Position numbers and translations under genes: made by a program. Under the pieces are notes generated by a model, which was not told the origin of the DNA, did not search any database, and worked only from the letters and a program-made list of their open reading frames with translations. Of a DNA stretch of 64,000 nt, positions 1 to 64,000 are shown piece after piece (within the stretch, counting starts at the first letter, position 1; every line of letters starts with the position of its first letter). The DNA comes from Takakia lepidozioides. Lineage: Eukaryota; Plantae; Bryophyta. The stretch covers positions 48,236,001 through 48,300,000 of the forward strand of contig CM060733.1 of NCBI GenBank assembly GCA_030704615.1. The letters are read 5' to 3'.

Positions 1-860
1 GTACGACGTACCTATATGTGGAGAGGATGAGACTGCACAATGCTCTCCCTACGCCATGTGCTCAGTTGGTGCAGCAGTACCCTGATTTGTTGCTGGTGTC
101 TGCAGTTCGTGGATATCAGCATGCCTTGCCAGGAGACATTTCGTTGTTGGGGAGGATTTGAGCGGGTTTGGTTCCATTGATTGGTAGTGGCAGTTGGCCC
201 TGCCAAGGGCATTCCCTCAGTCGGCATGGCAATGGATTGCAGACTCGAGGTCGGTCTATTTTGGGAGATGGTCGGGTTTGCGCCACTTACAGTTTCATCA
301 AGCTGTATCTCTCCAGCATACATCTTGGAGAATGTGCCACTGATGGGCAATTCTCGGGCCAGGGATGCTAGTGTGGCACCAGTTTGGTCGTGGCTTGGGT
401 CAAGCAATGTTGCTGGATGCAGCTATAGTGGGTCTAGGCTCATCGTCCACGGCTATGGTGGACTAACTTGATGCCACCCGCACTGCTCAGGCGTGCATTT
501 GATTGTGTCGCGGCCAGCACACCTCACATTGGATAGCATTTTGGACACAGGGAGGCAGTCTCAGCATGTGAGACACGATGACCGTTCGCCTTGCAGTGGG
601 CAACAATGGGTCAACCACACGCACTACCTACACTGCTCAGCTTCCCAAGATCGCATGCTTTCCGGGAATGTGGAGCTTGGCCTCTGTGGGATGCTCAGTT
701 GCAGCAGTTAGTGGAGCCTAATGCCGACGAGCGAGACTGCTATGGGTTTTTCGCATTAGGACCACGCGGTGTCTTCTCTTTCTGAGGCATTACGTCGTCA
801 GGTTTTGGGGGCAAGCAATGGATATAAATTGCTTGACCTGGATTTATCAGCTTGGCTATG
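1..860 (+). pseudogene. DNMT3-like cytosine-5 DNA methyltransferase domain within pol of copy 1 (frameshifted)
   Basis: GWPCQGH (~192-211), YILENVP (~319-339), [10 protein letters not shown] (441-470) and RQVLGQAMD (~797-823); colinear with the domain at 55100-56045. Confidence 0.88.
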
Positions 861-1460
861 CTGAGCAACGTAGAGTGCGGAGTGCACTTCCCTTGACGGT
901 CTCTCTGCCTACCGAGATGGTACAATCAAGTGAGTGGGGGCGATCCAGTGAAGACCACGGGTGTAACATCCATGGCACACGTGGGAGGTGCTCGAGTTCA
1001 GAGGGAGTTTGCAGCCAAGCGTTGTGATGGATGAGGTTGGGATTCTTCTCGGGTTGAGAGGTCCTCAAGGATGAGATGATGGGGCAGGATGAGGCCTTGT
1101 CATTGACTAAGCAGGCAGGGAGTACTGCTCATGAGGTGGCGGCATAGCACCACGGGACGCGTCCTCTACCTCTAAGTCTATACTGGACTTAAGGTGCAGT
1201 TACGGAGGACAATTGGAGACCTGACTTGGACCCATTGTCACTGGAGGAGAAGAGACAACGTATCGCGGTTCATGAGGGCTACAGGAATTGCTTTGCCTTC
1301 ACTTTGAAGGTTTGGTGGGAGCATTGAAGGTCAGGAGATTCATATGAGTTGGCCACAAACACGCCAATCTTTCGGAGACCCTATAGATACAGTGACATGG
1401 AGAGGGCTTTGATTTAGATGAGGACTCAAGATCTCTGGGAGGCTGGTTTGGTGGAGCTCT

Positions 1461-4270
1461 TTGGTGGAGAGTAATGCTTCAGCCACGGTGATGCCAGCCA
1501 AGAAGGATGTCTATGGCAATTGGACGGAGAGACGTATGTGCGGTGATTATCGGCCTGTAATCGTCAGACCAAGTCCGATACGTATGCCATGCCCACACCG
1601 AAGGAGATCTTTGATGCCATTGGGCATGCCAAGGTCTTTAGCACTTTGGACTTGCGGTCCGGATATCACCAGTTGCCGATCAAGAAGGCGGACAAGCAGA
1701 AGACGACATTCTGGGGGATCAATGAGCACGGGAATGATTGCTTATATCAATGGCGATTCTTACCATTCGGGCTTAAGAACGCTCCTGCAGAGTTCCAGAG
1801 AGTCATGGACAGGATTCTAGCAGGGGTAGACTTTGCTCGTGCACATAGATGACATCATCATCTTTAGTGCTACGGTGGAGGAGCACGAGAGACACCTTCA
1901 GGTGGTGTTTGAGCGCTTGAGAGCGCACGGATTGAAATTACATCCGGGAAGTGCAAGTTCTTCCACAACCAGATTGAGTATCTGGGCCACATGATATATC
2001 CTGGAGGATTGGGGGTGCACCAGACTAAGGTAGAGGCCATCGCACAGATTCCATGTCCCACGGATGTGAGCCGAGTTCGAACTTTCATGGGGTTGGCAAA
2101 CTCCTATAGACGGTTTGTCAAGGGATTTAGTGTTATTGCAAAGGCTCTAACCAAGCTGACGAAGGTAGACCAGGAGTGGCAGTGGGAAGATGAGCAAGAG
2201 CGAGCTTTTCAGGAGCTCAAGGCGAGGTTGACCTCGGCGCTGATCTTGAGACGACCTATCAGGGGGCGTCCCTTTCAGGTGCATACAGATTGGAGCATGC
2301 TGGGGCTTGGAGCGGTTCTCACACATGTGATGAGGGAAGAGAGTTCGTAGTGGCTTATGCTAGCCGCTCGAACAACGCTGCAGAGTCTAAGTATAGCTCA
2401 TATGAGGGGGAGTGCTTAGCTGCAGTGTGGGCCGTGACACTCTTCAGGTGCTATCTATACGGCAATCTCTTCACCCTTATCATGGATCACCAGCAACTCA
2501 AGTGGTTGATGGAGTCAGACAAGCTTACGGGGAAGCTTGCACGGTGGGCACTTATACTCCAGGAGTATGACTTTCAGGTTGTGCATCGACCGGGTTTGGT
2601 CAATAGGGATGCGGATGGATTCAGTTGCAATCCATGCACGAGCCAGTAAGATGACACTGGAGCTCGGTGGCATGGTGAGACGGACGAGGAGATGGTGCCG
2701 GGATGGCATGCATCTGTCTTTTTGTGTATCTTGGCATCGGAAGGTCAGATTGGACCTACAACAGGGATGACTGTAGATGGAGTGTCTGAGGACCCTAAGG
2801 CTAGTGATGAGCCAGGCGGTGCCAGAGATATACATGAGGATTCAGTTGTGTTGGACTACCTCCGCACTGGAGACACGGCAGCTAGTGTGACTGCCAAGGA
2901 GAGGGATCGGATCCTGCAACGAGCCAAAAGGTTCAAGTGGGAGGGGATACACCTGCTTCGAGTGTGGGAGGATGGTCGGGTGAGGATCATGCCTCACCCA
3001 ACACAGCGTGCACGGTTAGTGCGGCATGCCCATGAGGAGTTGGGGCATTTTGGAGTGCGACGCACTCATAGTTTACTGCAGGGGCAGTATTGGGCGTGGT
3101 ATGCACACAGAGGTGCAACAGTTTGTGGCTAGGTGCATGGTGTGTGACAGGGTGCGTGCTTCATTCAACGCCCCTACACCACAGTTGCATCCATTACCCA
3201 TCATGGGATTGGGCTACAGGTGGAGTCTTGACTTCGCAGGGCTGTTGCCACTGACGATGCGCCACCACAGATATGTATTGATGATGGTGGAACACTTCTC
3301 CAAGTGGATTGAGTTGGTTCCATTGCCTGACAAGGCTAGTGAGGGGGCTGCGTATGCATTCCTGGATCGTGTGCTTAGCCGATTTGGTGCTCCAATTGAG
3401 GTACTCACGGACCAAGGGAGAGAGTTCTTGGGGGAGTTTCAGGCTTTGTATGATAAAGCCTTGATAGACCAGCGTACCACTTCTCGGGATCATCCTGAGA
3501 CCGATGGCTTGGCAGAGAGAGTGGTGCAGACGGTGAAGAGGGGTTTACACAAATATGGCTTGCAAAAGGGACACCTAGGAGATTGGGATCTTCAGCTACC
3601 TTGGTTAGCCATGGGCTACAGGTTCAGCAAGCAAGCATCACTTGCCTCCTTCTCACCATATTTCCTTCTCTTTGGCCGAGAGCCGGATTTGCATGCATCT
3701 ATTCGCAGGGAGGCTGCAGTAGTCCTCAACCTTGCTGATCCGGATGTGTGGACACAAGCATGTGCCCAGCGGGCAGAGTTGTTCAAGAGAGTCATGCCTA
3801 TGGCTTTTGAGAATCTTGCTATTGCCCAACACCGAGACACATTGAGGTATGTCACTATACGTGGAGGGGGATATCGGCCAGGTGTTCGGCGTTTCCACCC
3901 TGGGGACTATGTGTATCTGCAGCAGACAGCGCCTACAACCTTGGATGTCACAGCAGAACGTGTGATTCTAAGGGTCAGGGAGGTGTTACCTTCAGGAGTG
4001 TTGATTCTGGAGGGTCGAGATGGCATGGTATGGAAGGACCATGTGCGTAATTGTGCGCCATGTCACCTTCCACATGTGGATGTGAGGATAGATCCCAACC
4101 TTGCAGTGGTACCTGCAGGATTGCGTTGCATGCTATGTGGGCATGTTCGTGGTGCCGCCACTATGCTGGTGTGTGATCGATGCTCAAGAGGTTGATACAT
4201 GAGATGCTTGACACCACCTCTTGAGAGGGTTCCTGATAGAGATTGGTTATGTCCACACTGCTTGGGATAG
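1461..4270 (+). pseudogene. RT-RNase H-integrase-PHD region of pol, copy 1, with stops and frameshifts
   Basis: ORFs 1461-1820, 1589-1852, 1991-2350, 2290-2649, 2692-3132 and 3026-4195 carry consecutive Ty3 pol motifs; PHD CMLC..VCDRC..(W>stop)..C..WLCPHC ends at TAG 4268-4270. Confidence 0.93.
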
Positions 4271-4530
4271 TGGTAGTGGATATGACTAGTGGCAGCTCAC
4301 AAAACATGGGAGGCCAAGCTCATAGGAGTCAATACCCAAGATCTCAGGCTCAAGTTCACAGGTTGCAAGACGGCGACTAACGATGGGGCAACTCTTGTAC
4401 CCGGCCTCTTGATCTATCGAGTTTGAGTGTAGTAGGGACAGTGGTGGAGGATTTAATGAGGCTATGGCCACTATCACATCTTGTGGCTACCTGGACTTAG
4501 AGGAACCTAAGCGCCAGCTAGGGGGACGAT

Positions 4531-5430
4531 TGTGATGGACTAGTGGCTACACTAGTGGTGGCTAGTGGCAGCCTAGTGGTGGACTAGTGGCTGCACTAGT
4601 GGTGGCTAGTGGCAGCCTAGTGGTTGGACTAGTGGCTGCACTAGTGGTGGCTAGTGGCAGCCTAGTGGTGGACTAGTGGCTGCACTAGTGGTGACTAGTG
4701 GTTGTTTAGTGGCAGCCTAGTGGTGCACTAGTGGTGCACTAGTGATAGACCCTTGTTTGGTGTGCACATATGTTGTGTGGTTTTGGACAGCGATGTAGTT
4801 GTGTAGCGATATGTATGCGCACAACAGCTGTCAAGTTATTTTACCACTGGTGTGAAGTTAGCTAGGAAATAGCTAGCTTTTATATATTGACATTTGGGAT
4901 TGATCCAAGTATCAATCCAGGGGCCAATACATGTTTCAGCACCTGACGTTGTTATCTTCACGGCAGATCGCGGTGGGCTCATCTTTCTCGAGTTGAGCCT
5001 CACCACGTCTAGCTATGGCGCCGTAGTGTGGATTCCCCATGGCGTAGGATGCACTTGGCTCAACTTAATATATAAGTGATGTTTTCATGTGCAAGTGTGT
5101 GAGTTTGAGAGAGCTTGTATACTTGTATCATTCCTTTCCTTATCATTGTGATGGACTAATGGTAGCCTAGTGATGGACTAGTGGCTGCACTAGTGGTGGC
5201 TAGTAGCAGCCTAGTGGTTGGACTAGTGGCTGCACTAGTGGTGGCTAGTGGCAGCCTAGTGGTGGACTAGTGGCTGCATTAGTGGTGACTAGTGGTTGCA
5301 CTAGTGGTGACTAGTGGTTGTCTAGTGGCAGCCTAGTGGTGCACTAGTGATAGACTAGTGTTTGGTGTGCACATATGTTGTGTGGTTTGGACAGCGATGT
5401 AGTTGTGTAGCGATATGTATGCGCACGACA
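4531..5430 (+). repeat. Composite 3' terminus A1(4531-4826)-GC-B(4829-5145)-T-A2(5147-5430)
   Basis: A1 and A2 are direct repeats (TGTGATGGAC...GCAC(A/G)ACA) containing CTAGTGG arrays; B (317 bp, TGTCAAG...CTTATCA) matches 52047-52363 and 61651-61967. Confidence 0.93.
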
Positions 5431-6978
5431 GTAGCATTGAGATATCCCAAACCGCGGGGCCCCGCCCTGGTGCTTGGTACAGCTGGAAAGCCCTCGATGA
5501 GGAGGGGTGCACCCGTTTAGGTCTCATGATTTTTGGACTTGCGGTGTGGGAGATGTCGAATTTCAAGTACTTTTGGTCGGGGAAATTCGTGAAAAATAGC
5601 AAAGTGGGTCTTGGTTTGCTTAACTTGGAGTTTTGTAGTTTGATGATATATAGGTGATAGACAGGTGGAGCCCAAGTTCAAGAAAGTAGTTTTGTTTGAC
5701 CTCTCTAAACTGTTGAAGGGTAAATATCTTATACAGTGCAATTGTAACTGTAACTGTGAGACTTGAGAACCAAGACGAAGCTGATCATCAATATTGGGGC
5801 ACCAAGTTAACAGGAGATTTCATGTATGAATACATGCAAGCCCTGCCTTGTCTATGGAACTTGTCTCATGCCGTATTGTAACACCTGAAAAACTTTAGCG
5901 CAGGAATATAAGAATACATGTGACAAAGTCCCAAATTCCCCTCCATTCATCAACCACACTGCATGCACCAACTACAAGGTATGAACTACATCATGTTTAC
6001 ATATTTCATCTATAAATATGGATGGAATATGGTAACTACACATGTGTTGAATTAATTGGTTTTACCAACCCCTTTCAACAAAAAGCCTTTTTTTTTTTTT
6101 TTTTTTTAAAGAATGTACTAGAGTCCATAAACACTTTGCGTAATGTGAAAAAATTACACTTTGTTTGAGAGCGCATGTCCCGGTTATCACACGTGTGATC
6201 CCAGATCCTGCGGTTCTTCATAACCGAAACCGGAACTGTTCTGCTGGTTAACCTGGGCAGTCAGTAACCGCCCAAGGCTGGTTCACAGTTCAAACCCTGA
6301 TGGGATTACATTGGACTTGTGATCTTGGGTTCAAAGCTTGGATACTACATTGCAGGGTGCTCTATACTAAGAGGTCATGCTTTTTGGTCTTCCATATGTG
6401 ATTAGAAAACTAGTTCTTTTGATTAATGTAGTCCCTGCTTGAAAGGTAAACCTTTGGAGCCTAGTTCTTAGATTTACATCAATTGAATTCCAAAAATAAA
6501 TAAATAAAATTCCTTTCATTGTATGGTTGGAATTAAGATGTAATTTCCTGACTATTTATCCCGGGATGTTGAGTTGAAATCATTACTAGTCACCTTCTGA
6601 ATCTCAAAACTTTTTCAAATCTCAATTTTGTTGGACCCAAAACCCCATCTTATTGCACCTAACTGCCGCGTACATGTGACTTAGGGTCACATAAATCAAA
6701 GACAAGTCGACAAACGAATGAGAGTTAAGAGATAACGAATGAGAGACAAACGAATGAGAGTTAAGAGTGCAGCAAAGGACTTGGATTTGGCCGTTTGGTT
6801 GCACAAACCCTAACTATGAAGACCCGGGAGTCCTTACCCCGGACAAAAGAATCATTCAGAGAATAAAAACGGAGAGTTTGAAAAGTGTGGAGGGGGGTAC
6901 GGGGGGTAATTGATGCGGAGCAGATGCCTGCCCAATGCGAATCGCGAAAGGCCCGACATTTGTTTGCACGCGTGAAAA

Positions 6979-6996
6979 TGTCACATCGCAGTGACA
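6979..6996. promoter_or_regulatory. Inverted-repeat motif TGTCAC-N6-GTGACA upstream of KNOX copy 1
   Basis: Same motif at 30166-30183, 38026-38043 and 47392-47409, with a variant at 47352-47369; contains the TGACA TALE-homeodomain core on both strands. Confidence 0.5.
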
Positions 6997-8415
6997 AGCG
7001 CGGGACGCTTCGCAGCCTTCTTCCCGCCGCCTGCCTCTCGTCGCCATCCTTCTTTCTTGTGTGCAATCCGCAAAGCTCATCACCGCTGCTGTACTGGGGG
7101 CTCGCACATCTATCTCAATTTTCTGCTCAACCAGCGTTCTTTTGCCTTCCGGATTCTCTTTGCATGATATGCTTACAAAGGTTGGACATCCTTTTGCATC
7201 GATGACCTCATCAACTGCGTTCGACTATGCTGATCTCTCATTTCCCTCTCGTTTCCTTTTGTGAGCATAGATGTGGAGATCTCAAGCTTCGTAGTCTCAT
7301 TTCTCTAAGCTGATCTATTTTCTGTGGTGTTATTTCTCTTGGACCTAAATCATACAAAGCTGATCTCTCGTTTCGTCTTGTGAGCAGAGAAGTGGAAATC
7401 TCAGTCTCATTGCTCTAAGCTGCTCATCTATTGTGATTGACGTTTTTCTTGGATCTAAATCAAACTGCGTCAGGGATCAAACTGCAGCCGAACCTATTGC
7501 CGTAAGTATTACGTATTTGATTACTGAGGTCCACCTACAGATGCAGCTTTCCACAGACCTGCCCAGTATTGGTTGGTGGTCTTGCTGCAGTCATCGAATG
7601 CTATGGATTTAATATGATGTCGGGAATTTTCTGAAACTTTCCTTCTTACACCCATGATGCATCAGCTGATCTCTGTGGCTCTATGACCTTTCGTAGCTAT
7701 TCTTTCAAAGAGTGCATAAGATGTTTGCTACCTATAGAAGCTCCAACCTACAATGCTTATTGTTGCCGTAGTTTCACTTGTGTTTCACTTCTGTACCACC
7801 GTGGTCTTGCTTACCTACCTAAATAATGCCCATTGCATGTGGGACCAGCCACATTGACCATATTCACTTAGATCAGAGGTGGTTTCCAGATGGTTTCAGA
7901 GCAGGAGAAGCCTCTAACAGAGCATTCCTGTCGAATGGTGTATTGTTTCCTCTAGTGTTTGCAGGATCATACGTACGTGTCTCATCCTTTCAGAGGTACA
8001 TATATTCTACGCTCCAGTGAGCCTCTGGGATGTTCTAGTATTTGTGCAGAAGGGAAACTGTTCTGGAAGTAGATCTGAGCCAAAGAAGGGACGTGGGGGG
8101 GACATGCATGTGATTTATCAATACCAGAGGTTCCGAGTAAATGACAGTACTTACATATCTAATATAGCTCCCTAGAAAGCTCTTCTTGACTTACATTTGA
8201 ACCAGGATTATCTGTAAGATTCTGGATTTTGATTAATATTGGTTTTAGGTGTTCCCATCACAGCTTCAGACATTTCCTGAAGGGGAAGGATTTACATGAG
8301 GGTGCGGCAAACAGAGAACAAGTAAGGAGAGCTATTTCCAGATGGATTCAAGCATTTTTCCTAGAGTAATGTGTCATGCTCATATCCTATTGAAGTTTGG
8401 CCCTTGGAACTTAGA

Positions 8416-11400
8416 ATGGACTCAAGCCTCACGCAAATGCCAGACGAGTGGCCGAAATTTTCTGATATTGAAATTGGAATGCGAAAGCTGTGCAATGAAA
8501 GTAAAGGCAAAGAGAAGGTGACAGAGCCTCCTGGCGAGTCCAGTACTCCACCTTATAATGCGAAACAGATCGATGCACGTTGGCTGTCAACTCTGCAGGG
8601 TGCCATATTGGACCCTCCGATAATCCGAGGTGGGATTGGTGATAATCCAACAGTGTCTGCCTTCAGCAGGCCCCACCATGTTGCCACTGAGGTGGATCTC
8701 TGTCAGGATGGAGCAGGCAGAGAGCTGAACTTTATTGACCTAATGGACAGAGAGAATCATTCAAAGCAAAAGAGATACGAGCAGGTAGTGCTCACCACTA
8801 AAATCCTCTAAGTTGTGGTTTATAGTTCTGAAAAAGTAAAATAAGTACTCTACCGTATATTTCCTTGTCTTATGCTGCAGATCTAGTATTTCTAGTGCTC
8901 AGGTCACCATTCGAGTCTAATCGCTACTGAACTGGATTTCCCTCAGGCTAGAATGATTGCGGAGCAGCAGTTTTTCGGCTTTTTGGACACAACGAATGCA
9001 ACTCCGCAGAGATCGGACTGCCAGGTACCACGACTAACATGTTTTTCCATCCAGCTTGAGATGGTCATATCCTCTTTACAATTGTGCCCTAGATACGAAA
9101 GTGTGATAGCTGATACTGGCCAACGCTGTCTTCAATTCTCCAACGTTGTAGAGTTTCTTCCTGTTTTTCTGACCTTTCAGAAACCACCTCATTTCCCAGG
9201 CTATGTATTGGGGTACTACAATGTTGTATTGATCATTTTCCTGAAATGGATGCAATTTAAATTGATGCGACTGACGAGGACAATGAGCTTCGGCAAAAAG
9301 CGGAATGGGAAAGTGCAAGAGAAAAAGCAAAGATTGTGGCACACCCTTTATATGGAGACCTGATGGCCACCCATGTGGCTTGTCTTCGGGTTGGGACACC
9401 TATGGCTCTGATCCCATACCTTGACAAGCAGTTGGCGCAGGCTCAAGAAGCAACCAATAAGTACTGTGTTCTGTACCCTGATGAGTTTGATATCAGCCTA
9501 GAAGAGAAGGCTGAGCTTGATCGATTCATGGTAAGGAACCCCTGATAACTGGAAGATGGGATTGCAGTACCTAGATCAGTCACCAGGGTTCCATTTGTGT
9601 AAGAGTAGGCTTTAGTGAGTTACCTACTGGAAAGCTCAACGGTGATCTCTCTTTGAGAACTCCAAAGTCAATTGTATATGTATGTATGGCATGAACTATA
9701 TGATAGAGCCCACATCTCAAAGGGCCAGTACCAGGCTTAAGATTGTTTTGAGGTGGGGGTCATCTTTTCTCTGTGTGTATATGGCATAATATGGTACTCA
9801 TGATACCAACTCATAATATGATACTCAAGAGCTAAAAATTGATTCAGTTCTAGATATACATGTGTGACCTATTCCAGGTGTACAGAGCATCTGACTCTGT
9901 TCTTGGCCGAGCTGCTCTCTAAATGGACAACTTCATTTCAGATCCTTGCTTGTTAGCATACATTGACATCTGTCTTTATGCTGCAAATGGTGCAGCTCCA
10001 AGCTCAGTTCTTTTTTGAAGCACTTGTCGTTTGGATTTTGGATTTTGCAGGTCCACGACATTACCCTACTCACTGCCTACAAGGATCAACTGCAGCAACG
10101 TATTAACAGGGCTGTGAGTGAAGCTATGATGTTCTGCTGGAACACAGAGCAGGAACTCTACAAATTGGCTGGTAAGAAGAACTTGGGCTGTCCATGTGTG
10201 AGTTAGTACGTACTGCGAGAGAGGGTAGCCGTGCATTGGAGACATCGAGAAAATTTAGCTCATGCCATTGTGCTTCCTTTAGCTTAGCTAGACCGTATCT
10301 TACAGTATAATGGCGGAGCTGCATTCCTATGGCCTTATCCATAGTATTTTGGAAGTGCACTATGAACGTGAAACAGAGGTCCAAATATTATCCAGTTATC
10401 TGCCATTTTACTCAGCTGTCTTATTACAGCTGTCCTTGAAATTTTACTTAACCTTGGAAAACACTGCGTGAACTCCGCAGGAGCAGCCCCGGTTTATGGC
10501 ACAGGAGCTACCAGGTCTGATGAAGGTGAAGAATTCAAGTGCGTTTGCTATGCAGATGAGCCAAACTTGGATTACACTGGGGGTTTCGGGCCACTGCAAC
10601 CTACTGAGACAGACCGTACAAACCTGGAACGTGTACGTCCGGAACTCAAATTGGAGCTGAAGGAGGCAAGCACTCATGATTCTGCCTTCACTTGCTGACT
10701 GATAGAGCGCTCCTCATACTTGTCTGAACATTGCTTGTGCTGTAGGCCTGAATGCTAAAAAAGCCAAGCTACCTCCTACTTAACCTGCAGGATGAAGTCA
10801 GTTAGCTCGTGAGTATCATTCTATCACTGTCCATAACAGCTTTCAGCATGCAGTGTCTGTATACCAACAAGCTGCAGACTGCTCAATTTCGATGCTTTGA
10901 AGAATGTTAACTTATAAGCTGTGGAGCAAGCTGTGGGGTACCACGCTAAAGATTTACATCATGATGTTAGCTCGATGTTTTTTAAACGGTTACCTCTCTT
11001 GCCTGATTTCTGCAGCCATATATTATGGATTGTGTACATTAGTCAAAAATAACAGTACACATGCATAGAAGACTTGTGGGCCACTGGAAGTAATTGTAAT
11101 ACAAATTTCACATGTCATGTGCAGGCATACAGACAAAATATCTTTGCAATTCGAGAGGAGATATTGCGCACGGGACGGGTTGTGCCGGAAGCCTCCACGA
11201 AGGTATTGAAGGCCTGGTGGCGTGCGCACATCGAATGGCCTTATCCCACGGTAAACACGCACGTACCAACCAGAATATAATGAGCCAGCGAGTACATAGT
11301 TTAATGTAACTTTGTATTGCATTTGTATACGTTACCATCGACTTAGATCATCACAATATGAAAAACGAGTCATGGATTATTTGTATGTACCTGCTATAAT

Positions 11401-11625
11401 TGTTGTACGCCTGTATCTAAGCTGCAGGAGGACGAGAAGGAGAGGTTCAGCCGACAGACAGGGCTGCCACTGAAGTTTGTGAACAACTGGTTCATCAACC
11501 AGCGGAAACGAAACTGGCACGGTCATCATTTCCCGGCATCCTCTTCAGAATTGAAAAAAAAATGCAAGCTCAGCTGGTACGTGAGAGTACCCAAATTCTT
11601 TGATTCAAAACAGTTCTGGACCTAG
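8416..11625 (+). CDS. Class II KNOX homeobox protein, copy 1 (divergent, possibly impaired). Exons ~8416-8784, 8947-9024, ~9270-9530, 10051-10171, 10481-10665, 11125-11250, 11428-~11576/11625
   Basis: KNOX1 ([25 protein letters not shown]), KNOX2 (ELDRFM|..[13 protein letters not shown]), [17 protein letters not shown] (ELK), homeodomain WW..H..WPYPT|[17 protein letters not shown]; intron phases are consistent; start codon and last exon uncertain; exon-3 acceptor AG is missing. Confidence 0.85.
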
Positions 11626-13974
11626 ATGTCTCTAAACTCTGGAAGGGTGAAAGTCATCACAGAACTCACGAGTTCCTGGTTTCCTGTTTTTGAGAGCTAC
11701 TTTCTGTCCCTCACCAAATTATTGATTGAAGGGCTATCATCTAGGGAATTCAGATTACTTTCAAGAAACATGAGCGAGAGAAGTTTTGGGAGATTAATCA
11801 ATTGGAGTTGCAAACTATTAAGATACAGTGATTTTCAGAGTACTATGCATGCCGGAAAGCCTATTTAGTGCTGGAAATTAAAGCACTTATAAACTCAGAC
11901 ATGCCAAACTGAGGCTTGCATGATGTGATAACATTGGACGCATTGCTCCTGCATGCAATAGCATTATCTAGATCCAAACAAGGGGCTTGCATGGAACTAT
12001 TAGCTGAGAGTACTCTAGATGAAGAAAGCTAACACAACGAAGAGTCTGAAGCCTTCTGGCAGTCCTGGCGTAACTCCATCCTTCCTTCCAGGGTGCAACA
12101 ACCTGTTGATCCATGGACGAGAATCGCCGCAGCTCCCTACACAAGTTCCCTACCCAAAACTTTTGCATCACTGATAACCTCCATCCCCAAAACTGCATCG
12201 CTGGTAGCCTCCACTGATCAAGGGACCGCTAGCTAGCCCTCCTCAACCCCTGCAGGCCACACCTTCACTGAGTCATCAACATAATCTTTGAACGAACTAA
12301 GAAATCGAGAGAGACGAGGAGTGACTCACAAGCCACAAAGCGCCACAAGTCGATCCCTCGGTGGTATCCATGAAACATTAGTGCGTCTGCAGCTTGTCTT
12401 GATATTTTCGTTTACTGGCTCTTTTTCCAAAGGTTCTTGCTACATGGCAGTGTGCCACCCTTTTACCGCGGGACAATGTTGTAGCCCCATTTGAACCCTA
12501 AGTCCCATTGGCAATGAGTCGCACGCAATTTTAAATAGGTTCCACATGGGCAGAATATATTAGAGTATTTTAGAGGTGCATCACAATCAATCAACCCGGC
12601 CGAGTGAAGAAAATCATATCCCTACCTTTCGGTGGACCATATTTTCTTGCAGGGCACGCAGCCGTGTTGCTCACCCAACAAAGGTGGATAGTATGTGCGA
12701 GCTACCTCTCTGTCGGTCAGTCGGTGCCTGATGTTAGCAATGGCCCCCCATGTTTTGAAGGGGGGCCCATTGTGTGATTTGTTTGTGCGGGTGTGATGTA
12801 AGTAAGGGGGAAGTCACTGGGCAGAGGTACTTCCGCCTTTTGAAGTTTGCGGAACGAGGCTGTAGCCCCGCGAGCAAGCAGATGAAGAATGCGGAAAGAC
12901 TCAATCATAAGAAGGAAAAAGGCAAGAAGTAAAAGAATAGGGAAAAAAAAAAAAAAAAAAAAAAAAAACCCAACCTTACACCAAAAATCTTGGCGTAAGA
13001 TATCTTACTGGGAATTTCCATGTAAGACCCCGGATAGGGAATTTATGCTCCAGAAGATCCCTAAAAACACAAAGAAAAAAAGCTGGAAAATCTTTTCGCG
13101 GGCGTGCTGTGAATAAATGCCCATGCTGAGCTGATACTTGGGTTCCCTACTAATTGTGGAGTTCATCACTAAAACTTGGTAGCCCAAAAATTAATTAATT
13201 AATTAATTATTAGAGAATAGGGGACAGTGGCCTTGATTAACTTTATTTAATAAGGTAAGGAAAAAATAACCTTAAATAGCCATGAAGGCAGAGAAACGAG
13301 GTTCCACTCCGAGCCACAGTATAGAAAGAGAGTGAAGAGGAAGCTAAGAAAAGATGTAGTGAGGGGGAGCAGTAAGAAGGAAGAAGGAGCAGCATAGGGG
13401 AAAAAACTACAGCAAGCAACAACCAACGGAAGAAGCTACCTAAATTACGAGCTAGCTCTCTTCTTTTTGGGAGCATCAAAAGAGAGTTGTCCCTTGGATT
13501 TACTCTTTCTAGAACTAGTACGCTTGTGTTTCCAATTAATTGCAGCTCGTCTTCAGCCACCAACGGGGAGGGCCTAGCATTGGCCGAGCTTCCAGTAGGG
13601 AGGGATGTTGTCTTCCCACCAAAACTCTTGAATCATACAGCCTTATGCAAAACACCCCCCCTTTTCCCCAGGAGCAGTCGAATTTTTCAAGAAGCTGATC
13701 ACGCCGTCTGCTGCCACACCTGGATAAAGCTAACACCACAGACAACCAAGATTTGCGAGCCTCAAATATCAAATCTTCAGGAATGAGCCATGTGCAGCAG
13801 TTTCTGCATGCTGGGTAGGGAATTTTGAAAGACAACCGAACAACGAACCTTCCAGATCTGCCATAAAAAGACACCACGAAGAGTATCACAAACAGGGCAA
13901 GAAGAGAGAATGATATCATCCTTGATGTTAAGAAGCATAGCAGCAGCAGAGAAGGGGAATTTTTTTTTAAAAAA

Positions 13975-15874
13975 TAGTTGCGACCGCCGCTACTGGTGGT
14001 CGCACAATTTGTATTTTGTTTTAATAGCTGCGACCACCAGCAGTGGGGTGGTCGCAACATTTTTCTTGTTTTTTAACAGTTGTGACCACCGCTAATGGTG
14101 GTCGCACAATTGTTTTTTTTAAATAGGTGCGACCACCAGCCGGTGGTGGTCGCAGAATTTTTTTCGTTTTTGTTATTAGGTGCGACCACTTAGGGGGGGT
14201 CGCACATTTTCTTTTTGTTTTTAAAAAGGTGCGACCACCAGCAGGGGGTGGTCGCAGCAGTTTTTTTGTTTTGTTATTAGCTGCGACACCCATAGGTGCG
14301 ACCGCTACCTGGACACGTGGCGAGGCGCGAATGGGCAGCAAAAACGGTCGCGCGCTGCTCAAGGCAGGCCTCTCCAGGCAGTACATAAGGGCCTACCCCC
14401 CATCCCAACCGATTTTTTTCTCTCTCTGTGAGTGCGGTTCTGGGGCTTCTTGGAGTTTCAACTTCGGTGGCCATGACTGAGCCGTGGGGAAGGAGTTTTT
14501 CCCTTTTTTTCTGGGACTGCGGGAGATAGTTTGCTTTGGGTACTATACCAATAGAGGGTGAGGAAATTGGTCCACTAGTATATAAGGTTATAAATAGTCT
14601 GGGTTTAGTTTTCTGATACGAAGCCGCGTCTATTCCGCAGAGTACTTTCATCATGTCCGGAAATATTACTTCGAATGCAGTGTCAGGGGGTTCCTCGGGA
14701 AGTGGGCGTAAAGGTAGGAAGCGTAAACATGCACATGAACGGGATAGTCAGGTCAACAAAAAATACTATCCAAGCGCAGAGGCCGCGAAGGTGGTGAAGC
14801 AAGTAGTGCTGGATTATTTGAAGGACAATGACATAATGTGTTTGAATCTTTTGTATGTTCGACATGGGAATGAGGGGTTCTTTAGATTCCAGCATAATAT
14901 GGAGATGAGAATGAGGGAGGCTTTGGCCGGGGATGAATGGGAGGAAGACAGGGCGAAGTTCCAGTTCACGAAATGGATGGAGGACCGGCCCCATGATGCC
15001 ACATAGAATCTGAGGCAAACCATGTACAAGTTTGTTACGAGAACACCTGTAGCTGAAGGTCGCATGTCAACTTCGGAGAAGGAGTTGTTTGTGCTTGTGG
15101 ATTGGTGGTCTGACATGGCAAAGGCCCACGCCAAACGACGTACGAAACCACTCCCATGAAAGGCAGGGTCCTCGTCCGCGGATGCGGCATTGAACGTGAG
15201 ATACATATCCACAAACGCACAAGTAAAATAACTCGACGCGCCCAAACAGGGAAGGTATGGTACAATTCGGAGGGTTAGAACTGTTGGGGATCAATTCATT
15301 CCTCCATCCTGGGAGCTAGCAGGGAAACAAATGTTGAGCTTGCTAAAGTCCAACATAACAATGAGGCGTTGGTTGTAAAGTTCCATCGTTTCGGCATCAT
15401 AAAGTATTTTGCGTTGCATCCACGTCGAAATGAAGGTTACACACATTGGTGGAATGAGGGGACCATACGATCATGGTTAAGTATTGACAGGAAATGGGGG
15501 AATGATCGGGATAACAGGGAGTTAATGGAACGACGGGGGACGGAGCAGAAATGTAGGAGGTCAACCGACTGGTTCGATTCCGATAGAATCGCACCCAATT
15601 GGCATGGGCGCTTTTGCACATCATGCTCAACGTCCGTAATCACCACCTCTTGCACAACGACATGTCCCCCAACAACATCTTGTTGCATTTTTCCACAAGG
15701 GTCTGAAGATGTGTACATCGGGGTATGCGATTGGGGGATGGCCTCCATGACGGATGACCCAAAAACCACGTTGTACATTTTCGAGAGTAGAGACAAGATG
15801 ATAAAGACTCTCGCACATAGATGGTGGATTGCACCTAAAATTGCAATTGTTCATAATGTAGCCAACAACCAGTC
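13975..15874 (+). repeat. ~1.9-kb direct duplication of 23550-25561 (GCGACCACC/GGTGGTCGC repeat array plus kinase gene)
   Basis: Near-identical sequence and translated ORFs (MSGNITSNAVSGGSSGSGRK.. vs MSGNVALNAVSGGSSGSGRK..); this copy is truncated after ...AACAACCAGTC. Confidence 0.9.
14653..15874 (+). pseudogene. Protein kinase-like pseudogene, copy a (TE cargo)
   Basis: GRYGTIRRV glycine loop, ELAGK, HNDMSPNNILL, IGVCDWG, WWIAPK; internal stops and frameshifts; 3' truncated. Confidence 0.75.
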
Positions 15875-16079
15875 CAGGGATGCCTCGGCATGAGCCTGGT
15901 CACGTGAACGCGTGAGCGCAACTGCGCTCACGCCACGTCACCTTGCGCCAATGCCACGTCACGGGGCTCACTCCACGTCATCACACGTGAAGGCCGCGTC
16001 ACCACGCGCCCAGAAAGAAGTGGAGTGTATTCCCGCGGATTGGCACCCTTTACCGCGGAAACAAGCTGGACGACATAAT

Positions 16080-16450
16080 AAAAGGCATTGAATAAAGGAT
16101 GGATGAATATACAGTTGGATGATAAACAGATGGATGAGTGTGAAAAATGAATGTAGATGAATGAATGAGGGATGGATAAGAGTAAAATGGATGAATGTAC
16201 AATGGATGTTGAGCAATGACAAAAATTCATGACAGGAAGATGCATGACCAAAACTCTTGACAAATGCACAACGTATATGAAATGAGTGTGGAAGGTTTAT
16301 GGGGTGGATTAAAGAGTACAGAGGATGAATGTACAATGGATGTTGAACAAAGGAAAAAATTCATGAATGGAGCACGCATGAATACACTGTAGATGAATGC
16401 ACAATGGATATGAGAAGAGTCAGGGAGGTTTGTGAGATGGATTCATACAT
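16080..16450. repeat. Degenerate tandem repeat (GGATGAATGTACAATGGAT core, ~130-bp period)
   Basis: Core recurs near 16190, 16323 and 16390. Confidence 0.55.
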
Positions 16451-16956
16451 ATTGCAATTTAAATGAAAGTTGATTCTGTGATTATTATTTGTTCTAAAGG
16501 AACAACTACGGTGGAGGAAGGGGATTCAACGTTTTCCAGATAGTATGAAAATGAATATTAAAAGAATATAGTTCAATCTGACTCAGAGTCAGTACAATGT
16601 ATCCCCGCTTCCTCTGCATCTAAGTCTAAGTATTTTAGAACACCGGATCCACGCTGGATACACCTACGGCTGGGCACTAAAAAGTCAGGGGATAGGGACT
16701 CGGCCGCGTGAAGTGCCATTGCTTTGGCATAAACAGGAAGCAGAAAATTGGAAAGGGGGCTGTCGAAAACAGACTTGCCAGAAATGACTGTATCTCATGA
16801 AGATCCAACGTTGCCTTTCCTGAAAGACAGCCTGAAAAAGTTAAAACTGTAACTTTGATGTTATTGAGAAATTGAGTATGGCTCCCAAAGAGGGTTTAGC
16901 ACTTACTCACATGAAAAGTCGTTGTCGACCTGCTTATCTTCGGGATCGTCATCATT

Positions 16957-19905
16957 TCAAATTTGAATCCGATCAGTCTGTGTGCCTGAAGTGGAGCCAG
17001 ACAAAAGGGGGAGGAGCACTGTGTTGTAGAGGTCAGAATCACCCTCCATGCCAAAAAGGCTTCTTCCGCCTGCCTTGCATGCATGGTAAGTTGCTCCTGC
17101 ACCAGACAGGAGGACATGAACAGTTTGGTGGGGGGGATTTAAGCAGATGAAACTGTTGAAAGAAAACCAATTCGGAAGGGAAAGAACGAACCTCTGGACA
17201 CAGAAAGATCGACCACCCGTGCAGAGCGGTGGCTGCATGACTCCAGCAGTATTTGCATGAACGCTGGGGACTTTTCCATTGTACCTCTCCAGGGAGTGCC
17301 ATCTGGTCTTTTCAGAGTCTGACTGGACTGCATGAAGTTATACAAAATGTCATCGACATGGGGCTCATAGGGGAGGTTGACGAAACAACCCTGGTCAGAA
17401 ATCTTAAAGCTGCGGATGGAGGATGGTGTCTTTGAGGTGCGAATCCTCCGCAGGCAGATCGCCTCGAACATCCTCGTCTGCCAAAAATAGCAGGTTATTG
17501 TGGCAAACACAATCTATAGTGGAAGTGTGTACATCGGCTATTCAGAACTCAGAAAATCATTTTTATCACGAATCGGTGATGATCGGTGTCGATCATAACA
17601 GATTCTACTAGAGTGGAGCTGCAGAGAACATTGAAACTCATCATGAAAGCACAAGCAGAAGGGAGACAGCATACGAGCTGACCAGGGAAACCCCCTTTCA
17701 CAAGGTAGAGGCTGTTCACACAATTCCATGTGCGCAAAATTTCAAACCCTGAAGACTTGAGGTATGATGCCAATGCCCGACGACTATCATTGTCACATGA
17801 CTGAAAAAGCAGAAGTGTCCCTGCATCAGAGAGGAAGTTATTACAGAACCCGAACACCCAACTCCAGTAGTTGTCCTCAAATTTATTCCAGCCTGGCGTC
17901 TTGCCCTTTGGAAGAACTTCTGGCACAGCCTGGCCATCCGGGATGTCAAGAATGACAATGTCAGCCGCATAAGTTTTTTGCACACCGCACACGAAGGTGG
18001 GACCTGTGCTCACCTGCAACAGACATGTTTTTTATAAGAACGATGGCAAGAATGTTTTCAAAGAACGAGACTGAAATACTGCCAACGAAACTTTCAGAGA
18101 AAAAGGAAAGAAACTGGAATTCTCACCAGATTGAGGAATGAGATTATATTGTCCCAGGTAGGCGAAGGCACCCCAATATATCCTCTCTTTCGACTCTGCA
18201 TCATCGACAGCCAACCCTCATTAACAATTTTCATCTCTCCTGCCGAATCAGAACGGGAAGGGTGTGGCTTGGCATCGAACACGCACTGAACAGTGCGGGT
18301 ATATCTTCCAGCAGTAAAGTCCTGCCCACTCTTCATCTCCTTTTCTTTCTCCTTCCCCTTGTCATTTTCCTTCTCTTTAGACTTGTCTTTGTCCTTTGGC
18401 TTTGCTGGTGAGATGGCTATGACATCAACAGCCTTGTCTTTTGGTTTGCGGCCCGCCTTCTTTCCCTTCTGCGGCGTTCCCTGAGCATCAGGCTCCTTGG
18501 CAGCCAATGTTGCTATGTTTCGTTGGTACTCTTCGTCAGTCAAAGGCGCTAGCATCTCAGCGTTATTGTTCAAGTATTTCATATGTTGTTCTTGAAAGGT
18601 CGTGTGCTCCGGTGGGCAGTCAAGGTACCACCCACAGTCTCTGAAGTGAGAAGGACTCCAATCCTTCAATATCCCTGCAGTATACATGGTTGGATCGTTT
18701 GCAGGGTCCGACCACATGTCAAGATAGTCTGGAATTCCGCTCAGGTGATTTCCTTCCATAAGCACATATTTCGTGTACCTGAAAAAAAGGAGATAAATCC
18801 CAACCCACAAAAGCGCTCAGTGAGTAAGATGCAAGTAGAACAGAATGAAAAAAACATAGATTGAAATGGCTCTGAGAACTGCTCCAAGGACCTTTCAGGA
18901 CCACACGACTGCTCCAGATGTGAATGTCGTCAACGCCATTCAAAACATTCCATTCAATGATACTGTAAATACACCCTAATCCAGGTGAATGCAAACTATC
19001 GTTTTGGAATGACACAGACATAGAAGTGAATGTCGTCAACGACATTCACTTTGGATTTGTGAATACACTCCTAATCAAGCCTAATTATTCCTCAAATGAA
19101 GCAAAATCAAAGGATGGAAATCATAAACTCGAGTAAGGACCCTCCCGGAAAACTCAATGCACATTCATAATGAACATATCACTGAGGACCTCACATCAAC
19201 ACTGTATGTGAATGACGTCAACGTCATTCACAAAAATACCAACAATGAACCAATTACTTAGCTCCCAATCCATGTAAATTCAAATTGTCGCTGGTGAATA
19301 ATACAGACACAGAAGTGAATGTCGTCAACGACATTCACTTTGGATTTCTCATAACAGAGCTTATCAAGCCTCCAGATTCCTCGCAAGAGGCAAAAACAAT
19401 GCAGAACAACTAAATGTCTGCATTGACATTCAGCAAAATGAAGTGAGGAACCCTCACTGTAACCTCTATGGACATTACAAAAATTTACATAACTCTGAGG
19501 ACCTCTCAACAACTCCGGATGTGAATGTCGTCAACGCCATTCAAGGTCATTATCAATTCTAATCAGGGACACTATAATTACACCCTTAGATCCTAACCAT
19601 GTGAATTCATATACTCGCTTAAGAATGACTCAGACAAAGAAGTGAATGTCGTCAACGACATTCAATCTGGATCTATGATTGCAATCCTTATGAAGCCACA
19701 TTATTTCCCAAAAAAAGCAGTAGAGTTTCAAGTATGACATTGCACCTGTACACAACTCGCATCATGGCCCACTCTCCTCCAACCTGACTGTCAAAGTCGT
19801 TGGACCGTAAAATGTTACCATCTTTGGAGAACTCCCGGAAAAAACAGTATCTCCAGGTGAGACCTCTCCACTTCCTTATGTATGCCTCCAATGACATTTG
19901 GGGAG
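16957..19905 (-). CDS. Spliced beta-class amino-(N4C/N6A) DNA methyltransferase-like gene, 5' end removed by the Gypsy fragment. Exons ~19905-19746, 18778-18127, 18013-17675, 17477-17192, 17096-16957
   Basis: GT-AG introns join in frame (phases 2,0,0,1) to give ADIVILDIPDG (motif IV-like), FLSDAGTLLLF, WRGTMEKSPAFMQILLESCS (motif X-like) and VVDLSVSRG|ATYHACKAGGRSLFGME (motif I/II-like). Confidence 0.62.
18900..19680. repeat. Intronic degenerate tandem repeat with near-palindromic core GTGAATGTCGTCAACGACATTCA
   Basis: Core at about 18919, 19026, 19208, 19314, 19520 and 19642. Confidence 0.75.
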
Positions 19906-19908
19906 GGG

Positions 19909-22900
19909 AGTGTTGCGGTTGAGGAGCATGAGAGACACCTTCAGGTGGTTTTTTAGCGCTTGAGAGCGCACGGGTTGAAACTGCACCCCGGAAAGTGCAA
20001 GTTCTTCCATAATCAGATTGAGTATCTGGGCCACATGATATACCCTGGAGGATTGGGTGTTCAACAAACAAAGATGGAGGCCATTGCATGCATTCCACGC
20101 CCCATGGATGTGAGCAAAGTTCGTGTTTTCATGGGATTGGCAAACTACTATCGACAGTTTGTCAAGGGATTTAGTAGCATTGCAAAGGTTCTTACCAAGT
20201 TGACCAAGGTGGGTCAGGAGTGGCAATGGGAGGAGGAGCAGGAGAAAGTTTTTGAGGAACTCAAGGCTCGATTGACTTTTACACCTATTCTAAGGCGGCC
20301 TATTCGGGGGCGGTATTTCCAGCTACATACGGATTGGAGTATGCTGGGGATTGGAACAGTGCTCACACAGGTGGATGATAAGGGAAGAGAGTTCGTAGTG
20401 GTATATGATAGCCGCTCGAACAATGATGCCGAGGCGAAGTATAATTCCTATGAAGGGGAATGTCTAGCTGTAGTATGGGCAGTGGCACATTTTAGATGCT
20501 ACCTCTATGGCAATCTCTTCACCCTTGTCACGGATCACCAACCATTGAAGTGGTTGATGGAGTCAGACAAGCTTACATGGAAGCTTGCACGGTGGGCACT
20601 TATGCTTCAAGAGTACGACTTCCAAGTGGTGCATCGAGCCGGAATAGTCAACCGGGATGCGGATGGATTGAGTCGCAATCCATGCACAAGTGAGCTTGAT
20701 GATACAGGAGCTCGTTGGCATGGTGAGACGGACGAGGAGATGGTGCCAGGATAGCACGCATCTGCCTTTTTTATGCATTCTAGCAATGGGAGCTCAAGCT
20801 CGTCCATCCCATGTGATTGGTCATAGAGATAGTGTGTATGCCGATCAAGAGATCAGTAAGGAGCTTGGTGATGCTCAGGATGTACATGAAGATGCAGCAG
20901 TGTTGGCCTACCTTCGTACTGGAGAGACAGCAGCCAGTGTGACTACTAAGGAGAGAGATCGGATCCTACAACGAGCCAAGAGGTTCAAGTGGGAGGGGAC
21001 TCACCTACTCCGAGTATGGGAGGATGGACGAGTGAGGATTGTGCCTCATCCAACACAGCGAGCGCGATTGGTACGCCATGCCCATGAGGAGTTGGGACAT
21101 TTCGGGGTGCGACGCACTCATAGTTTGCTACAAGGACAGTATTGGTGGCGGGGCATGCACACGGATGTGCAACAGTTAGTGGCAAGGCGCATGGTGTGTG
21201 ATAGAGTGCGGGCTTCTTTCAACGCCCCTACTCCACAATTGCATCATTTACCCATTATGGGTTTAGGCTATCGTTGGAGTCTTGACTTCGCAGGCCCATT
21301 GCCACTGACGATTTGCCATAACAAGTATGTGCTGGTGATGGTAGAACATTTCTCCAAATGGATTGAACTGGTGGCATTGCCTGACAAGGCAAGTGAGGGG
21401 GCTACGTATGCATTCTTAGATCGAGTGCTTAGCCAATTTGGTGCTCCAGCCGAGGTACTCACGGACCAGGGGAGATCATCCCGAGGCTGATGGCTTGGCC
21501 GAGAGGGTTGTGCAAACAGTCAAACGAGGCTTGCCCAAGTATGGCTTGCAGAAGGGACACTTGGGAGATTGGGACCTTCAGCTACATTGGTTGGCCATGG
21601 GCTACAGGTTTAACAAGCAAGCATCACTTGCCTCGTTCTCGCCTTATTTCCTTCTCTTTGGCCGAGAGCCAAATTTGTCTGCATCTATTCGTAGGGAGAC
21701 TACAACAGTCCTCAACCTTGATGATCCGGATGTGTGGACACAAGCATATGCCCAGCGGGCAGAGTTGTTCAAGAGAGTCATGCCTATGGCTTTTGAGAAC
21801 CTTGCTATTGCCCAACACCGAAACACATTGCGGTACGCCACTATACGTGGAGGGGGATATCGGCCAGGTGTTCGGCATTTCCATCCTGGGGACTATGTGT
21901 ATCTGCAGCAGACAACGCCTACAACCTTGGATGTCACAGCAGGTCGTGTGATTCTAAGGGTCCGGGAGATGTTGCCTTCAGGAGTGTTGATTCTGGAGGG
22001 TCGAGATGGCATGGTATGGAAGGACCATGTGCGCAATTGTGCACCATGTCACCTTCTACATGTGGATGGGAGGATAGATCCCAACCTTGCAGTGGTACCT
22101 GTAGGGTTGCGTTGCATGCTGGTGGTGCCGCGACCATGTTGGTGTGTGACAAATGGAGCGACCGCCAAGGTGGCGGTCGCTTCTACGAGGTCTTCCCTGC
22201 GCATGGAGCGAGGAATGAGGCGGGGGGGGGGCATATAAGCTCCGAGTCATTCTTCATTCACTTCCATTACTAGCAGTTTTTGTTTTTACAAAATGCAGCG
22301 ACCGCCATTTCTGGCGATCATTGTAATGGTTATTTTTTAAAATGCAGCAACCACCACACATGGGATGCTTGACACCGCCACTTGAGGAGGTTTCTAGTGG
22401 AGAATGGTTGTGTCCACGATGCCTTGGATAGAGGTAGTGGGGCATGACAGTGGTGAGGTTGACAAGTGATCCAAGGTCTAGCTAACGGGAGTTCAATGCC
22501 ATGGACACCCAATTGGAGCCATGGATTGCAGGAAGACGAGTAACGATGGGGCTACTTTTGTACCCGACCTCTTGATCTATTGCCTTCAGATACTGGGACT
22601 TGGGCGATTGATGACCAAGCGATGATCTTATTGGGATAGATATTTGTCAATTATCCGGTGTTAGAGGGACCTAATCACCAGCTAGGGGGGCGATTGTGGT
22701 ATAGTTTTCTAGGATTGTATGCTTAGATTGCGTGGTGGACAACGATGTATGTTGTGGCACGATGCTTAGGTGCACGACAGCTGTCATGGTTTTAGTCATG
22801 GTTATCTAGAATTACCTACTTCTAGTTAATTAGGATATTTTAGATATTTATATTTATATTTTGTGTGTTGGGACTTCATTTGGTCTCACATGCCAAGTGA

Positions 22901-23219
22901 GGTATCGAGCCTCACTTGGGACATGGGGATAGGTTTTCCCCTTGTGAGGATGGAGGAGGTTCATCTTCTTGTAGTTGAGCCTCCATGAGCCTCTCTCACC
23001 TCCATAGCTCTAGGTATTGAGAGAGAGTGTGGTGAGGGCTTTGTAGGGTGGATTCCCTTAGCAAGGGTGCCTTTGGCTTAACTTAGTTTATGTGATTGAG
23101 TGGATTCATGAATGGAGGGTTTCTATTATGTTCACTTCCATTATCATTGTGGTATAGCTTTCTAGGATTGCGTGGTGGATAACGATGTATGTTGTGGCAC
23201 GATGCTTAGGTGCACAACA
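19909..23219 (+). mobile_element. 5'-truncated Ty3/Gypsy copy 2, a divergent subfamily of the same family
   Basis: RT C-terminus, RNase H, integrase (internal deletion at ~21470) and PHD interrupted by a ~200-bp insert (22152-22355); PPT GCTAGGGGGGCGAT; terminus A1(22695-22779)-GC-B(22782-23146)-T-A2(23148-23219). Confidence 0.93.
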
Positions 23220-24325
23220 GGGTGCATTGCAGCATCGTTGTCATTAAATTCATATAAGTCATGTGGAGGATTGTCAACATCATCGGCGTTGACGCGTCAG
23301 CGTCACATCCGACGTCAGCGACGAACGTGCGTCACGTCACGTCCTAAACCGACGTTACTGTACATAAATATGTTTATTTTTTTACTTTACTATTGACTAT
23401 TTACTATGAGAACCGACGTGGCAACCGATGTGGCCTCATACGTGGACTTCATTAATTATCTATAAAATTCATATATTATGATTTATATTGTGAATCATGC
23501 GACCGTCAGCAAAGGTTGGTCGGACAAATTTTTATTTTTTTTAAATAAGTGCGACCACCAGAAGGGGGTGGTCGCAAATTTTTTCTTATTTTTTAAATGG
23601 GTCCGACCACCAGCAGGTCGTGGTCCCAGCATTTTCAATTTTTTTAATAGGTGCGACCACAAGCACAGGGTGGTCGCACATTTTTTCTTTTTTTAAAATT
23701 GGGTGTGACCACCAGCAGGTGTTGGTCGCAATTAAAAAAAAAAAAAAAAAAGTGCGACCACCAGCAGAGGATGGTCGCACATTTTTAATTAATTTTTAAA
23801 TGGGTGAGACCACCAGCAGGGGATGGTCGCACATTTTTAATTATTTTTTAAATGGGTGCGACCACCAGCCGGTGGTGGTCGCAGACTTTTTCTTTTTTGT
23901 TATTAGGTGCGACCGCTTATGGGGGGTCGCACATTTTCTTTTTGTTATTAGGTACGACCGCTCCCAGGACACGTGGCGAGGCGTGAATGGGCAGCAGAGG
24001 CGGTCGCACGTCAGGCCTCTCCAGGCAGTATATAAGGGCCTACCCCTCATTCCCAACCCACTTTTTTCCCTCTCTGTGAGTGCGGTTCTGGGGCTTCTTG
24101 GAGTTTGAACTTCGGTGGCCAGGACTGAGCATGGGAGGGGGGAGAAAGTGGATTTGTGTGGGGGAAGAGTTTTTGCCTTTTTTTCCTGGAACTGCGGGAG
24201 AGTTTGCTTTGGGTACTATACCAATAGAGGGTGAGGAAATTGGTCTGCTAGTATATAAGGTTATCAATAGTTTGGGTTTAGTTTTCCGTTATGAAGCCGC
24301 GTATATTCTGCAGAGTACTTTCATC

Positions 24326-25799
24326 ATGTCCGGAAACGTTGCTTTGAACGCAGTGTCAGGGGGTTCCTCGGGAAGTGGGCGTAAAAATAGGAAGCGTAAA
24401 CATGCACATGAACAGGATAGTCAGGTCAACAAAAAAGACTATCCAAGCGCAGAGGCCGCGAAGATGGTGAAGCAAGTAGTGCTGGATTATTTGAAGGACA
24501 ATGACATAATGCGTTTGAATATTTTGTATGTCCGATATGGGAATGAGGGGTTCCTTAGACTCCAGCACAATATGGAGATGAGAATGAGGGAGACTTTGGC
24601 CGGGGATGAATGGAAGGAGGACAGGGCGAAGTTCCAGTTCACGAAATGGATGGAGGACCGGCCCCATGATGCCACATGGAATCTGAGGCAAACCATGGAC
24701 AAGTTTGTTACGAGAACACCTGTAGCTGAAGGTCGCATGTCAACTTCGGAGAAGGAGTTGTTTGTGCTTGTGGATTGGTGGTCTGACATGGCAAAGGCCC
24801 ACGCCAAACGACGTACGAAACCACTCCCATGAAAGGCAGGGTCCTCGTCCGCGGATGCGGCATTGAACGTGAGATACATATCCACAAATGTACAGGTACA
24901 ACAACTCGACGCGCCCAAACATGGAGGGGATGGTACAATTCGGAGGGTTAGAATTGTTGATGAATCAATTCATTTCTCCATCTATGGAGCTAGCAGGGAA
25001 AACGCCCAGGTAAACAAATGCTGAGCTTGCCAAACTCCAACATAACAATGAGGCGTTGGTTGTAAAGTTCCATCATTTCGGCATCATAAAGTATTTTGCG
25101 TTGCATCCACGTCGAAATGAAGGTTACACACATTGGTGGAATGGGGGGACCATACGATCATGGTTGAGTATTGACAAGAAATGGGGGAATGATCGGGATA
25201 ACAAGGAGTTAATGGAACGACGGGGGACGGAGCAGGAAATATAGGAGGTCAACCGACTGGTTCGATTCCGACAGAATCGCACCCAATTGGCATGGGCGCT
25301 TTTGCACATCATGCTCAACGTCCATAATCACCACCTCTTGCACAACGACATGTCCCCCGACAACATCTTGTTGCATTTTTCACAAGGGTCTGAAGATGTG
25401 TATATCGGGGTATGCAATTGGGGGATGACCTCCACGACGGATGACCCAAAAACCACGTTGTACATTTTCGAGAGTAGAGACAAGATGATAAAGACTCTTG
25501 CACATAGATGGTGGATTGCACCTGAAATTGCAATTGTTCATAATGTAGTCAACAACCAGTCAGATGACACACCTCGTAGGCCCCCTCTAACCGTGCCATC
25601 AGAGACCTTTGCAATTGGAAAAATAGCCCAGGCAATAAATGGGGGTAACACGTTCAATGCAAGTTTGTTCAACGATATGTCTACTGGAACCTGTTTTGCT
25701 TCCGCTCTGGAAAACTTGTGTGTAGACACAATAGAGTTGCGGTACAAACTAGAAAATGTTGTAAAGCGTTTTCATGACGGGGCTATTCAATTGGCCTGA
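24326..25799 (+). pseudogene. Protein kinase-like pseudogene, copy b (TE cargo)
   Basis: N-terminal basic segment RKNRKRKH; YTHWWNGGTI, LLHNDMSPDNILLHF, IGVCNWG, RWWIAPE, ETFAIG; TGA after KPLP is shared with copy a. Confidence 0.78.
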
Positions 25800-26199
25800 G
25801 CCCGTTGCACTCCAAACTTGATTTGTGTGCAACTTCATGCACTCTTTATAGAGAGTTCTGCAATAGTGAGCGAAGATAACATTTTTTTTTTGGGGCATTT
25901 TTGATTGGTCCAAATTTTGGCGGGGGAGTAGTGGTGGGATGCTGGAAGCCGCAGAACAAAATTGATTCGTGCCAGAAACCCCCAATGAAAGGCAGTGCAA
26001 ACCTATTTATTGGCTTAAAATTAATTTAAATTCAATTACATTATGGAATGGCTTGGTGTCGATGGGGAGGCAAATGATTTATTCGTCTGTTGTGTCTCTG
26101 CACATGTGTTGCACACATGTTCAAGCACATGCGGGCAAAAGAAGGGCTTCAACCACATCCGTTCAATGGGTGCAATAGTCGTGCACGCATTGCAGGATT

Positions 26200-26880
26200 T
26201 CTTTTTCGCAATGAACAAAAACCAGATGACAACTGAACGCCTCATTGGCCCATCGAACGAATTTCGATTGATCTCATATTGCACTGAGACCTATCAGAGG
26301 GTACATTGAACACACTGGCCAAGTCTCAAAATGAACGAAAATCATTTGGATGGGCAATCATCCGTTGGCCCATTGAACGAATTTCGATTGATCTCATATT
26401 ACTCTGGGGCCTCTTCCATGGTACATTGAAGATACTGGCCAAGTCTCAAAGCGAACCAAAATCATTTGGAGGCAAATGATTTATGCGTCTGTTCATTTAT
26501 TTGTGATTAATCGTTAATGGTGAAAATGATAAACCAAAGGCTCATTTGAATGATTTGAAATTTAGTTACTATGTTCTATATGCCTCTTACATGGACCGGA
26601 GAAGTATGAGATCAATAAAAAATGATTCACAGGAGGAACCAATGGTTACTTGATGTGCCGATTTCTGAATGCTTTCAAACTTTGCCATTGCATTGTACAT
26701 GCCCTCTTAAAGGTACCGGACAAGTATGAGTTCGATTTAAAATATTGCAATGGGTGAACCAATGGTATCTTCATTCAGCAATTTTTGATTGTTTTGAAAC
26801 TTTGCCAGTATATTGTACATGCCGTCAAACAGGTACCAAACAAGTATGAGGTCATTCAAAAATGGTTCAAAGAATGAATC
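26200..26880. repeat. Degenerate AT-rich tandem repeat, ~120-bp period
   Basis: Recurring GAATTTCGATTGATCTCATATT / GTACATTGAA..CACTGGCCAAG units, followed by related CAAGTATGAG units in the opposite orientation. Confidence 0.55.
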
Positions 26881-27000
26881 TCGTATTTCCAAAAATTACA
26901 TAGACTATACAGTGGGTTGCACATTTAAGTTTTTGCAACCTGAGACCTTTGGCCTACTCCCTACGTTTCTAGCATTTCTAGTCATCTTCATCTAGATTTA

Positions 27001-28125
27001 TTACTTCGTTGTCGTCATCTCCGATGTTGATGAAGATGCTCCGGGTGTAGAGGACGTGCCTCCACCAGTACGAAGAGCTCGAGCCTGGGCTCGAGTGGTC
27101 AAAGAGGGACCCAGTGTTGTGTGGTCCACCCTTGCCATCATGCGTAGCGTTCTAGGCGAGTGCTGACTCTCTTCCACATTTGCCAGAGCCGGGTGTGTCG
27201 CTCTTACTACGGCAGCATGCAATTTTTCAATTAAATCCGATATGTTTGGAAGTGGCAAGGACACCCCTGGAATAGGGGCAACTTGGTCACGCCATGTGTT
27301 CTGCCACTACTTTTCCACACTCGTGATGACAGCCTTGAAATTGTCCAACACCTCCTCCTGCTGGGGGTCTCTGCGCAACTCTGGAAGAAATGGCCCATCA
27401 TCCCGACGAGGCACCCAGTACGTCTCATTCATATTCTCCCAACGGATGCTAGCGGCCTCCAATTCCCTCAGAAATAGGTCTCTCCCAATCGGTTTGCGAT
27501 TGTATGGGTCATTTTTCGCTGGCACACACGGATCCTCAGGCAGTCGGAAGAATCTTTGTCTGGTACAGCTCCAATGCCCTCCCAAGTTCCGGCAAAAAAA
27601 CTCCCTTTGGACTGGGTTCCGTATGCCTTTAGCACGCACGGTTATTTCCCAGTTGGATGTCACCCAAAAAGTCACCGGATCTTTAATCCTAGTGAACGTC
27701 TTCGCATCCAAGGCGTGCATCTCTCTTGGAGCATCCCATGTCATTGTCTCCCCCCAGTGCTGCCAATTTAAAAAATCGTAAGGCGATACATCCAATGGCA
27801 TGTTGTACCGGTTGTACTCGTATCCCGTGGGCATATTGTCTTGCAACCCAAACAATTCGTAGAAACGTCGATGGATTGGTCCACGGCAGTCAGGGCATTG
27901 GCTGGCTCGCATGGCTGCCGATATGAGACATGTGGGATGGAACAAATGGCCACATGAACTAAGCATATAGCCTCCATCCGGTCCATAAGGGTTTAGGCAC
28001 ATTGTGCACACCGTACCATCTGTTACCCATGACGCTGGATTGCTCTGTGGTATCCACGTCCGTTTATCCTCATTAATGTAGGATGACATCCTCGGCCTGG
28101 TGTCCCACTCCTCCTCTACTTCCAA
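27001..28125 (-). pseudogene. RING-H2 zinc-finger protein fragment (5' truncated)
   Basis: CTMC-x14-CGHLFHPTC-x10-CPDC in ORF 27307-28125; apparent frameshifted continuation at 27001-27264. Confidence 0.7.
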
Positions 28126-28989
28126 ATCCCAGTTTATGCTGTTATTGGTATCACAATCATGGACCTATCGTAGGAATTTTGTGACCCAAATAGCGAGTGA
28201 GTTTGGGGGCAATTGGAGTGAGGTGAGGTTGATGGAGATGATGGGCAAGAACCTCAAGGACAAGAGGTACCGTGCAAGAGAGGTGATCCGGAAAGCAATG
28301 AAGCTGGGGTTTACTCCCCACCCATCAATACATGGAATAACACCGGTATGTACTAACGTCCCTCAATTCACTTCTTGATTTGATTTTATGCACATTGTTT
28401 ATTTTTATTTTTAAGATACTCACTCATGGCAATTTATATGTCATGTGTAGCTAAAAAGCTTTGGGATGAAGCCCTCAGCGATAGAGTTGGCGTACAACAA
28501 GGACCATGGTTGGGGTAGGCTCATGGTTGATGGGTTCTCAACCAAGGAAGGTGAGACGGAGGATGAGGAGTCACAGGTTGACACTAGGGTAGTTGATCAA
28601 CAACTAGTACCAGCCCGCATCTTGGGCTCCTCATCGGATATGGAGGACGGTGATTGTTTGACTCTAGGGACAGCCAATTGATGCATGATGGTAGTACTAT
28701 GTCTGAGATCGATGAGAGTGAGCGATGAGAGGTCATCCCTTACACATGTACAAAACTTCATGTTTTTCTGATAAAAACTTTTGTATATTTGTTGTCCATT
28801 TTCAATACCACAACATTTGGGTGCATGCGATTGTGTACCTACAAACTGGACGAGTCTCCTTTGAGCTAAATTGGTGATTGTAGATTAGTGCATAAGACAC
28901 CTAAGAAGAACTCTCGGTGCATGGACCCAAAGTAGTGTAAAAAAAATGAATCAAACAAGTAAAATACGAAAAAATGACCCCTAACAATC

Positions 28990-29574
28990 ACGGATTCCAA
29001 TCCTTGCGACCCCCAAGGGTTGGCCATCTGCGAGGATTTTTGCACTCAGCGACCCATTGGGGATTGCAGGCTGTAGACTATGGCACCTCTCCGGGGGGTC
29101 GCAGAGGGTCGGCCATCTGCGACGTTTTGGGTCATCTGTGACCTCCTCGGGGTTGTAGGGTGCAGAGAATGGCACCCCTTTTGCAACCCCCATGACGTCG
29201 CAGGGTGCACACTAGGGCACCCTCTCTGCAATCCCAAGGGGTCGCAGACTCCTGCATGCTACGACACCCATCTGCGACGGCTCAGGGGTTGCATAGAGTA
29301 ACGGGTCACAGTTGTTGGAAGTTGTGACCCCCTGCAGTTGCAGCTCTGCGACGGTCTGGCGTAGCTAAAGCCGACCACAGGCGTTGCAGAACTGGATCAG
29401 ACCAAGCCATGTCAGCTTGGGTTCTACGACCAACCTGTAGTCGCAGGTCTGCGACGTTTTGGATGCGACGGTTGTGCAACGGCAAGGCCATTGCAGTCCG
29501 GGCCGGTGGTTGGGGTGCCCTGGACCCCATTCGCGACGACGTGGCCGTCGCAGACCCCCCCAAATGTTGTAGTG
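28990..29574 (-). mobile_element. CACTA/EnSpm transposon terminus with subterminal repeats
   Basis: The reverse complement starts CACTACAACATTTGGG at 29574; ~600 bp of CTGCGAC/GTCGCAG direct and inverted repeats; KNOX-flank-like DNA resumes shortly afterwards; the partner end was not found. Confidence 0.75.
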
Positions 29575-29929
29575 ACGCAATGGCAGTTGATTAGTGCTCA
29601 ATAACTGATAATGGACACTGTAAATGTTTCGCTAACATTGTTAGTCAGTTTTCTTGATTGCTCAACTATGATTGCATTGATTGAATAGCATGTTCTTGAT
29701 AATTCTAAAACGAGCAGTATTAGAAGATCGTTTCTTCAGGTAGTATGATCCATCATCAGGCCATCTACAAAAGTATCCATGTTCCAGCGTGACCCCTTCT
29801 TTTCAAATTGATTCGTTCATAAAGAATAGCTTTCCGAGTCTAATGGAAAGATGATAGATCTGACCAATGCGCAAATGTTGTGATTTGAAGCTATCATTTC
29901 TGATGGAAGTAAGAAGTTCCAGCAGTAGG

Positions 29930-30480
29930 ATTGATCCACAAAATGACCTTTAGTCATTATGCAGCCCATGCACTAATTACGCGGCCTCCTACAACCAGGA
30001 ACCCTGACATATTGTTCAGTTGCCTTAGTGAGATTACGGCCATTATGGTTCAAATCTACATCCAACCTCTGGAAACTCAATGCTTATTATCGAAAGCTTA
30101 CGTACTATTTAAAATAATGGGTTGGCACACACGACATAATTTCAAGCCACGAAAGCTTTTAGGGATGTCACATCACAGTGACACGCCAAGAGAACCTTCG
30201 AGGCCCTATATCCCGCCGATCGAGGCCTGCCTCTCCTTGCCGTCTTTGTTGCGTGCATGATCGAACCTGATCGAGCCTGACTGGTACCTACCGGGTGCAA
30301 AATCCCTTTAAATTTCGTTGTCGCTCCAATGCATCAACGCTCTCTTGTCTTATAGCTTTCTTTGCATGTAGCTTCTAGTCCTACTCAAGTGACCTCATAT
30401 TGTCTATGGCAACCTGATCTCCTTTTGTCTTGCAGTTTCATTTCTTTGAATGTCATCTCGTTTTCTGGCTCCTTTGGTGA
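29930..30480 (+). repeat. Orphan copy of the KNOX copy-3-type upstream region
   Basis: Aligns by eye with ~47105-47640 (CAAAATGACCTTTAGT.ATTATGCAGCC, TGTCACATC.CAGTGACA, GAGGCCTGCCTCTC). Confidence 0.75.
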
Positions 30481-30659
30481 TGCTACAAGTTTGACCTGAA
30501 GGAAAGAATAAGTACACATGATAAAAAATGTTCGATGGTCTTACACATGTAAGACCTTCATCGAACACATTTCTATCATGTGTACTTATTCTGGTGCACT
30601 CTCGGGTTAGACTTGTAGCCTCATCAAAGAAGCCAAAAAATAAGATGACATTTAATATC

Positions 30660-31470
30660 CAATCGATGATGAGCTTTGCGGATTGCACACTGCAAGAAGG
30701 AGGGCGACGAGGGGCAGTCGGCGGGAAGAAGCCTCTCGAGAAGCCTACGAACCGCGCTTGTCACTGCACAAATTCGGGCCTTTCATGATTTGTATTGGGC
30801 AGGAATGAACTCGGCATCAATTACCCACCCGTACCCACTCGACACTTTTCAAACTCTTGGTTTATTTTCTCTGAAAGATCATTCTTTTGTCCGGGTACGG
30901 ACTTCTCAGTCTTACTAGTTAGGGTTTGTGCAACCAAACCAAATCCAAGTTCTTTTGCTGTAATCTTTTCTTGTTGGACATGTTCCTGCAGTGGAGTAGA
31001 GATTGAAAGGATCTTGTCTATGGGTACATGATCAGTTGTTCTTAAGAAAGAAGATAGACTCTTGCGGAAGAGATCCTAAGTTTTGGTGTCACTGCATTCC
31101 AAGCCTTAAATACCCTTTAGATGTTCTTGTTAACTCTTGTATGGAACAAGTTGCTACTTCGTATTTATTATTAACACTAAGATCATAATATGATTGATTT
31201 GTTGATTCACAACTTTTGAAGCATATCTCTCATTGTGTTGTCTACTTGACTCTTTAATTTGTGTGACCTAAATAGAAGTTGGTTGGGTGAAAGAAGATGA
31301 GGTTTTGGTCCAAATAATTTGAGATTTGAAGAAGTTTTGAGATTCGGAAGGTGACTAGTGATTTCAACTTAACATCCCGAGATAAATAATGAGCAATTGC
31401 ATATTTAATCCTAACCATCCAATGAAAGGCATTCAAGAGGTATTCAATTGATTAAGAAGTAGGCTCCAAT
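30660..31470 (-). repeat. Inverted copy of the KNOX copy-1/2-type upstream region
   Basis: Reverse complement of ~6770-7085 and of 36790-37190 plus 37885-38120. Confidence 0.75.
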
Positions 31471-33279
31471 TGTTGTCCTAGTGGACAATAATAGTAATCA
31501 TCAGGTCTCTCTCTTTCCGAGTCTGCAAATAGAGAATGGTAGGTTTTGTGCACACCTTCATGTAGTTGAAAAAAGCCACATGGAAGTATTCTCTGAAGAT
31601 GCTTGAAACAGATTATAATTGTTACATTTGTAGTTGACTGAAATCAGTAGGTGATCGTGGGCCCAAACTTTACTGGCTTCCGAATTGCTCACAACTAAAA
31701 AGAGAATTATATTTCCGGGATCCCTGTTAACTGTCAACTTCAGTGATCCATTGAAAAATATATAATGATACTCCCATAGTTCACGGAGGCAAGTATTAAA
31801 ACTCAAAAAATTATCTAAAGATTATGCCCAACAACGGTCCTTCCTAATTCCTTCAAACCCTGCCAAATAATCAAACAAAATGTATAACTTAGTAAGGGTT
31901 AGTTATTTCAATATATCCAACAGCATTCCAAATCTTGAAATATTTTTGTCTAGTTGGGATGGACAGTAGTACACTAAAACCTACTAATATACCTATATCT
32001 AAAACATTTCCCTGCTTTTCTGCTACCACTGCAAGTTTTACCAATGAATGCCGAATGGACCCTTCAAAACATGGGGGGGCCAGAGAGACCATGTCATTGT
32101 TGACATTGTGCACCAACTGAGAGACAGGTTGGCTTACGGCACAGGGACAGGTTCACCTCTAGCATACTGTACCTTCCATTGTAGCATGACCAACAATGCC
32201 CAGGCGGTGGGCCCTGCAAGAAGAAACAACAAGGCTTTCTCATACAGCCACCAAAAATGGTCCACTGAATGGTAGGGAAATTAATTTCTTTGCCCGACCA
32301 GACAGGTCGATTGATTGGGACGCACCTCTAAAGTTCTCTAAAATATTCTACCCTGCGGAACAACTTCAAAATTGCAGGAGATCCACTGCCCATGGAACCT
32401 GGGCCTTAGGGTTCAAATTGGGCTACAACATAATGGTGCGGTGAGCCTGGTGGCACACTCCAAGAGCCTTTGGAAAAAGCGCAAAATACAAAAAACAAGA
32501 CAAGCTGCAGAGGCACTTCCATTCTCCGATCTTTCAAGGATAGCAACCAGCGGACTTGTGGGGCTATTAACTCACCACAGAATGGGGGAAGGTGGCCCCA
32601 CATGAGCCCTTTGACTTGACAACTGATCAACCGCTCTGAAAACTGCTCATCAGGTGGTGAGCTTTGGGCTTCTCGCACCAAGGTTTTTTTAAGGTATGTC
32701 TGGTGACTGGACAAGTCACTGGAAAGACACTCTATAGATATTTGTAAGATATTATACATTATTATTTTTGTAGGTAGCCTAGTTGGATGAAATTAGTATA
32801 TGATCTGGCCTCAAATCCTTCTGAATTGCTCACAACTAAAAAGCAAGTTATTTTCCCTGGGTTCCACCTGGCTTGAGGCAGACGAGTCCTCACTCATTAT
32901 ATATATATATATATGTGAAGGAAACTGAAACAGGGAAAAAAATGTTGGGGGTTTTTATTTATATTTATTATCATTATTATTTTTCTTACAAATAACAAGA
33001 AAAAAAAACCCGAGCAGTTTACAGAGCCATAAAAGGCACTTATCCAATAAGCCTGGATGAGGAGCTTTCATATATATATATATGTATATGGTCTTTAGAA
33101 AAGAGAAACTGGAACAACTTGTTAGTATTCTGTATTCAAAAAAATAAAAATACAACCCATGAGATTTTATTTATATCATGGGTATATATGTAAATTGTGA
33201 GTTTGTTTTTTGGTTTAACGTCATCCAGTGAGTGTGAATGTTACATCTAGCGCTTTTCCCTCATTCAATATCAACTACC

Positions 33280-33360
33280 AACAGCCACTAGCTCAGTTGG
33301 ATGGTGCACTGAGTGCCACCCCAGATGATTCTGGGGTCAAATCCTGCTACTTGACTGATG
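33280..33360 (+). mobile_element. tRNA-derived SINE-like head
   Basis: A-box TAGCTCAGTTGG and B-box-like GGTCAAATCC; second copy in reverse orientation at 36645-36725. Confidence 0.5.
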
Positions 33361-33879
33361 TTGGTAGGTACTTGTCCCCCTTCCCTTGGGCGATGTCCCA
33401 TGCGGCCCTTCAAAACATGAGGGGCTAGGCCATCCCAATCGTCCTTCCTAACATCATTGCACAGACTAACAGACCGGTTGACTTACTCCATAAATAAGGG
33501 TAGGGAAATGATTTTTTTGCCCAATGTATACATATTCAATTAGGGGCTATTGACTATGTACCCCCAACTCATTTGCCCAGTTTGGGAAGGTCAAGCAACC
33601 CGACACTGTGGGAAGAGCCAATCAGTGGGCCGCGGGAGGAGGCTAGCGTAAAAGTAGGAGGGTCGATGTGCTTGTGCTGGACATCAATTGCCATCACAAA
33701 CCTATCATAATGTGCCACCTGTTATACAGCCACATGCCTGCACGTGGTAGACTATCAATGTCGCCACATAGGCGTAGGTAGAATAGACAGGTGGCACCGC
33801 TAGCCACTTTTGAAAATGGAAAAAAAGAAGTTATTTTAGTTTTGGTAGAGTGGGTCTTGATACCCAGTAGAAAACCTGC

Positions 33880-36330
33880 CGACTATTAACCTGAACTGGT
33901 TGGCACGTGCGGTGAACGCTTCTCGCTTCTCAGGCCCTTCTTCCCGCTTGCTTGGACCCTCTCTCGCATCTGCATCCTTCTCTTCCGTGCAATCAGAAAA
34001 AATTATCACATCTGCGGTAACTTTGGACGAGCTGAAATATCGATGAAATTCGTAACAGCTTTGATTTGCACATATCGTGATGATGTGTTTACAGTAAGCT
34101 CCATCCTGCTGCAATGATCTCATATGGTTCTGTAGTAATGTCTCCTGTTTGAATTGTGAGCGGAGAAGTGGAAATATCCAGTCGTGCTGTCGTGCACTAA
34201 GCTGATCTGTTATCTATTGTGTTATTTTTCTTGAATCACGCAGACCGCGTCATGGATCAAGGATCAACAATATGGTGTTTTCTAGAAACCTGCCCAATGG
34301 CTGGTCTGGTTGCATTCATCATATTTTATGGACTATAATGTGATCCAGAGTGGTGAATCTCTTTGGTCAATTTCCTTCTTACACCCATTCATCAGCGCCC
34401 TATCAGCTCTCTGTTGTTGTTGTAGCTTTGTTGTCAAAGAGTGGATGAGACACTTGTGAAATTAGGGGCTCTAATATTGTGCAATCAATGTAATTCCCAT
34501 AGTTTATGCTGTGTTCTATGGTCGACTCGCTGTGCTTCCTAAATTATGGACATGTAGTGGACACTGCTTGTTTGACCAGCCATGGATCAGTGCGTGTGAA
34601 GGTTGCAATAGTCCATGGCTTTCTTGTGCAGGAGAAGCCTCTAAAACAGACAAACGCTTGCACTTTTTTTCTGTTTGCAGGATCAACATACATATCATCC
34701 TTTCAGAGGTACACATTTATTGCCCAAGTGAGTCTTATTTGTTTGCAGAAGAGACAACTGAAATTAGATCTAACCCACAGCTCAGAGCTAGCCTCAGCTG
34801 ATCCTCTTCTTTACTAGCAGTATATTGCTGATTATGCATCAAGCCCTCAATTTCAGAATTCTTCTATACAGTCGCTTGACATTACTTGTCATGAAAGCTC
34901 TCAGTGGTTTCTGGCCTGGCAATGTAATCTTGTCTCTGAAAAACCCTAGAACTGTTCCAACTCGGAGATTGTTGAGTGGGAGAATTTGACCAATGCCACT
35001 AGGTTTTCTGGCTCCTTTGCTGAGACTAAAAGTTTGACCTCTGAAAACATATTAACTACGTTGAAATAAGTACAAGATAGGAAACGGCTCCTACTTAGCC
35101 TTTAATTCTCCGTTTCGTGAACAGTGAAATAATCGTATCGAGATTGGATCATTACCTAGGCTGTCTCTGAAACTGTCACAAGCTCACACCAAATGCAATT
35201 CATTTTTTGATAACTACCCTATCATATGTATGCATGTGTGACATCATATGGTGGAGATTAATGAAGATGCTTGTACAGAGTTAAGTAAGTCTAAAGTCTG
35301 TTTCAGTTCTCTATCTGACCTATTCCGGGTGTCCAGAAGCATCTGATCGGCTCAGTTGTTGGCCTCTAGACTTAATGGTATTTCTTTCAAATAGGCACAA
35401 CTTCATTTCAGATCACTTTGGATCCCTGCCGTCGATGTCCAATATAGTCCAATACAGTACGTAGGATTGTGGGCATTGTTTTAGATAAGTGATTTTCAGC
35501 AGTTGTAATAAGAGCTAAGTATAATTGCAGATAACTGGATAATATTTCCTCTCTTTCAAGTTCATAATGCACTTCCCAAGTAGTTTCCTATGTACCCTTC
35601 AAAGTTCAATGTATGCTGCTCAGCCACTAAACTCCCACTGAATTCTAACTTCCTCTAGAGATGTCGCAATGGGAGCTCAAGTGATTCAGGGATACAGGTT
35701 TGACAATATATACATGAACTAGCACCCACCCTCCCCACATCCTCGCGAGATTCCTTAATATGTTTGGTGATCATGCAAACGGGCAGGGCTTGCATCAATT
35801 TCCTGTCTCAATTCGGATTAAAGTTTCCACGTATGTACCCTGAAAGGACCATGGATGGCTCAGGGAGGTTTAGAACTACTTATTGTGTATCCAGCTGTCT
35901 GTAGATGTATGATAGGTATGTATATACATGTACAGATAGCCTCCATGGTCTACATTCGAGAAGGGACATCTCCACTACATACTGTACAGCTTTCCGGCCT
36001 GGTGCATATTTTGGGCCACTGTCTCTTGCAGTACTATCGTACATGATCAGAAACTTTAGAACTAGCATGCATCCAGTTCTAACACATTCTCTCTCATCTC
36101 CACAATGTTATGCATGCTGAAACCCCTCCCCTTCTACCTGTCGCTTTGTAAAATTTCTGCTCCACATCCCAGCAAAAATCTCAAAGCGTCAGTCACCTCA
36201 ATGTCAACATGTTTGTATAGTCGATCCTTGAAGGCAGTAACGTCCATAAGGTACTCGACCTGCAAACTCCAAAGGATAATTACTTTAGATGTTAACCGAG
36301 GTACAGCACCATTTGCTGATGGTGCCTCAT
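33880..36330. pseudogene. Rearranged KNOX remnant: leader and intron pieces on +, and an inverted KNOX2 exon at 36259-36138 on -
   Basis: Minus-strand ag|VEYLMDVTAFKDRLYKHV..CWDVEQKFYKATG|gt, 122 bp versus 121 bp in the paralogues (frameshift); intron homology at 35200-35430 (+) and 35490-35580 (-). Confidence 0.75.
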
Positions 36331-36644
36331 GAATAATAGTCTCGCAGTGGGATCTTTCAACAGTCTTAGTCAGCTAATTGCTGTTGCCTATTCAATGCAC
36401 ACACTTATAAGTAGTAGGTTTTAGGCATGGTCATCTCTCAAGGCTTCATAGAACATGAGAAGAGCACAAGAAGAGTACAAAGAGGAAGAGGGAGACTATT
36501 TTGCAGCTCACCAGAGCTTCGCAACCACCATGCCCACTAACATACTTTTTTCTCATCCCCTCCTCACAGTAACCTCGCCATGAAGGCCATGAAGGCGTCC
36601 AAATGGGACACCGTCCAAGGGAAGGGGGAGAAGAGCATACCACA

Positions 36645-36725
36645 CCAGTCAGGTAGCAGGATTTGACACCAGAATCATCTGGGTGGCACTCAATGCACTA
36701 ACCAACTGAGCTATTGACTGTTGGT
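36645..36725 (-). mobile_element. tRNA-derived SINE-like head
   Basis: Reverse complement reads TAGCTCAGTTGGTTAGTGCA...GGTGTCAAATCC; matches 33280-33360. Confidence 0.5.
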
Positions 36726-37205
36726 TAAGATTCTATTACCGAACTATTGTAGTTCTTATGATTAAATAGTCCCAGGCTGCACTTCAACTACTATCCACAA
36801 AGTAACATTTGGAGCCTACTTCTTAACTTTACATCATTTGAATGCCTTTGATTGGATGGTTTGAGTTAAATATGCACTTGCTGACAATTAATCTTGGGAG
36901 GTTTGAGATAGTGACCTTTCGAATCTCAAAACTTTTTGCACCAAAATCCTCCCCTCATTTCACATAACCGCCGCCATATTATGATCTTCGTATAAATAAT
37001 CAATATGAATTTAATTTACACTTTCTTGGGCAAGGGTCTATGGACACCTGAGGTAGCCATAGAAAAGATTCTTTCAATCTCTATCAGAGTGCATGACATG
37101 TTCAACAAGAAAAGCAACAGTGGGGCACTAGTTAAGATTACAGCAAAGGACTTGGATTTTGGTTGCATAAACCCTAACTAGTAAGCCCCGGGATTCCTTC
37201 CTTAC

Positions 37206-37883
37206 CAGTGTTCGTCTGGTATTGGACTGAGCACCTGGTATCAACCCTGGTAACAAACAACCCTGGTATTAGAGAACAGACCGGCCTGGTCCCAGATCTG
37301 AGATGCCTAGGCCGATATATACCAGTGCAGAGACGAATTAGATTTTGGAAAAAAAGGCGGTAACCAGACGCGTCTGGCTCATTGTTGATACTAGCTCAGC
37401 ACATTTTGCAGCGGTTACTCCACTGGTATCAATGGTTTCTATACTGCTGCGAGACTTTGGGGGATTTTGTGCACTACGGGCAAGTATGGGCTCATTTTGG
37501 AATCTGCCGTGACTTTTGTGACCTGATTTGTGTCTGATATGTGCATCTCTCGGTTGGTGTCTTGTATACCAGATTGTGTTGTGTAATACATCTAGAAGCT
37601 TCATAATTCATTCCCACTTTGGCCTCATTTGCATGCTTCACTAGTTGTTTTCGTGATGAATTTGTTACTGGTTTGATCCCATTCGCCATCATTGATACCA
37701 GCTGGTATTAATTAGCTAATCACACCTGTATTGATACCAGTGCATAAGTAATTCACCATACCTTCATTATAGATACCAGACTGGTATGTAAATTCAAGCA
37801 ATCCTCTGGTACTTCATTCTGGCAGCCACCCATATACCAGGCCCAGCCTGGTATCTCAAAATGCCAATACCAGACCAACACTG
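37206..37883. mobile_element. hAT-type MITE in the KNOX copy 2 upstream region
   Basis: 20-bp TIRs CAGTGTT(C/G)GTCTGGTATTGG; 8-bp TSD TTCCTTAC/ATCCTTAC; internal CTGGTAT/ATACCAG repeats; absent from the paralogous site at ~6830. Confidence 0.88.
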
Positions 37884-39246
37884 ATCCTTACCCCGGACAA
37901 AAGAATCTTGCAAAGAATTAAAACTGTGAGTTTGAGAAGTGTAGAGTTGGGTGGGTAATCGATGCCGAGTAGATACCTGCCCAATACGATCGTGAAAGGC
38001 CCCACATTTGTTGGCAGGCGTGAAATGTCACATCGCAGTGACAAGCCCAGCACGCTTTCCAGGCTTCTTCCTGCCTGCTCTCTCAAGGCTTTCTTGTGTG
38101 CAATCCGCAAAGCTCATCACCGCTGCTGTACTGGGGCTCAGACATCTCTCTCAATTTTCTGCTGAACCAGCGTTCTGTTGCTTTCCGGCTTCTCTTTTCA
38201 TGATATGCTTACAGGTAAGGTTGGACATCCTTTTGCAATGACCTCATCACGCGTGCTCGACTATGCTGATCTCTCGGTTTCCTCTCGTTTCGTTCTGTGA
38301 GCAGAGAAGTGGAGATCTCAAGCTTCATCTGATGCTTCGTAGATTCATTTCTCTAATTAAGCCGATCTATTATCTGTGGTGTTTTTTCTCTTGGACCCTC
38401 GTTTCATCTTGTGAGCAGAGGAGTGCAAACCTCAAGCTTTGCAGTCTCATTGCTCTAAGCTCATCCATTGTCTATGGTGTTAACGTTTTTCTTGGACCTA
38501 GATCAAACTGCTTCAGGAATCACCTGCAGCCGTACGTATTGAACCATATATATAGACGCAGATTACTGTGGTCCAATTACACCGACAGGTGCTCTCCAGA
38601 AATCTGCCCAGCATTTTTAGCTATAGAAGCTCCAACCTCCAATGAATGTCGTTGCCGTAGTTGCACCTGTGTATCATTTCTGTACCACTGTGGTCTTGCT
38701 TACCTTCCTGGATCACGCCCACAGCATGTGGGAACAGCCACATTGATGATATTCACTAGGATCTGATGAGGTTTCCAGAAATTTGGGATGATTGAGCAAA
38801 AGAAATCTCTAACAGAGCGTTCATGTCGAATGGTGCATTTTTTCTCTAGTGTTTGCAGGATTATACGTTTACAGGATCATAATTGTCTTCCGCATCCTTT
38901 CAGAGGTACATATCTACGCACAAGTGAGCCTCTGGGATGTCTTAATATTTGTGCAGAAGGGAGACAGGTCTGAAAGTAGATCTGAGCCACAGGAGAGCCA
39001 CAGAGGGGAGGGCATTCTTGTGATTTATGAATAACCGGGGTTCCTAGTAAATGTCAAAACTTACATGTAATATAAGTCCTCCTGAAAGCTCTTATTGACG
39101 TACATTTGGGTATTACATCAGAGTGGACATTAGAATGGACTCATGAAGCCTGAGATGTGTAAGACCTTCATCGCCATTTTCTATAATGTGTACTTATTCT
39201 GGTGAAGTGCCTTCCTTCAGGTCAGACCCGTCACCAAATTATAGTG

Positions 39247-42200
39247 ATGGCATCCAACTTCCAGTGGGACATCGATGTTCCCGAGTTGCAACAAGCTCCC
39301 AGTTGGGACGTTTCTCAGAGACAAGATTCGCTCACCAGGCTGGATCCCACGGAGAGCTTAGTTTACTACACTCAAACGCCGAACGACTATATGGAGAATT
39401 CTGAAGTTCAAGGCGGAATGCAAAACCTACGCAAGGAAAGTAAAGGCAAGGAGAAGGTCATGGAGCCCGAGGAATCAGAGGAAGATAGACATTTTCTTAC
39501 AACTAACCATGTTGCCGCTGAGGTGGATCTCTGTCAGGATGGACCAGGCAGAGCGCTGACCTTTATGGACAGAGAGACTCATTCAGATCAGAAGAGATTC
39601 GAGGAGGTAGTGCTCATGACTATAATCCTCTTTGCGGTTTTAGTTCTGAAAATGTGATATACTGTCTCGTTCTATTCGTGCAGATCTAGTATTTAATCTA
39701 GCGCTTAGGTCACCATTCGGGTCTAATCGCTACTGAACTGGATTTCCCTCAGGTTAGAATGATTGCGGAGCTGCAGCAGTTTTTCGGCTTTTCGGACACA
39801 GAAAATGCAAATCTGCAGAGATCGGACTACCAGGTACCACTACTAAAAATGTTTTTCCATCCAGCTTGAGATGGTCATCTCCTCTTTACAATAGTACCCT
39901 AGAAACGAAAGTGTGATAGCTGATACTGTCTTCAACTCTCCAATGTTGTAGACTTTTTTCCTGTTTTTATGACCTTTCAAAAACCACCTCATTTCCTAGC
40001 TACATATTGGGGTACTACATGTGGTGTATTGATCATTTTCCTGACATGGATGCAATTTAAATTGGGTGATCAATCATGCAGACTGACTGGGACAACGAGC
40101 TTCGGGAAGAAACAGACTGGGAAACTGAGAAACAGAAAGCAAAAATTGTAGCACACCCCTTATATCCAGACCTGATGGCAGCCCATGTGGCTTGTCAACG
40201 GGTCGTGACACCTATGGATCAGACCCCATACCTTGACTGGCAGTTGGCGCAGGCTCAAGCTGAAGCAACCAATAAGTATTGTGTTGTGTACCGTGATGAG
40301 CTCGATACCACCCCAGAAGAGAAGGCGGAGCTTGATGTATTCATGGTAAGGAACCCCTAATAATTAATAGAAGATGGGATTCCAGTACCTAGATCAGTCA
40401 CCAAGGTTCAATTTACGGAAGAGTAGGCTTTAGAGTCAGTCACCTACTGGAAAGCACCTACTGGAAAGCTCAACAGCGTTCTTTCCTTGAAAGCTACAAA
40501 GTCATATATATGTGGCATGAACTATATGATAGAGCCTACGTGTACCTCAAAGGGCAAGTATCCACAAGAGGACCAGGCTTAATATTATTTAGGCCAACTT
40601 TGCGGTCAGGGTCATCTTTTCTCTGTGTGTACATGGCATCATATGGCCGAGATTTAATGCTACTGAAGAGCTAAGCGACGATTCAATTCTCGGTACATCT
40701 ATTCCAGGTGTACAGAGCATCTGACTCTGTTCTTGGCCGAGCTGCTATCTAGATGGACAACTTCATTTCAGATTCTTGCTTGTTAGCATACATTGACATC
40801 TGTCTTTATGCTGCAAATGGCGCAGCTCCTAGATAGGTTGATTTATGAAGCACTTGTCGTTTGGATTTTGGATTTTGCAGGTCCACGATATTATGCTAAT
40901 CACTGCCTACAAGGATCAGCTGCAGCAACGTCTTAACGGGGCTGTGAGAGAAGCTATGATGTTCTGCTGGAACACAGAGCAGGAACTCTACAAACTGACA
41001 GGTAAGGAGAACTTGGTGCATGTATGTGTTAGTACGTACTGCAAGATAGGGTAGCCGCGGATTGGAGACACCTGATCCAGGAAATTGAGCTCAAGCCATT
41101 GTACTTCCTTTAGCCTAGCTAGAGGATGTTAAAGGGTCTAACGCCCGAGCTGCGTTGCCTGGTTTATATAAGTTGTACAGAGGTAACTAATTTGGAAGGG
41201 CACTATGAACGTCCAGTTATCTGCAAGTTTAAATACTTGGCTGCTCTTATTACAACTGTTCTTGGAAATGTACTTACCCTTGGAAATTAACAATGCGTGG
41301 ACTCTGCAGGAGCATCCCCTGTTTATGGCAAAGGAGCAGCTACTGTGTCTGATAAAGGTGCAAAATTCAAGGGCAAATTCAGTGCAGGTGACCCAAACTT
41401 GGATTATACTAGGGGTTTCGGGCCAGTACTGCGACCTACTGAGACAGACCATTATACAAACGTGGAACGCTTACGTCAGGAGCTCATGCCCGACCTCAAG
41501 GAGGCAAGCATTTATGATTCTGCCTTCACTTTCTTAATGATAGACCTCATACTTGTCTGAACCTTGCTAGTGCTGTAGCTAGCTAGCTTGCGAGTGTAAT
41601 TCTATCACTAACCATCACAGCTTTGAGCAGTGTCTTAATACAAACAAACTGACTGCTCAATTTCGATGCTCTGAAGATGTTAAGCAATCTGTGGAGCAAG
41701 CTTTCGGGTAGCATGCTAAAGATTTTGATCATGATGTTAGCTCGATCGATGGTTGTTGACCTCTCTTGCCTGATTGCTGCAGCCATATATTGTGGATGGT
41801 GTACTGTAGTAGAAAACGCGTACACATGCATAGAAGACTTGTGGGCCACTGGAAGTGATTGTAGTACAAATTTCACAAGTCATGTGCAGGCATACAGGAA
41901 AAAACTCTTTGCGATTCGAGAGGAGATATTGCGCACGGGACGGGTTGGTGAATTGCCGGAAGGCTCCACGACCGTATTGAGGGCCTGGTGGCGTGCGCAC
42001 ATCGAATGTCCTTATCCCACGGTAAACACGCCCGTATCCAACCAGATAATGAGCCAGCGAGTATACAGACTTCTAATGTAACTTCGTATTGCATTTGTAT
42101 TACCATCCTAGATCATCACAATATGAAAAACGACTCATCATTTTGTTGGATTACTTGTATGTACCTTAATATAATTGTTGTACGCTTGTATCTAAGCTGC

Positions 42201-42357
42201 AGGAGGACGAGAAGGAGAGATTCAGCCGACAGACAGGGCTGCCACTGAAGTTGGTGAACAACTGGTTCATCAACCAGCGGAAACGAAACTGGCACGGTAT
42301 TAATCATCATTTCGCGGCATCCTCTTCAGAACGAATCACAAAACAAAAGCTCAGCTG
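39247..42357 (+). CDS. Class II KNOX homeobox protein, copy 2. Exons 39247-39606, 39753-39833, 40082-40345, 40881-41001, 41310-41503, 41890-42021, 42203-~42357 (or read-through to 42547)
   Basis: KNOX1, KNOX2, ELK and homeodomain are all in frame with consistent phases; [13 protein letters not shown]; WPYP is changed to CPYP. Confidence 0.88.
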
Positions 42358-44857
42358 GTACGTGAGAGTACCCAATTTCTCTGATAGGAAACGGTTCTCG
42401 ACCTATATGTCTCTAAACTCTCGAAGGGCAATTCAAGTCATCACAGAAGTCACGATCGTCCACAAATACAGACGATCGTTCAGTCCAGAAACTCTTAACC
42501 ATATTTTCAAGACAGATTTCAAAACCAGTCCAGAAGCTTTTGACTAGCTATCCCTCCATATCTGCAAGTGTCAATGGATCAGGCCATCTCCATATCCGAC
42601 TGCACTATAGAATAGTGGCAGCCAAAGAGGCTAGCGGATATCAAGTTTGGGGCCTTAACTCTACATTTAAGTAGAAGTCTTGACCGTTCCAGACATTGGT
42701 TTGTTTGGGGCCCGCATTTTCCCCTTGTTCGGCTCAATGGCTCAGGCAGTTTGTAGGGAATTCAGATTCCTTGAAACATGAGCGAGAGAAGTTCTCTCGA
42801 GAGAGACTATTAAGTACTGCAAATTAAAGCATTTGTAAACTCAGATAGGCCAAACCAAGGATGGCATGATGTGATAACATTGCATGCATTGCTCCTGCAT
42901 GCATGCAGTAGCATTATCTGGATTCAAACAAGGGGCCGCATGGAACTATTAGAGAGGCTAGATAAGATAGGTAACACAACGAAGAGTCTAAAGCCTTATA
43001 GGTACTCCAAAGAATTTTTTCCCTCTTTTGGTCACGTTTGGGCTTACTAACTTCTGCTTCTGTTTTTTTTTGTAGTGAATTTCACGTGGAGTCTGGCCTC
43101 GGGTCTGCTGGGCCGAGTAACTTACAGCCCATGGCTACCGCTAATTGGCCGAGCTCCAGTTATAGTTACAATCTGCGCCCGGAAGAACAGTGGCCACAGG
43201 ACTTCAATTGATTAAATATCATCATAAGAGGTATACAGTTCGTCCAATCTTGACCAAGCATCTTAAGCAGACTCTATTACCAAGAAAGTTGCCAAGAAAG
43301 ACTTTGCCCGGTGACCAAACCAAATTCACTTCACTTTTGTAGTAACATTGATCATAACTGTTGTAGATTTCAGTGTAACTACACTAAGAGTACCTGCATG
43401 CCTAGAATATGACTCAGGCTAACTAAATAGGTTGGAAGTTCATGCATACCCCGGGATGGGAGGATTTACCTCTTCAGTGGACTTGAATAAGTACCGGGAC
43501 TAGATTTTGGACTTGCGCCCATTGTGACTAGTAACAGCATATCTCCATGGAGTTTGATCCTAGAATGAACATCAACAGATCACTCGTTATATTGGGCGAC
43601 ATGACCTAAATAGAATCACACTCTCCACTGCAGTGTTCCGCTAGTTGTCAGCTGTGAGCGGTAATCAAATGCTGAGCAAATGCTCGGGAAAGACATCTTT
43701 GAGGACCAGGTCAAATCTCTGGGACATGTGGTGTACCATAAAATACTCTCCGACCCTCAGGTACCTGTCCTCAACAGTCTGTCCCAAGTAGGTCCTTCCT
43801 GGGGTCCTTAGGAGGTCCTTCGCGCTCTAGTAGCTGCCAGTACTGGCGTAACTGCATCCTTCCTCACTGGGTGCAAAGTACCCTCTGATCCATGGACGAG
43901 AATCACCAATGTCCTCCCGCCGCAGTTCCCTGAAAAGGTTTTGCATCGCTGTCAATGCAGATCAAGGGACCGCTAGCCCCTCCTCAACCCCTGCAGGCCA
44001 GACCTTCACCTCAGTCATCAACATAATCTTTGAACGAACTAAGAAATCGAGAGAGACGAGGAGTGACTACACTACACTTGTGCTTCGCTTCTCTCTCTCT
44101 CTCTCCTTCGCTCTCTCTCACCCGGCTATACATCGGTTGCACACACGCCGGGTTGACGCCCATCCCTGCCCCCTTCAATTTGCCCGCTGTGCTACTACCG
44201 TAATTCCACCTTTGCATTTTGCACCCGTTCTTGAGCCTTTTTTTCTTTTCTTTTTTTTGTTTTTTTAAGAGGGAAACACCAGGAAGCGACAACTCACAAA
44301 TTTTTCTTTTTAAGAAAATAAAAAGAAAACAGGGGACAGAGGCCCTGACGGAGCCATTCTTTTTACAAAATATTGTTCACTGCTTGTTAAATATATGATT
44401 ATATATATTCTAATTGATCCCTGAAGCTGACAGTTAACCACCCTAAGAGGAACCCCCGGATAACAGCTTTCTTTTTAGTTGTGAGCTGTTCAGAAGGATT
44501 TAAATATGATAAAATTATAATGTCTTACAAATATCTTGAGAGTATCTTTTCATGTGACCTGTCCATTTCCGCGGCCCAATGATGGTAGGTAGTTTGTGCA
44601 ACCCAACTAAGCTACCGAAACAAACATACATTAAAAAAATCAAGTGCGGGAAGCCCAAAGCAAAACCTGCTGAGCACGTTTGTGGTCCCTCACCGCTGGC
44701 CCACCCTTTGCTTTTTACCTCCCCAAGACCTACCGAGGCGGGCTTGTCTGTGCCTGCCTGCGCCGGACTTGTGATGGGTATTGAGAGTGAGGGAAAGGAG
44801 GGTTTGTGAGCCTGTGGGCCAAGTTGGTGATGGCCAGTGATAGTTGGAGAAATGAGG

Positions 44858-45025
44858 GCACATATGGGGAGGTACATGAGTCATTGGATGATGGAATGAG
44901 GGTTTCATAGATAACACATATGGGGAGGCACATGAGTCATTGGATGATGGAATGAGGGTTTCATAGATAACACATATGGGGAGGCACATGAGTCATTGGA
45001 TGATGGAATGAGGGTTTCATAGATG
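44858..45025. repeat. 56-bp tandem repeat, three copies
   Basis: CACATATGGGGAGG(T/C)ACATGAGTCATTGGATGATGGAATGAGGGTTTCATAGATAA repeated. Confidence 0.92.
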
Positions 45026-46692
45026 ATACTCGTGACCTGCCCTTAGACATGACCAGCGGGTTTCTATAAGAAGAAACCGTTTATAGCCATGTCCAGCAAG
45101 GGAAAAACGAGTATAGATTATGTATGTGCGTTGGGCAACCAAAATCTTTGTTTCCTCACAGCCCCGGCCTGGTGTGCTTTTAATGTGTTTTCTCATTGAC
45201 GGGTCCGGCCCCTAGGTCATGTCCTCAGTGACATAACCGCCCAACACTCGTTAGCACCACAAGTCCTTTGGTTGGTATCCTTGAACAATATGAGCAATCC
45301 TATGCAGCTTGTTTTATTTTTGTATTTCGCCTTTTTCCCTAAGGTTCTTGCTACAAGTAAGTGTGCCATCCTTATCACTGGATAATGTTGTAGCCAGATT
45401 TGAACCCAGGTTTCATGGGCAATGAATTGCCCGCAATTTTAAAGGCGTTCCATAAGGGTAGAATATTTTAGAGTATTTAGAGGTGCATCCCAATAAATCA
45501 ACCCATCCATTGGCGTGGCAAAAATCGTTTCCCTACCTTTCAGTCGATTTTTTGTGGTGTCTTATCAAGTAGCATTGTTGCAAGGCCCACAGACTGTTGG
45601 TCACCAAACAATGGTAGATATTATGGTTGAGGTATTCGTCCTCATCCCCTAAGTCAACCGGTCTGTTAGTGGGTGCATGATGTTAGCAAGGACGATGGGG
45701 ATGGTCTCCCTGGCCCCTCATGTTTTGAAGGCCCCATTCTGCGGTTTGTTTTTGGGGCCTGCTGGGAGTGTCATGGAATCTAGGCCCATGCGCACTAAAG
45801 AATAAATAAGTGCCTGAGTTGATACTTGGGTTACTTACGATTGTGGAGTTCTTGGTAGCCCAAAAGTTATTGTTTATTTCGAATGAGGAGATAGTTTTAG
45901 ATACACGTAAAATTCAAACTCATAATTTCTATATATACCCATGATATAAATAATACTTTATGGTTTGGAATTTCTTCTTTAGATAGATTTTAGAATACTA
46001 GTACAGGTTCAAGCTCCGGGATGGTGTTTTCTTTTTTAAATAAAATACAATGAAATATATATATATACGTGAAAGTTTTGGACTCATCCCTAGCTGGATA
46101 TGTGCCTCTCTTGAGGGTTTTAAATACTTCCTCTTTCAGTTATAGATATATATCATGTCCAGTTAGGTACCCACCCATCTGCTGTGACCAAAATCAATTG
46201 GCAACTTTAAACGTGAGTTTTTGGAGACAAGAAATGGATGATAAACGCTGTTGGATAGTGTAAGCCTGGGTTCAAATCCTGGATACTGCATTGCAGGGTG
46301 CTCATACAGCTCTTATTTGTGGTTACCAATATCTTAACTATTAGGGGAAGCCGCTTTAACTATGTTTATGTGAGACCAACCCCTTGGGGCTTTCGATTGC
46401 ACTTGATTACTAGCCCAAATTATCTTAAATTGAAGTAGCAGCAAACCCCGATTCTCATGACAGGGAACTTATCTGATTATTAGTGATATATGCCAGTCAT
46501 AAAAGCTAGGTAATTATCTCATTGTTACAGCCGAAAGTTATATGCTAGGCTGAGGAAGAAATTATTTACATAGATGATGTCATTTAGGCTTACATCAAGA
46601 AATGACCATGAGATGTCTACCAGGTTGAGAGAGAATAGATTCTTCATGTACTAACTACTAGTGATTCAACCTGGTCAAAGTATAAGCAGACT

Positions 46693-46957
46693 GCTTTAGC
46701 GGACCGAGATCGACTTTGATTTGATACTTAGTTGTAGCTTAGACTGCACAAGCTGATCCTGAGATATGTATGAACTGATAGTCTAATAAGGTCCATGAAA
46801 CTTGCAAGAAATAGACTTGCAACTGGTAGCTATAACTCGGTTTCTTGAAAGTTTCTTTGACAGTATTAGACTATCACTTCATATATTTCAGGATCAGCTT
46901 GTGCAGTCTAAGCTACAACTAGGTATGAAATCAATGTTCATCTCGGTTCGCTAAAGC
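46693..46957. repeat. Long imperfect inverted repeat (fold-back)
   Basis: Arms of ~120 bp; a 34-bp stretch TAGTTGTAGCTTAGACTGCACAAGCTGATCCTGA has a perfect reverse complement. Confidence 0.88.
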
Positions 46958-49423
46958 GTCTCAAGCTGGGGAAGGGAAAGGTGGCGTAGGCCAGGATGAA
47001 CCAAGATCGTTTCATTAGGTGTTGTGATCGATTAGAAGTCCATTTACAAAGGTATCTATGTTCCAATGACTTGTCTTTTCTGAATTAGTTCATCTAGCTA
47101 ATAAGAGGTTGATCAGCAAAATGACCTTTAGTTATTATGCAGCCTATGTACATAGAACCCAATGCACTGATTACGCCTAGTGTAACCACTAACCGCAACA
47201 TATTGTCAAGTTTTCTTAGTGAGATATTAATGAATTAATTCATGACAGCTTACGGCTAAAATCTACATTCACCCACTCCAAAATTGAATAATAGATATCG
47301 AATCTTAGCTAAGACTAAAATAATGGATTGTCTTCGGCACGCGGCGGGACATTTCACATCACAGTGACAAGCAACGCAAGCTTTTGGAGGATGTCACATC
47401 GCAGTGACAACCCAAACAAAGCTTAGAGGCCCTACATCCCGCATGCGGAGGCCTGCCTCTCGTTGTCGTAAACCTTATCTGTACCCTTGGGGGTGCAAAA
47501 TCTCTTTAAATTGCACTGTTGATCCCATGCATCAGTGTTCTCTCTCTTTGTAGCTTTTCTTTGCAGGTAAGCCTCGACGTCCTGATCAAGTCATCTCATA
47601 TGTTTGTGGTGACCTGACCTCCTTTCGTCTTGTTAGCAGATCTTAGGCTAGGCTTGAGGGATTTTCATTTCATCAATCTCCTCTATTGCATGTGGTGTCT
47701 CTTTGCTTGGATCTCTATCAAGAAAAATTGTGTCACAGATTGACCACAGCCACATTGTCATTTATTATTTGCATCCACCTATAGGTGCTTTCCAAAAACC
47801 TGCCCAGTGGTTGGCATTTTCGTTGTTGTCATTGATAGACACTCTGATAGACTAAAGTGTGACTAAAGTAGGAAATCTCTTTCATTTGTTTCCTATGGAT
47901 ACATGAGTGTCATGTGGCATTGCAGCTTTGCTTTCAAAGACAGAATTCAAGATGTTTGTACATATTATAAGCTCCTGCAACCGATGTCTAGTTAATGTAA
48001 TATGTGTTCTTGGTTGTGTCCTAAGGTGCTCTTGCCTCATGTATCACACATGTACTGAGGGTTGAAATATTCTATCTCGGTTGTGCTAGCCTACAAGACA
48101 AGCCTCTATATTTGTGTACTGAACACTTACATTTGTTTTCTGTAAACTTGCAGTATGTCTCATCCTTTCAGAGGTACAGATCTGCTCTCAGGTGAGCCTC
48201 TAGGACCTTCTCATATGATGTGCAGTGAGGTAGTTGGTAGTAGATCTGAGCTATGTCTAGGTAGGGGAGACATTCTTGTTCAATTAATTCCTCAGGTTGC
48301 AGTAAATGATTTCTCTATAGGCCAAGTTTCTCAAGATCATGTTATCGAGGTGTAAATTCTACATATTAATTCTAGACACAGCTTAACAAACTTGAAGGGC
48401 AATGATTTATTCCACGTTTCCAAATTGGTAGTACAAGATTGATCATAGGTTTTGTTTCGGATGGTTTCAAGATTTTCTTGCTTCCAATTGATATCGTATT
48501 CTAACTGTAGGGTAAGTGCAGACTACACTGGCTCAAAAGCGGCAGATGTGCCCTCCACTGAAAGTCCATGAGAAAATATTTGCTACCATTTTAATTAAGG
48601 ATATTTGTTCAAATACATTTTTATCTTCATAGGTAATGGTATACTAATCATATTTAGTAAATGGTCTCATCCCAAATATTTGAGATATTTTCTATTATAT
48701 ATTTTTTAGACATTGTTTTTCCTTATTTAGAAATAATAACTATTTATTATTATCTTGTAGTTTATGAAATTTTTCCATATAACCATAATAACGATATATA
48801 TATATTCTTAGCAAAGATATCCACCCAAATATGGAAATTTCAAAATGCTATGGACAAATCGTCATTTTGGGGGTTTTTGTTTGTACAAAAAAGTCCATAG
48901 TGTCTTGATGGATGGATGGAATTGTTCACAAATTTATATTTGTGTCTATTCAAACATTGTGTATCTAGTTGTAAAGTTCATATATGAATTGGTTTTGCAC
49001 AAATAGGTTTTTCAAATGGCATTTGGGACAATAGATGGACTGTGACAGTCCATTGGAATTCCATGCAAAAGTCCATAGCTTCATGAGATTTCATCCAAAT
49101 TCCAAAATAATTGTACCCACATGTACATATGGTAAGTGGCTAATCCATTCTAAGTCCATTTGCTATAAATATATATTCATGTGTATAGGGTGCAGAATAA
49201 TATGACAAGCAATCAGTCAAAAATTGCAAATTGCAGTCCAAACTGAGCCACTCTAGTCTGCATCTACCCTGTAGTTTGGAACCCCAAAAGAATGACGCCT
49301 AGGTAGGACTGCAAACCCCCTGATTTCATCCCATTTGTCATTCTTTTACATTAGGTATTTATTCCAAGAAGTTGACGTTGTCTTCTTTCAGGTCACACAC
49401 TAGAAGAGCCAGACATTAGCAAG

Positions 49424-52400
49424 ATGGCAATGTTCCACTCCGAGTTGAACGTCGACCTTTCCTTGGTCAGGCCCGATCCCATGGCTAATCAGAGCTACCA
49501 TGACATGGAACTGCGAAATTATGATTCTCCAGAAAATTTTGAAATTGTATGCATGAATGTACAAAATCCGCATACTACCAATAGTTCGACTAAAGGCAAG
49601 GAACAGCTGAGAGATGAGGATTACGGACATATGCTTGCAAGCGAGCAAGAACCCAACATTAACGAATTAATACCTCAGCAAAGTCAATTGTGTTATGATA
49701 CTCAAGGTGGTGCACTTGCCATCGAGAAGTGGTGTCCCATTTGTGGAGAAAGTGATTCAAAATGTATTTGCTGGATGCCTATGCATGCCGGTGAATCTAG
49801 CACTTCATCCTACTTGAATGATCAGAGCGATGCAGGTAGGTTGTCAACACCTTGTGACATATTACACCCTCCGCGGAATCGAGGTGAGTTTGGCAAACAT
49901 TCAACAGCTGCTTCCCCTTCCAACGTGTCTCGCAATGCTATGCCTAATCATCTCTCTCAAGATGGAGAAGGTAGAGGGCAGCAATTTATGGACTTTGATG
50001 AGAGAGTCCAGTATGATCCTATTAATCAGCAAAGAGTTGACCAGGTAAATGACTCTAATCCACTAGTCTAGAGAATGATTGTCTTTAGATCTACAATTCT
50101 CAACTGAACATCTCACCATTCAAGTCTAATTCCATGTCTCACCGTTAGGTCTCACCACTTGAGTCTTATCTAATGACTAATGAGATGGATCTGATCAAGT
50201 ATAACTACACAAAAGATAATTTTTCTCTTTTTCTTTTTTATTGCGAAACTAGAGGAGACTAAAAATGGTATCTGATTTTGAGATGGTGATTCTAGATAGT
50301 CTTTTTAAAGTGCATTAAGAAATAATACATGTACTATGGGCGCACATTGTCCGATTTAATTATGGAATTATATCCTTATGCACAACAACATTGCTTACTT
50401 TTGAAATGGATGCAAATTAACTTGTGTGTTCAGATATTCTTGACATGCACCTTTGGGTAATTATGCAGACTTATTGGGACACTATACAAAAGCAAAAAGC
50501 AGAATGGGAAACCGCAAAACAGAAAGCGATGATTGTGGCACATCCTTCATATCCAGAACTATTGGCGGCCCACGCTGCTTGCCTTTGTGTTGGTACATCT
50601 GTGGCTCAACTCCAAAATCTCGATGAGCAACTAATGCAGGCTCCGATTGTAAGCCAGAAATATTCAGTTTTGGACCTTGATCAGTTTGAGATCAGTCCAG
50701 ATGAGAAGGCGGAGCTTGATCTTTTCATGGTGAGAGACCACTGAACACAAGAAGATTGGATTAATCATTATAGTGCTATTGGTACATATATTAGAGTAAC
50801 CAAGTCTCCTCTTATTTGTATTGCCCAGGAAAAACAGACCAAACTTATGTTCACGATCTATTCCAAAGTTGTGCAAAGATTAATTTGACTTAGGCTCCTA
50901 TTTAGTCTAGACTCACTCTTATTAGTTTGAACATAATTGTCTAGGCACTTCATTTCAGATCCTTGTCTTTTGTTTTTGTCTTTAGATCCCGCAAATGGTA
51001 GGTTGATTTCTAAAGAACTGGCCTTTTTGGACATTGTACTAGGTCCAATACATTACGCTCCTTGTTGCCTTCAAGGAGCAGTTAGAGCAACATGTTTACA
51101 GCGATGTGACTCAAGCTATGGCATCCTGCTGGGATGTGGAGCAGGAACTTTACAAACTGACAGGTAACGTAAGGGTTTCTACATATCATTTATAATCATA
51201 TATATACTGCCCAAAATGAGAGCTCTAGAATACTTGGAAAACTTGGATGCTAGACCTTGGTGTGCTGTGTTAGTATTGCTAGAGGAAGTGACATATAAAA
51301 ATAGTGCGCCCCAACATAGAAAACTCTCCAGTATAGTAGAGGTGTATTTTCTCAAAAGTGCGTTAATCATGCACACTTAACCTAGCAAGTATAGATCCAT
51401 AGGGTACTAGTTCTAGTTAAACCGGGGTACCGAGGTACCTCCCGGAGCCATTGTCTGGTCTGAGTACAACCATCAGGGGTTATACCTGTAGGACCATTCT
51501 CAAAAGACACCTTTTAGAGGCAATTGATGCATGTTGGCCTATCCATACTAACCTGACACAAGGAATCATGAAAGACAATGGATAGATGTAGATGTCGTAT
51601 TAGTCAGATTAATTGCTAATGACTTGAGCTCCCATTTTGCTGTACCTCTGTAGGATATTAGATCCAACTGCGGAGTTGAATTGGAAGGGCCTATATAAGT
51701 TAGTAAAAAAATGTTATTTTGGGAAGTGTGTCGTGCGCATACATATCGCTACACAACTACATCGCTGTCCAAAATCACACAACACATGTGCACACCAAAC
51801 ACTAGTCTATCACTAGTCCACCACTAGTGCTCCACTAGGCTGCCACTAGACAATCACTAGTCACCACTAGTGCAACCACTAGTCCACCACTAGTCTGCTA
51901 CTAGCCACCACTAGTCTGCCACTAGCCACCACTAGTGCAGCCACTAGTCCAACCACTAGGCTGCTACTAGCCACCACTAGGCTGCCACTAGCCACCACTA
52001 GTGGCTGTCACTAGTCCATCACTAGGCTGCCACTAGTCCATCACAATGATAAGGAAATGAATGATACAAGCATACAAGTTCTCTCAAACTCACACACTTG
52101 CACATGAAAACATCACTCATATATTAAGTCGAGCCAAGTGCACCCCACGCCATGGGAAATCCATACTATGGCGCCATAGCTAGACGCAAAGAGGCTCAAC
52201 TCAAGAAAGATGAGCCCACCGCGATCTGCCGTGAAGATAACAACGTCAGGTGCCCAAACATGTATCGGCCCCTGGATTGACACTTGGGTCAATCCCAAAT
52301 GTCAATATATAAAAGCTAGCTATTTCCTAGCTAACTTCACACTAGTGGTAAAATAACTTGACAGCTGTCGTGCACATACATATCGCTACACAACTACATC

Positions 52401-55400
52401 GTTGTCCAAAATCACACAACACATGTGCACACCAAACACTAGTCTATCACTAGTCTACCACTAGTGCAACCACTAGTCCATCACTAGGCTGCCACTAGCC
52501 ACCACTAGTGCAGCCACTAGTCCAACCACTAGTCTGCCACTAGCCACCATTAGTGCAGCCACTAGTCCACCACTAGTCTGCCACTAGCCACCACTAGTGC
52601 AGCCTCTAGTCCAACCACTAGGCTGCCACTATCCACCACTAGTGGCAGCCACTAGTCCATCACTAGGCTGCCACTAGTCCATCACAATCGTCCCCCTAGC
52701 TGGCGCTTAGGTCCCTCCAAGTCCAGGTAGCCACAAGGTGATAGTGGCCATAGCCTCACTAAGTCCACCACTGTCCCTACTACACTCAAACTCAATAGAT
52801 CAAGAGGCCAGGTACAAGAGTTGCCCCATCGTTAGTCGCCGTCTTACAACCTGTGAACTTCAGCCTGAGATCTCGGGTATTGACTCCTATGAGCTTGGCC
52901 TCCCATGTCTTGTTAGCTGCCACTAATCATATCCACTGTCACTATCCCAAGCAGTATGGACATAACCAATCTTCATCAGGAACCCTCTCAAGAGGTGGTG
53001 TCAAGCATCCCATGTGCCAACCTCTTGAGCATCGATCACACACCAGCATAGTGGCGGCACCACGAGCATGCCCACATAGCATGCAACGCAACCCTGCAAA
53101 TACCACTGCAAGGGTGGGATCTATCCTCCCATCCACATGTGGAAGGTGACATGGCGCACAATTACGCACATGGTCCTTCCATACTATACCATCTCGACCC
53201 TCCAGAATCAACACTCCTGAAGGCAACACCTCCCTGACCCTTAGAATCACACGTCTTGCTGTGACATCCAAGGTCGTGGGCGCTATCTGCTTCACATACA
53301 CACAGTCCCCAGGGTGGAAATGCCGAACACCTGGCCGATATCATACCTCAATGTGTCTTGGTGTTGGGCAATAGCAAAATTCTCAAAAGCCATAAGCATG
53401 ACTCTCTTGAACAACTCTGCCCGATGGGCACATGCTTGTGTCCACACATCCGGATCATCAAGGTTGAGGACTACTGCAGACTCCGTGCGAATAGACGCAG
53501 ACAAATCTGGCTCTCGGCCAAAGAGAATGAAGTATGGTGAGAAGGAGGCAAGTGATGCTTGCTTGCTAAACCTGTAGCCCATGGCTAGCCAAGGTACCTG
53601 AAGAACCCAATCTCCTAGGTGTCCCTTTTGCAAGCCATACTTGCATAAACCCCTCTTTACCGTCTGCACCACTCTTTCTACCAAGCCATCGCCCTCAGGA
53701 TGATCCCGAAAAGTGGTACGGTGGTCTATCAAGGCTTTATCACACAAAGCCTGAAACTCCCCCAAGAACTCTCTCCATTGGTCCATGAGTACCTCAACTG
53801 GAGCACCGAATCGGCTACCTAGCACACGATCAAGAATGCATACGCAGCCCCCTCACTAGCCTTGTCAGGCAATGGAACCAACTCAATCCACTTGGAGAAG
53901 TGCTCCACCATCACTAATACATATCTGTGGTGACGCATCGTCAATGGCAACGGCCCTGCGAAGTCAAGACTCCACATGTAGCCCAATCCCATGATGGGTA
54001 AATGATGCAACTGTGGTGTAGGGGCGTTGAATGAAGCACACACCCTGTCACACACCATGCACCTAGCCACGAACTATTGCACCTCTGTGTGCATACCACG
54101 CCACAATACTGCCCCTGCAGTAAACTATGAGTGCGTCGCACTCCAAAATGCCCCACTCCTCATGGGCATGCCGCACTAACCGTGCACGCTTGTGTGTTGG
54201 GTGAGGCACGATCCTCACCCGACCATCCTCCCACACTCGAAGCAGGTGTATCCCCTCCCACTTGAACCTCTTGGCTCGTTGCAAGATTTGATCCCTGTCC
54301 TTGGCAATCACACTAGTGCCGTGTCTCAAGTGCGGAGGTAGTCCAATACAACCGAATCCTCATATATATCTCTGGCACCACCTGGCTCATCACTAGCCTT
54401 AGGGTCCTCAGACACTCCGTCTACAGTCATCCTGTTGTAGGTCCAACCTGACCTCCCGATGCCAAGATACACAAAAAGACAGATGCATGTCATTCCGGCA
54501 CCATCTCCTCGTCCGTCTCACCATGCCACCGAATTCCAATGTCATCCTGCTGGCTCGTGCATGGATTGCGACTCAATCCATCCGCATCCCTATTGACCAA
54601 ACCCGGTCGATGCACAACCTGAACATGTCTCTCATGCTCCTCCACCGTAGCATGAGAGGCAAAGCAATTCCTGTAAGCCTCAGGAACTGCCGTATACGTC
54701 GTCTCTCTCCTCTAGTGACAATGGGTCCAATGTCAGGCTCTCAATTGCCCTTCGTAACTGCAACCTTAAGTCCAGCAGACTTAGAGGTAGAGGACGCGTC
54801 CCGTGGTTGCTATGCCGCAACCTCTTGAGCAGTACTCCCTGCCTGATCAGTCTATGACAAGGCCTCATCCTGCCCCATCATCTCATCCTTGAGGACCTCC
54901 TCAACCCGAGAAGAATCCCCAACCTCATCCATCACAGCCGTCTTGGCTGCCAACTCCCTCTGAACCTCGAGCACCTCCCACGTGTGCCATGGATGTCTAC
55001 ACCCTGTGGTCCTCACCGGCTCGCCCCCACTCACTGTCTGTACCGTCTTGGTAGGCAGAGAGACCGTCAAGGGAAGTGCACTCCGCACTCTACGTTGCTC
55101 AGCCATAGCCAAGCTGATAATCCAAGTCAAGCAATTGAGATCCATCGATTGCCCCAACACCTGACGACGTGATGCCTTAGAAAGAAAAGGCACCGCCGTG
55201 GTCCCAGTGGAAAAACCCATAGCCCGCTCATCGCTCGTCGCATTAGGTTCCACTAACTGCTGCAACTGAGCATCCAACAGGAGGCCAGGTCCACTATCCC
55301 GGAAAGCATACGATCCTGGGAAGTTGAGAGTGTAGGTAGTGCTGCTCGTGGTTGATCCACCTTGTTGACCATTGCCAAAGAGAAACGGTCATCACGTCTC

Positions 55401-58400
55401 AAACGCTGAGACTGCCTCCCTGTGTCCAAAATGCTATCCACTGTGAGGTGTGCTAGCCGTTGCACCCCATCAAATGCACGCTTAAGCAGTGCGGGTAGCA
55501 TCAAGTTAGTCCACCATAACCGTGGACGATGAGCCCGAGACCCCACTGCAGCTGCATCCAGCAACACTGCTGATCCAAGCCACGACCGGACTTGATGCAC
55601 ACTGGCCATCACCCTGGCCCGAGAATCGCCCATCAGTGGCACATTCTCCAAGATGTATGCTGGAGATACAGCCTGATGAAGCTGTAAGTGGCGCAAAACC
55701 CGCACCATCTCCCAAAACAGTCCCGACCTCGAGTCTCGTAATCCATTGTTATGCCCGGTTGATAAATGCCCTTGGCAGGGCCAACCTGCCACTACCAGAT
55801 CAATGGAGCCAACCCTCTCCAAATCCTGCGCCCCCAGCAACAAAATGTCTGTTGGCAAGGCCTGCTGATACCCACGAACTGTAGACACCGGCAACAACTC
55901 AGGGTACTGCTGCACCAACTCAGCAACATGGCGTAGGGAGACGTGTCGTGCAATCTCATCTTTCTCTACATATAAGTACCGCCGTACTCGTACACCTACC
56001 TGTCCGGTGCTGATCCCGCCAAACAAGTCCAGAAGGCAAATGCCTTCATCCGGACACTGCCACACGATCGGTGTGGTGTCCAATGGAGACAACTGAGGTG
56101 GTCCTGGTGCAATCCCCGCACCATCCTCCTCTCCTGACGGTACAAAAGCCTCTACCCAGGCTTGTTGCACCCGTCGATCAGCAACCCGCTGCAAATCCTT
56201 GCTTGAGCCCCACAATGGAGTGTGAGCAACCATGGCAGGCAACTCCGCCATACCATACATGTCATCCTGCTCTTCCGGAGGTGACACATCTTCTGAATGA
56301 GTGTTGTCATCCAACAACTCTCCAGGCCAAGTCACTGCAGTTGTGAATGCTGCCAGTGTCGGCATCTTGCCTCGCTGGGCAACCGCAACTCCTTCTATGA
56401 ACGTCAGAGGGAGCTGCACACGCCGGGCCTCCCCTGACTGCCATCCAGGCCTATAGGAAGCTGACTCCTCCCAATCCAGGGTGAAGCCCATGGGGTACAA
56501 CACTGCCCCACCAACAAGGACATCGTACGAGACCGTGTCTGTCACAATGGCCTTGGCTCTCGTCACTGAGCCATCTGTAGGATGATCCGACTGTAATCTG
56601 ATAGCCAACTCACGCCATGTCATGCCCCAAACCTGCTCTGATCCTCCCAGCAATGTCTGTATCTAGAAAGGGCACGGCTCCATATCCGCCTCCGTGAGGC
56701 CCAAGCCTGCAATAGCAGCTCTGCCCAACATCAAATGGGCTGAGCTCCCAAGTCCAACAAGACTCGCAGTGGCCGGAACCTCTTGCCTGCCGGTCCACTC
56801 AAACAGAAAATATCATCCTGGTTGTCTAACATGACAACTCCAGGTGTCATCATGGTGCGCTCAATGGTTGACCTAGCTGGCAGCTCCATCAACCTGGCAG
56901 CTGCAGCTTGCCATGGCGCCGCCATGGCAGTCTTGACCCTCACATCTGAGGATCCCTCTGGCACTACACCTCCCACTATCTCCACAGAAGATGAAGTAAC
57001 CTCCCCACTCTCACATAGTGTAGCTGCCAGCCTGAAGACCTCAGCTGGTCTTACCCCCGGTATCACAATCATGGTAGCCGAGAACAATGGAGCCTGGCAC
57101 ACAGCTGTGGCCGCCCCCAGCAGCACACTAGCTGCCGTAGCCTTGGCAATACTAGGTAGTGGTGTTGCCCGTGTAGCTCTTCCCAATGGCATAGTAACCT
57201 CCGCCTCGGTAACAGTCGGGCGAGAACTAAGTGCCATGGAAGGCGTCGATATTGTCTCCGCCAATGTGAATGACTGAGGAAGCCTGGCCTGACGGCTTGC
57301 CTCCCCACGTTGTGGATCCATCCACCTCCGCACCTTGTGGCTCAGGAACTCGTGCTGCTCCTTGAGTCACTGCCGCAGCTGACTCCACTTGCACTAGTGG
57401 TAGTCCTGCCCCGCACATAGTGGTAGTGGTAGTGCTACCCAGCACTAGTGGTAGTGGTGCCCCACCCACAGTGGTAGTGGTAGTGGCACCCCTCACCAGT
57501 GGTAGTGGCGCCACCATAGTGGTAGTGGTAGTGCACCCCTCACTAGTGGTATTGTTGCCTCGCACATGAATCCCATTCATCCCATGTCTCCTCCCTCAGG
57601 AGCAGGAGGTGGACCACCATCCGGCTTTGGAGCCGGTACCACCTGCGGTGTGAGCTGTGGCCCATGGCAAGCGATGCTCTGCTCTACTGCTGAAGCCGGT
57701 TGGCCATGCCTTGGTCACCACCCTGACCTCCGCGTCCTTGGCCATGTTGAGCTTGCCCTTGGCCTAAATACACCTCGTGCCTGGCCACCTCGTCCTCTCT
57801 GGGTTGCTCCACCTCGCCCCCGGCCACGACTGTTCCCTTGAATGGGGCGCAACTTAGGATACAAACCATAGCAACTGGAGCTTCTCATGCCCGTTACTTG
57901 TCCACAATGCCCACACTGCAACTGTCTGCAGGCTGTAGCCGTAGGGGTGCCCAAACCGATTGCCCTCCCTCTGGGCAATCCTTCTTGACATGGGGTTCCC
58001 CCACATGTCCAGCCATACCACTCCGCCCCGTTGTTGCGCCAGCAAAATGAAGGGAAGACCCCTCCTAGCCATATGACAGGTCCTCTATGTCTTTCCCTGG
58101 GCTTACCTGAGCTCCACTTCTTCGCATATGAGTACGTTGAGGGCGGTGGTAAGTGGCCTGGCTTAGGAGTACCCCTACCTCGTTGTGCATCCTTAGCAAA
58201 TACCTACCATGACACTCGTTCCTCCACCATGTTGAAGCCCATCCGCTCTGCCAGCAAAAAACACATTTGCCTGCTAAGGTGGATTGGGCCACTTGTAGGA
58301 GAGTTGCCCCATCCCGCCACCCCCCCCCTCTTCTCCTCAGCCTCCTTGTCCAATTTCCGTACCAGAAGAACTGAGAACTGCCCAAGCCTCCGTAACCACT

Positions 58401-61400
58401 TGGGTTACATTTATCAAGCGCCTCATGTGAGTGAATGCGGAGCAGCACTACCACTAGTGCAGGTGGAGTCTGCTGCAGCCGTGACTCGAGGAGCAGCACG
58501 AGACCTCGCCAACACAAATTACGTACGACAACGGCCATTGGGAGCCACGTCACTTGGGATAATCTGCCGAAGTGCAAGCAAGGAGCGGGAGCCCGCTTAG
58601 GGAATTCCAAAAAGGCCTTGATGTGAAATGCATCGCCAATCACTTGATCACCCCCCTAAAAGTGCGCAATTCAACTAGGCTTCCGTTGGAACTCTTGCAA
58701 ACTCCTCAACTTCTCTATCCTCACCCCTTGGTAATTCCTTCCTCACTCTTCGAAGAACTCCACAACAGGGTTGAAAACAGGCACCGCCACTGGTGCTGGT
58801 GCAGCAGTAGCTTGGGTGGACGTCGTAGTTGCTGTACCACTAGTCCCACTACTGCTCGTGGAAGCTGCTGTTGCTGGTGCAGCTGCCGGTGTGGCTGCTG
58901 CCCTTGTGCCTCTAGTGATGGAGACATAGTCGGGTGACGAGTACATCCTCCACTCCTCGATCTCAACATCGTGCCCCCGCCTAAACTCATGGTAATCATC
59001 CATGGGCGGCCCCTCAAGGTGCTAAAACAACCCCTTCCATGCCATGAAAGGCGTAAACAGTTGTGGATTGCGCATTTGCTGCAAGTCACACTAACTATCA
59101 AACTCTTGGATAAAATCATCCAACTCAATGGTGCCCACCGCCCCAGAGTACCTACGTAGCCCCTTGGTGGCTCCATACATCTCCTCCATTGTGTCCCACA
59201 ACAATGGCAAGGAAACAACTTGCACCGCCGGTGTGAGTCCTCCTGATTCACAATCCAAATCAGAACCTTCCGTAGAAGACACAGGAGGTGAAGGTGGCCT
59301 AAACCACACACACCCCGTCTGTTATACACCCGCTAGTATGCTAGTGCTCGTACCAGCACTTTCCCAAGCAACTAGTGGCACCTCCGTGTTGACAAACTGA
59401 CACTCAACCGGTCATGAACATGTCTCGAACCCCCTCTCTACAAGGTATCCGGGTAGAGAACTTGATGCGGCTTATGGTTTGGAATACTAGGTTCCTAACA
59501 TAGTCTGCACCTGCACCTGCATCCACCGCAGGCACTCCCATGGTTGACTGGTCATCACCTCCAACCTCACCACAGGAGAAACAAAGATGGTCTGACTGGT
59601 CATCAACCCAGCCTCACCATCGACAACATGCTCTAGGGTTGGATCGGCGATCAAGCCCGAGTAAACCACCTATAAAATCAAGCGCTCACACAAAACTAGC
59701 ATGGCACACAATCAAGCATGCAGGTGTGGAAGGGATCCAAACACAAGAATGAAAACAACAACTCCCCCACACCAAAAATCTCTCCACAGTGTCGCTCCTG
59801 CAACCCAGCCCAAACCCGGACTGACTCTTGCCTCCACCTACGGAAAGGTCTCGGCCTACAGAGAAGGTGGAAAGCTACGAGGAAGGGAAGCTAAAGCAAT
59901 GCCTATCCCAATCACGCTCTCATCCCAACACCCTCTTTTTTTCCTCTCTTCTCTCACTTGCATGACCATGAGAGCATCCTGTAGACACTCCTCAAACCGC
60001 CCTCCACGAGCCTATGAAACTTGGCCTCCAAGGCCCCATACAAGCCTCCATAGGGTCCGCTAGTGCCTCCTTACGTCCACCAGCCATTCCTCCGAATGGA
60101 ACCACCTCAGGAAACCACACCATTCGCTGAAGGTTCAAAAATGGAGCAAATAGAGGTACATATAGGCCCCAACAACATTCTGTCCAAAGGAATTACCTGC
60201 AGGCTGGTCTCCCCCATAGTTAAGAATTGGGCTGAAAACCAGAAAAGATTACCTACATGGGAGTAATCCCCTTTGTTAAAACGCAACAGGGAGGCAATTC
60301 CGACTTTTCTGCCAGCCAGCTCAAAACCGTTGTTCTACAGATCCCTGCCTCCCCATCAAGGTCCAACGAAACGAATGAAAAAAAGTTTTTTTTTTTTTTT
60401 TTTTTAAATTTCCACTCTGCCTGTTCGCGGCCTTTCTTGGCTCCAACCACCACTACTCCTCACGGCCCGCCCTAGGCGCTCGTTGGCCACGGGCTGCCTA
60501 GTGATACCCCGTAGTACCACTCCCACGAGCCTTCACGGCCCGCCATCCCCACGATCCGGTCACCGTGCCCACCCGTTGTGTCCGCACCACGACTTCCAAC
60601 GGTCACGGTCAACGGTCACAGTCAACCATCACGACCTGGGCTCGTGGTATCTCGTGATACCGCCCCAACGGCCCATCACGACCACTATTCCCTGCATTCC
60701 CTAGAACTCCCAACGAGTTCCCATGAGTTCCCGAGGCGTTCCCGGACGTTCCCGAGCTCTTCTCGAGCTGGGGTTTGCTCCAGCACCTGCTGCCAACGAG
60801 CTATGGCTTCTGCGGAGCCATCAGCCCCGTTGCCTTGCACTCCTGAGCTCTCACGGCCCACCAGAAGTGCCTCCAACTCAACACGCATTCTATATCCTGC
60901 CCAACAAGCTCCATTTTCTTCATGAAGCTCACAAAAACAAATATGAAAATACACACCTTTACAAACTTGGTGCACTTGCACTTCTCATGCATCTCCCTTG
61001 GCTCTAGGGCGCCTCGTTGCTGCCCTTCCAGCCCCGCTCTTGCCACTCCAAGAGCCCTTACACTGCTGAGTTTCAGATTGAAACTACAACTCAGCACATG
61101 CTTCACAAGTGCACTGATTTGCACACAAGAGGGACCAGCCCCCTCTCTTCACTCATACCTTTTGAGCTTGGAGCTGAGGCTCCCAACGGGCTGCGATGCA
61201 TCCCCTTGCAGCTCCACCATTCGGCTGCTCCTCATCTACCCGCAACAACTAGTTTCGGGCAGAAATACCTGGAGCTGATCATATCATCTCCAACCTGCAA
61301 CATGCTAGTTTCCCATGCGCAGCCCTGCAGCTCCTTTACTCGGCCTGCAGCTGAAGAAGACAACCACCAGTTCGCCCACTCGTGGCCAACATATCCTCCG

Positions 61401-62997
61401 CTTCACACTAGAAGCCCAAACTTGGTTGTCATAGCGTTGAGCTATGCAACGCCGCTCTTCAACATAGGCTACCCGCTTCTCTATCCATGGCAAACCTGCA
61501 ACCTGTTCGCCTTTGCACTCTATCCGCTTTGGATAGGCTCATGCACGGATCCCTGCACTCTAGGCTGAACCGTTTTTCATGATCTGAAAACACAAGTGCT
61601 ACAACTAACTCGAACTTGGCACTCATAGACTTGAGCTGATCTTTCTCGAGTGATAAGGAAATGAATGATATAAGCATACAAGCTCTCTCAAACTCACACA
61701 CTTGCACATGAAAACATCACTCATATATTAAGTCGAGCCAAGTGCACCCCACGCCATGGGGAATCCACACTACGGCGCCATAGCTAGACGCGGAGAGGCT
61801 CAACTCGAGAAAGATGAGCCCACCGCGATCTGCCGTGAAGATAACAACGCCAGGTACCCAAACATGTATTGGCCCCTGGAATGACACTTGGGTCAATCCC
61901 AAATGTCAATATATAAAAACTAGCTATTTCCTAGCTAACTTCACACTAGTGGTAAAATAACTTGACAAGTGCACTATGCACATGAAACATAGGGAATGGT
62001 AGATCAACTTATCTGTGCAATATTATTGGTTAATGATACTTAGCTGCGCTTATTGCAACTACTCACATTTACTTTCCATTTGAAACAATGAGTTCAGGAA
62101 CATCCCCAGTTTATGGCATAGGAACAGCTACGATGTCTGATGACGATGATGAAGAGGAATACGAAGGTGATGGTAGTGCATATGACCCAAACTTGGACCC
62201 CCACCCAAACTTGGAATCCCCTGAATATGATGGGAGTTTGGGGCCAATTGTACCTACCGAGGAAGAGCGATGTACACTCCGCGAGTGCATACGAAAGGAG
62301 CTAAAATCGGAGCTCAAGCAGGCAAACATCATCAGGACTACCTTTAGTGATGATGTGTTCTTCCATATTTGTCTAAATTTTGCTAGAGCTTTAGGCCTGC
62401 ATGTTTTTAAACACTTGATGAAATTTGTAACTACATCTAGATCAGATGCATACATAAAGGAAGATACCCATCACTCCAAACGAAAATACTTATATACATT
62501 TCTTCCACAGAAGACGTGCCACTCGAGGTGATTGTAATACATGTTTCAGATATCTCAGGGATACCGGAGAATAATTGGGGATGTTCGAGAGGAGATATTG
62601 CGCAAGCGTCGGGCTGGGAAGTTGCCCCAAGGCACCACTGCAGTACTGAAGGCCTGGTGGTATGAGCACCGAGAATGGCCTTATCCAACGGTACACGCAC
62701 GTATCCAACAGCTAATGTTACACACCTTGTAACTTTGTATTGCATTTACAGTGTATGTTACCATCGTAGGTAGGTAGAACTTCAAAACGCTATGAAGAAG
62801 TTGACATTGTCTTGTTGAATTGCTTGATATCTTACTCTCTAATTATAGTGCGCGTACCTAAGCTGCAGGAGGAGCAGAAAGAAGAACTTGTCAAGGAGAC
62901 TGGACTGGAACACAAGCAAGTCAACAACTGGTTTATCAACCAGCGGAAACGCAATTGGGAGCGTTTGATGAATATGGACCCGCCATCCTCTTCATAA
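49424..62997 (+). CDS. Class II KNOX homeobox protein, copy 3 (most canonical). Exons 49424-50044, 50469-50729, 51043-51163, 62098-62321, 62559-62690, 62869-62997; a 10.2-kb retroelement lies in an intron
   Basis: [38 protein letters not shown]|[24 protein letters not shown]|[44 protein letters not shown]|[17 protein letters not shown]; a small exon near 50.2 kb cannot be excluded. Confidence 0.9.
51729..52686 (-). repeat. 3' terminus A1(52686-52366)-GC-B(52363-52047)-T-A2(52045-51729)
   Basis: Reverse complement of the 4531-5430 arrangement; PPT at 52687-52700. Confidence 0.93.
52942..54620 (-). pseudogene. Integrase plus C-terminal PHD finger of copy 3
   Basis: HAHEE.GH/CMVC zinc domain, [14 protein letters not shown]; [28 protein letters not shown]; frameshifted. 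Confidence 0.92.
55100..56045 (-). pseudogene. DNMT3-like cytosine-5 DNA methyltransferase domain in pol of copy 3
   Basis: Motif [71 protein letters not shown]; one frameshift near 55320. Confidence 0.92.
56500..56780 (-). pseudogene. Retropepsin-type aspartic protease
   Basis: [10 protein letters not shown] (D-S/T-G-A-like active site) and downstream YDVLVG; runs into the MTase ORF. Confidence 0.7.
57300..59340 (-). pseudogene. gag of copy 3 (degenerate)
   Basis: [18 protein letters not shown] capsid-like N-terminus, zinc knuckle [13 protein letters not shown] (~57960-58010), a second CGHC knuckle, and an RG-rich segment. Confidence 0.7.
61651..61967 (-). repeat. 5' terminal repeat of copy 3 (B unit only, 317 bp)
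   Basis: About 13 differences from 52047-52363; TG...CA ends; TATA-like TATATA; no A unit upstream, with the TSD directly adjacent. Confidence 0.93.
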
Positions 62998-63539
62998 CTG
63001 AAAGATAAACCCTAGAACAAATAGGGACAGTGAGTATACATAGAGCTCACTTCTATCTCACTTCAATTTTCTCGTCTTGCTCAAGAGCTATTGAAATGGG
63101 CTGGTTCCTAAAGGTTCTCCTATCTCTCATTGGCTATCATTAGTCGTTTGACAACTTTTGGTTTTTGGCCCCCAGGGGAAATGGACGATGGAACTTTAGT
63201 TACCAGCTGAATTTATGCATTGTGAAACACGACATTTTAGTTACCAGCTGAAATTATGCATTGTGAAAAGTGACGAAAGAAGGATGGATAGGCAATCTAA
63301 TAGAACGTCCGCAGAAAGCTCAAAGAGCACATGGACAATTGTCTAAGAGTCCAAGCACTGTCAATCATTTCAGTTCCTCATTGTGAATCTTGACCTCCGA
63401 GAGGGGTTGGAGTCTCAGAGAATAGAAATTTGATGTCACAGAAGGTGGACGCGTTGCCGAAGCAAGCGTAACTTATGGTGTCACTTGACCCAGCAGGGCT
63501 ACTGCCTTCCGGTAGGAAGGTGGACACCTTTGTAACAAC

Positions 63540-63610
63540 CAACAGGGTGGTTTGAACCCACAACCACTCGTAAGAGGGTATATGCCCTTACCACTGGGCT
63601 ACATGTTGGT
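63540..63610 (-). other. Degenerate tRNA-like / SINE head
   Basis: Reverse complement TAGCCCAGTGGTAAGGGC (D-arm GCCC/GGGC) and GGGTTCAAACC B-box; the anticodon and T stems do not pair well. Confidence 0.45.
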
Positions 63611-64000
63611 TGTGATGTCACAGTAGTAGTAGAAATGACAGTGAAAGGAGAAATGTTCTTCACTTTCGAGTTCCCAGTTATTCCCAACGCAAACGGAAAT
63701 TAATGTCCCATGAAATTGTCCTCAAGTATGCCCTTCCTCGGGTCCTTATTGGCCTAACTCCATCCTTCCTTCCAGGGTGCAAACAACCCGTTGATCCATG
63801 GACAAGAATCGCCGCAGTTCCTCGACAAGTTCCCTACAAAACACCCAAAACTTTTGCATCGCTGATAACCTCCCCCCCCAAAACTGCATCGCTCATGATA
63901 GCCTCCACTGATCAACAGTCCCCCTCCTCAACCCTTGCAGGCCACTCCTTCACCTCAGTTATTGACATAATCTTGGACAAACCAACAAATCGAGAGAGAG

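Follow-up and report, generated by a model that had tools for sequence, protein, structure and literature searches.

The 64,000-nucleotide stretch of Takakia lepidozioides DNA analyzed here (the window) contains three decayed copies of one kind of Ty3/Gypsy element, which were delimited by self-comparison. Copy 3 is complete and occupies positions 61967 to 51729 of the minus strand. It starts with TGTC, ends with GACA, and is bracketed by two CACT 4-mers that form a 4-bp target duplication (61968..61971 on the left and 51725..51728 on the right). Two repeated segments, A and B, are arranged around the internal part (int) in the order B-int-A-GC-B-A. The left repeat of copy 3, B1 (61651..61967), begins with TGTC and is adjoined by a primer binding site (61637..61650) of the self-priming type, without the TGG start of tRNA-type sites; a segment within B1 (61804..61817) pairs with this site and is the likely RNA 5' end and self-primer. 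The coding region comprises a broken aspartic protease region (56390..56937, located by tblastn of the intact relative P0177, in which Pfam identifies the domain), a broken C5 cytosine methyltransferase domain (55095..56047; PF00145, E value of 3e-10, and tblastn of P0177), a frameshifted DDE integrase region (53343..54156) upstream of which RT and most of RNase H are deleted, and a C-terminal PHD finger (52951..53085; PF00628, E value of 2e-10). On the right, a purine tract that serves as plus-strand primer (52689..52697) adjoins A1 (52366..52688), which starts AT-TGTG, ends GACA, and holds a short tandem array. A1 meets B2 (52047..52363, 96% identical to B1) at the palindrome GACA-GC-TGTC (52360..52369), a likely integrase attachment site whose central GC (52364-52365) is missing at the element ends. 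A2 (51729..52047) extends from the B/A junction, TATC-AT-TGTG, to the element-terminal GACA. Apart from the palindrome, which has no strand, all of these features lie on the minus strand.

Copies 1 and 2 are on the plus strand, and their left ends are absent from the window. Copy 1 (1..5430, DNMT-RT-RH-INT-PHD) is clipped by the window edge, with its left part outside, and is a close relative of copy 3 in the same subfamily; its repeats are A1 (4529-4826), GC (4827-4828), B2 (4829-5145), and A2 (5145-5430). Copy 2 (19909..23219, RH-INT, without the left part) represents a diverged subfamily with A1 at 22693-22779, GC at 22780-22781, B2 at 22782-23146, and A2 at 23146-23219. Its A and B bear little relation to their counterparts in copies 1 and 3, with short stretches in common with copy 3, and its right end and both junctions are as in the other two copies. 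The right ends read GACA in copy 1 (5430) and AACA in copy 2 (23219). All three copies are broken in their coding frames. RT is absent from copy 3, which compared with copy 1 has lost ∼1.3 kb at 54623-54657, covering RT and most of RNase H. The A segments of copies 1 and 3 owe their larger size to tandem repeats with many occurrences of the palindromic 6-mer ACTAGT (52432-52686, 51795-52044, 4532-4750, and 5148-5360) that are absent in copy 2.

Other repeats share the window. Pieces of a different, dispersed repeat (8675-11671, 39506-42455, 50963-51167, and 61968-62700) flank copy 3 on both sides, which makes it likely that copy 3 inserted into an older element. A 2-kb repeat is present at 13960-15874 and 23498-25561 (87% alike) and starts with arrays of ∼51-base units, each with a small hairpin and T-rich spacers, which we take to resemble the subterminal arrays of a DNA transposon; its frames gave no Pfam match. 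Fragments at 25245-25799 (plus strand) and 27307-28164 (minus strand) have a weak protein kinase match and a RING finger.

Pfam searches of the window frames and of P0177 gave a Pol of Gypsy order, with protease, C5 methyltransferase, RT, RNase H, integrase, and PHD finger. The best solved-structure match of the integrase is Ty3 Gag-Pol (E value of 2e-12), and the catalytic D, D, and E are present in all 32 aligned proteins (the window integrase core, 3020-4192, and 31 relatives). The spacing between the second D and the E is 34 residues in 32 of 32, one fewer than in Ty3 and foamy virus by pairwise alignment, and could possibly be either a clade marker or an adaptation to junction cutting. 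The Pol order, the integrase, the TG...CA ends, the 4-bp duplication, and the combination of primer site and purine tract identify the element as a Ty3/Gypsy LTR retrotransposon. It does not have two identical terminal LTRs and is therefore a variant within the superfamily, a non-canonical member. A chromodomain, the mark of the chromovirus clades Chlamyvir and Tcn1 in REXdb, was found in none of the five relatives scanned, which have a PHD finger instead. A search recovered 282 related proteins at an E value of 1e−20; among the best 120 of these, the named relatives come from Coleochaete (73%), Haematococcus, Volvox, Pleodorina, and Tetrabaena. No relative was found in viral contigs. Seven contigs of the retrotransposon clade (L080 to L086) are placed inside bacterial or archaeal metagenome-assembled genomes and are likely misbinned. 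The clade is highly repeated in the organism from which the window comes.

A preliminary description of the window had drawn attention to the palindrome at the A/B junction and had equated the element ends with its two halves minus the central GC. Both observations hold: GACAGCTGTC is found at 52360-52369 and 22776-22785 and AACAGCTGTC at 4823-4832, and copy 3 starts with TGTC at 61967 and stops with GACA at 51729. From base composition, ∼0.05 exact matches to the palindrome are expected per window. Matches with at most one mismatch number 6 in the window against a shuffle mean of 2.04, and 6 was reached in 1 of 100 shuffles. This count is weak on its own, and two of the copies, 1 and 3, are closely related; what carries weight is the position of the palindrome rather than its number: it occupies the A/B junction in three of three copies, including copy 2 with its largely unrelated A and B.

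The same description implied that the palindrome should be conserved across the family, and GACAGCTGTC is indeed kept across the clade. We retrieved 79 metagenome loci and 12 from genome collections, of which 37 and 7, respectively, were checked for repeats; these are short-read assemblies in which repeats may be collapsed. The 3.5 kb behind the integrase was scanned for the palindrome in 42 of the 91 loci, and an exact GACAGCTGTC follows the purine tract in 15 of the 42, at integrase identities of 38 to 71%. These 15 amount to about 11 independent cases, since L031 to L034 are one family and L080 and L081 are close. The other 27 loci comprise 2 with a single mismatch, 6 in which the junction is where it should be but has decayed, 10 that terminate at A, 2 whose A is interrupted, 4 that offer too little sequence, and 3 that are unclassified. 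In shuffled loci, a match with at most one mismatch arose in 0 to 30% of cases per locus. The palindrome is retained while the neighboring sequence diverges. A ranges from ∼55 bases in distant relatives to 320 in the window, and its first bases are unconserved; because A starts differ between subfamilies, the predicted cDNA ends would carry no conserved attachment motif. At L005 (2012-2013) and L039 (6551-6552), AT stands in place of the central GC, the decay that deamination of methylated C in both strands of CAGCTG would be expected to cause.

The ends of related insertions were compared in the same loci. An exact 4-bp duplication brackets five of the six elements with both ends visible (copy 3, L001, L013, L017, and L025), and three of four bases match in the sixth, L018. 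Right ends fall into two types among 20 distinct cases. In 11 (the three window copies, L004, L005, L017, L018, L023, L025, L039, and L081), A-GC-B-A is followed by flank. In the other nine, int-A is followed by flank; two of these are B-int-A elements with a duplication (L001 and L013), and the left ends of the other seven lie outside the visible sequence, so they could be of either form. Right flanks start with GC in 0 of the 20, which indicates targets unlike the junction core. Left ends are uniform: all nine distinct cases run from flank into B and then the primer site, and none is preceded by A-GC or carries B-A. The 10 kb upstream of L007 and L027 contains no copy of B. Terminal overlaps of 123 to 127 bases at L010 and L080 were considered as signs of circles and rejected, since collapsed repeats assemble likewise.

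Contigs assembled from four runs of one sample of the window's organism were also surveyed for positions at which contigs with unlike flanks break (24 of 639 rows listed). A break at 51729, the end of copy 3, was found in 4 of 4 runs with 26 to 37 contigs per run and an agreement of 0.37 to 0.38; a break at 52363, the TGTC edge of B2, involved 20 contigs with an agreement of 0.39 in the one run of four for which it is listed. Loose ends at the B/A boundary, among the 24 of 57 rows listed, are primer site, purine tract, or B-like variants with at most 7 contigs, and the listing includes no insertion or deletion at the B/A junction itself. Insertion thus employs the two palindrome halves as ends rather than those defined by the priming signals.

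These observations bear on whether the layout could be a rare rearrangement, by recombination, tandem insertion, or assembly collapse, of ordinary elements whose LTR is B-A, with the palindrome a captured old junction that has no current role. B-A alone does resemble a textbook TG...CA LTR, and repeats can be misjoined in short-read assemblies. Rearranged ordinary elements are nevertheless a highly improbable source: the same layout and duplications recur in several subfamilies with unrelated A and B, curated consensus entries for Chlamydomonas display the layout, the palindrome has outlasted its diverged surroundings, a class of conventional ends at the B/A boundary is absent among the rows listed, and a left end with B-A is precisely what the nine cases lack.

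The priming signals delimit a different unit from the one that is inserted. With the primer site directly behind B1 and the purine tract directly before A1, the conventional reverse-transcribed LTR is A-GC-B, as the preliminary description proposed. In copy 3, 13 of the 14 primer-site bases are complementary to a stretch of B that lies 167 bases short of its end (1 of 500 shuffles), and the self-priming stretch has a fold z of −4.35. L021 has the same pairing with a different sequence (0 of 500 shuffles), and L080 has 13 exact pairs. Of 10 elements tested for self-priming, the complementarity was strong in 2, moderate in 4 (12 to 27 of 500), and not above shuffles in 4; the weakly complementary elements are old, decayed copies. 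TATA-like motifs lie ∼25 to 30 bases upstream in L021, L024, and L025. The self-priming arrangement places R-U5 inside B, which again makes A-GC-B the reverse-transcribed repeat. Under standard reverse transcription, minus-strand synthesis from this primer site could not copy A2 from RNA, which implies that A2 is added at the DNA stage.

The B/A junction fits this origin. It was described at the outset as TATC-AT-TGTG, reusing the AT between purine tract and A1, and this is borne out in all three window copies, in each of which AT also follows the purine tract. In several unrelated subfamilies, the junction consists of the end set by the primer joined to the end set by the purine tract. At the join, the two ends have a single base in common in the window and in L025, two bases in the L017 subfamily, and as many as seven between L080 and L081. 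Within the window's subfamily the junction is invariant, and six copies of the L017 subfamily differ there by a few bases.

Split direct repeats suggest another way to obtain A2. The X-int-Y-X-Y order is the A1-B1-A2-B2 layout described for the tyrosine-recombinase retrotransposons PAT, Ngaro, and VIPER in the relevant part of PMC4157794, and a figure legend in a 2018 paper compares such a layout to DIRS (PMC5890265). Replication of the PAT/Ngaro type would have an RNA that spans B1 into A2 and is primed at its 3' end, so that the parent supplies the template for both A2 and the B/A junction, and a DDE integrase inserts the linear or circular product. The invariance of the B/A junction in the window's subfamily is in keeping with this. 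We regard it as unlikely, as the primer site and its complement sit exactly behind B1 and the purine tract exactly before A1, and priming behind B1 cannot copy A2 from RNA. Gypsy-7a, an element of Chlamydomonas reinhardtii, has in its library entry a TGG-type primer site behind the left repeat. Moreover, in unrelated subfamilies the B2/A2 junction falls at both priming boundaries, a coincidence not required of an inherited junction, and the junction differs by a few bases within the L017 subfamily. No tyrosine recombinase Pfam family was detected in the window frames or in five relatives scanned, with short broken frames covered partly.

If A2 were added during each replication cycle, it should resemble A1 of the same copy. 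Divergence is alike between A1/A2 and B1/B2 in all three elements compared: 20/173 versus 40/312 differences in L017, 22/173 versus 36/315 in L018, and 8/115 versus 30/338 in L025. A1 and A2 of L081 are identical. Within copy 1 and within copy 3, A1 and A2 have two private bases in common. No grouping of A segments by position emerged from a tree built on 19 of them; the A1 and A2 of one copy are sister tips in two of six copies (bootstrap values of 100 and 79), and the remainder is poorly resolved. A2 is thus as old as B2 and groups with its own A1, which suggests that it is likely remade in each cycle. Grouping by copy would also be expected from template switching or gene conversion, and inter-repeat template switching could likewise homogenize A1 and A2 under replication of the split-direct-repeat kind.

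Taken together, the sequences suggest that the cDNA ends are probably joined and that the integrase then cuts the upstream palindrome, with loss of GC, before insertion. The RNA would begin within B1, fold back on the primer site, and act as its own primer, as the complementarity indicates. Ordinary reverse transcription would then yield A-GC-B-int-A-GC-B (AB-int-AB), a cDNA whose boundaries are seen in the elements. Joining of its right end to its left end would produce the observed B/A junction, either by host end-joining or by a jump of RT over 1 to 7 bases of microhomology that displaces the old strand. To judge from the element ends and the missing GC, the integrase would cut after GACA on each strand, leaving a 3'-OH and a 2-base 5' overhang at each of the two ends, just as in processed retroviral ends. 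Strand transfer of these would account for the 4-bp duplications observed at unrelated targets. A is moved from the left end to the right with no change in length, and the product is therefore a circular permutation of the cDNA. Only B-int-A-B-A can be recopied, since no other form flanks the coding region with two B copies that both carry R. An alternative history serves equally well, in which the TG...CA LTR was originally B-A and a junction was captured around which the priming signals shifted.

Cutting of joined ends at an internal palindrome was the mechanism put forward in the preliminary description, and its sequence-testable steps (primer site, purine tract, junction, palindrome, and A2) stand, while equal use of the two palindromes is doubtful. 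A symmetric ligated circle has two equal sites and predicts B-A-B-int-A as often as B-int-A-B-A. This mirror form, which had been forecast, was seen at none of nine left ends; five of the nine belong to B-int-A-B copies, for which the chance is 1 in 32 if the two forms are equal. The two palindromes are probably cut unequally, which makes a freely symmetric circle doubtful on this small sample. Given that the mirror form was not seen, our guess is that a nicked ring made by RT, in which the upstream palindrome is marked, is somewhat likelier than a symmetric ligated circle. The RT jump from right to left end might displace the old plus strand and leave a 3' end at the upstream palindrome, which would explain the bias. 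Methylation of one palindrome by the element's own methyltransferase was considered as a source of the asymmetry and set aside, as relatives without the domain exist (P0186 and Gypsy-7a).

The description had further predicted B-int-A with a target duplication from a one-LTR circle. Such elements exist (L001 and L013) and are undiagnostic of that circle, because an inserted element whose A1 and A2 recombine ends up in this form too; one-LTR rings, a double cut, and such later recombination are all possible sources of B-int-A. Solo B-A was likewise rejected as a marker of circles because recombination also yields it. The frequency of B-int-A copies, with int-A at 9 of 20 right ends, would be explained if no intramolecular ring formed at all and integrase instead cut, at their palindromes, head-to-tail linear cDNA dimers or a released A piece that had been re-attached. 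The same junction and ends would result, and LTR-only library entries that start with TGTC (Gypsy-20 and -23) would be accounted for as well. This scheme requires two cDNAs in one particle or, for Gypsy-7a, a loose 8-bp piece; the private variants common to A1 and A2 of one copy fit a single template, and the missing mirror form is left equally unexplained. We consider dimers or re-attached pieces quite unlikely, and joining of the ends of one cDNA remains our preferred reading.

The layout itself is already in print as two figure-legend remarks, on KnitGypsy-Dnmt3 (PMC5890265) and Gypsy-7a (PMC9940879), and is implicit in a curated Chlamydomonas repeat library. Our literature searches turned up no account, for these elements, of the palindrome, the target duplication, or integration through joined ends, which the REM1 paper, Craig's 2021 thesis, book chapters, Repbase notes, or the 2018 supplement may describe. 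PMC8226300 has nothing relevant on the layout, and the accessible part of a 2026 bioRxiv paper on adenine methyltransferases has nothing on repeat layout. Software that recognizes LTR elements by a pair of identical terminal LTRs (as in PMC6317226) would overlook the clade or cut its members wrongly.

The two published elements differ in how far they can be compared with the window element. KnitGypsy-Dnmt3 of Klebsormidium nitens (de Mendoza et al. 2018, PMC5890265) is described in a figure legend as having a DIRS repeat structure with Gypsy domains; by that description it is alike in combining a Gypsy Pol that includes a cytosine methyltransferase with DIRS-like repeats, and the description gives no target duplication, palindrome, primer site, or mechanism. 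For Gypsy-7a_cRei of C. reinhardtii (Craig et al. 2023, PMC9940879), the relevant passage notes only that the left LTR lacks the last 8 bp. In Dataset S15 of that paper, the same 8 bases plus GC end the internal part, which makes A 8 bp long. Gypsy-7a thus appears to have the layout of the window element with an 8-bp A. By eye, its integrase has the D(34)E spacing of the window clade; it differs in its tRNA-type primer site, in a PHD finger before the integrase, and in being active, with 86 new insertions reported in one strain, CC-4532 (PMC9940879). The Gypsy-14a and Gypsy-22 entries of Dataset S15 start with TGTC, end with GACA, and have purine tract-A-GC-B inside, and Gypsy-14a has integrase-PHD motifs by eye as in the window element. 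The 10-mer occurs at least 11 times in the library (PMC9940879 supplement), 8 of them by eye ∼45 to 55 bases behind a run of G or C, and the internal entries of Gypsy-2a, -7a, -7b, -10a, -10b, and -11 end by eye with ACA-GC before an LTR that starts with TGT. Gypsy-21_cRei was considered as a mirror form (LTR followed by GC-TGTC) and rejected because by eye the entry is in reverse orientation; Gypsy-24 looks similar to it.

With a 10-base substrate and an active element in a model alga, the proposed route is directly testable. Two-LTR circles of retroviruses and LTR retrotransposons are treated as dead ends, and this clade appears to leave a permuted signature that is simply explained only by end-joining followed by an internal cut. 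Claims that such circles are integration precursors stayed unsubstantiated according to the relevant section of PMC1180852, which also describes a biochemical parallel: in vitro, the integrase of foamy virus cleaves the palindrome at which two LTRs abut and so generates processed ends. As reported there for foamy virus and avian retrovirus, the staggered cut falls after CA on both strands and two bases are lost, which is the geometry proposed here. In foamy virus, the palindrome is made by the joined cDNA ends, whereas that of the window element is part of the repeat's own sequence, at a distance from the joined ends; and while circle use by foamy virus in cells is unsubstantiated (PMC1180852), every insertion seen in the window clade uses the palindrome. 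Tf1 and Tj1 have the same self-priming arrangement as the window element, with a primer site complementary to a segment inside the 5' repeat (PMC4600332 and PMC6317226).

If the route proposed here is correct, it connects retrotransposons that use a DDE integrase with the circle-based routes taken by DIRS-type elements and insertion sequences. Tf1 and Tj1 themselves insert with ordinary symmetric LTRs. PAT, Ngaro, and VIPER integrate from a circle at targets that resemble the junction core and are not known to duplicate their target. Split direct repeats are common to them and the window element, which differs in its DDE integrase, 4-bp duplications, unrelated targets, primer site, and purine tract. 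Among insertion sequences, the DDE enzymes of IS3, IS21, and IS30 insert from abutted ends with loss of a spacer of 2 to 4 bases; these are DNA transposons, whose junction is made by the transposase and which use no reverse transcription.

What the first reader, a model, noticed from the sequence alone, without database searches (positions are those of the whole stretch)
55100..56045. Retrotransposon polyprotein carries a DNMT3-like cytosine methyltransferase
Seen: C5-MTase motifs I, II, IV (catalytic PC in GWPCQG), VI (ENV), VIII, IX and X lie in order between protease and RT, sharing an ORF with the protease C-terminal half. The same domain is at 1-860 in copy 1, so it is a family feature rather than a one-off capture. 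[10 protein letters not shown] and [15 protein letters not shown] resemble DNMT3 (RARYFWGNL, ERVFGF..RQRLLGRSW). Established (recalled, not checked here): DNMT-bearing retrotransposons were reported in dinoflagellates and the charophyte Klebsormidium (de Mendoza et al. 2018). Inference: a land-plant representative that could methylate its own cDNA in the particle or its insertion site.
Basis: partly seen in the sequence, partly recalled or inferred. Interest (0 to 1): 0.88.

Follow-up and report, generated by a model that had tools for sequence, protein, structure and literature searches.

The report
Plant retrotransposon carrying its own methyltransferase
This is a dead copy of an abundant jumping gene, with close relatives in liverworts and peat mosses, that encodes a DNMT3-like DNA methyltransferase ahead of a fixed stop codon, so the enzyme is likely made in bulk with the particle protein and likely methylates the element's own new DNA copies; my searches found the kind in print only from algae.

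Summary
Confirmed. 56038-55101 (minus) is a DNMT3-like C5 methyltransferase (Pfam 3e-10; PDB sequence and fold searches rank DNMT3A/B first) in a decayed 10.2-kb Gypsy element: Gag-protease-DNMT-RT-RNaseH-integrase-PHD. This copy is dead (frame break, RT deleted). Close relatives occur in Marchantia, Calypogeia and Sphagnum; the domain is under purifying selection between families. The kind is known (KnitGypsy-Dnmt3, Klebsormidium), and this scan noted it before in two moss genomes.

Added here: (1) A fixed stop separates DNMT from RT (51 of 51 aligned moss-type loci; window TAG-CAA-CCA, a TMV-type readthrough context), so the methyltransferase likely belongs to the abundant Gag frame rather than Pol. 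(2) The ends are split direct repeats (A1..B1-A2-B2) with TG..CA termini, 4-bp target duplications and an internal palindrome, GACAGCTGTC, kept in three families. (3) A large sister group, with members named in Scenedesmus and Cymbomonas, has the DNMT between RNase H and integrase, mostly with the PHD, suggesting a capture older than Klebsormidium.

Host unidentified. Activity, readthrough and substrate untested.

The parts
51729..61967 (-). Whole element, copy 3 (10.2 kb), ends TGTC...GACA
61968..61971 (-). 4-bp target-site duplication CACT, 5' side
51725..51728 (-). 4-bp target-site duplication CACT, 3' side
61651..61967 (-). Repeat A1 (317 nt; 95.9% to A2, K2P 0.043)
57745..59189 (-). Gag with zinc knuckles, broken into several frames
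   Evidence: tblastn with the Marchantia protein P0009
56400..56836 (-). Aspartic protease (LLDLGAQP), broken by a frameshift and a stop
   Evidence: the relative P0163 hits Asp_protease_2
55101..56038 (-). DNMT3-like C5 cytosine methyltransferase domain, motifs I-X; five-codon gap near 56003 and frame break near 55328 in this copy
54804..54812 (-). Family-wide stop TAG followed by CAA CCA (readthrough-type context) that ends the Gag-protease-DNMT frame
   Evidence: motif from PMC3159437
54430..54800 (-). Remnants of the RT start and RNase H end around a deletion of about 1.27 kb (54657/54623)
53215..54302 (-). DDE integrase (H2C2 finger and rve core), frameshifted
52951..53085 (-). PHD finger at the integrase C-terminus
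   Evidence: Pfam PHD 2e-10
52366..52688 (-). Repeat B1 (contains short ACTAGT-rich tandem units)
52360..52369 (.). B1|A2 junction, palindrome GACAGCTGTC
52047..52363 (-). Repeat A2
51729..52047 (-). Repeat B2, ends in GACA
1..5430 (+). Copy 1 (cut by the window edge): DNMT 9-858, stop at 1145, RT-RNase H 1211-2650, integrase, PHD, B1-A2-B2 4530-5430
19909..23220 (+). Copy 2, a diverged 5'-truncated subfamily (RT end, RNase H, integrase, B1-A2-B2; junction palindrome at 22776-22785); no DNMT in view

Best explanation
This is a dead copy of a Gypsy retrotransposon family that encodes a DNMT3-like cytosine methyltransferase at the end of its Gag-protease frame, and in working copies the enzyme is likely made at Gag level, packed into the particle and likely methylates the new cDNA. 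Shown: domain identity, domain order, intact catalytic motifs, purifying selection between families, the fixed stop before RT, split direct repeats, TG..CA ends, 4-bp target duplications, the junction palindrome and the PHD finger. Inferred: (a) RT-RNase H-integrase-PHD is made by occasional readthrough of the stop, so methyltransferase outnumbers RT and integrase; (b) the protease frees the domain inside the particle, where the cDNA is made; (c) the cDNA arrives methylated, looks like old host DNA and is quickly silenced, which limits harm; (d) the PHD likely reads an H3 tail unmethylated at K4 and steers integration away from active promoters; (e) the B1|A2 junction holds both integrase attachment ends back to back (CA, two bases, TG) and likely templates both ends of the cDNA. 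Confidence: identity about 0.95, readthrough about 0.8, cDNA as main substrate about 0.55.
For: Profile of 43 relatives against PDB: DNMT3A 4e-19, DRM-type plant enzymes 2e-10 to 2e-7, DNMT2 1e-6, bacterial enzymes 7e-5 or weaker. An AlphaFold model of relative P0037 (pLDDT 68) matches DNMT3A/B at E 5e-11, TM about 0.52. The catalytic Cys is kept in 77 of 78 loci covering it. Copy 3 against 79 moss-type loci: pN/pS 0.34 for DNMT, 0.22 for integrase (34 loci), 0.49 for protease (58 loci). Identity to Marchantia P0009: DNMT 69-70%, protease half 54%, linker 38%, tail 41%. Shared versus singleton N/S ratio 0.51 for DNMT (p 2.6e-4), 0.46 for RT (p 2.4e-4), 0.67 for the linker (p 0.2). Stop in 51 of 51 aligned loci (34 TAG, 17 TAA), followed by CAA in 50; no other codon column exceeds 32% stops. 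RT continues in the same frame in 39 of 47 moss-type loci measured and in both window copies. Natural frames from Marchantia, Calypogeia and unnamed sources end 68-111 residues after motif X. UAG-CAR-YYA is the TMV-type readthrough motif (PMC3159437, passages). The dinoflagellate DIRS Dnmt3 methylates CG de novo, and cDNA methylation was proposed there (PMC5890265, Discussion). PHD nearest structures include KDM5A/B PHD1, ATXR5, PHF21A, UHRF1 and BAZ2A; that these read unmodified H3 tails is recalled.
Against: No activity, protein or expression data. Between window copies 1 and 3 the DNMT decays nearly neutrally (pN/pS 0.72, p 0.14). None of 21 long loci examined has an open frame of 500 codons or more across the DNMT. 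The moss-type context is TAG CAA CCC, one base off the TMV consensus. Some relatives (P0191, P0240, the Klebsormidium model P0030) have DNMT and RT in one frame, and 82 of 85 distant polyprotein representatives place the DNMT after RNase H or directly before integrase, so Gag-level dosage is not needed for the domain to be kept. The shared/singleton test is blurred by recurrent deamination; its DNMT reference had 3 stops, the integrase test failed (0.72, reference with 10 stops) and the protease gave 0.94. One of six search patterns contained PCQ, which favours loci that keep it.
Confidence: 0.6

Rival explanations
1. The methyltransferase is active but works in the nucleus on chromosomal DNA (older copies, flanks of new insertions, or competing elements) as a self-limiting or chromatin-shaping factor, not on cDNA in the particle.
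For: Gag-level output would exceed what one cDNA needs (inference). A DNMT3 beside an H3K4me0-type reader recalls DNMT3A with its ADD domain (recalled). PMC5890265 lists slowing of transposition as an option.
Against: The PHD is on the integrase, beyond the stop, not on the methyltransferase. C-to-T decay of the element by context is no different from other repeats in the window (CG 0.08-0.10 against 0.06-0.11), a weak test.
Confidence: 0.22
2. The methyltransferase serves the unusual replication: it marks the internal B1|A2 junction or the ends so that the integrase processes the termini but spares the internal palindrome.
For: Split repeats and the DNMT occur together here, in moss-type loci and, by the figure legend, in Klebsormidium. 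The junction context GCACGACAGCTGTCA is kept in three families whose repeats otherwise do not align. DIRS/PAT elements, with similar repeats, also carry a methyltransferase (PMC4157794).
Against: No direct evidence. Ngaro elements have split repeats without a methyltransferase. The repeat layout of the algal sister group was not seen.
Confidence: 0.1
3. The domain is kept for a non-DNA or non-catalytic role (RNA methylation, or nucleic-acid binding in the particle).
For: The LINE-borne DNMT of Symbiodinium did not methylate DNA in yeast. Many algal relatives have EC instead of PC in motif IV (39 against 16 in the RNase H-DNMT-integrase group).
Against: The window and bryophyte members keep PC, ENV and motifs VIII-X, and resemble DNMT3 far more than DNMT2.
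Confidence: 0.06
4. A neutral captured fragment of a host gene that rides along.
For: Near-neutral decay between window copies 1 and 3.
Against: Conserved more than the protease between families, fixed position in 80 loci, and DNMT and RT trees agree over 48 elements.
Confidence: 0.02

Closest known systems
KnitGypsy-Dnmt3 of Klebsormidium nitens (de Mendoza et al. 2018, PMC5890265; abstract, section 9, Discussion, passages and supplement text search seen; figures not seen)
   Same: Gypsy domains, a DNMT3-like domain upstream of RT, DIRS-like repeats by the Fig. 4 legend, purifying selection; one clade with the window in both DNMT (0.978) and RT-RNase H (0.992) trees.
   Different: Found here in liverworts, Sphagnum and an unidentified host. 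A fixed stop puts the DNMT in the Gag frame, whereas the paper places it in the Pol ORF. The paper's text does not mention a PHD finger, target duplications or the junction palindrome. It calls the capture specific to the K. nitens lineage, which the chlorophyte relatives question.
SymbioDIRS-Dnmt3 and PAT/Ngaro tyrosine-recombinase elements (PMC5890265; PMC4157794, passages)
   Same: A1-B1-A2-B2 split direct repeats (PAT, Ngaro); a methyltransferase beside RT (DIRS, PAT).
   Different: This element has a DDE integrase, TG..CA ends and 4-bp target duplications; no tyrosine recombinase was found.
Chlamydomonas Gypsy-7a_cRei (bioRxiv 10.1101/2022.06.16.496473, passages)
   Same: Gypsy polyprotein with a PHD finger and a bias for intergenic insertion.
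   Different: No methyltransferase named in the passages read; repeat layout not compared.
EpiLTRs and DAM-LTRs (bioRxiv 10.64898/2026.05.21.726589, passages)
   Same: Gypsy-like elements combining methyltransferases with a chromatin reader.
   Different: Those DNMTs are sister to DNMT4, come with DAM and a chromodomain, and are stated to be distinct from streptophyte Gypsy-DNMT3.
TMV-type (type I) stop-codon readthrough (Firth et al. 2011, PMC3159437, passages)
   Same: UAG-CAR-YYA context in window copy 3; the same Gag/Pol dosage logic as MuLV.
   Different: Here the stop follows protease and methyltransferase, not Gag; the moss-type family has CAA CCC; readthrough is untested.

Membership tests
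C5 cytosine methyltransferase, DNMT3 type | Motifs I, IV (PC), VI (ENV), VIII, IX, X in canonical, unpermuted order | tested here: met
C5 cytosine methyltransferase, DNMT3 type | Closer to DNMT3 than to DRM, DNMT2, DNMT1 or bacterial enzymes | tested here: met
   profile and fold rankings; no tree with host DNMT3 genes was built
C5 cytosine methyltransferase, DNMT3 type | De novo methylation of DNA | not testable with these tools
   needs an assay; this copy is broken
Ty3/Gypsy | Order protease-RT-RNase H-integrase, with DDE integrase | tested here: met
Ty3/Gypsy | TG..CA termini and target-site duplication | tested here: met
   CACT in copy 3; 4-bp duplications in 5 of 5 independent complete moss-type insertions, one with a mismatch
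Ty3/Gypsy | Two complete terminal LTRs with primer-binding site and polypurine tract | tested here: not met
   the 5' end has only A, and B lies twice at the 3' end; no clear primer site seen after A1 by eye
KnitGypsy-Dnmt3 kind | DNMT3-like domain upstream of RT in a Gypsy element | tested here: met
KnitGypsy-Dnmt3 kind | DIRS-like repeat layout | tested here: met
   A1..B1-A2-B2 here; for Klebsormidium only the legend was seen
KnitGypsy-Dnmt3 kind | Common descent of DNMT and RT with the Klebsormidium element | tested here: met
   (FastTree; the window's RT row came from copy 2, its DNMT row from copy 3)
KnitGypsy-Dnmt3 kind | Purifying selection on the DNMT | tested here: met
   between families; near neutral between the two dead window copies
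KnitGypsy-Dnmt3 kind | DNMT inside one continuous Pol ORF | tested here: not met
   fixed stop before RT; hence filed as a variant
DIRS/PAT/Ngaro | Tyrosine recombinase | tested here: not met
   rve integrase, no recombinase family in Pfam scans
DIRS/PAT/Ngaro | Split direct repeats | tested here: met
Chromovirus clades (Tcn1, Chlamyvir) | Chromodomain at the integrase C-terminus | tested here: not met
   PHD instead
Chromovirus clades (Tcn1, Chlamyvir) | RT phylogeny against reference clades | not tested
   no reference set held

The most novel reading that the evidence does not exclude
One Gypsy lineage has carried a working de novo DNMT3 and a histone-reading PHD finger since before chlorophytes and streptophytes split. 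Its land-plant branch moved the enzyme into the Gag frame ahead of a leaky stop, so particles are loaded with methyltransferase and insert pre-methylated DNA, using a DDE integrase on PAT-like split repeats whose palindromic junction supplies both ends. It would be an overlooked source of de novo methylation in bryophytes, present in the model Marchantia.
Probability: 0.35. Interest if true: 0.82.

Novelty: new variant of a known kind. Interest (0 to 1): 0.62.

Why it matters
Methylation is the host's weapon against transposons, and why some transposons carry the weapon is an open question (PMC5890265). The known cases are in hard-to-handle algae. Annotated copies in Marchantia polymorpha (for example Mp_4g09160 and Mp_8g17980) make the question testable in a model land plant. 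The stop codon gives a dosage clue to mechanism. The split-repeat layout would likely be missed by finders that require two TG..CA LTRs flanked by a target duplication, as used for REXdb, which may explain why the family is overlooked (inference). Counts of plant DNMT genes by Pfam hits can be inflated by these copies.

Tried and rejected
No whole genome is held for the window, so copy number and intact copies in the host could not be searched. Host: not identified; the window shares only element DNA with the 80 moss-type loci and its flanks are richer in GC (0.43 against 0.30-0.35). No RNA holder was listed; two runs guessed to be RNA gave 3 and 0 contigs on the domain, which is no evidence either way. 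A stem-loop downstream of the stop folds at z -2.4 in copy 3 and L001 but -0.5 in copy 1, and 30 aligned sequences gave no convincing covariation (4 of 26 pairs with a double change, positive evidence lacking between families): not claimed. Codon counts for copy 1 were spoiled by frameshifts and replaced. A viral origin: 4 weak loci in viral contigs (E 2e-7 to 1e-4), rejected as close relatives. A symmetrical circle with two equal junctions cut at random would also give A-B-A..B insertions; none of 7 loci with A1 in view showed that, so a free choice of cut is disfavoured. Methylation-context decay did not separate the element from other repeats. No tRNA genes in the window. Two papers recalled as relevant (Gao et al. 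2003 on gag-pol recoding; Iyer et al. 2011 on methylation systems) are not held and were not read; the second is cited by de Mendoza et al. among earlier reports of DNMTs linked to RT and may cover algal cases.
Full report
Observation. On the minus strand, the frame 56662-55253 encodes half a retroelement protease, a linker and C5-methyltransferase motifs I-VIII; motifs IX and X follow in another frame after a break near 55328. Pfam DNA_methylase scores 40.4 bits, E 3.2e-10. All 24 PDB hits of the domain are DNMT3A, B or C. A profile of 43 relatives ranks DNMT3A at 4e-19, DRM-type enzymes at 2e-10 to 2e-7, DNMT2 at 1e-6 and bacterial enzymes at 7e-5 or weaker. A model of relative P0037 (mean pLDDT 68, last 58 residues unreliable) matches DNMT3A/B folds first.

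The element. The domain lies in a 10.2-kb element, 61967-51729, with Gag, zinc knuckles, protease, DNMT, remnants of RT and RNase H, a DDE integrase and a C-terminal PHD finger. This copy is dead: several stops and frameshifts, a five-codon gap after motif I, and about 1.27 kb of RT-RNase H missing relative to copy 1. Copy 1 (1-5430) is 87-91% identical and also decayed; copy 2 (19909-23220) is a truncated, diverged subfamily. One DNA run of the coded organism laid 63,253 contigs on the element, so the family is abundant, though that is no copy number. A1 and A2 differ by 0.043.

Ends. The element lacks two complete LTRs. It reads A1..coding..B1-A2-B2, the split direct repeats of PAT and Ngaro elements. 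Yet it begins TGTC, ends GACA and is flanked by CACT on both sides, the marks of a DDE integrase. Of 21 long related loci self-compared, 6 show both repeat pairs (5 independent insertions), and all 5 have 4-bp target duplications, one with a mismatch. The B1|A2 junction is the palindrome GACAGCTGTC: exact in copies 2 and 3, its only two occurrences in 64 kb, and in 3 of 10 moss-type junctions, the only three occurrences in 687 kb of loci; the other 7 differ by one to three letters. The moss-type A and B repeats otherwise show no significant match to the window. A staggered cut after each CA would leave CA-3' ends with two-base 5' overhangs, the form of processed retroviral ends (inference from established integrase chemistry). 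So the junction likely encodes both attachment sites. How the cDNA ends are made is open; all 7 loci with A1 in view have the same order, which disfavours random cutting of a two-junction circle.

A fixed stop. DNMT and RT are in frame but separated by a stop in 51 of 51 moss-type loci that align across the site (not de-duplicated; 34 TAG, 17 TAA), followed by CAA in 50, while decay gives at most 32% stops at any other codon column. Copy 3 has TAG CAA CCA at 54812-54804, and copy 1 has the TAG at 1145. The 40 best-supported variant rows from related contigs list no change at this stop, while two nearby stops of copy 3 are read otherwise in nearly all of them (62 rows were not shown). Natural frames from Marchantia, Calypogeia and unnamed sources end 68-111 residues after motif X. 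UAG-CAR-YYA is the TMV-type readthrough motif (PMC3159437). I infer that Gag-protease-DNMT is the main product and that RT-integrase needs readthrough. Against generality: P0191, P0240 and the Klebsormidium gene model run DNMT into RT without a stop.

Selection. Against moss-type loci, copy 3 gives pN/pS 0.34 for DNMT, 0.22 for integrase and 0.49 for protease. Identity to Marchantia P0009 is 69-70% in the DNMT against 38% in the linker and 41% in the tail. Among 55 distinct moss-type copies, shared variants are poorer in amino-acid changes than singletons (ratio 0.51, p 2.6e-4; RT 0.46; linker 0.67, not significant; protease 0.94; integrase 0.72 with a faulty reference). Between the two dead window copies the ratio is 0.72 (p 0.14), as expected from decay after insertion.

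Distribution. Named close relatives are in Marchantia polymorpha, M. paleacea, Calypogeia fissa, three Sphagnum species and Klebsormidium nitens. In a 44-row tree the window falls in a clade of 25 with all the named bryophyte sequences (100/99), outside the Marchantia-Calypogeia-Sphagnum subgroup; the host is therefore likely a land plant but unidentified. Of 80 metagenome loci, 49 show RT downstream and 27 reach the PHD; most others end at a contig edge. A profile search of 1.84 billion representatives gave 388 hits at E 1e-30 or better. Of the best 150, 85 carry RT, RNase H or integrase; in 82 the DNMT follows RNase H or directly precedes integrase, and in 3 it precedes RT. Of 23 long ones scanned, 20 have the DNMT between RNase H and integrase and a PHD. 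Of 20 clusters looked up, two name an alga: Scenedesmus and Cymbomonas. Over 48 elements, DNMT and RT-RNase H trees agree (patristic rho 0.65; 0 of 999 permutations reached it; 9 of 15 and 10 of 20 supported splits shared), and the group with DNMT before RT, which includes the window, Marchantia, moss and Klebsormidium, is one clade in both. Long end branches inflate that correlation, and no host DNMT3 or outgroup RT was included, so a single capture is suggested, not proved.

How it likely works. The main product is Gag-protease-DNMT; protease cleavage would leave many methyltransferase molecules in the particle, where RT makes the cDNA. Methylated cDNA would look like old host DNA and be silenced on arrival. 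The PHD has Gly two residues before the zinc-binding His, where H3K4me3 readers have a cage Trp (recalled), and is nearest to KDM5 PHD1, ATXR5, PHF21A and UHRF1, so it would likely steer integrase to H3K4-unmethylated chromatin. Rivals are action on chromosomal DNA (0.22), protection of the internal junction (0.10), a non-DNA role (0.06) and a neutral passenger (0.02).

What is known. De Mendoza et al. 2018 described KnitGypsy-Dnmt3 in Klebsormidium, with DIRS-like repeats and Ka/Ks under 0.2, as an acquisition in that lineage; Marchantia, Sphagnum and PHD did not appear in the supplement text searched, nor PHD in the main text. Later papers speak of streptophyte Gypsy-DNMT3 without naming land plants in the passages read. 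Nine full-text searches listed no paper on a land-plant member, the stop or the junction; most listed papers were seen only as listings, subscription journals are not covered, and trees in figures or unseen supplements, above all those of PMC12344493 and the 2026 preprint, may already include bryophyte or algal copies. This scan noted the same kind of element in two other moss genomes; a search of its notes for split repeats with readthrough gave nothing.

Verdict. A real feature and a new variant of a known kind: the land-plant branch of DNMT3-bearing Gypsy elements, with a mechanistic clue (the stop) and an unusual end structure. Interest 0.62.

Noticed in passing
window 19909-23220 (+): A diverged subfamily copy (dS 0.65-0.98 to copies 1 and 3, dN 0.05-0.09) with different A and B repeats but the identical junction GCACGACAGCTGTCA; its PHD is interrupted by extra sequence. 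Its 5' half is missing, so it is unknown whether it carried the methyltransferase.
   Followed up: partly
L015 14709-17294; L024 1-2016: A second RNase H-integrase(-PHD) family in moss-type loci; L015 shows a B repeat pair and the junction CATGACAGTTGTCATG, a near-palindrome.
   Followed up: partly
proteins P0227-P0366: Among the 150 best representatives, 34 read RT-RNase H-DNMT-integrase-PHD; named members are Scenedesmus sp. PABB004 pol and Cymbomonas CYMTET_40515; two also carry a G-patch; motif IV is often WEC instead of WPC.
   Followed up: partly
tree: Marchantia elements group with Sphagnum elements (99/94) rather than with the other liverwort, Calypogeia, which hints at old paralogous lineages or horizontal transfer.
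   Followed up: no
window 13960-15874 and 23498-25561: A 2-kb duplicated unit (87%) that begins with arrays of about 50-nt repeats holding a GCGACCACC..GGTGGTCGC hairpin between T-rich tracts; a kinase fragment lies at 25245-25796 (Pkinase 3.8e-6).
   Followed up: no
window 27307-28164 (-): Uninterrupted 285-codon frame with a RING-H2-like finger.
   Followed up: no
window 8675-11671, 39506-42455, 62506-63009: A 3-kb non-coding-looking repeat family (69-79% identity) of unknown type.
   Followed up: no
window 57390-57560 (-): ACTAGT/ACCACT-rich tandem units inside the gag-protease spacer resemble the units of repeat B.
   Followed up: no
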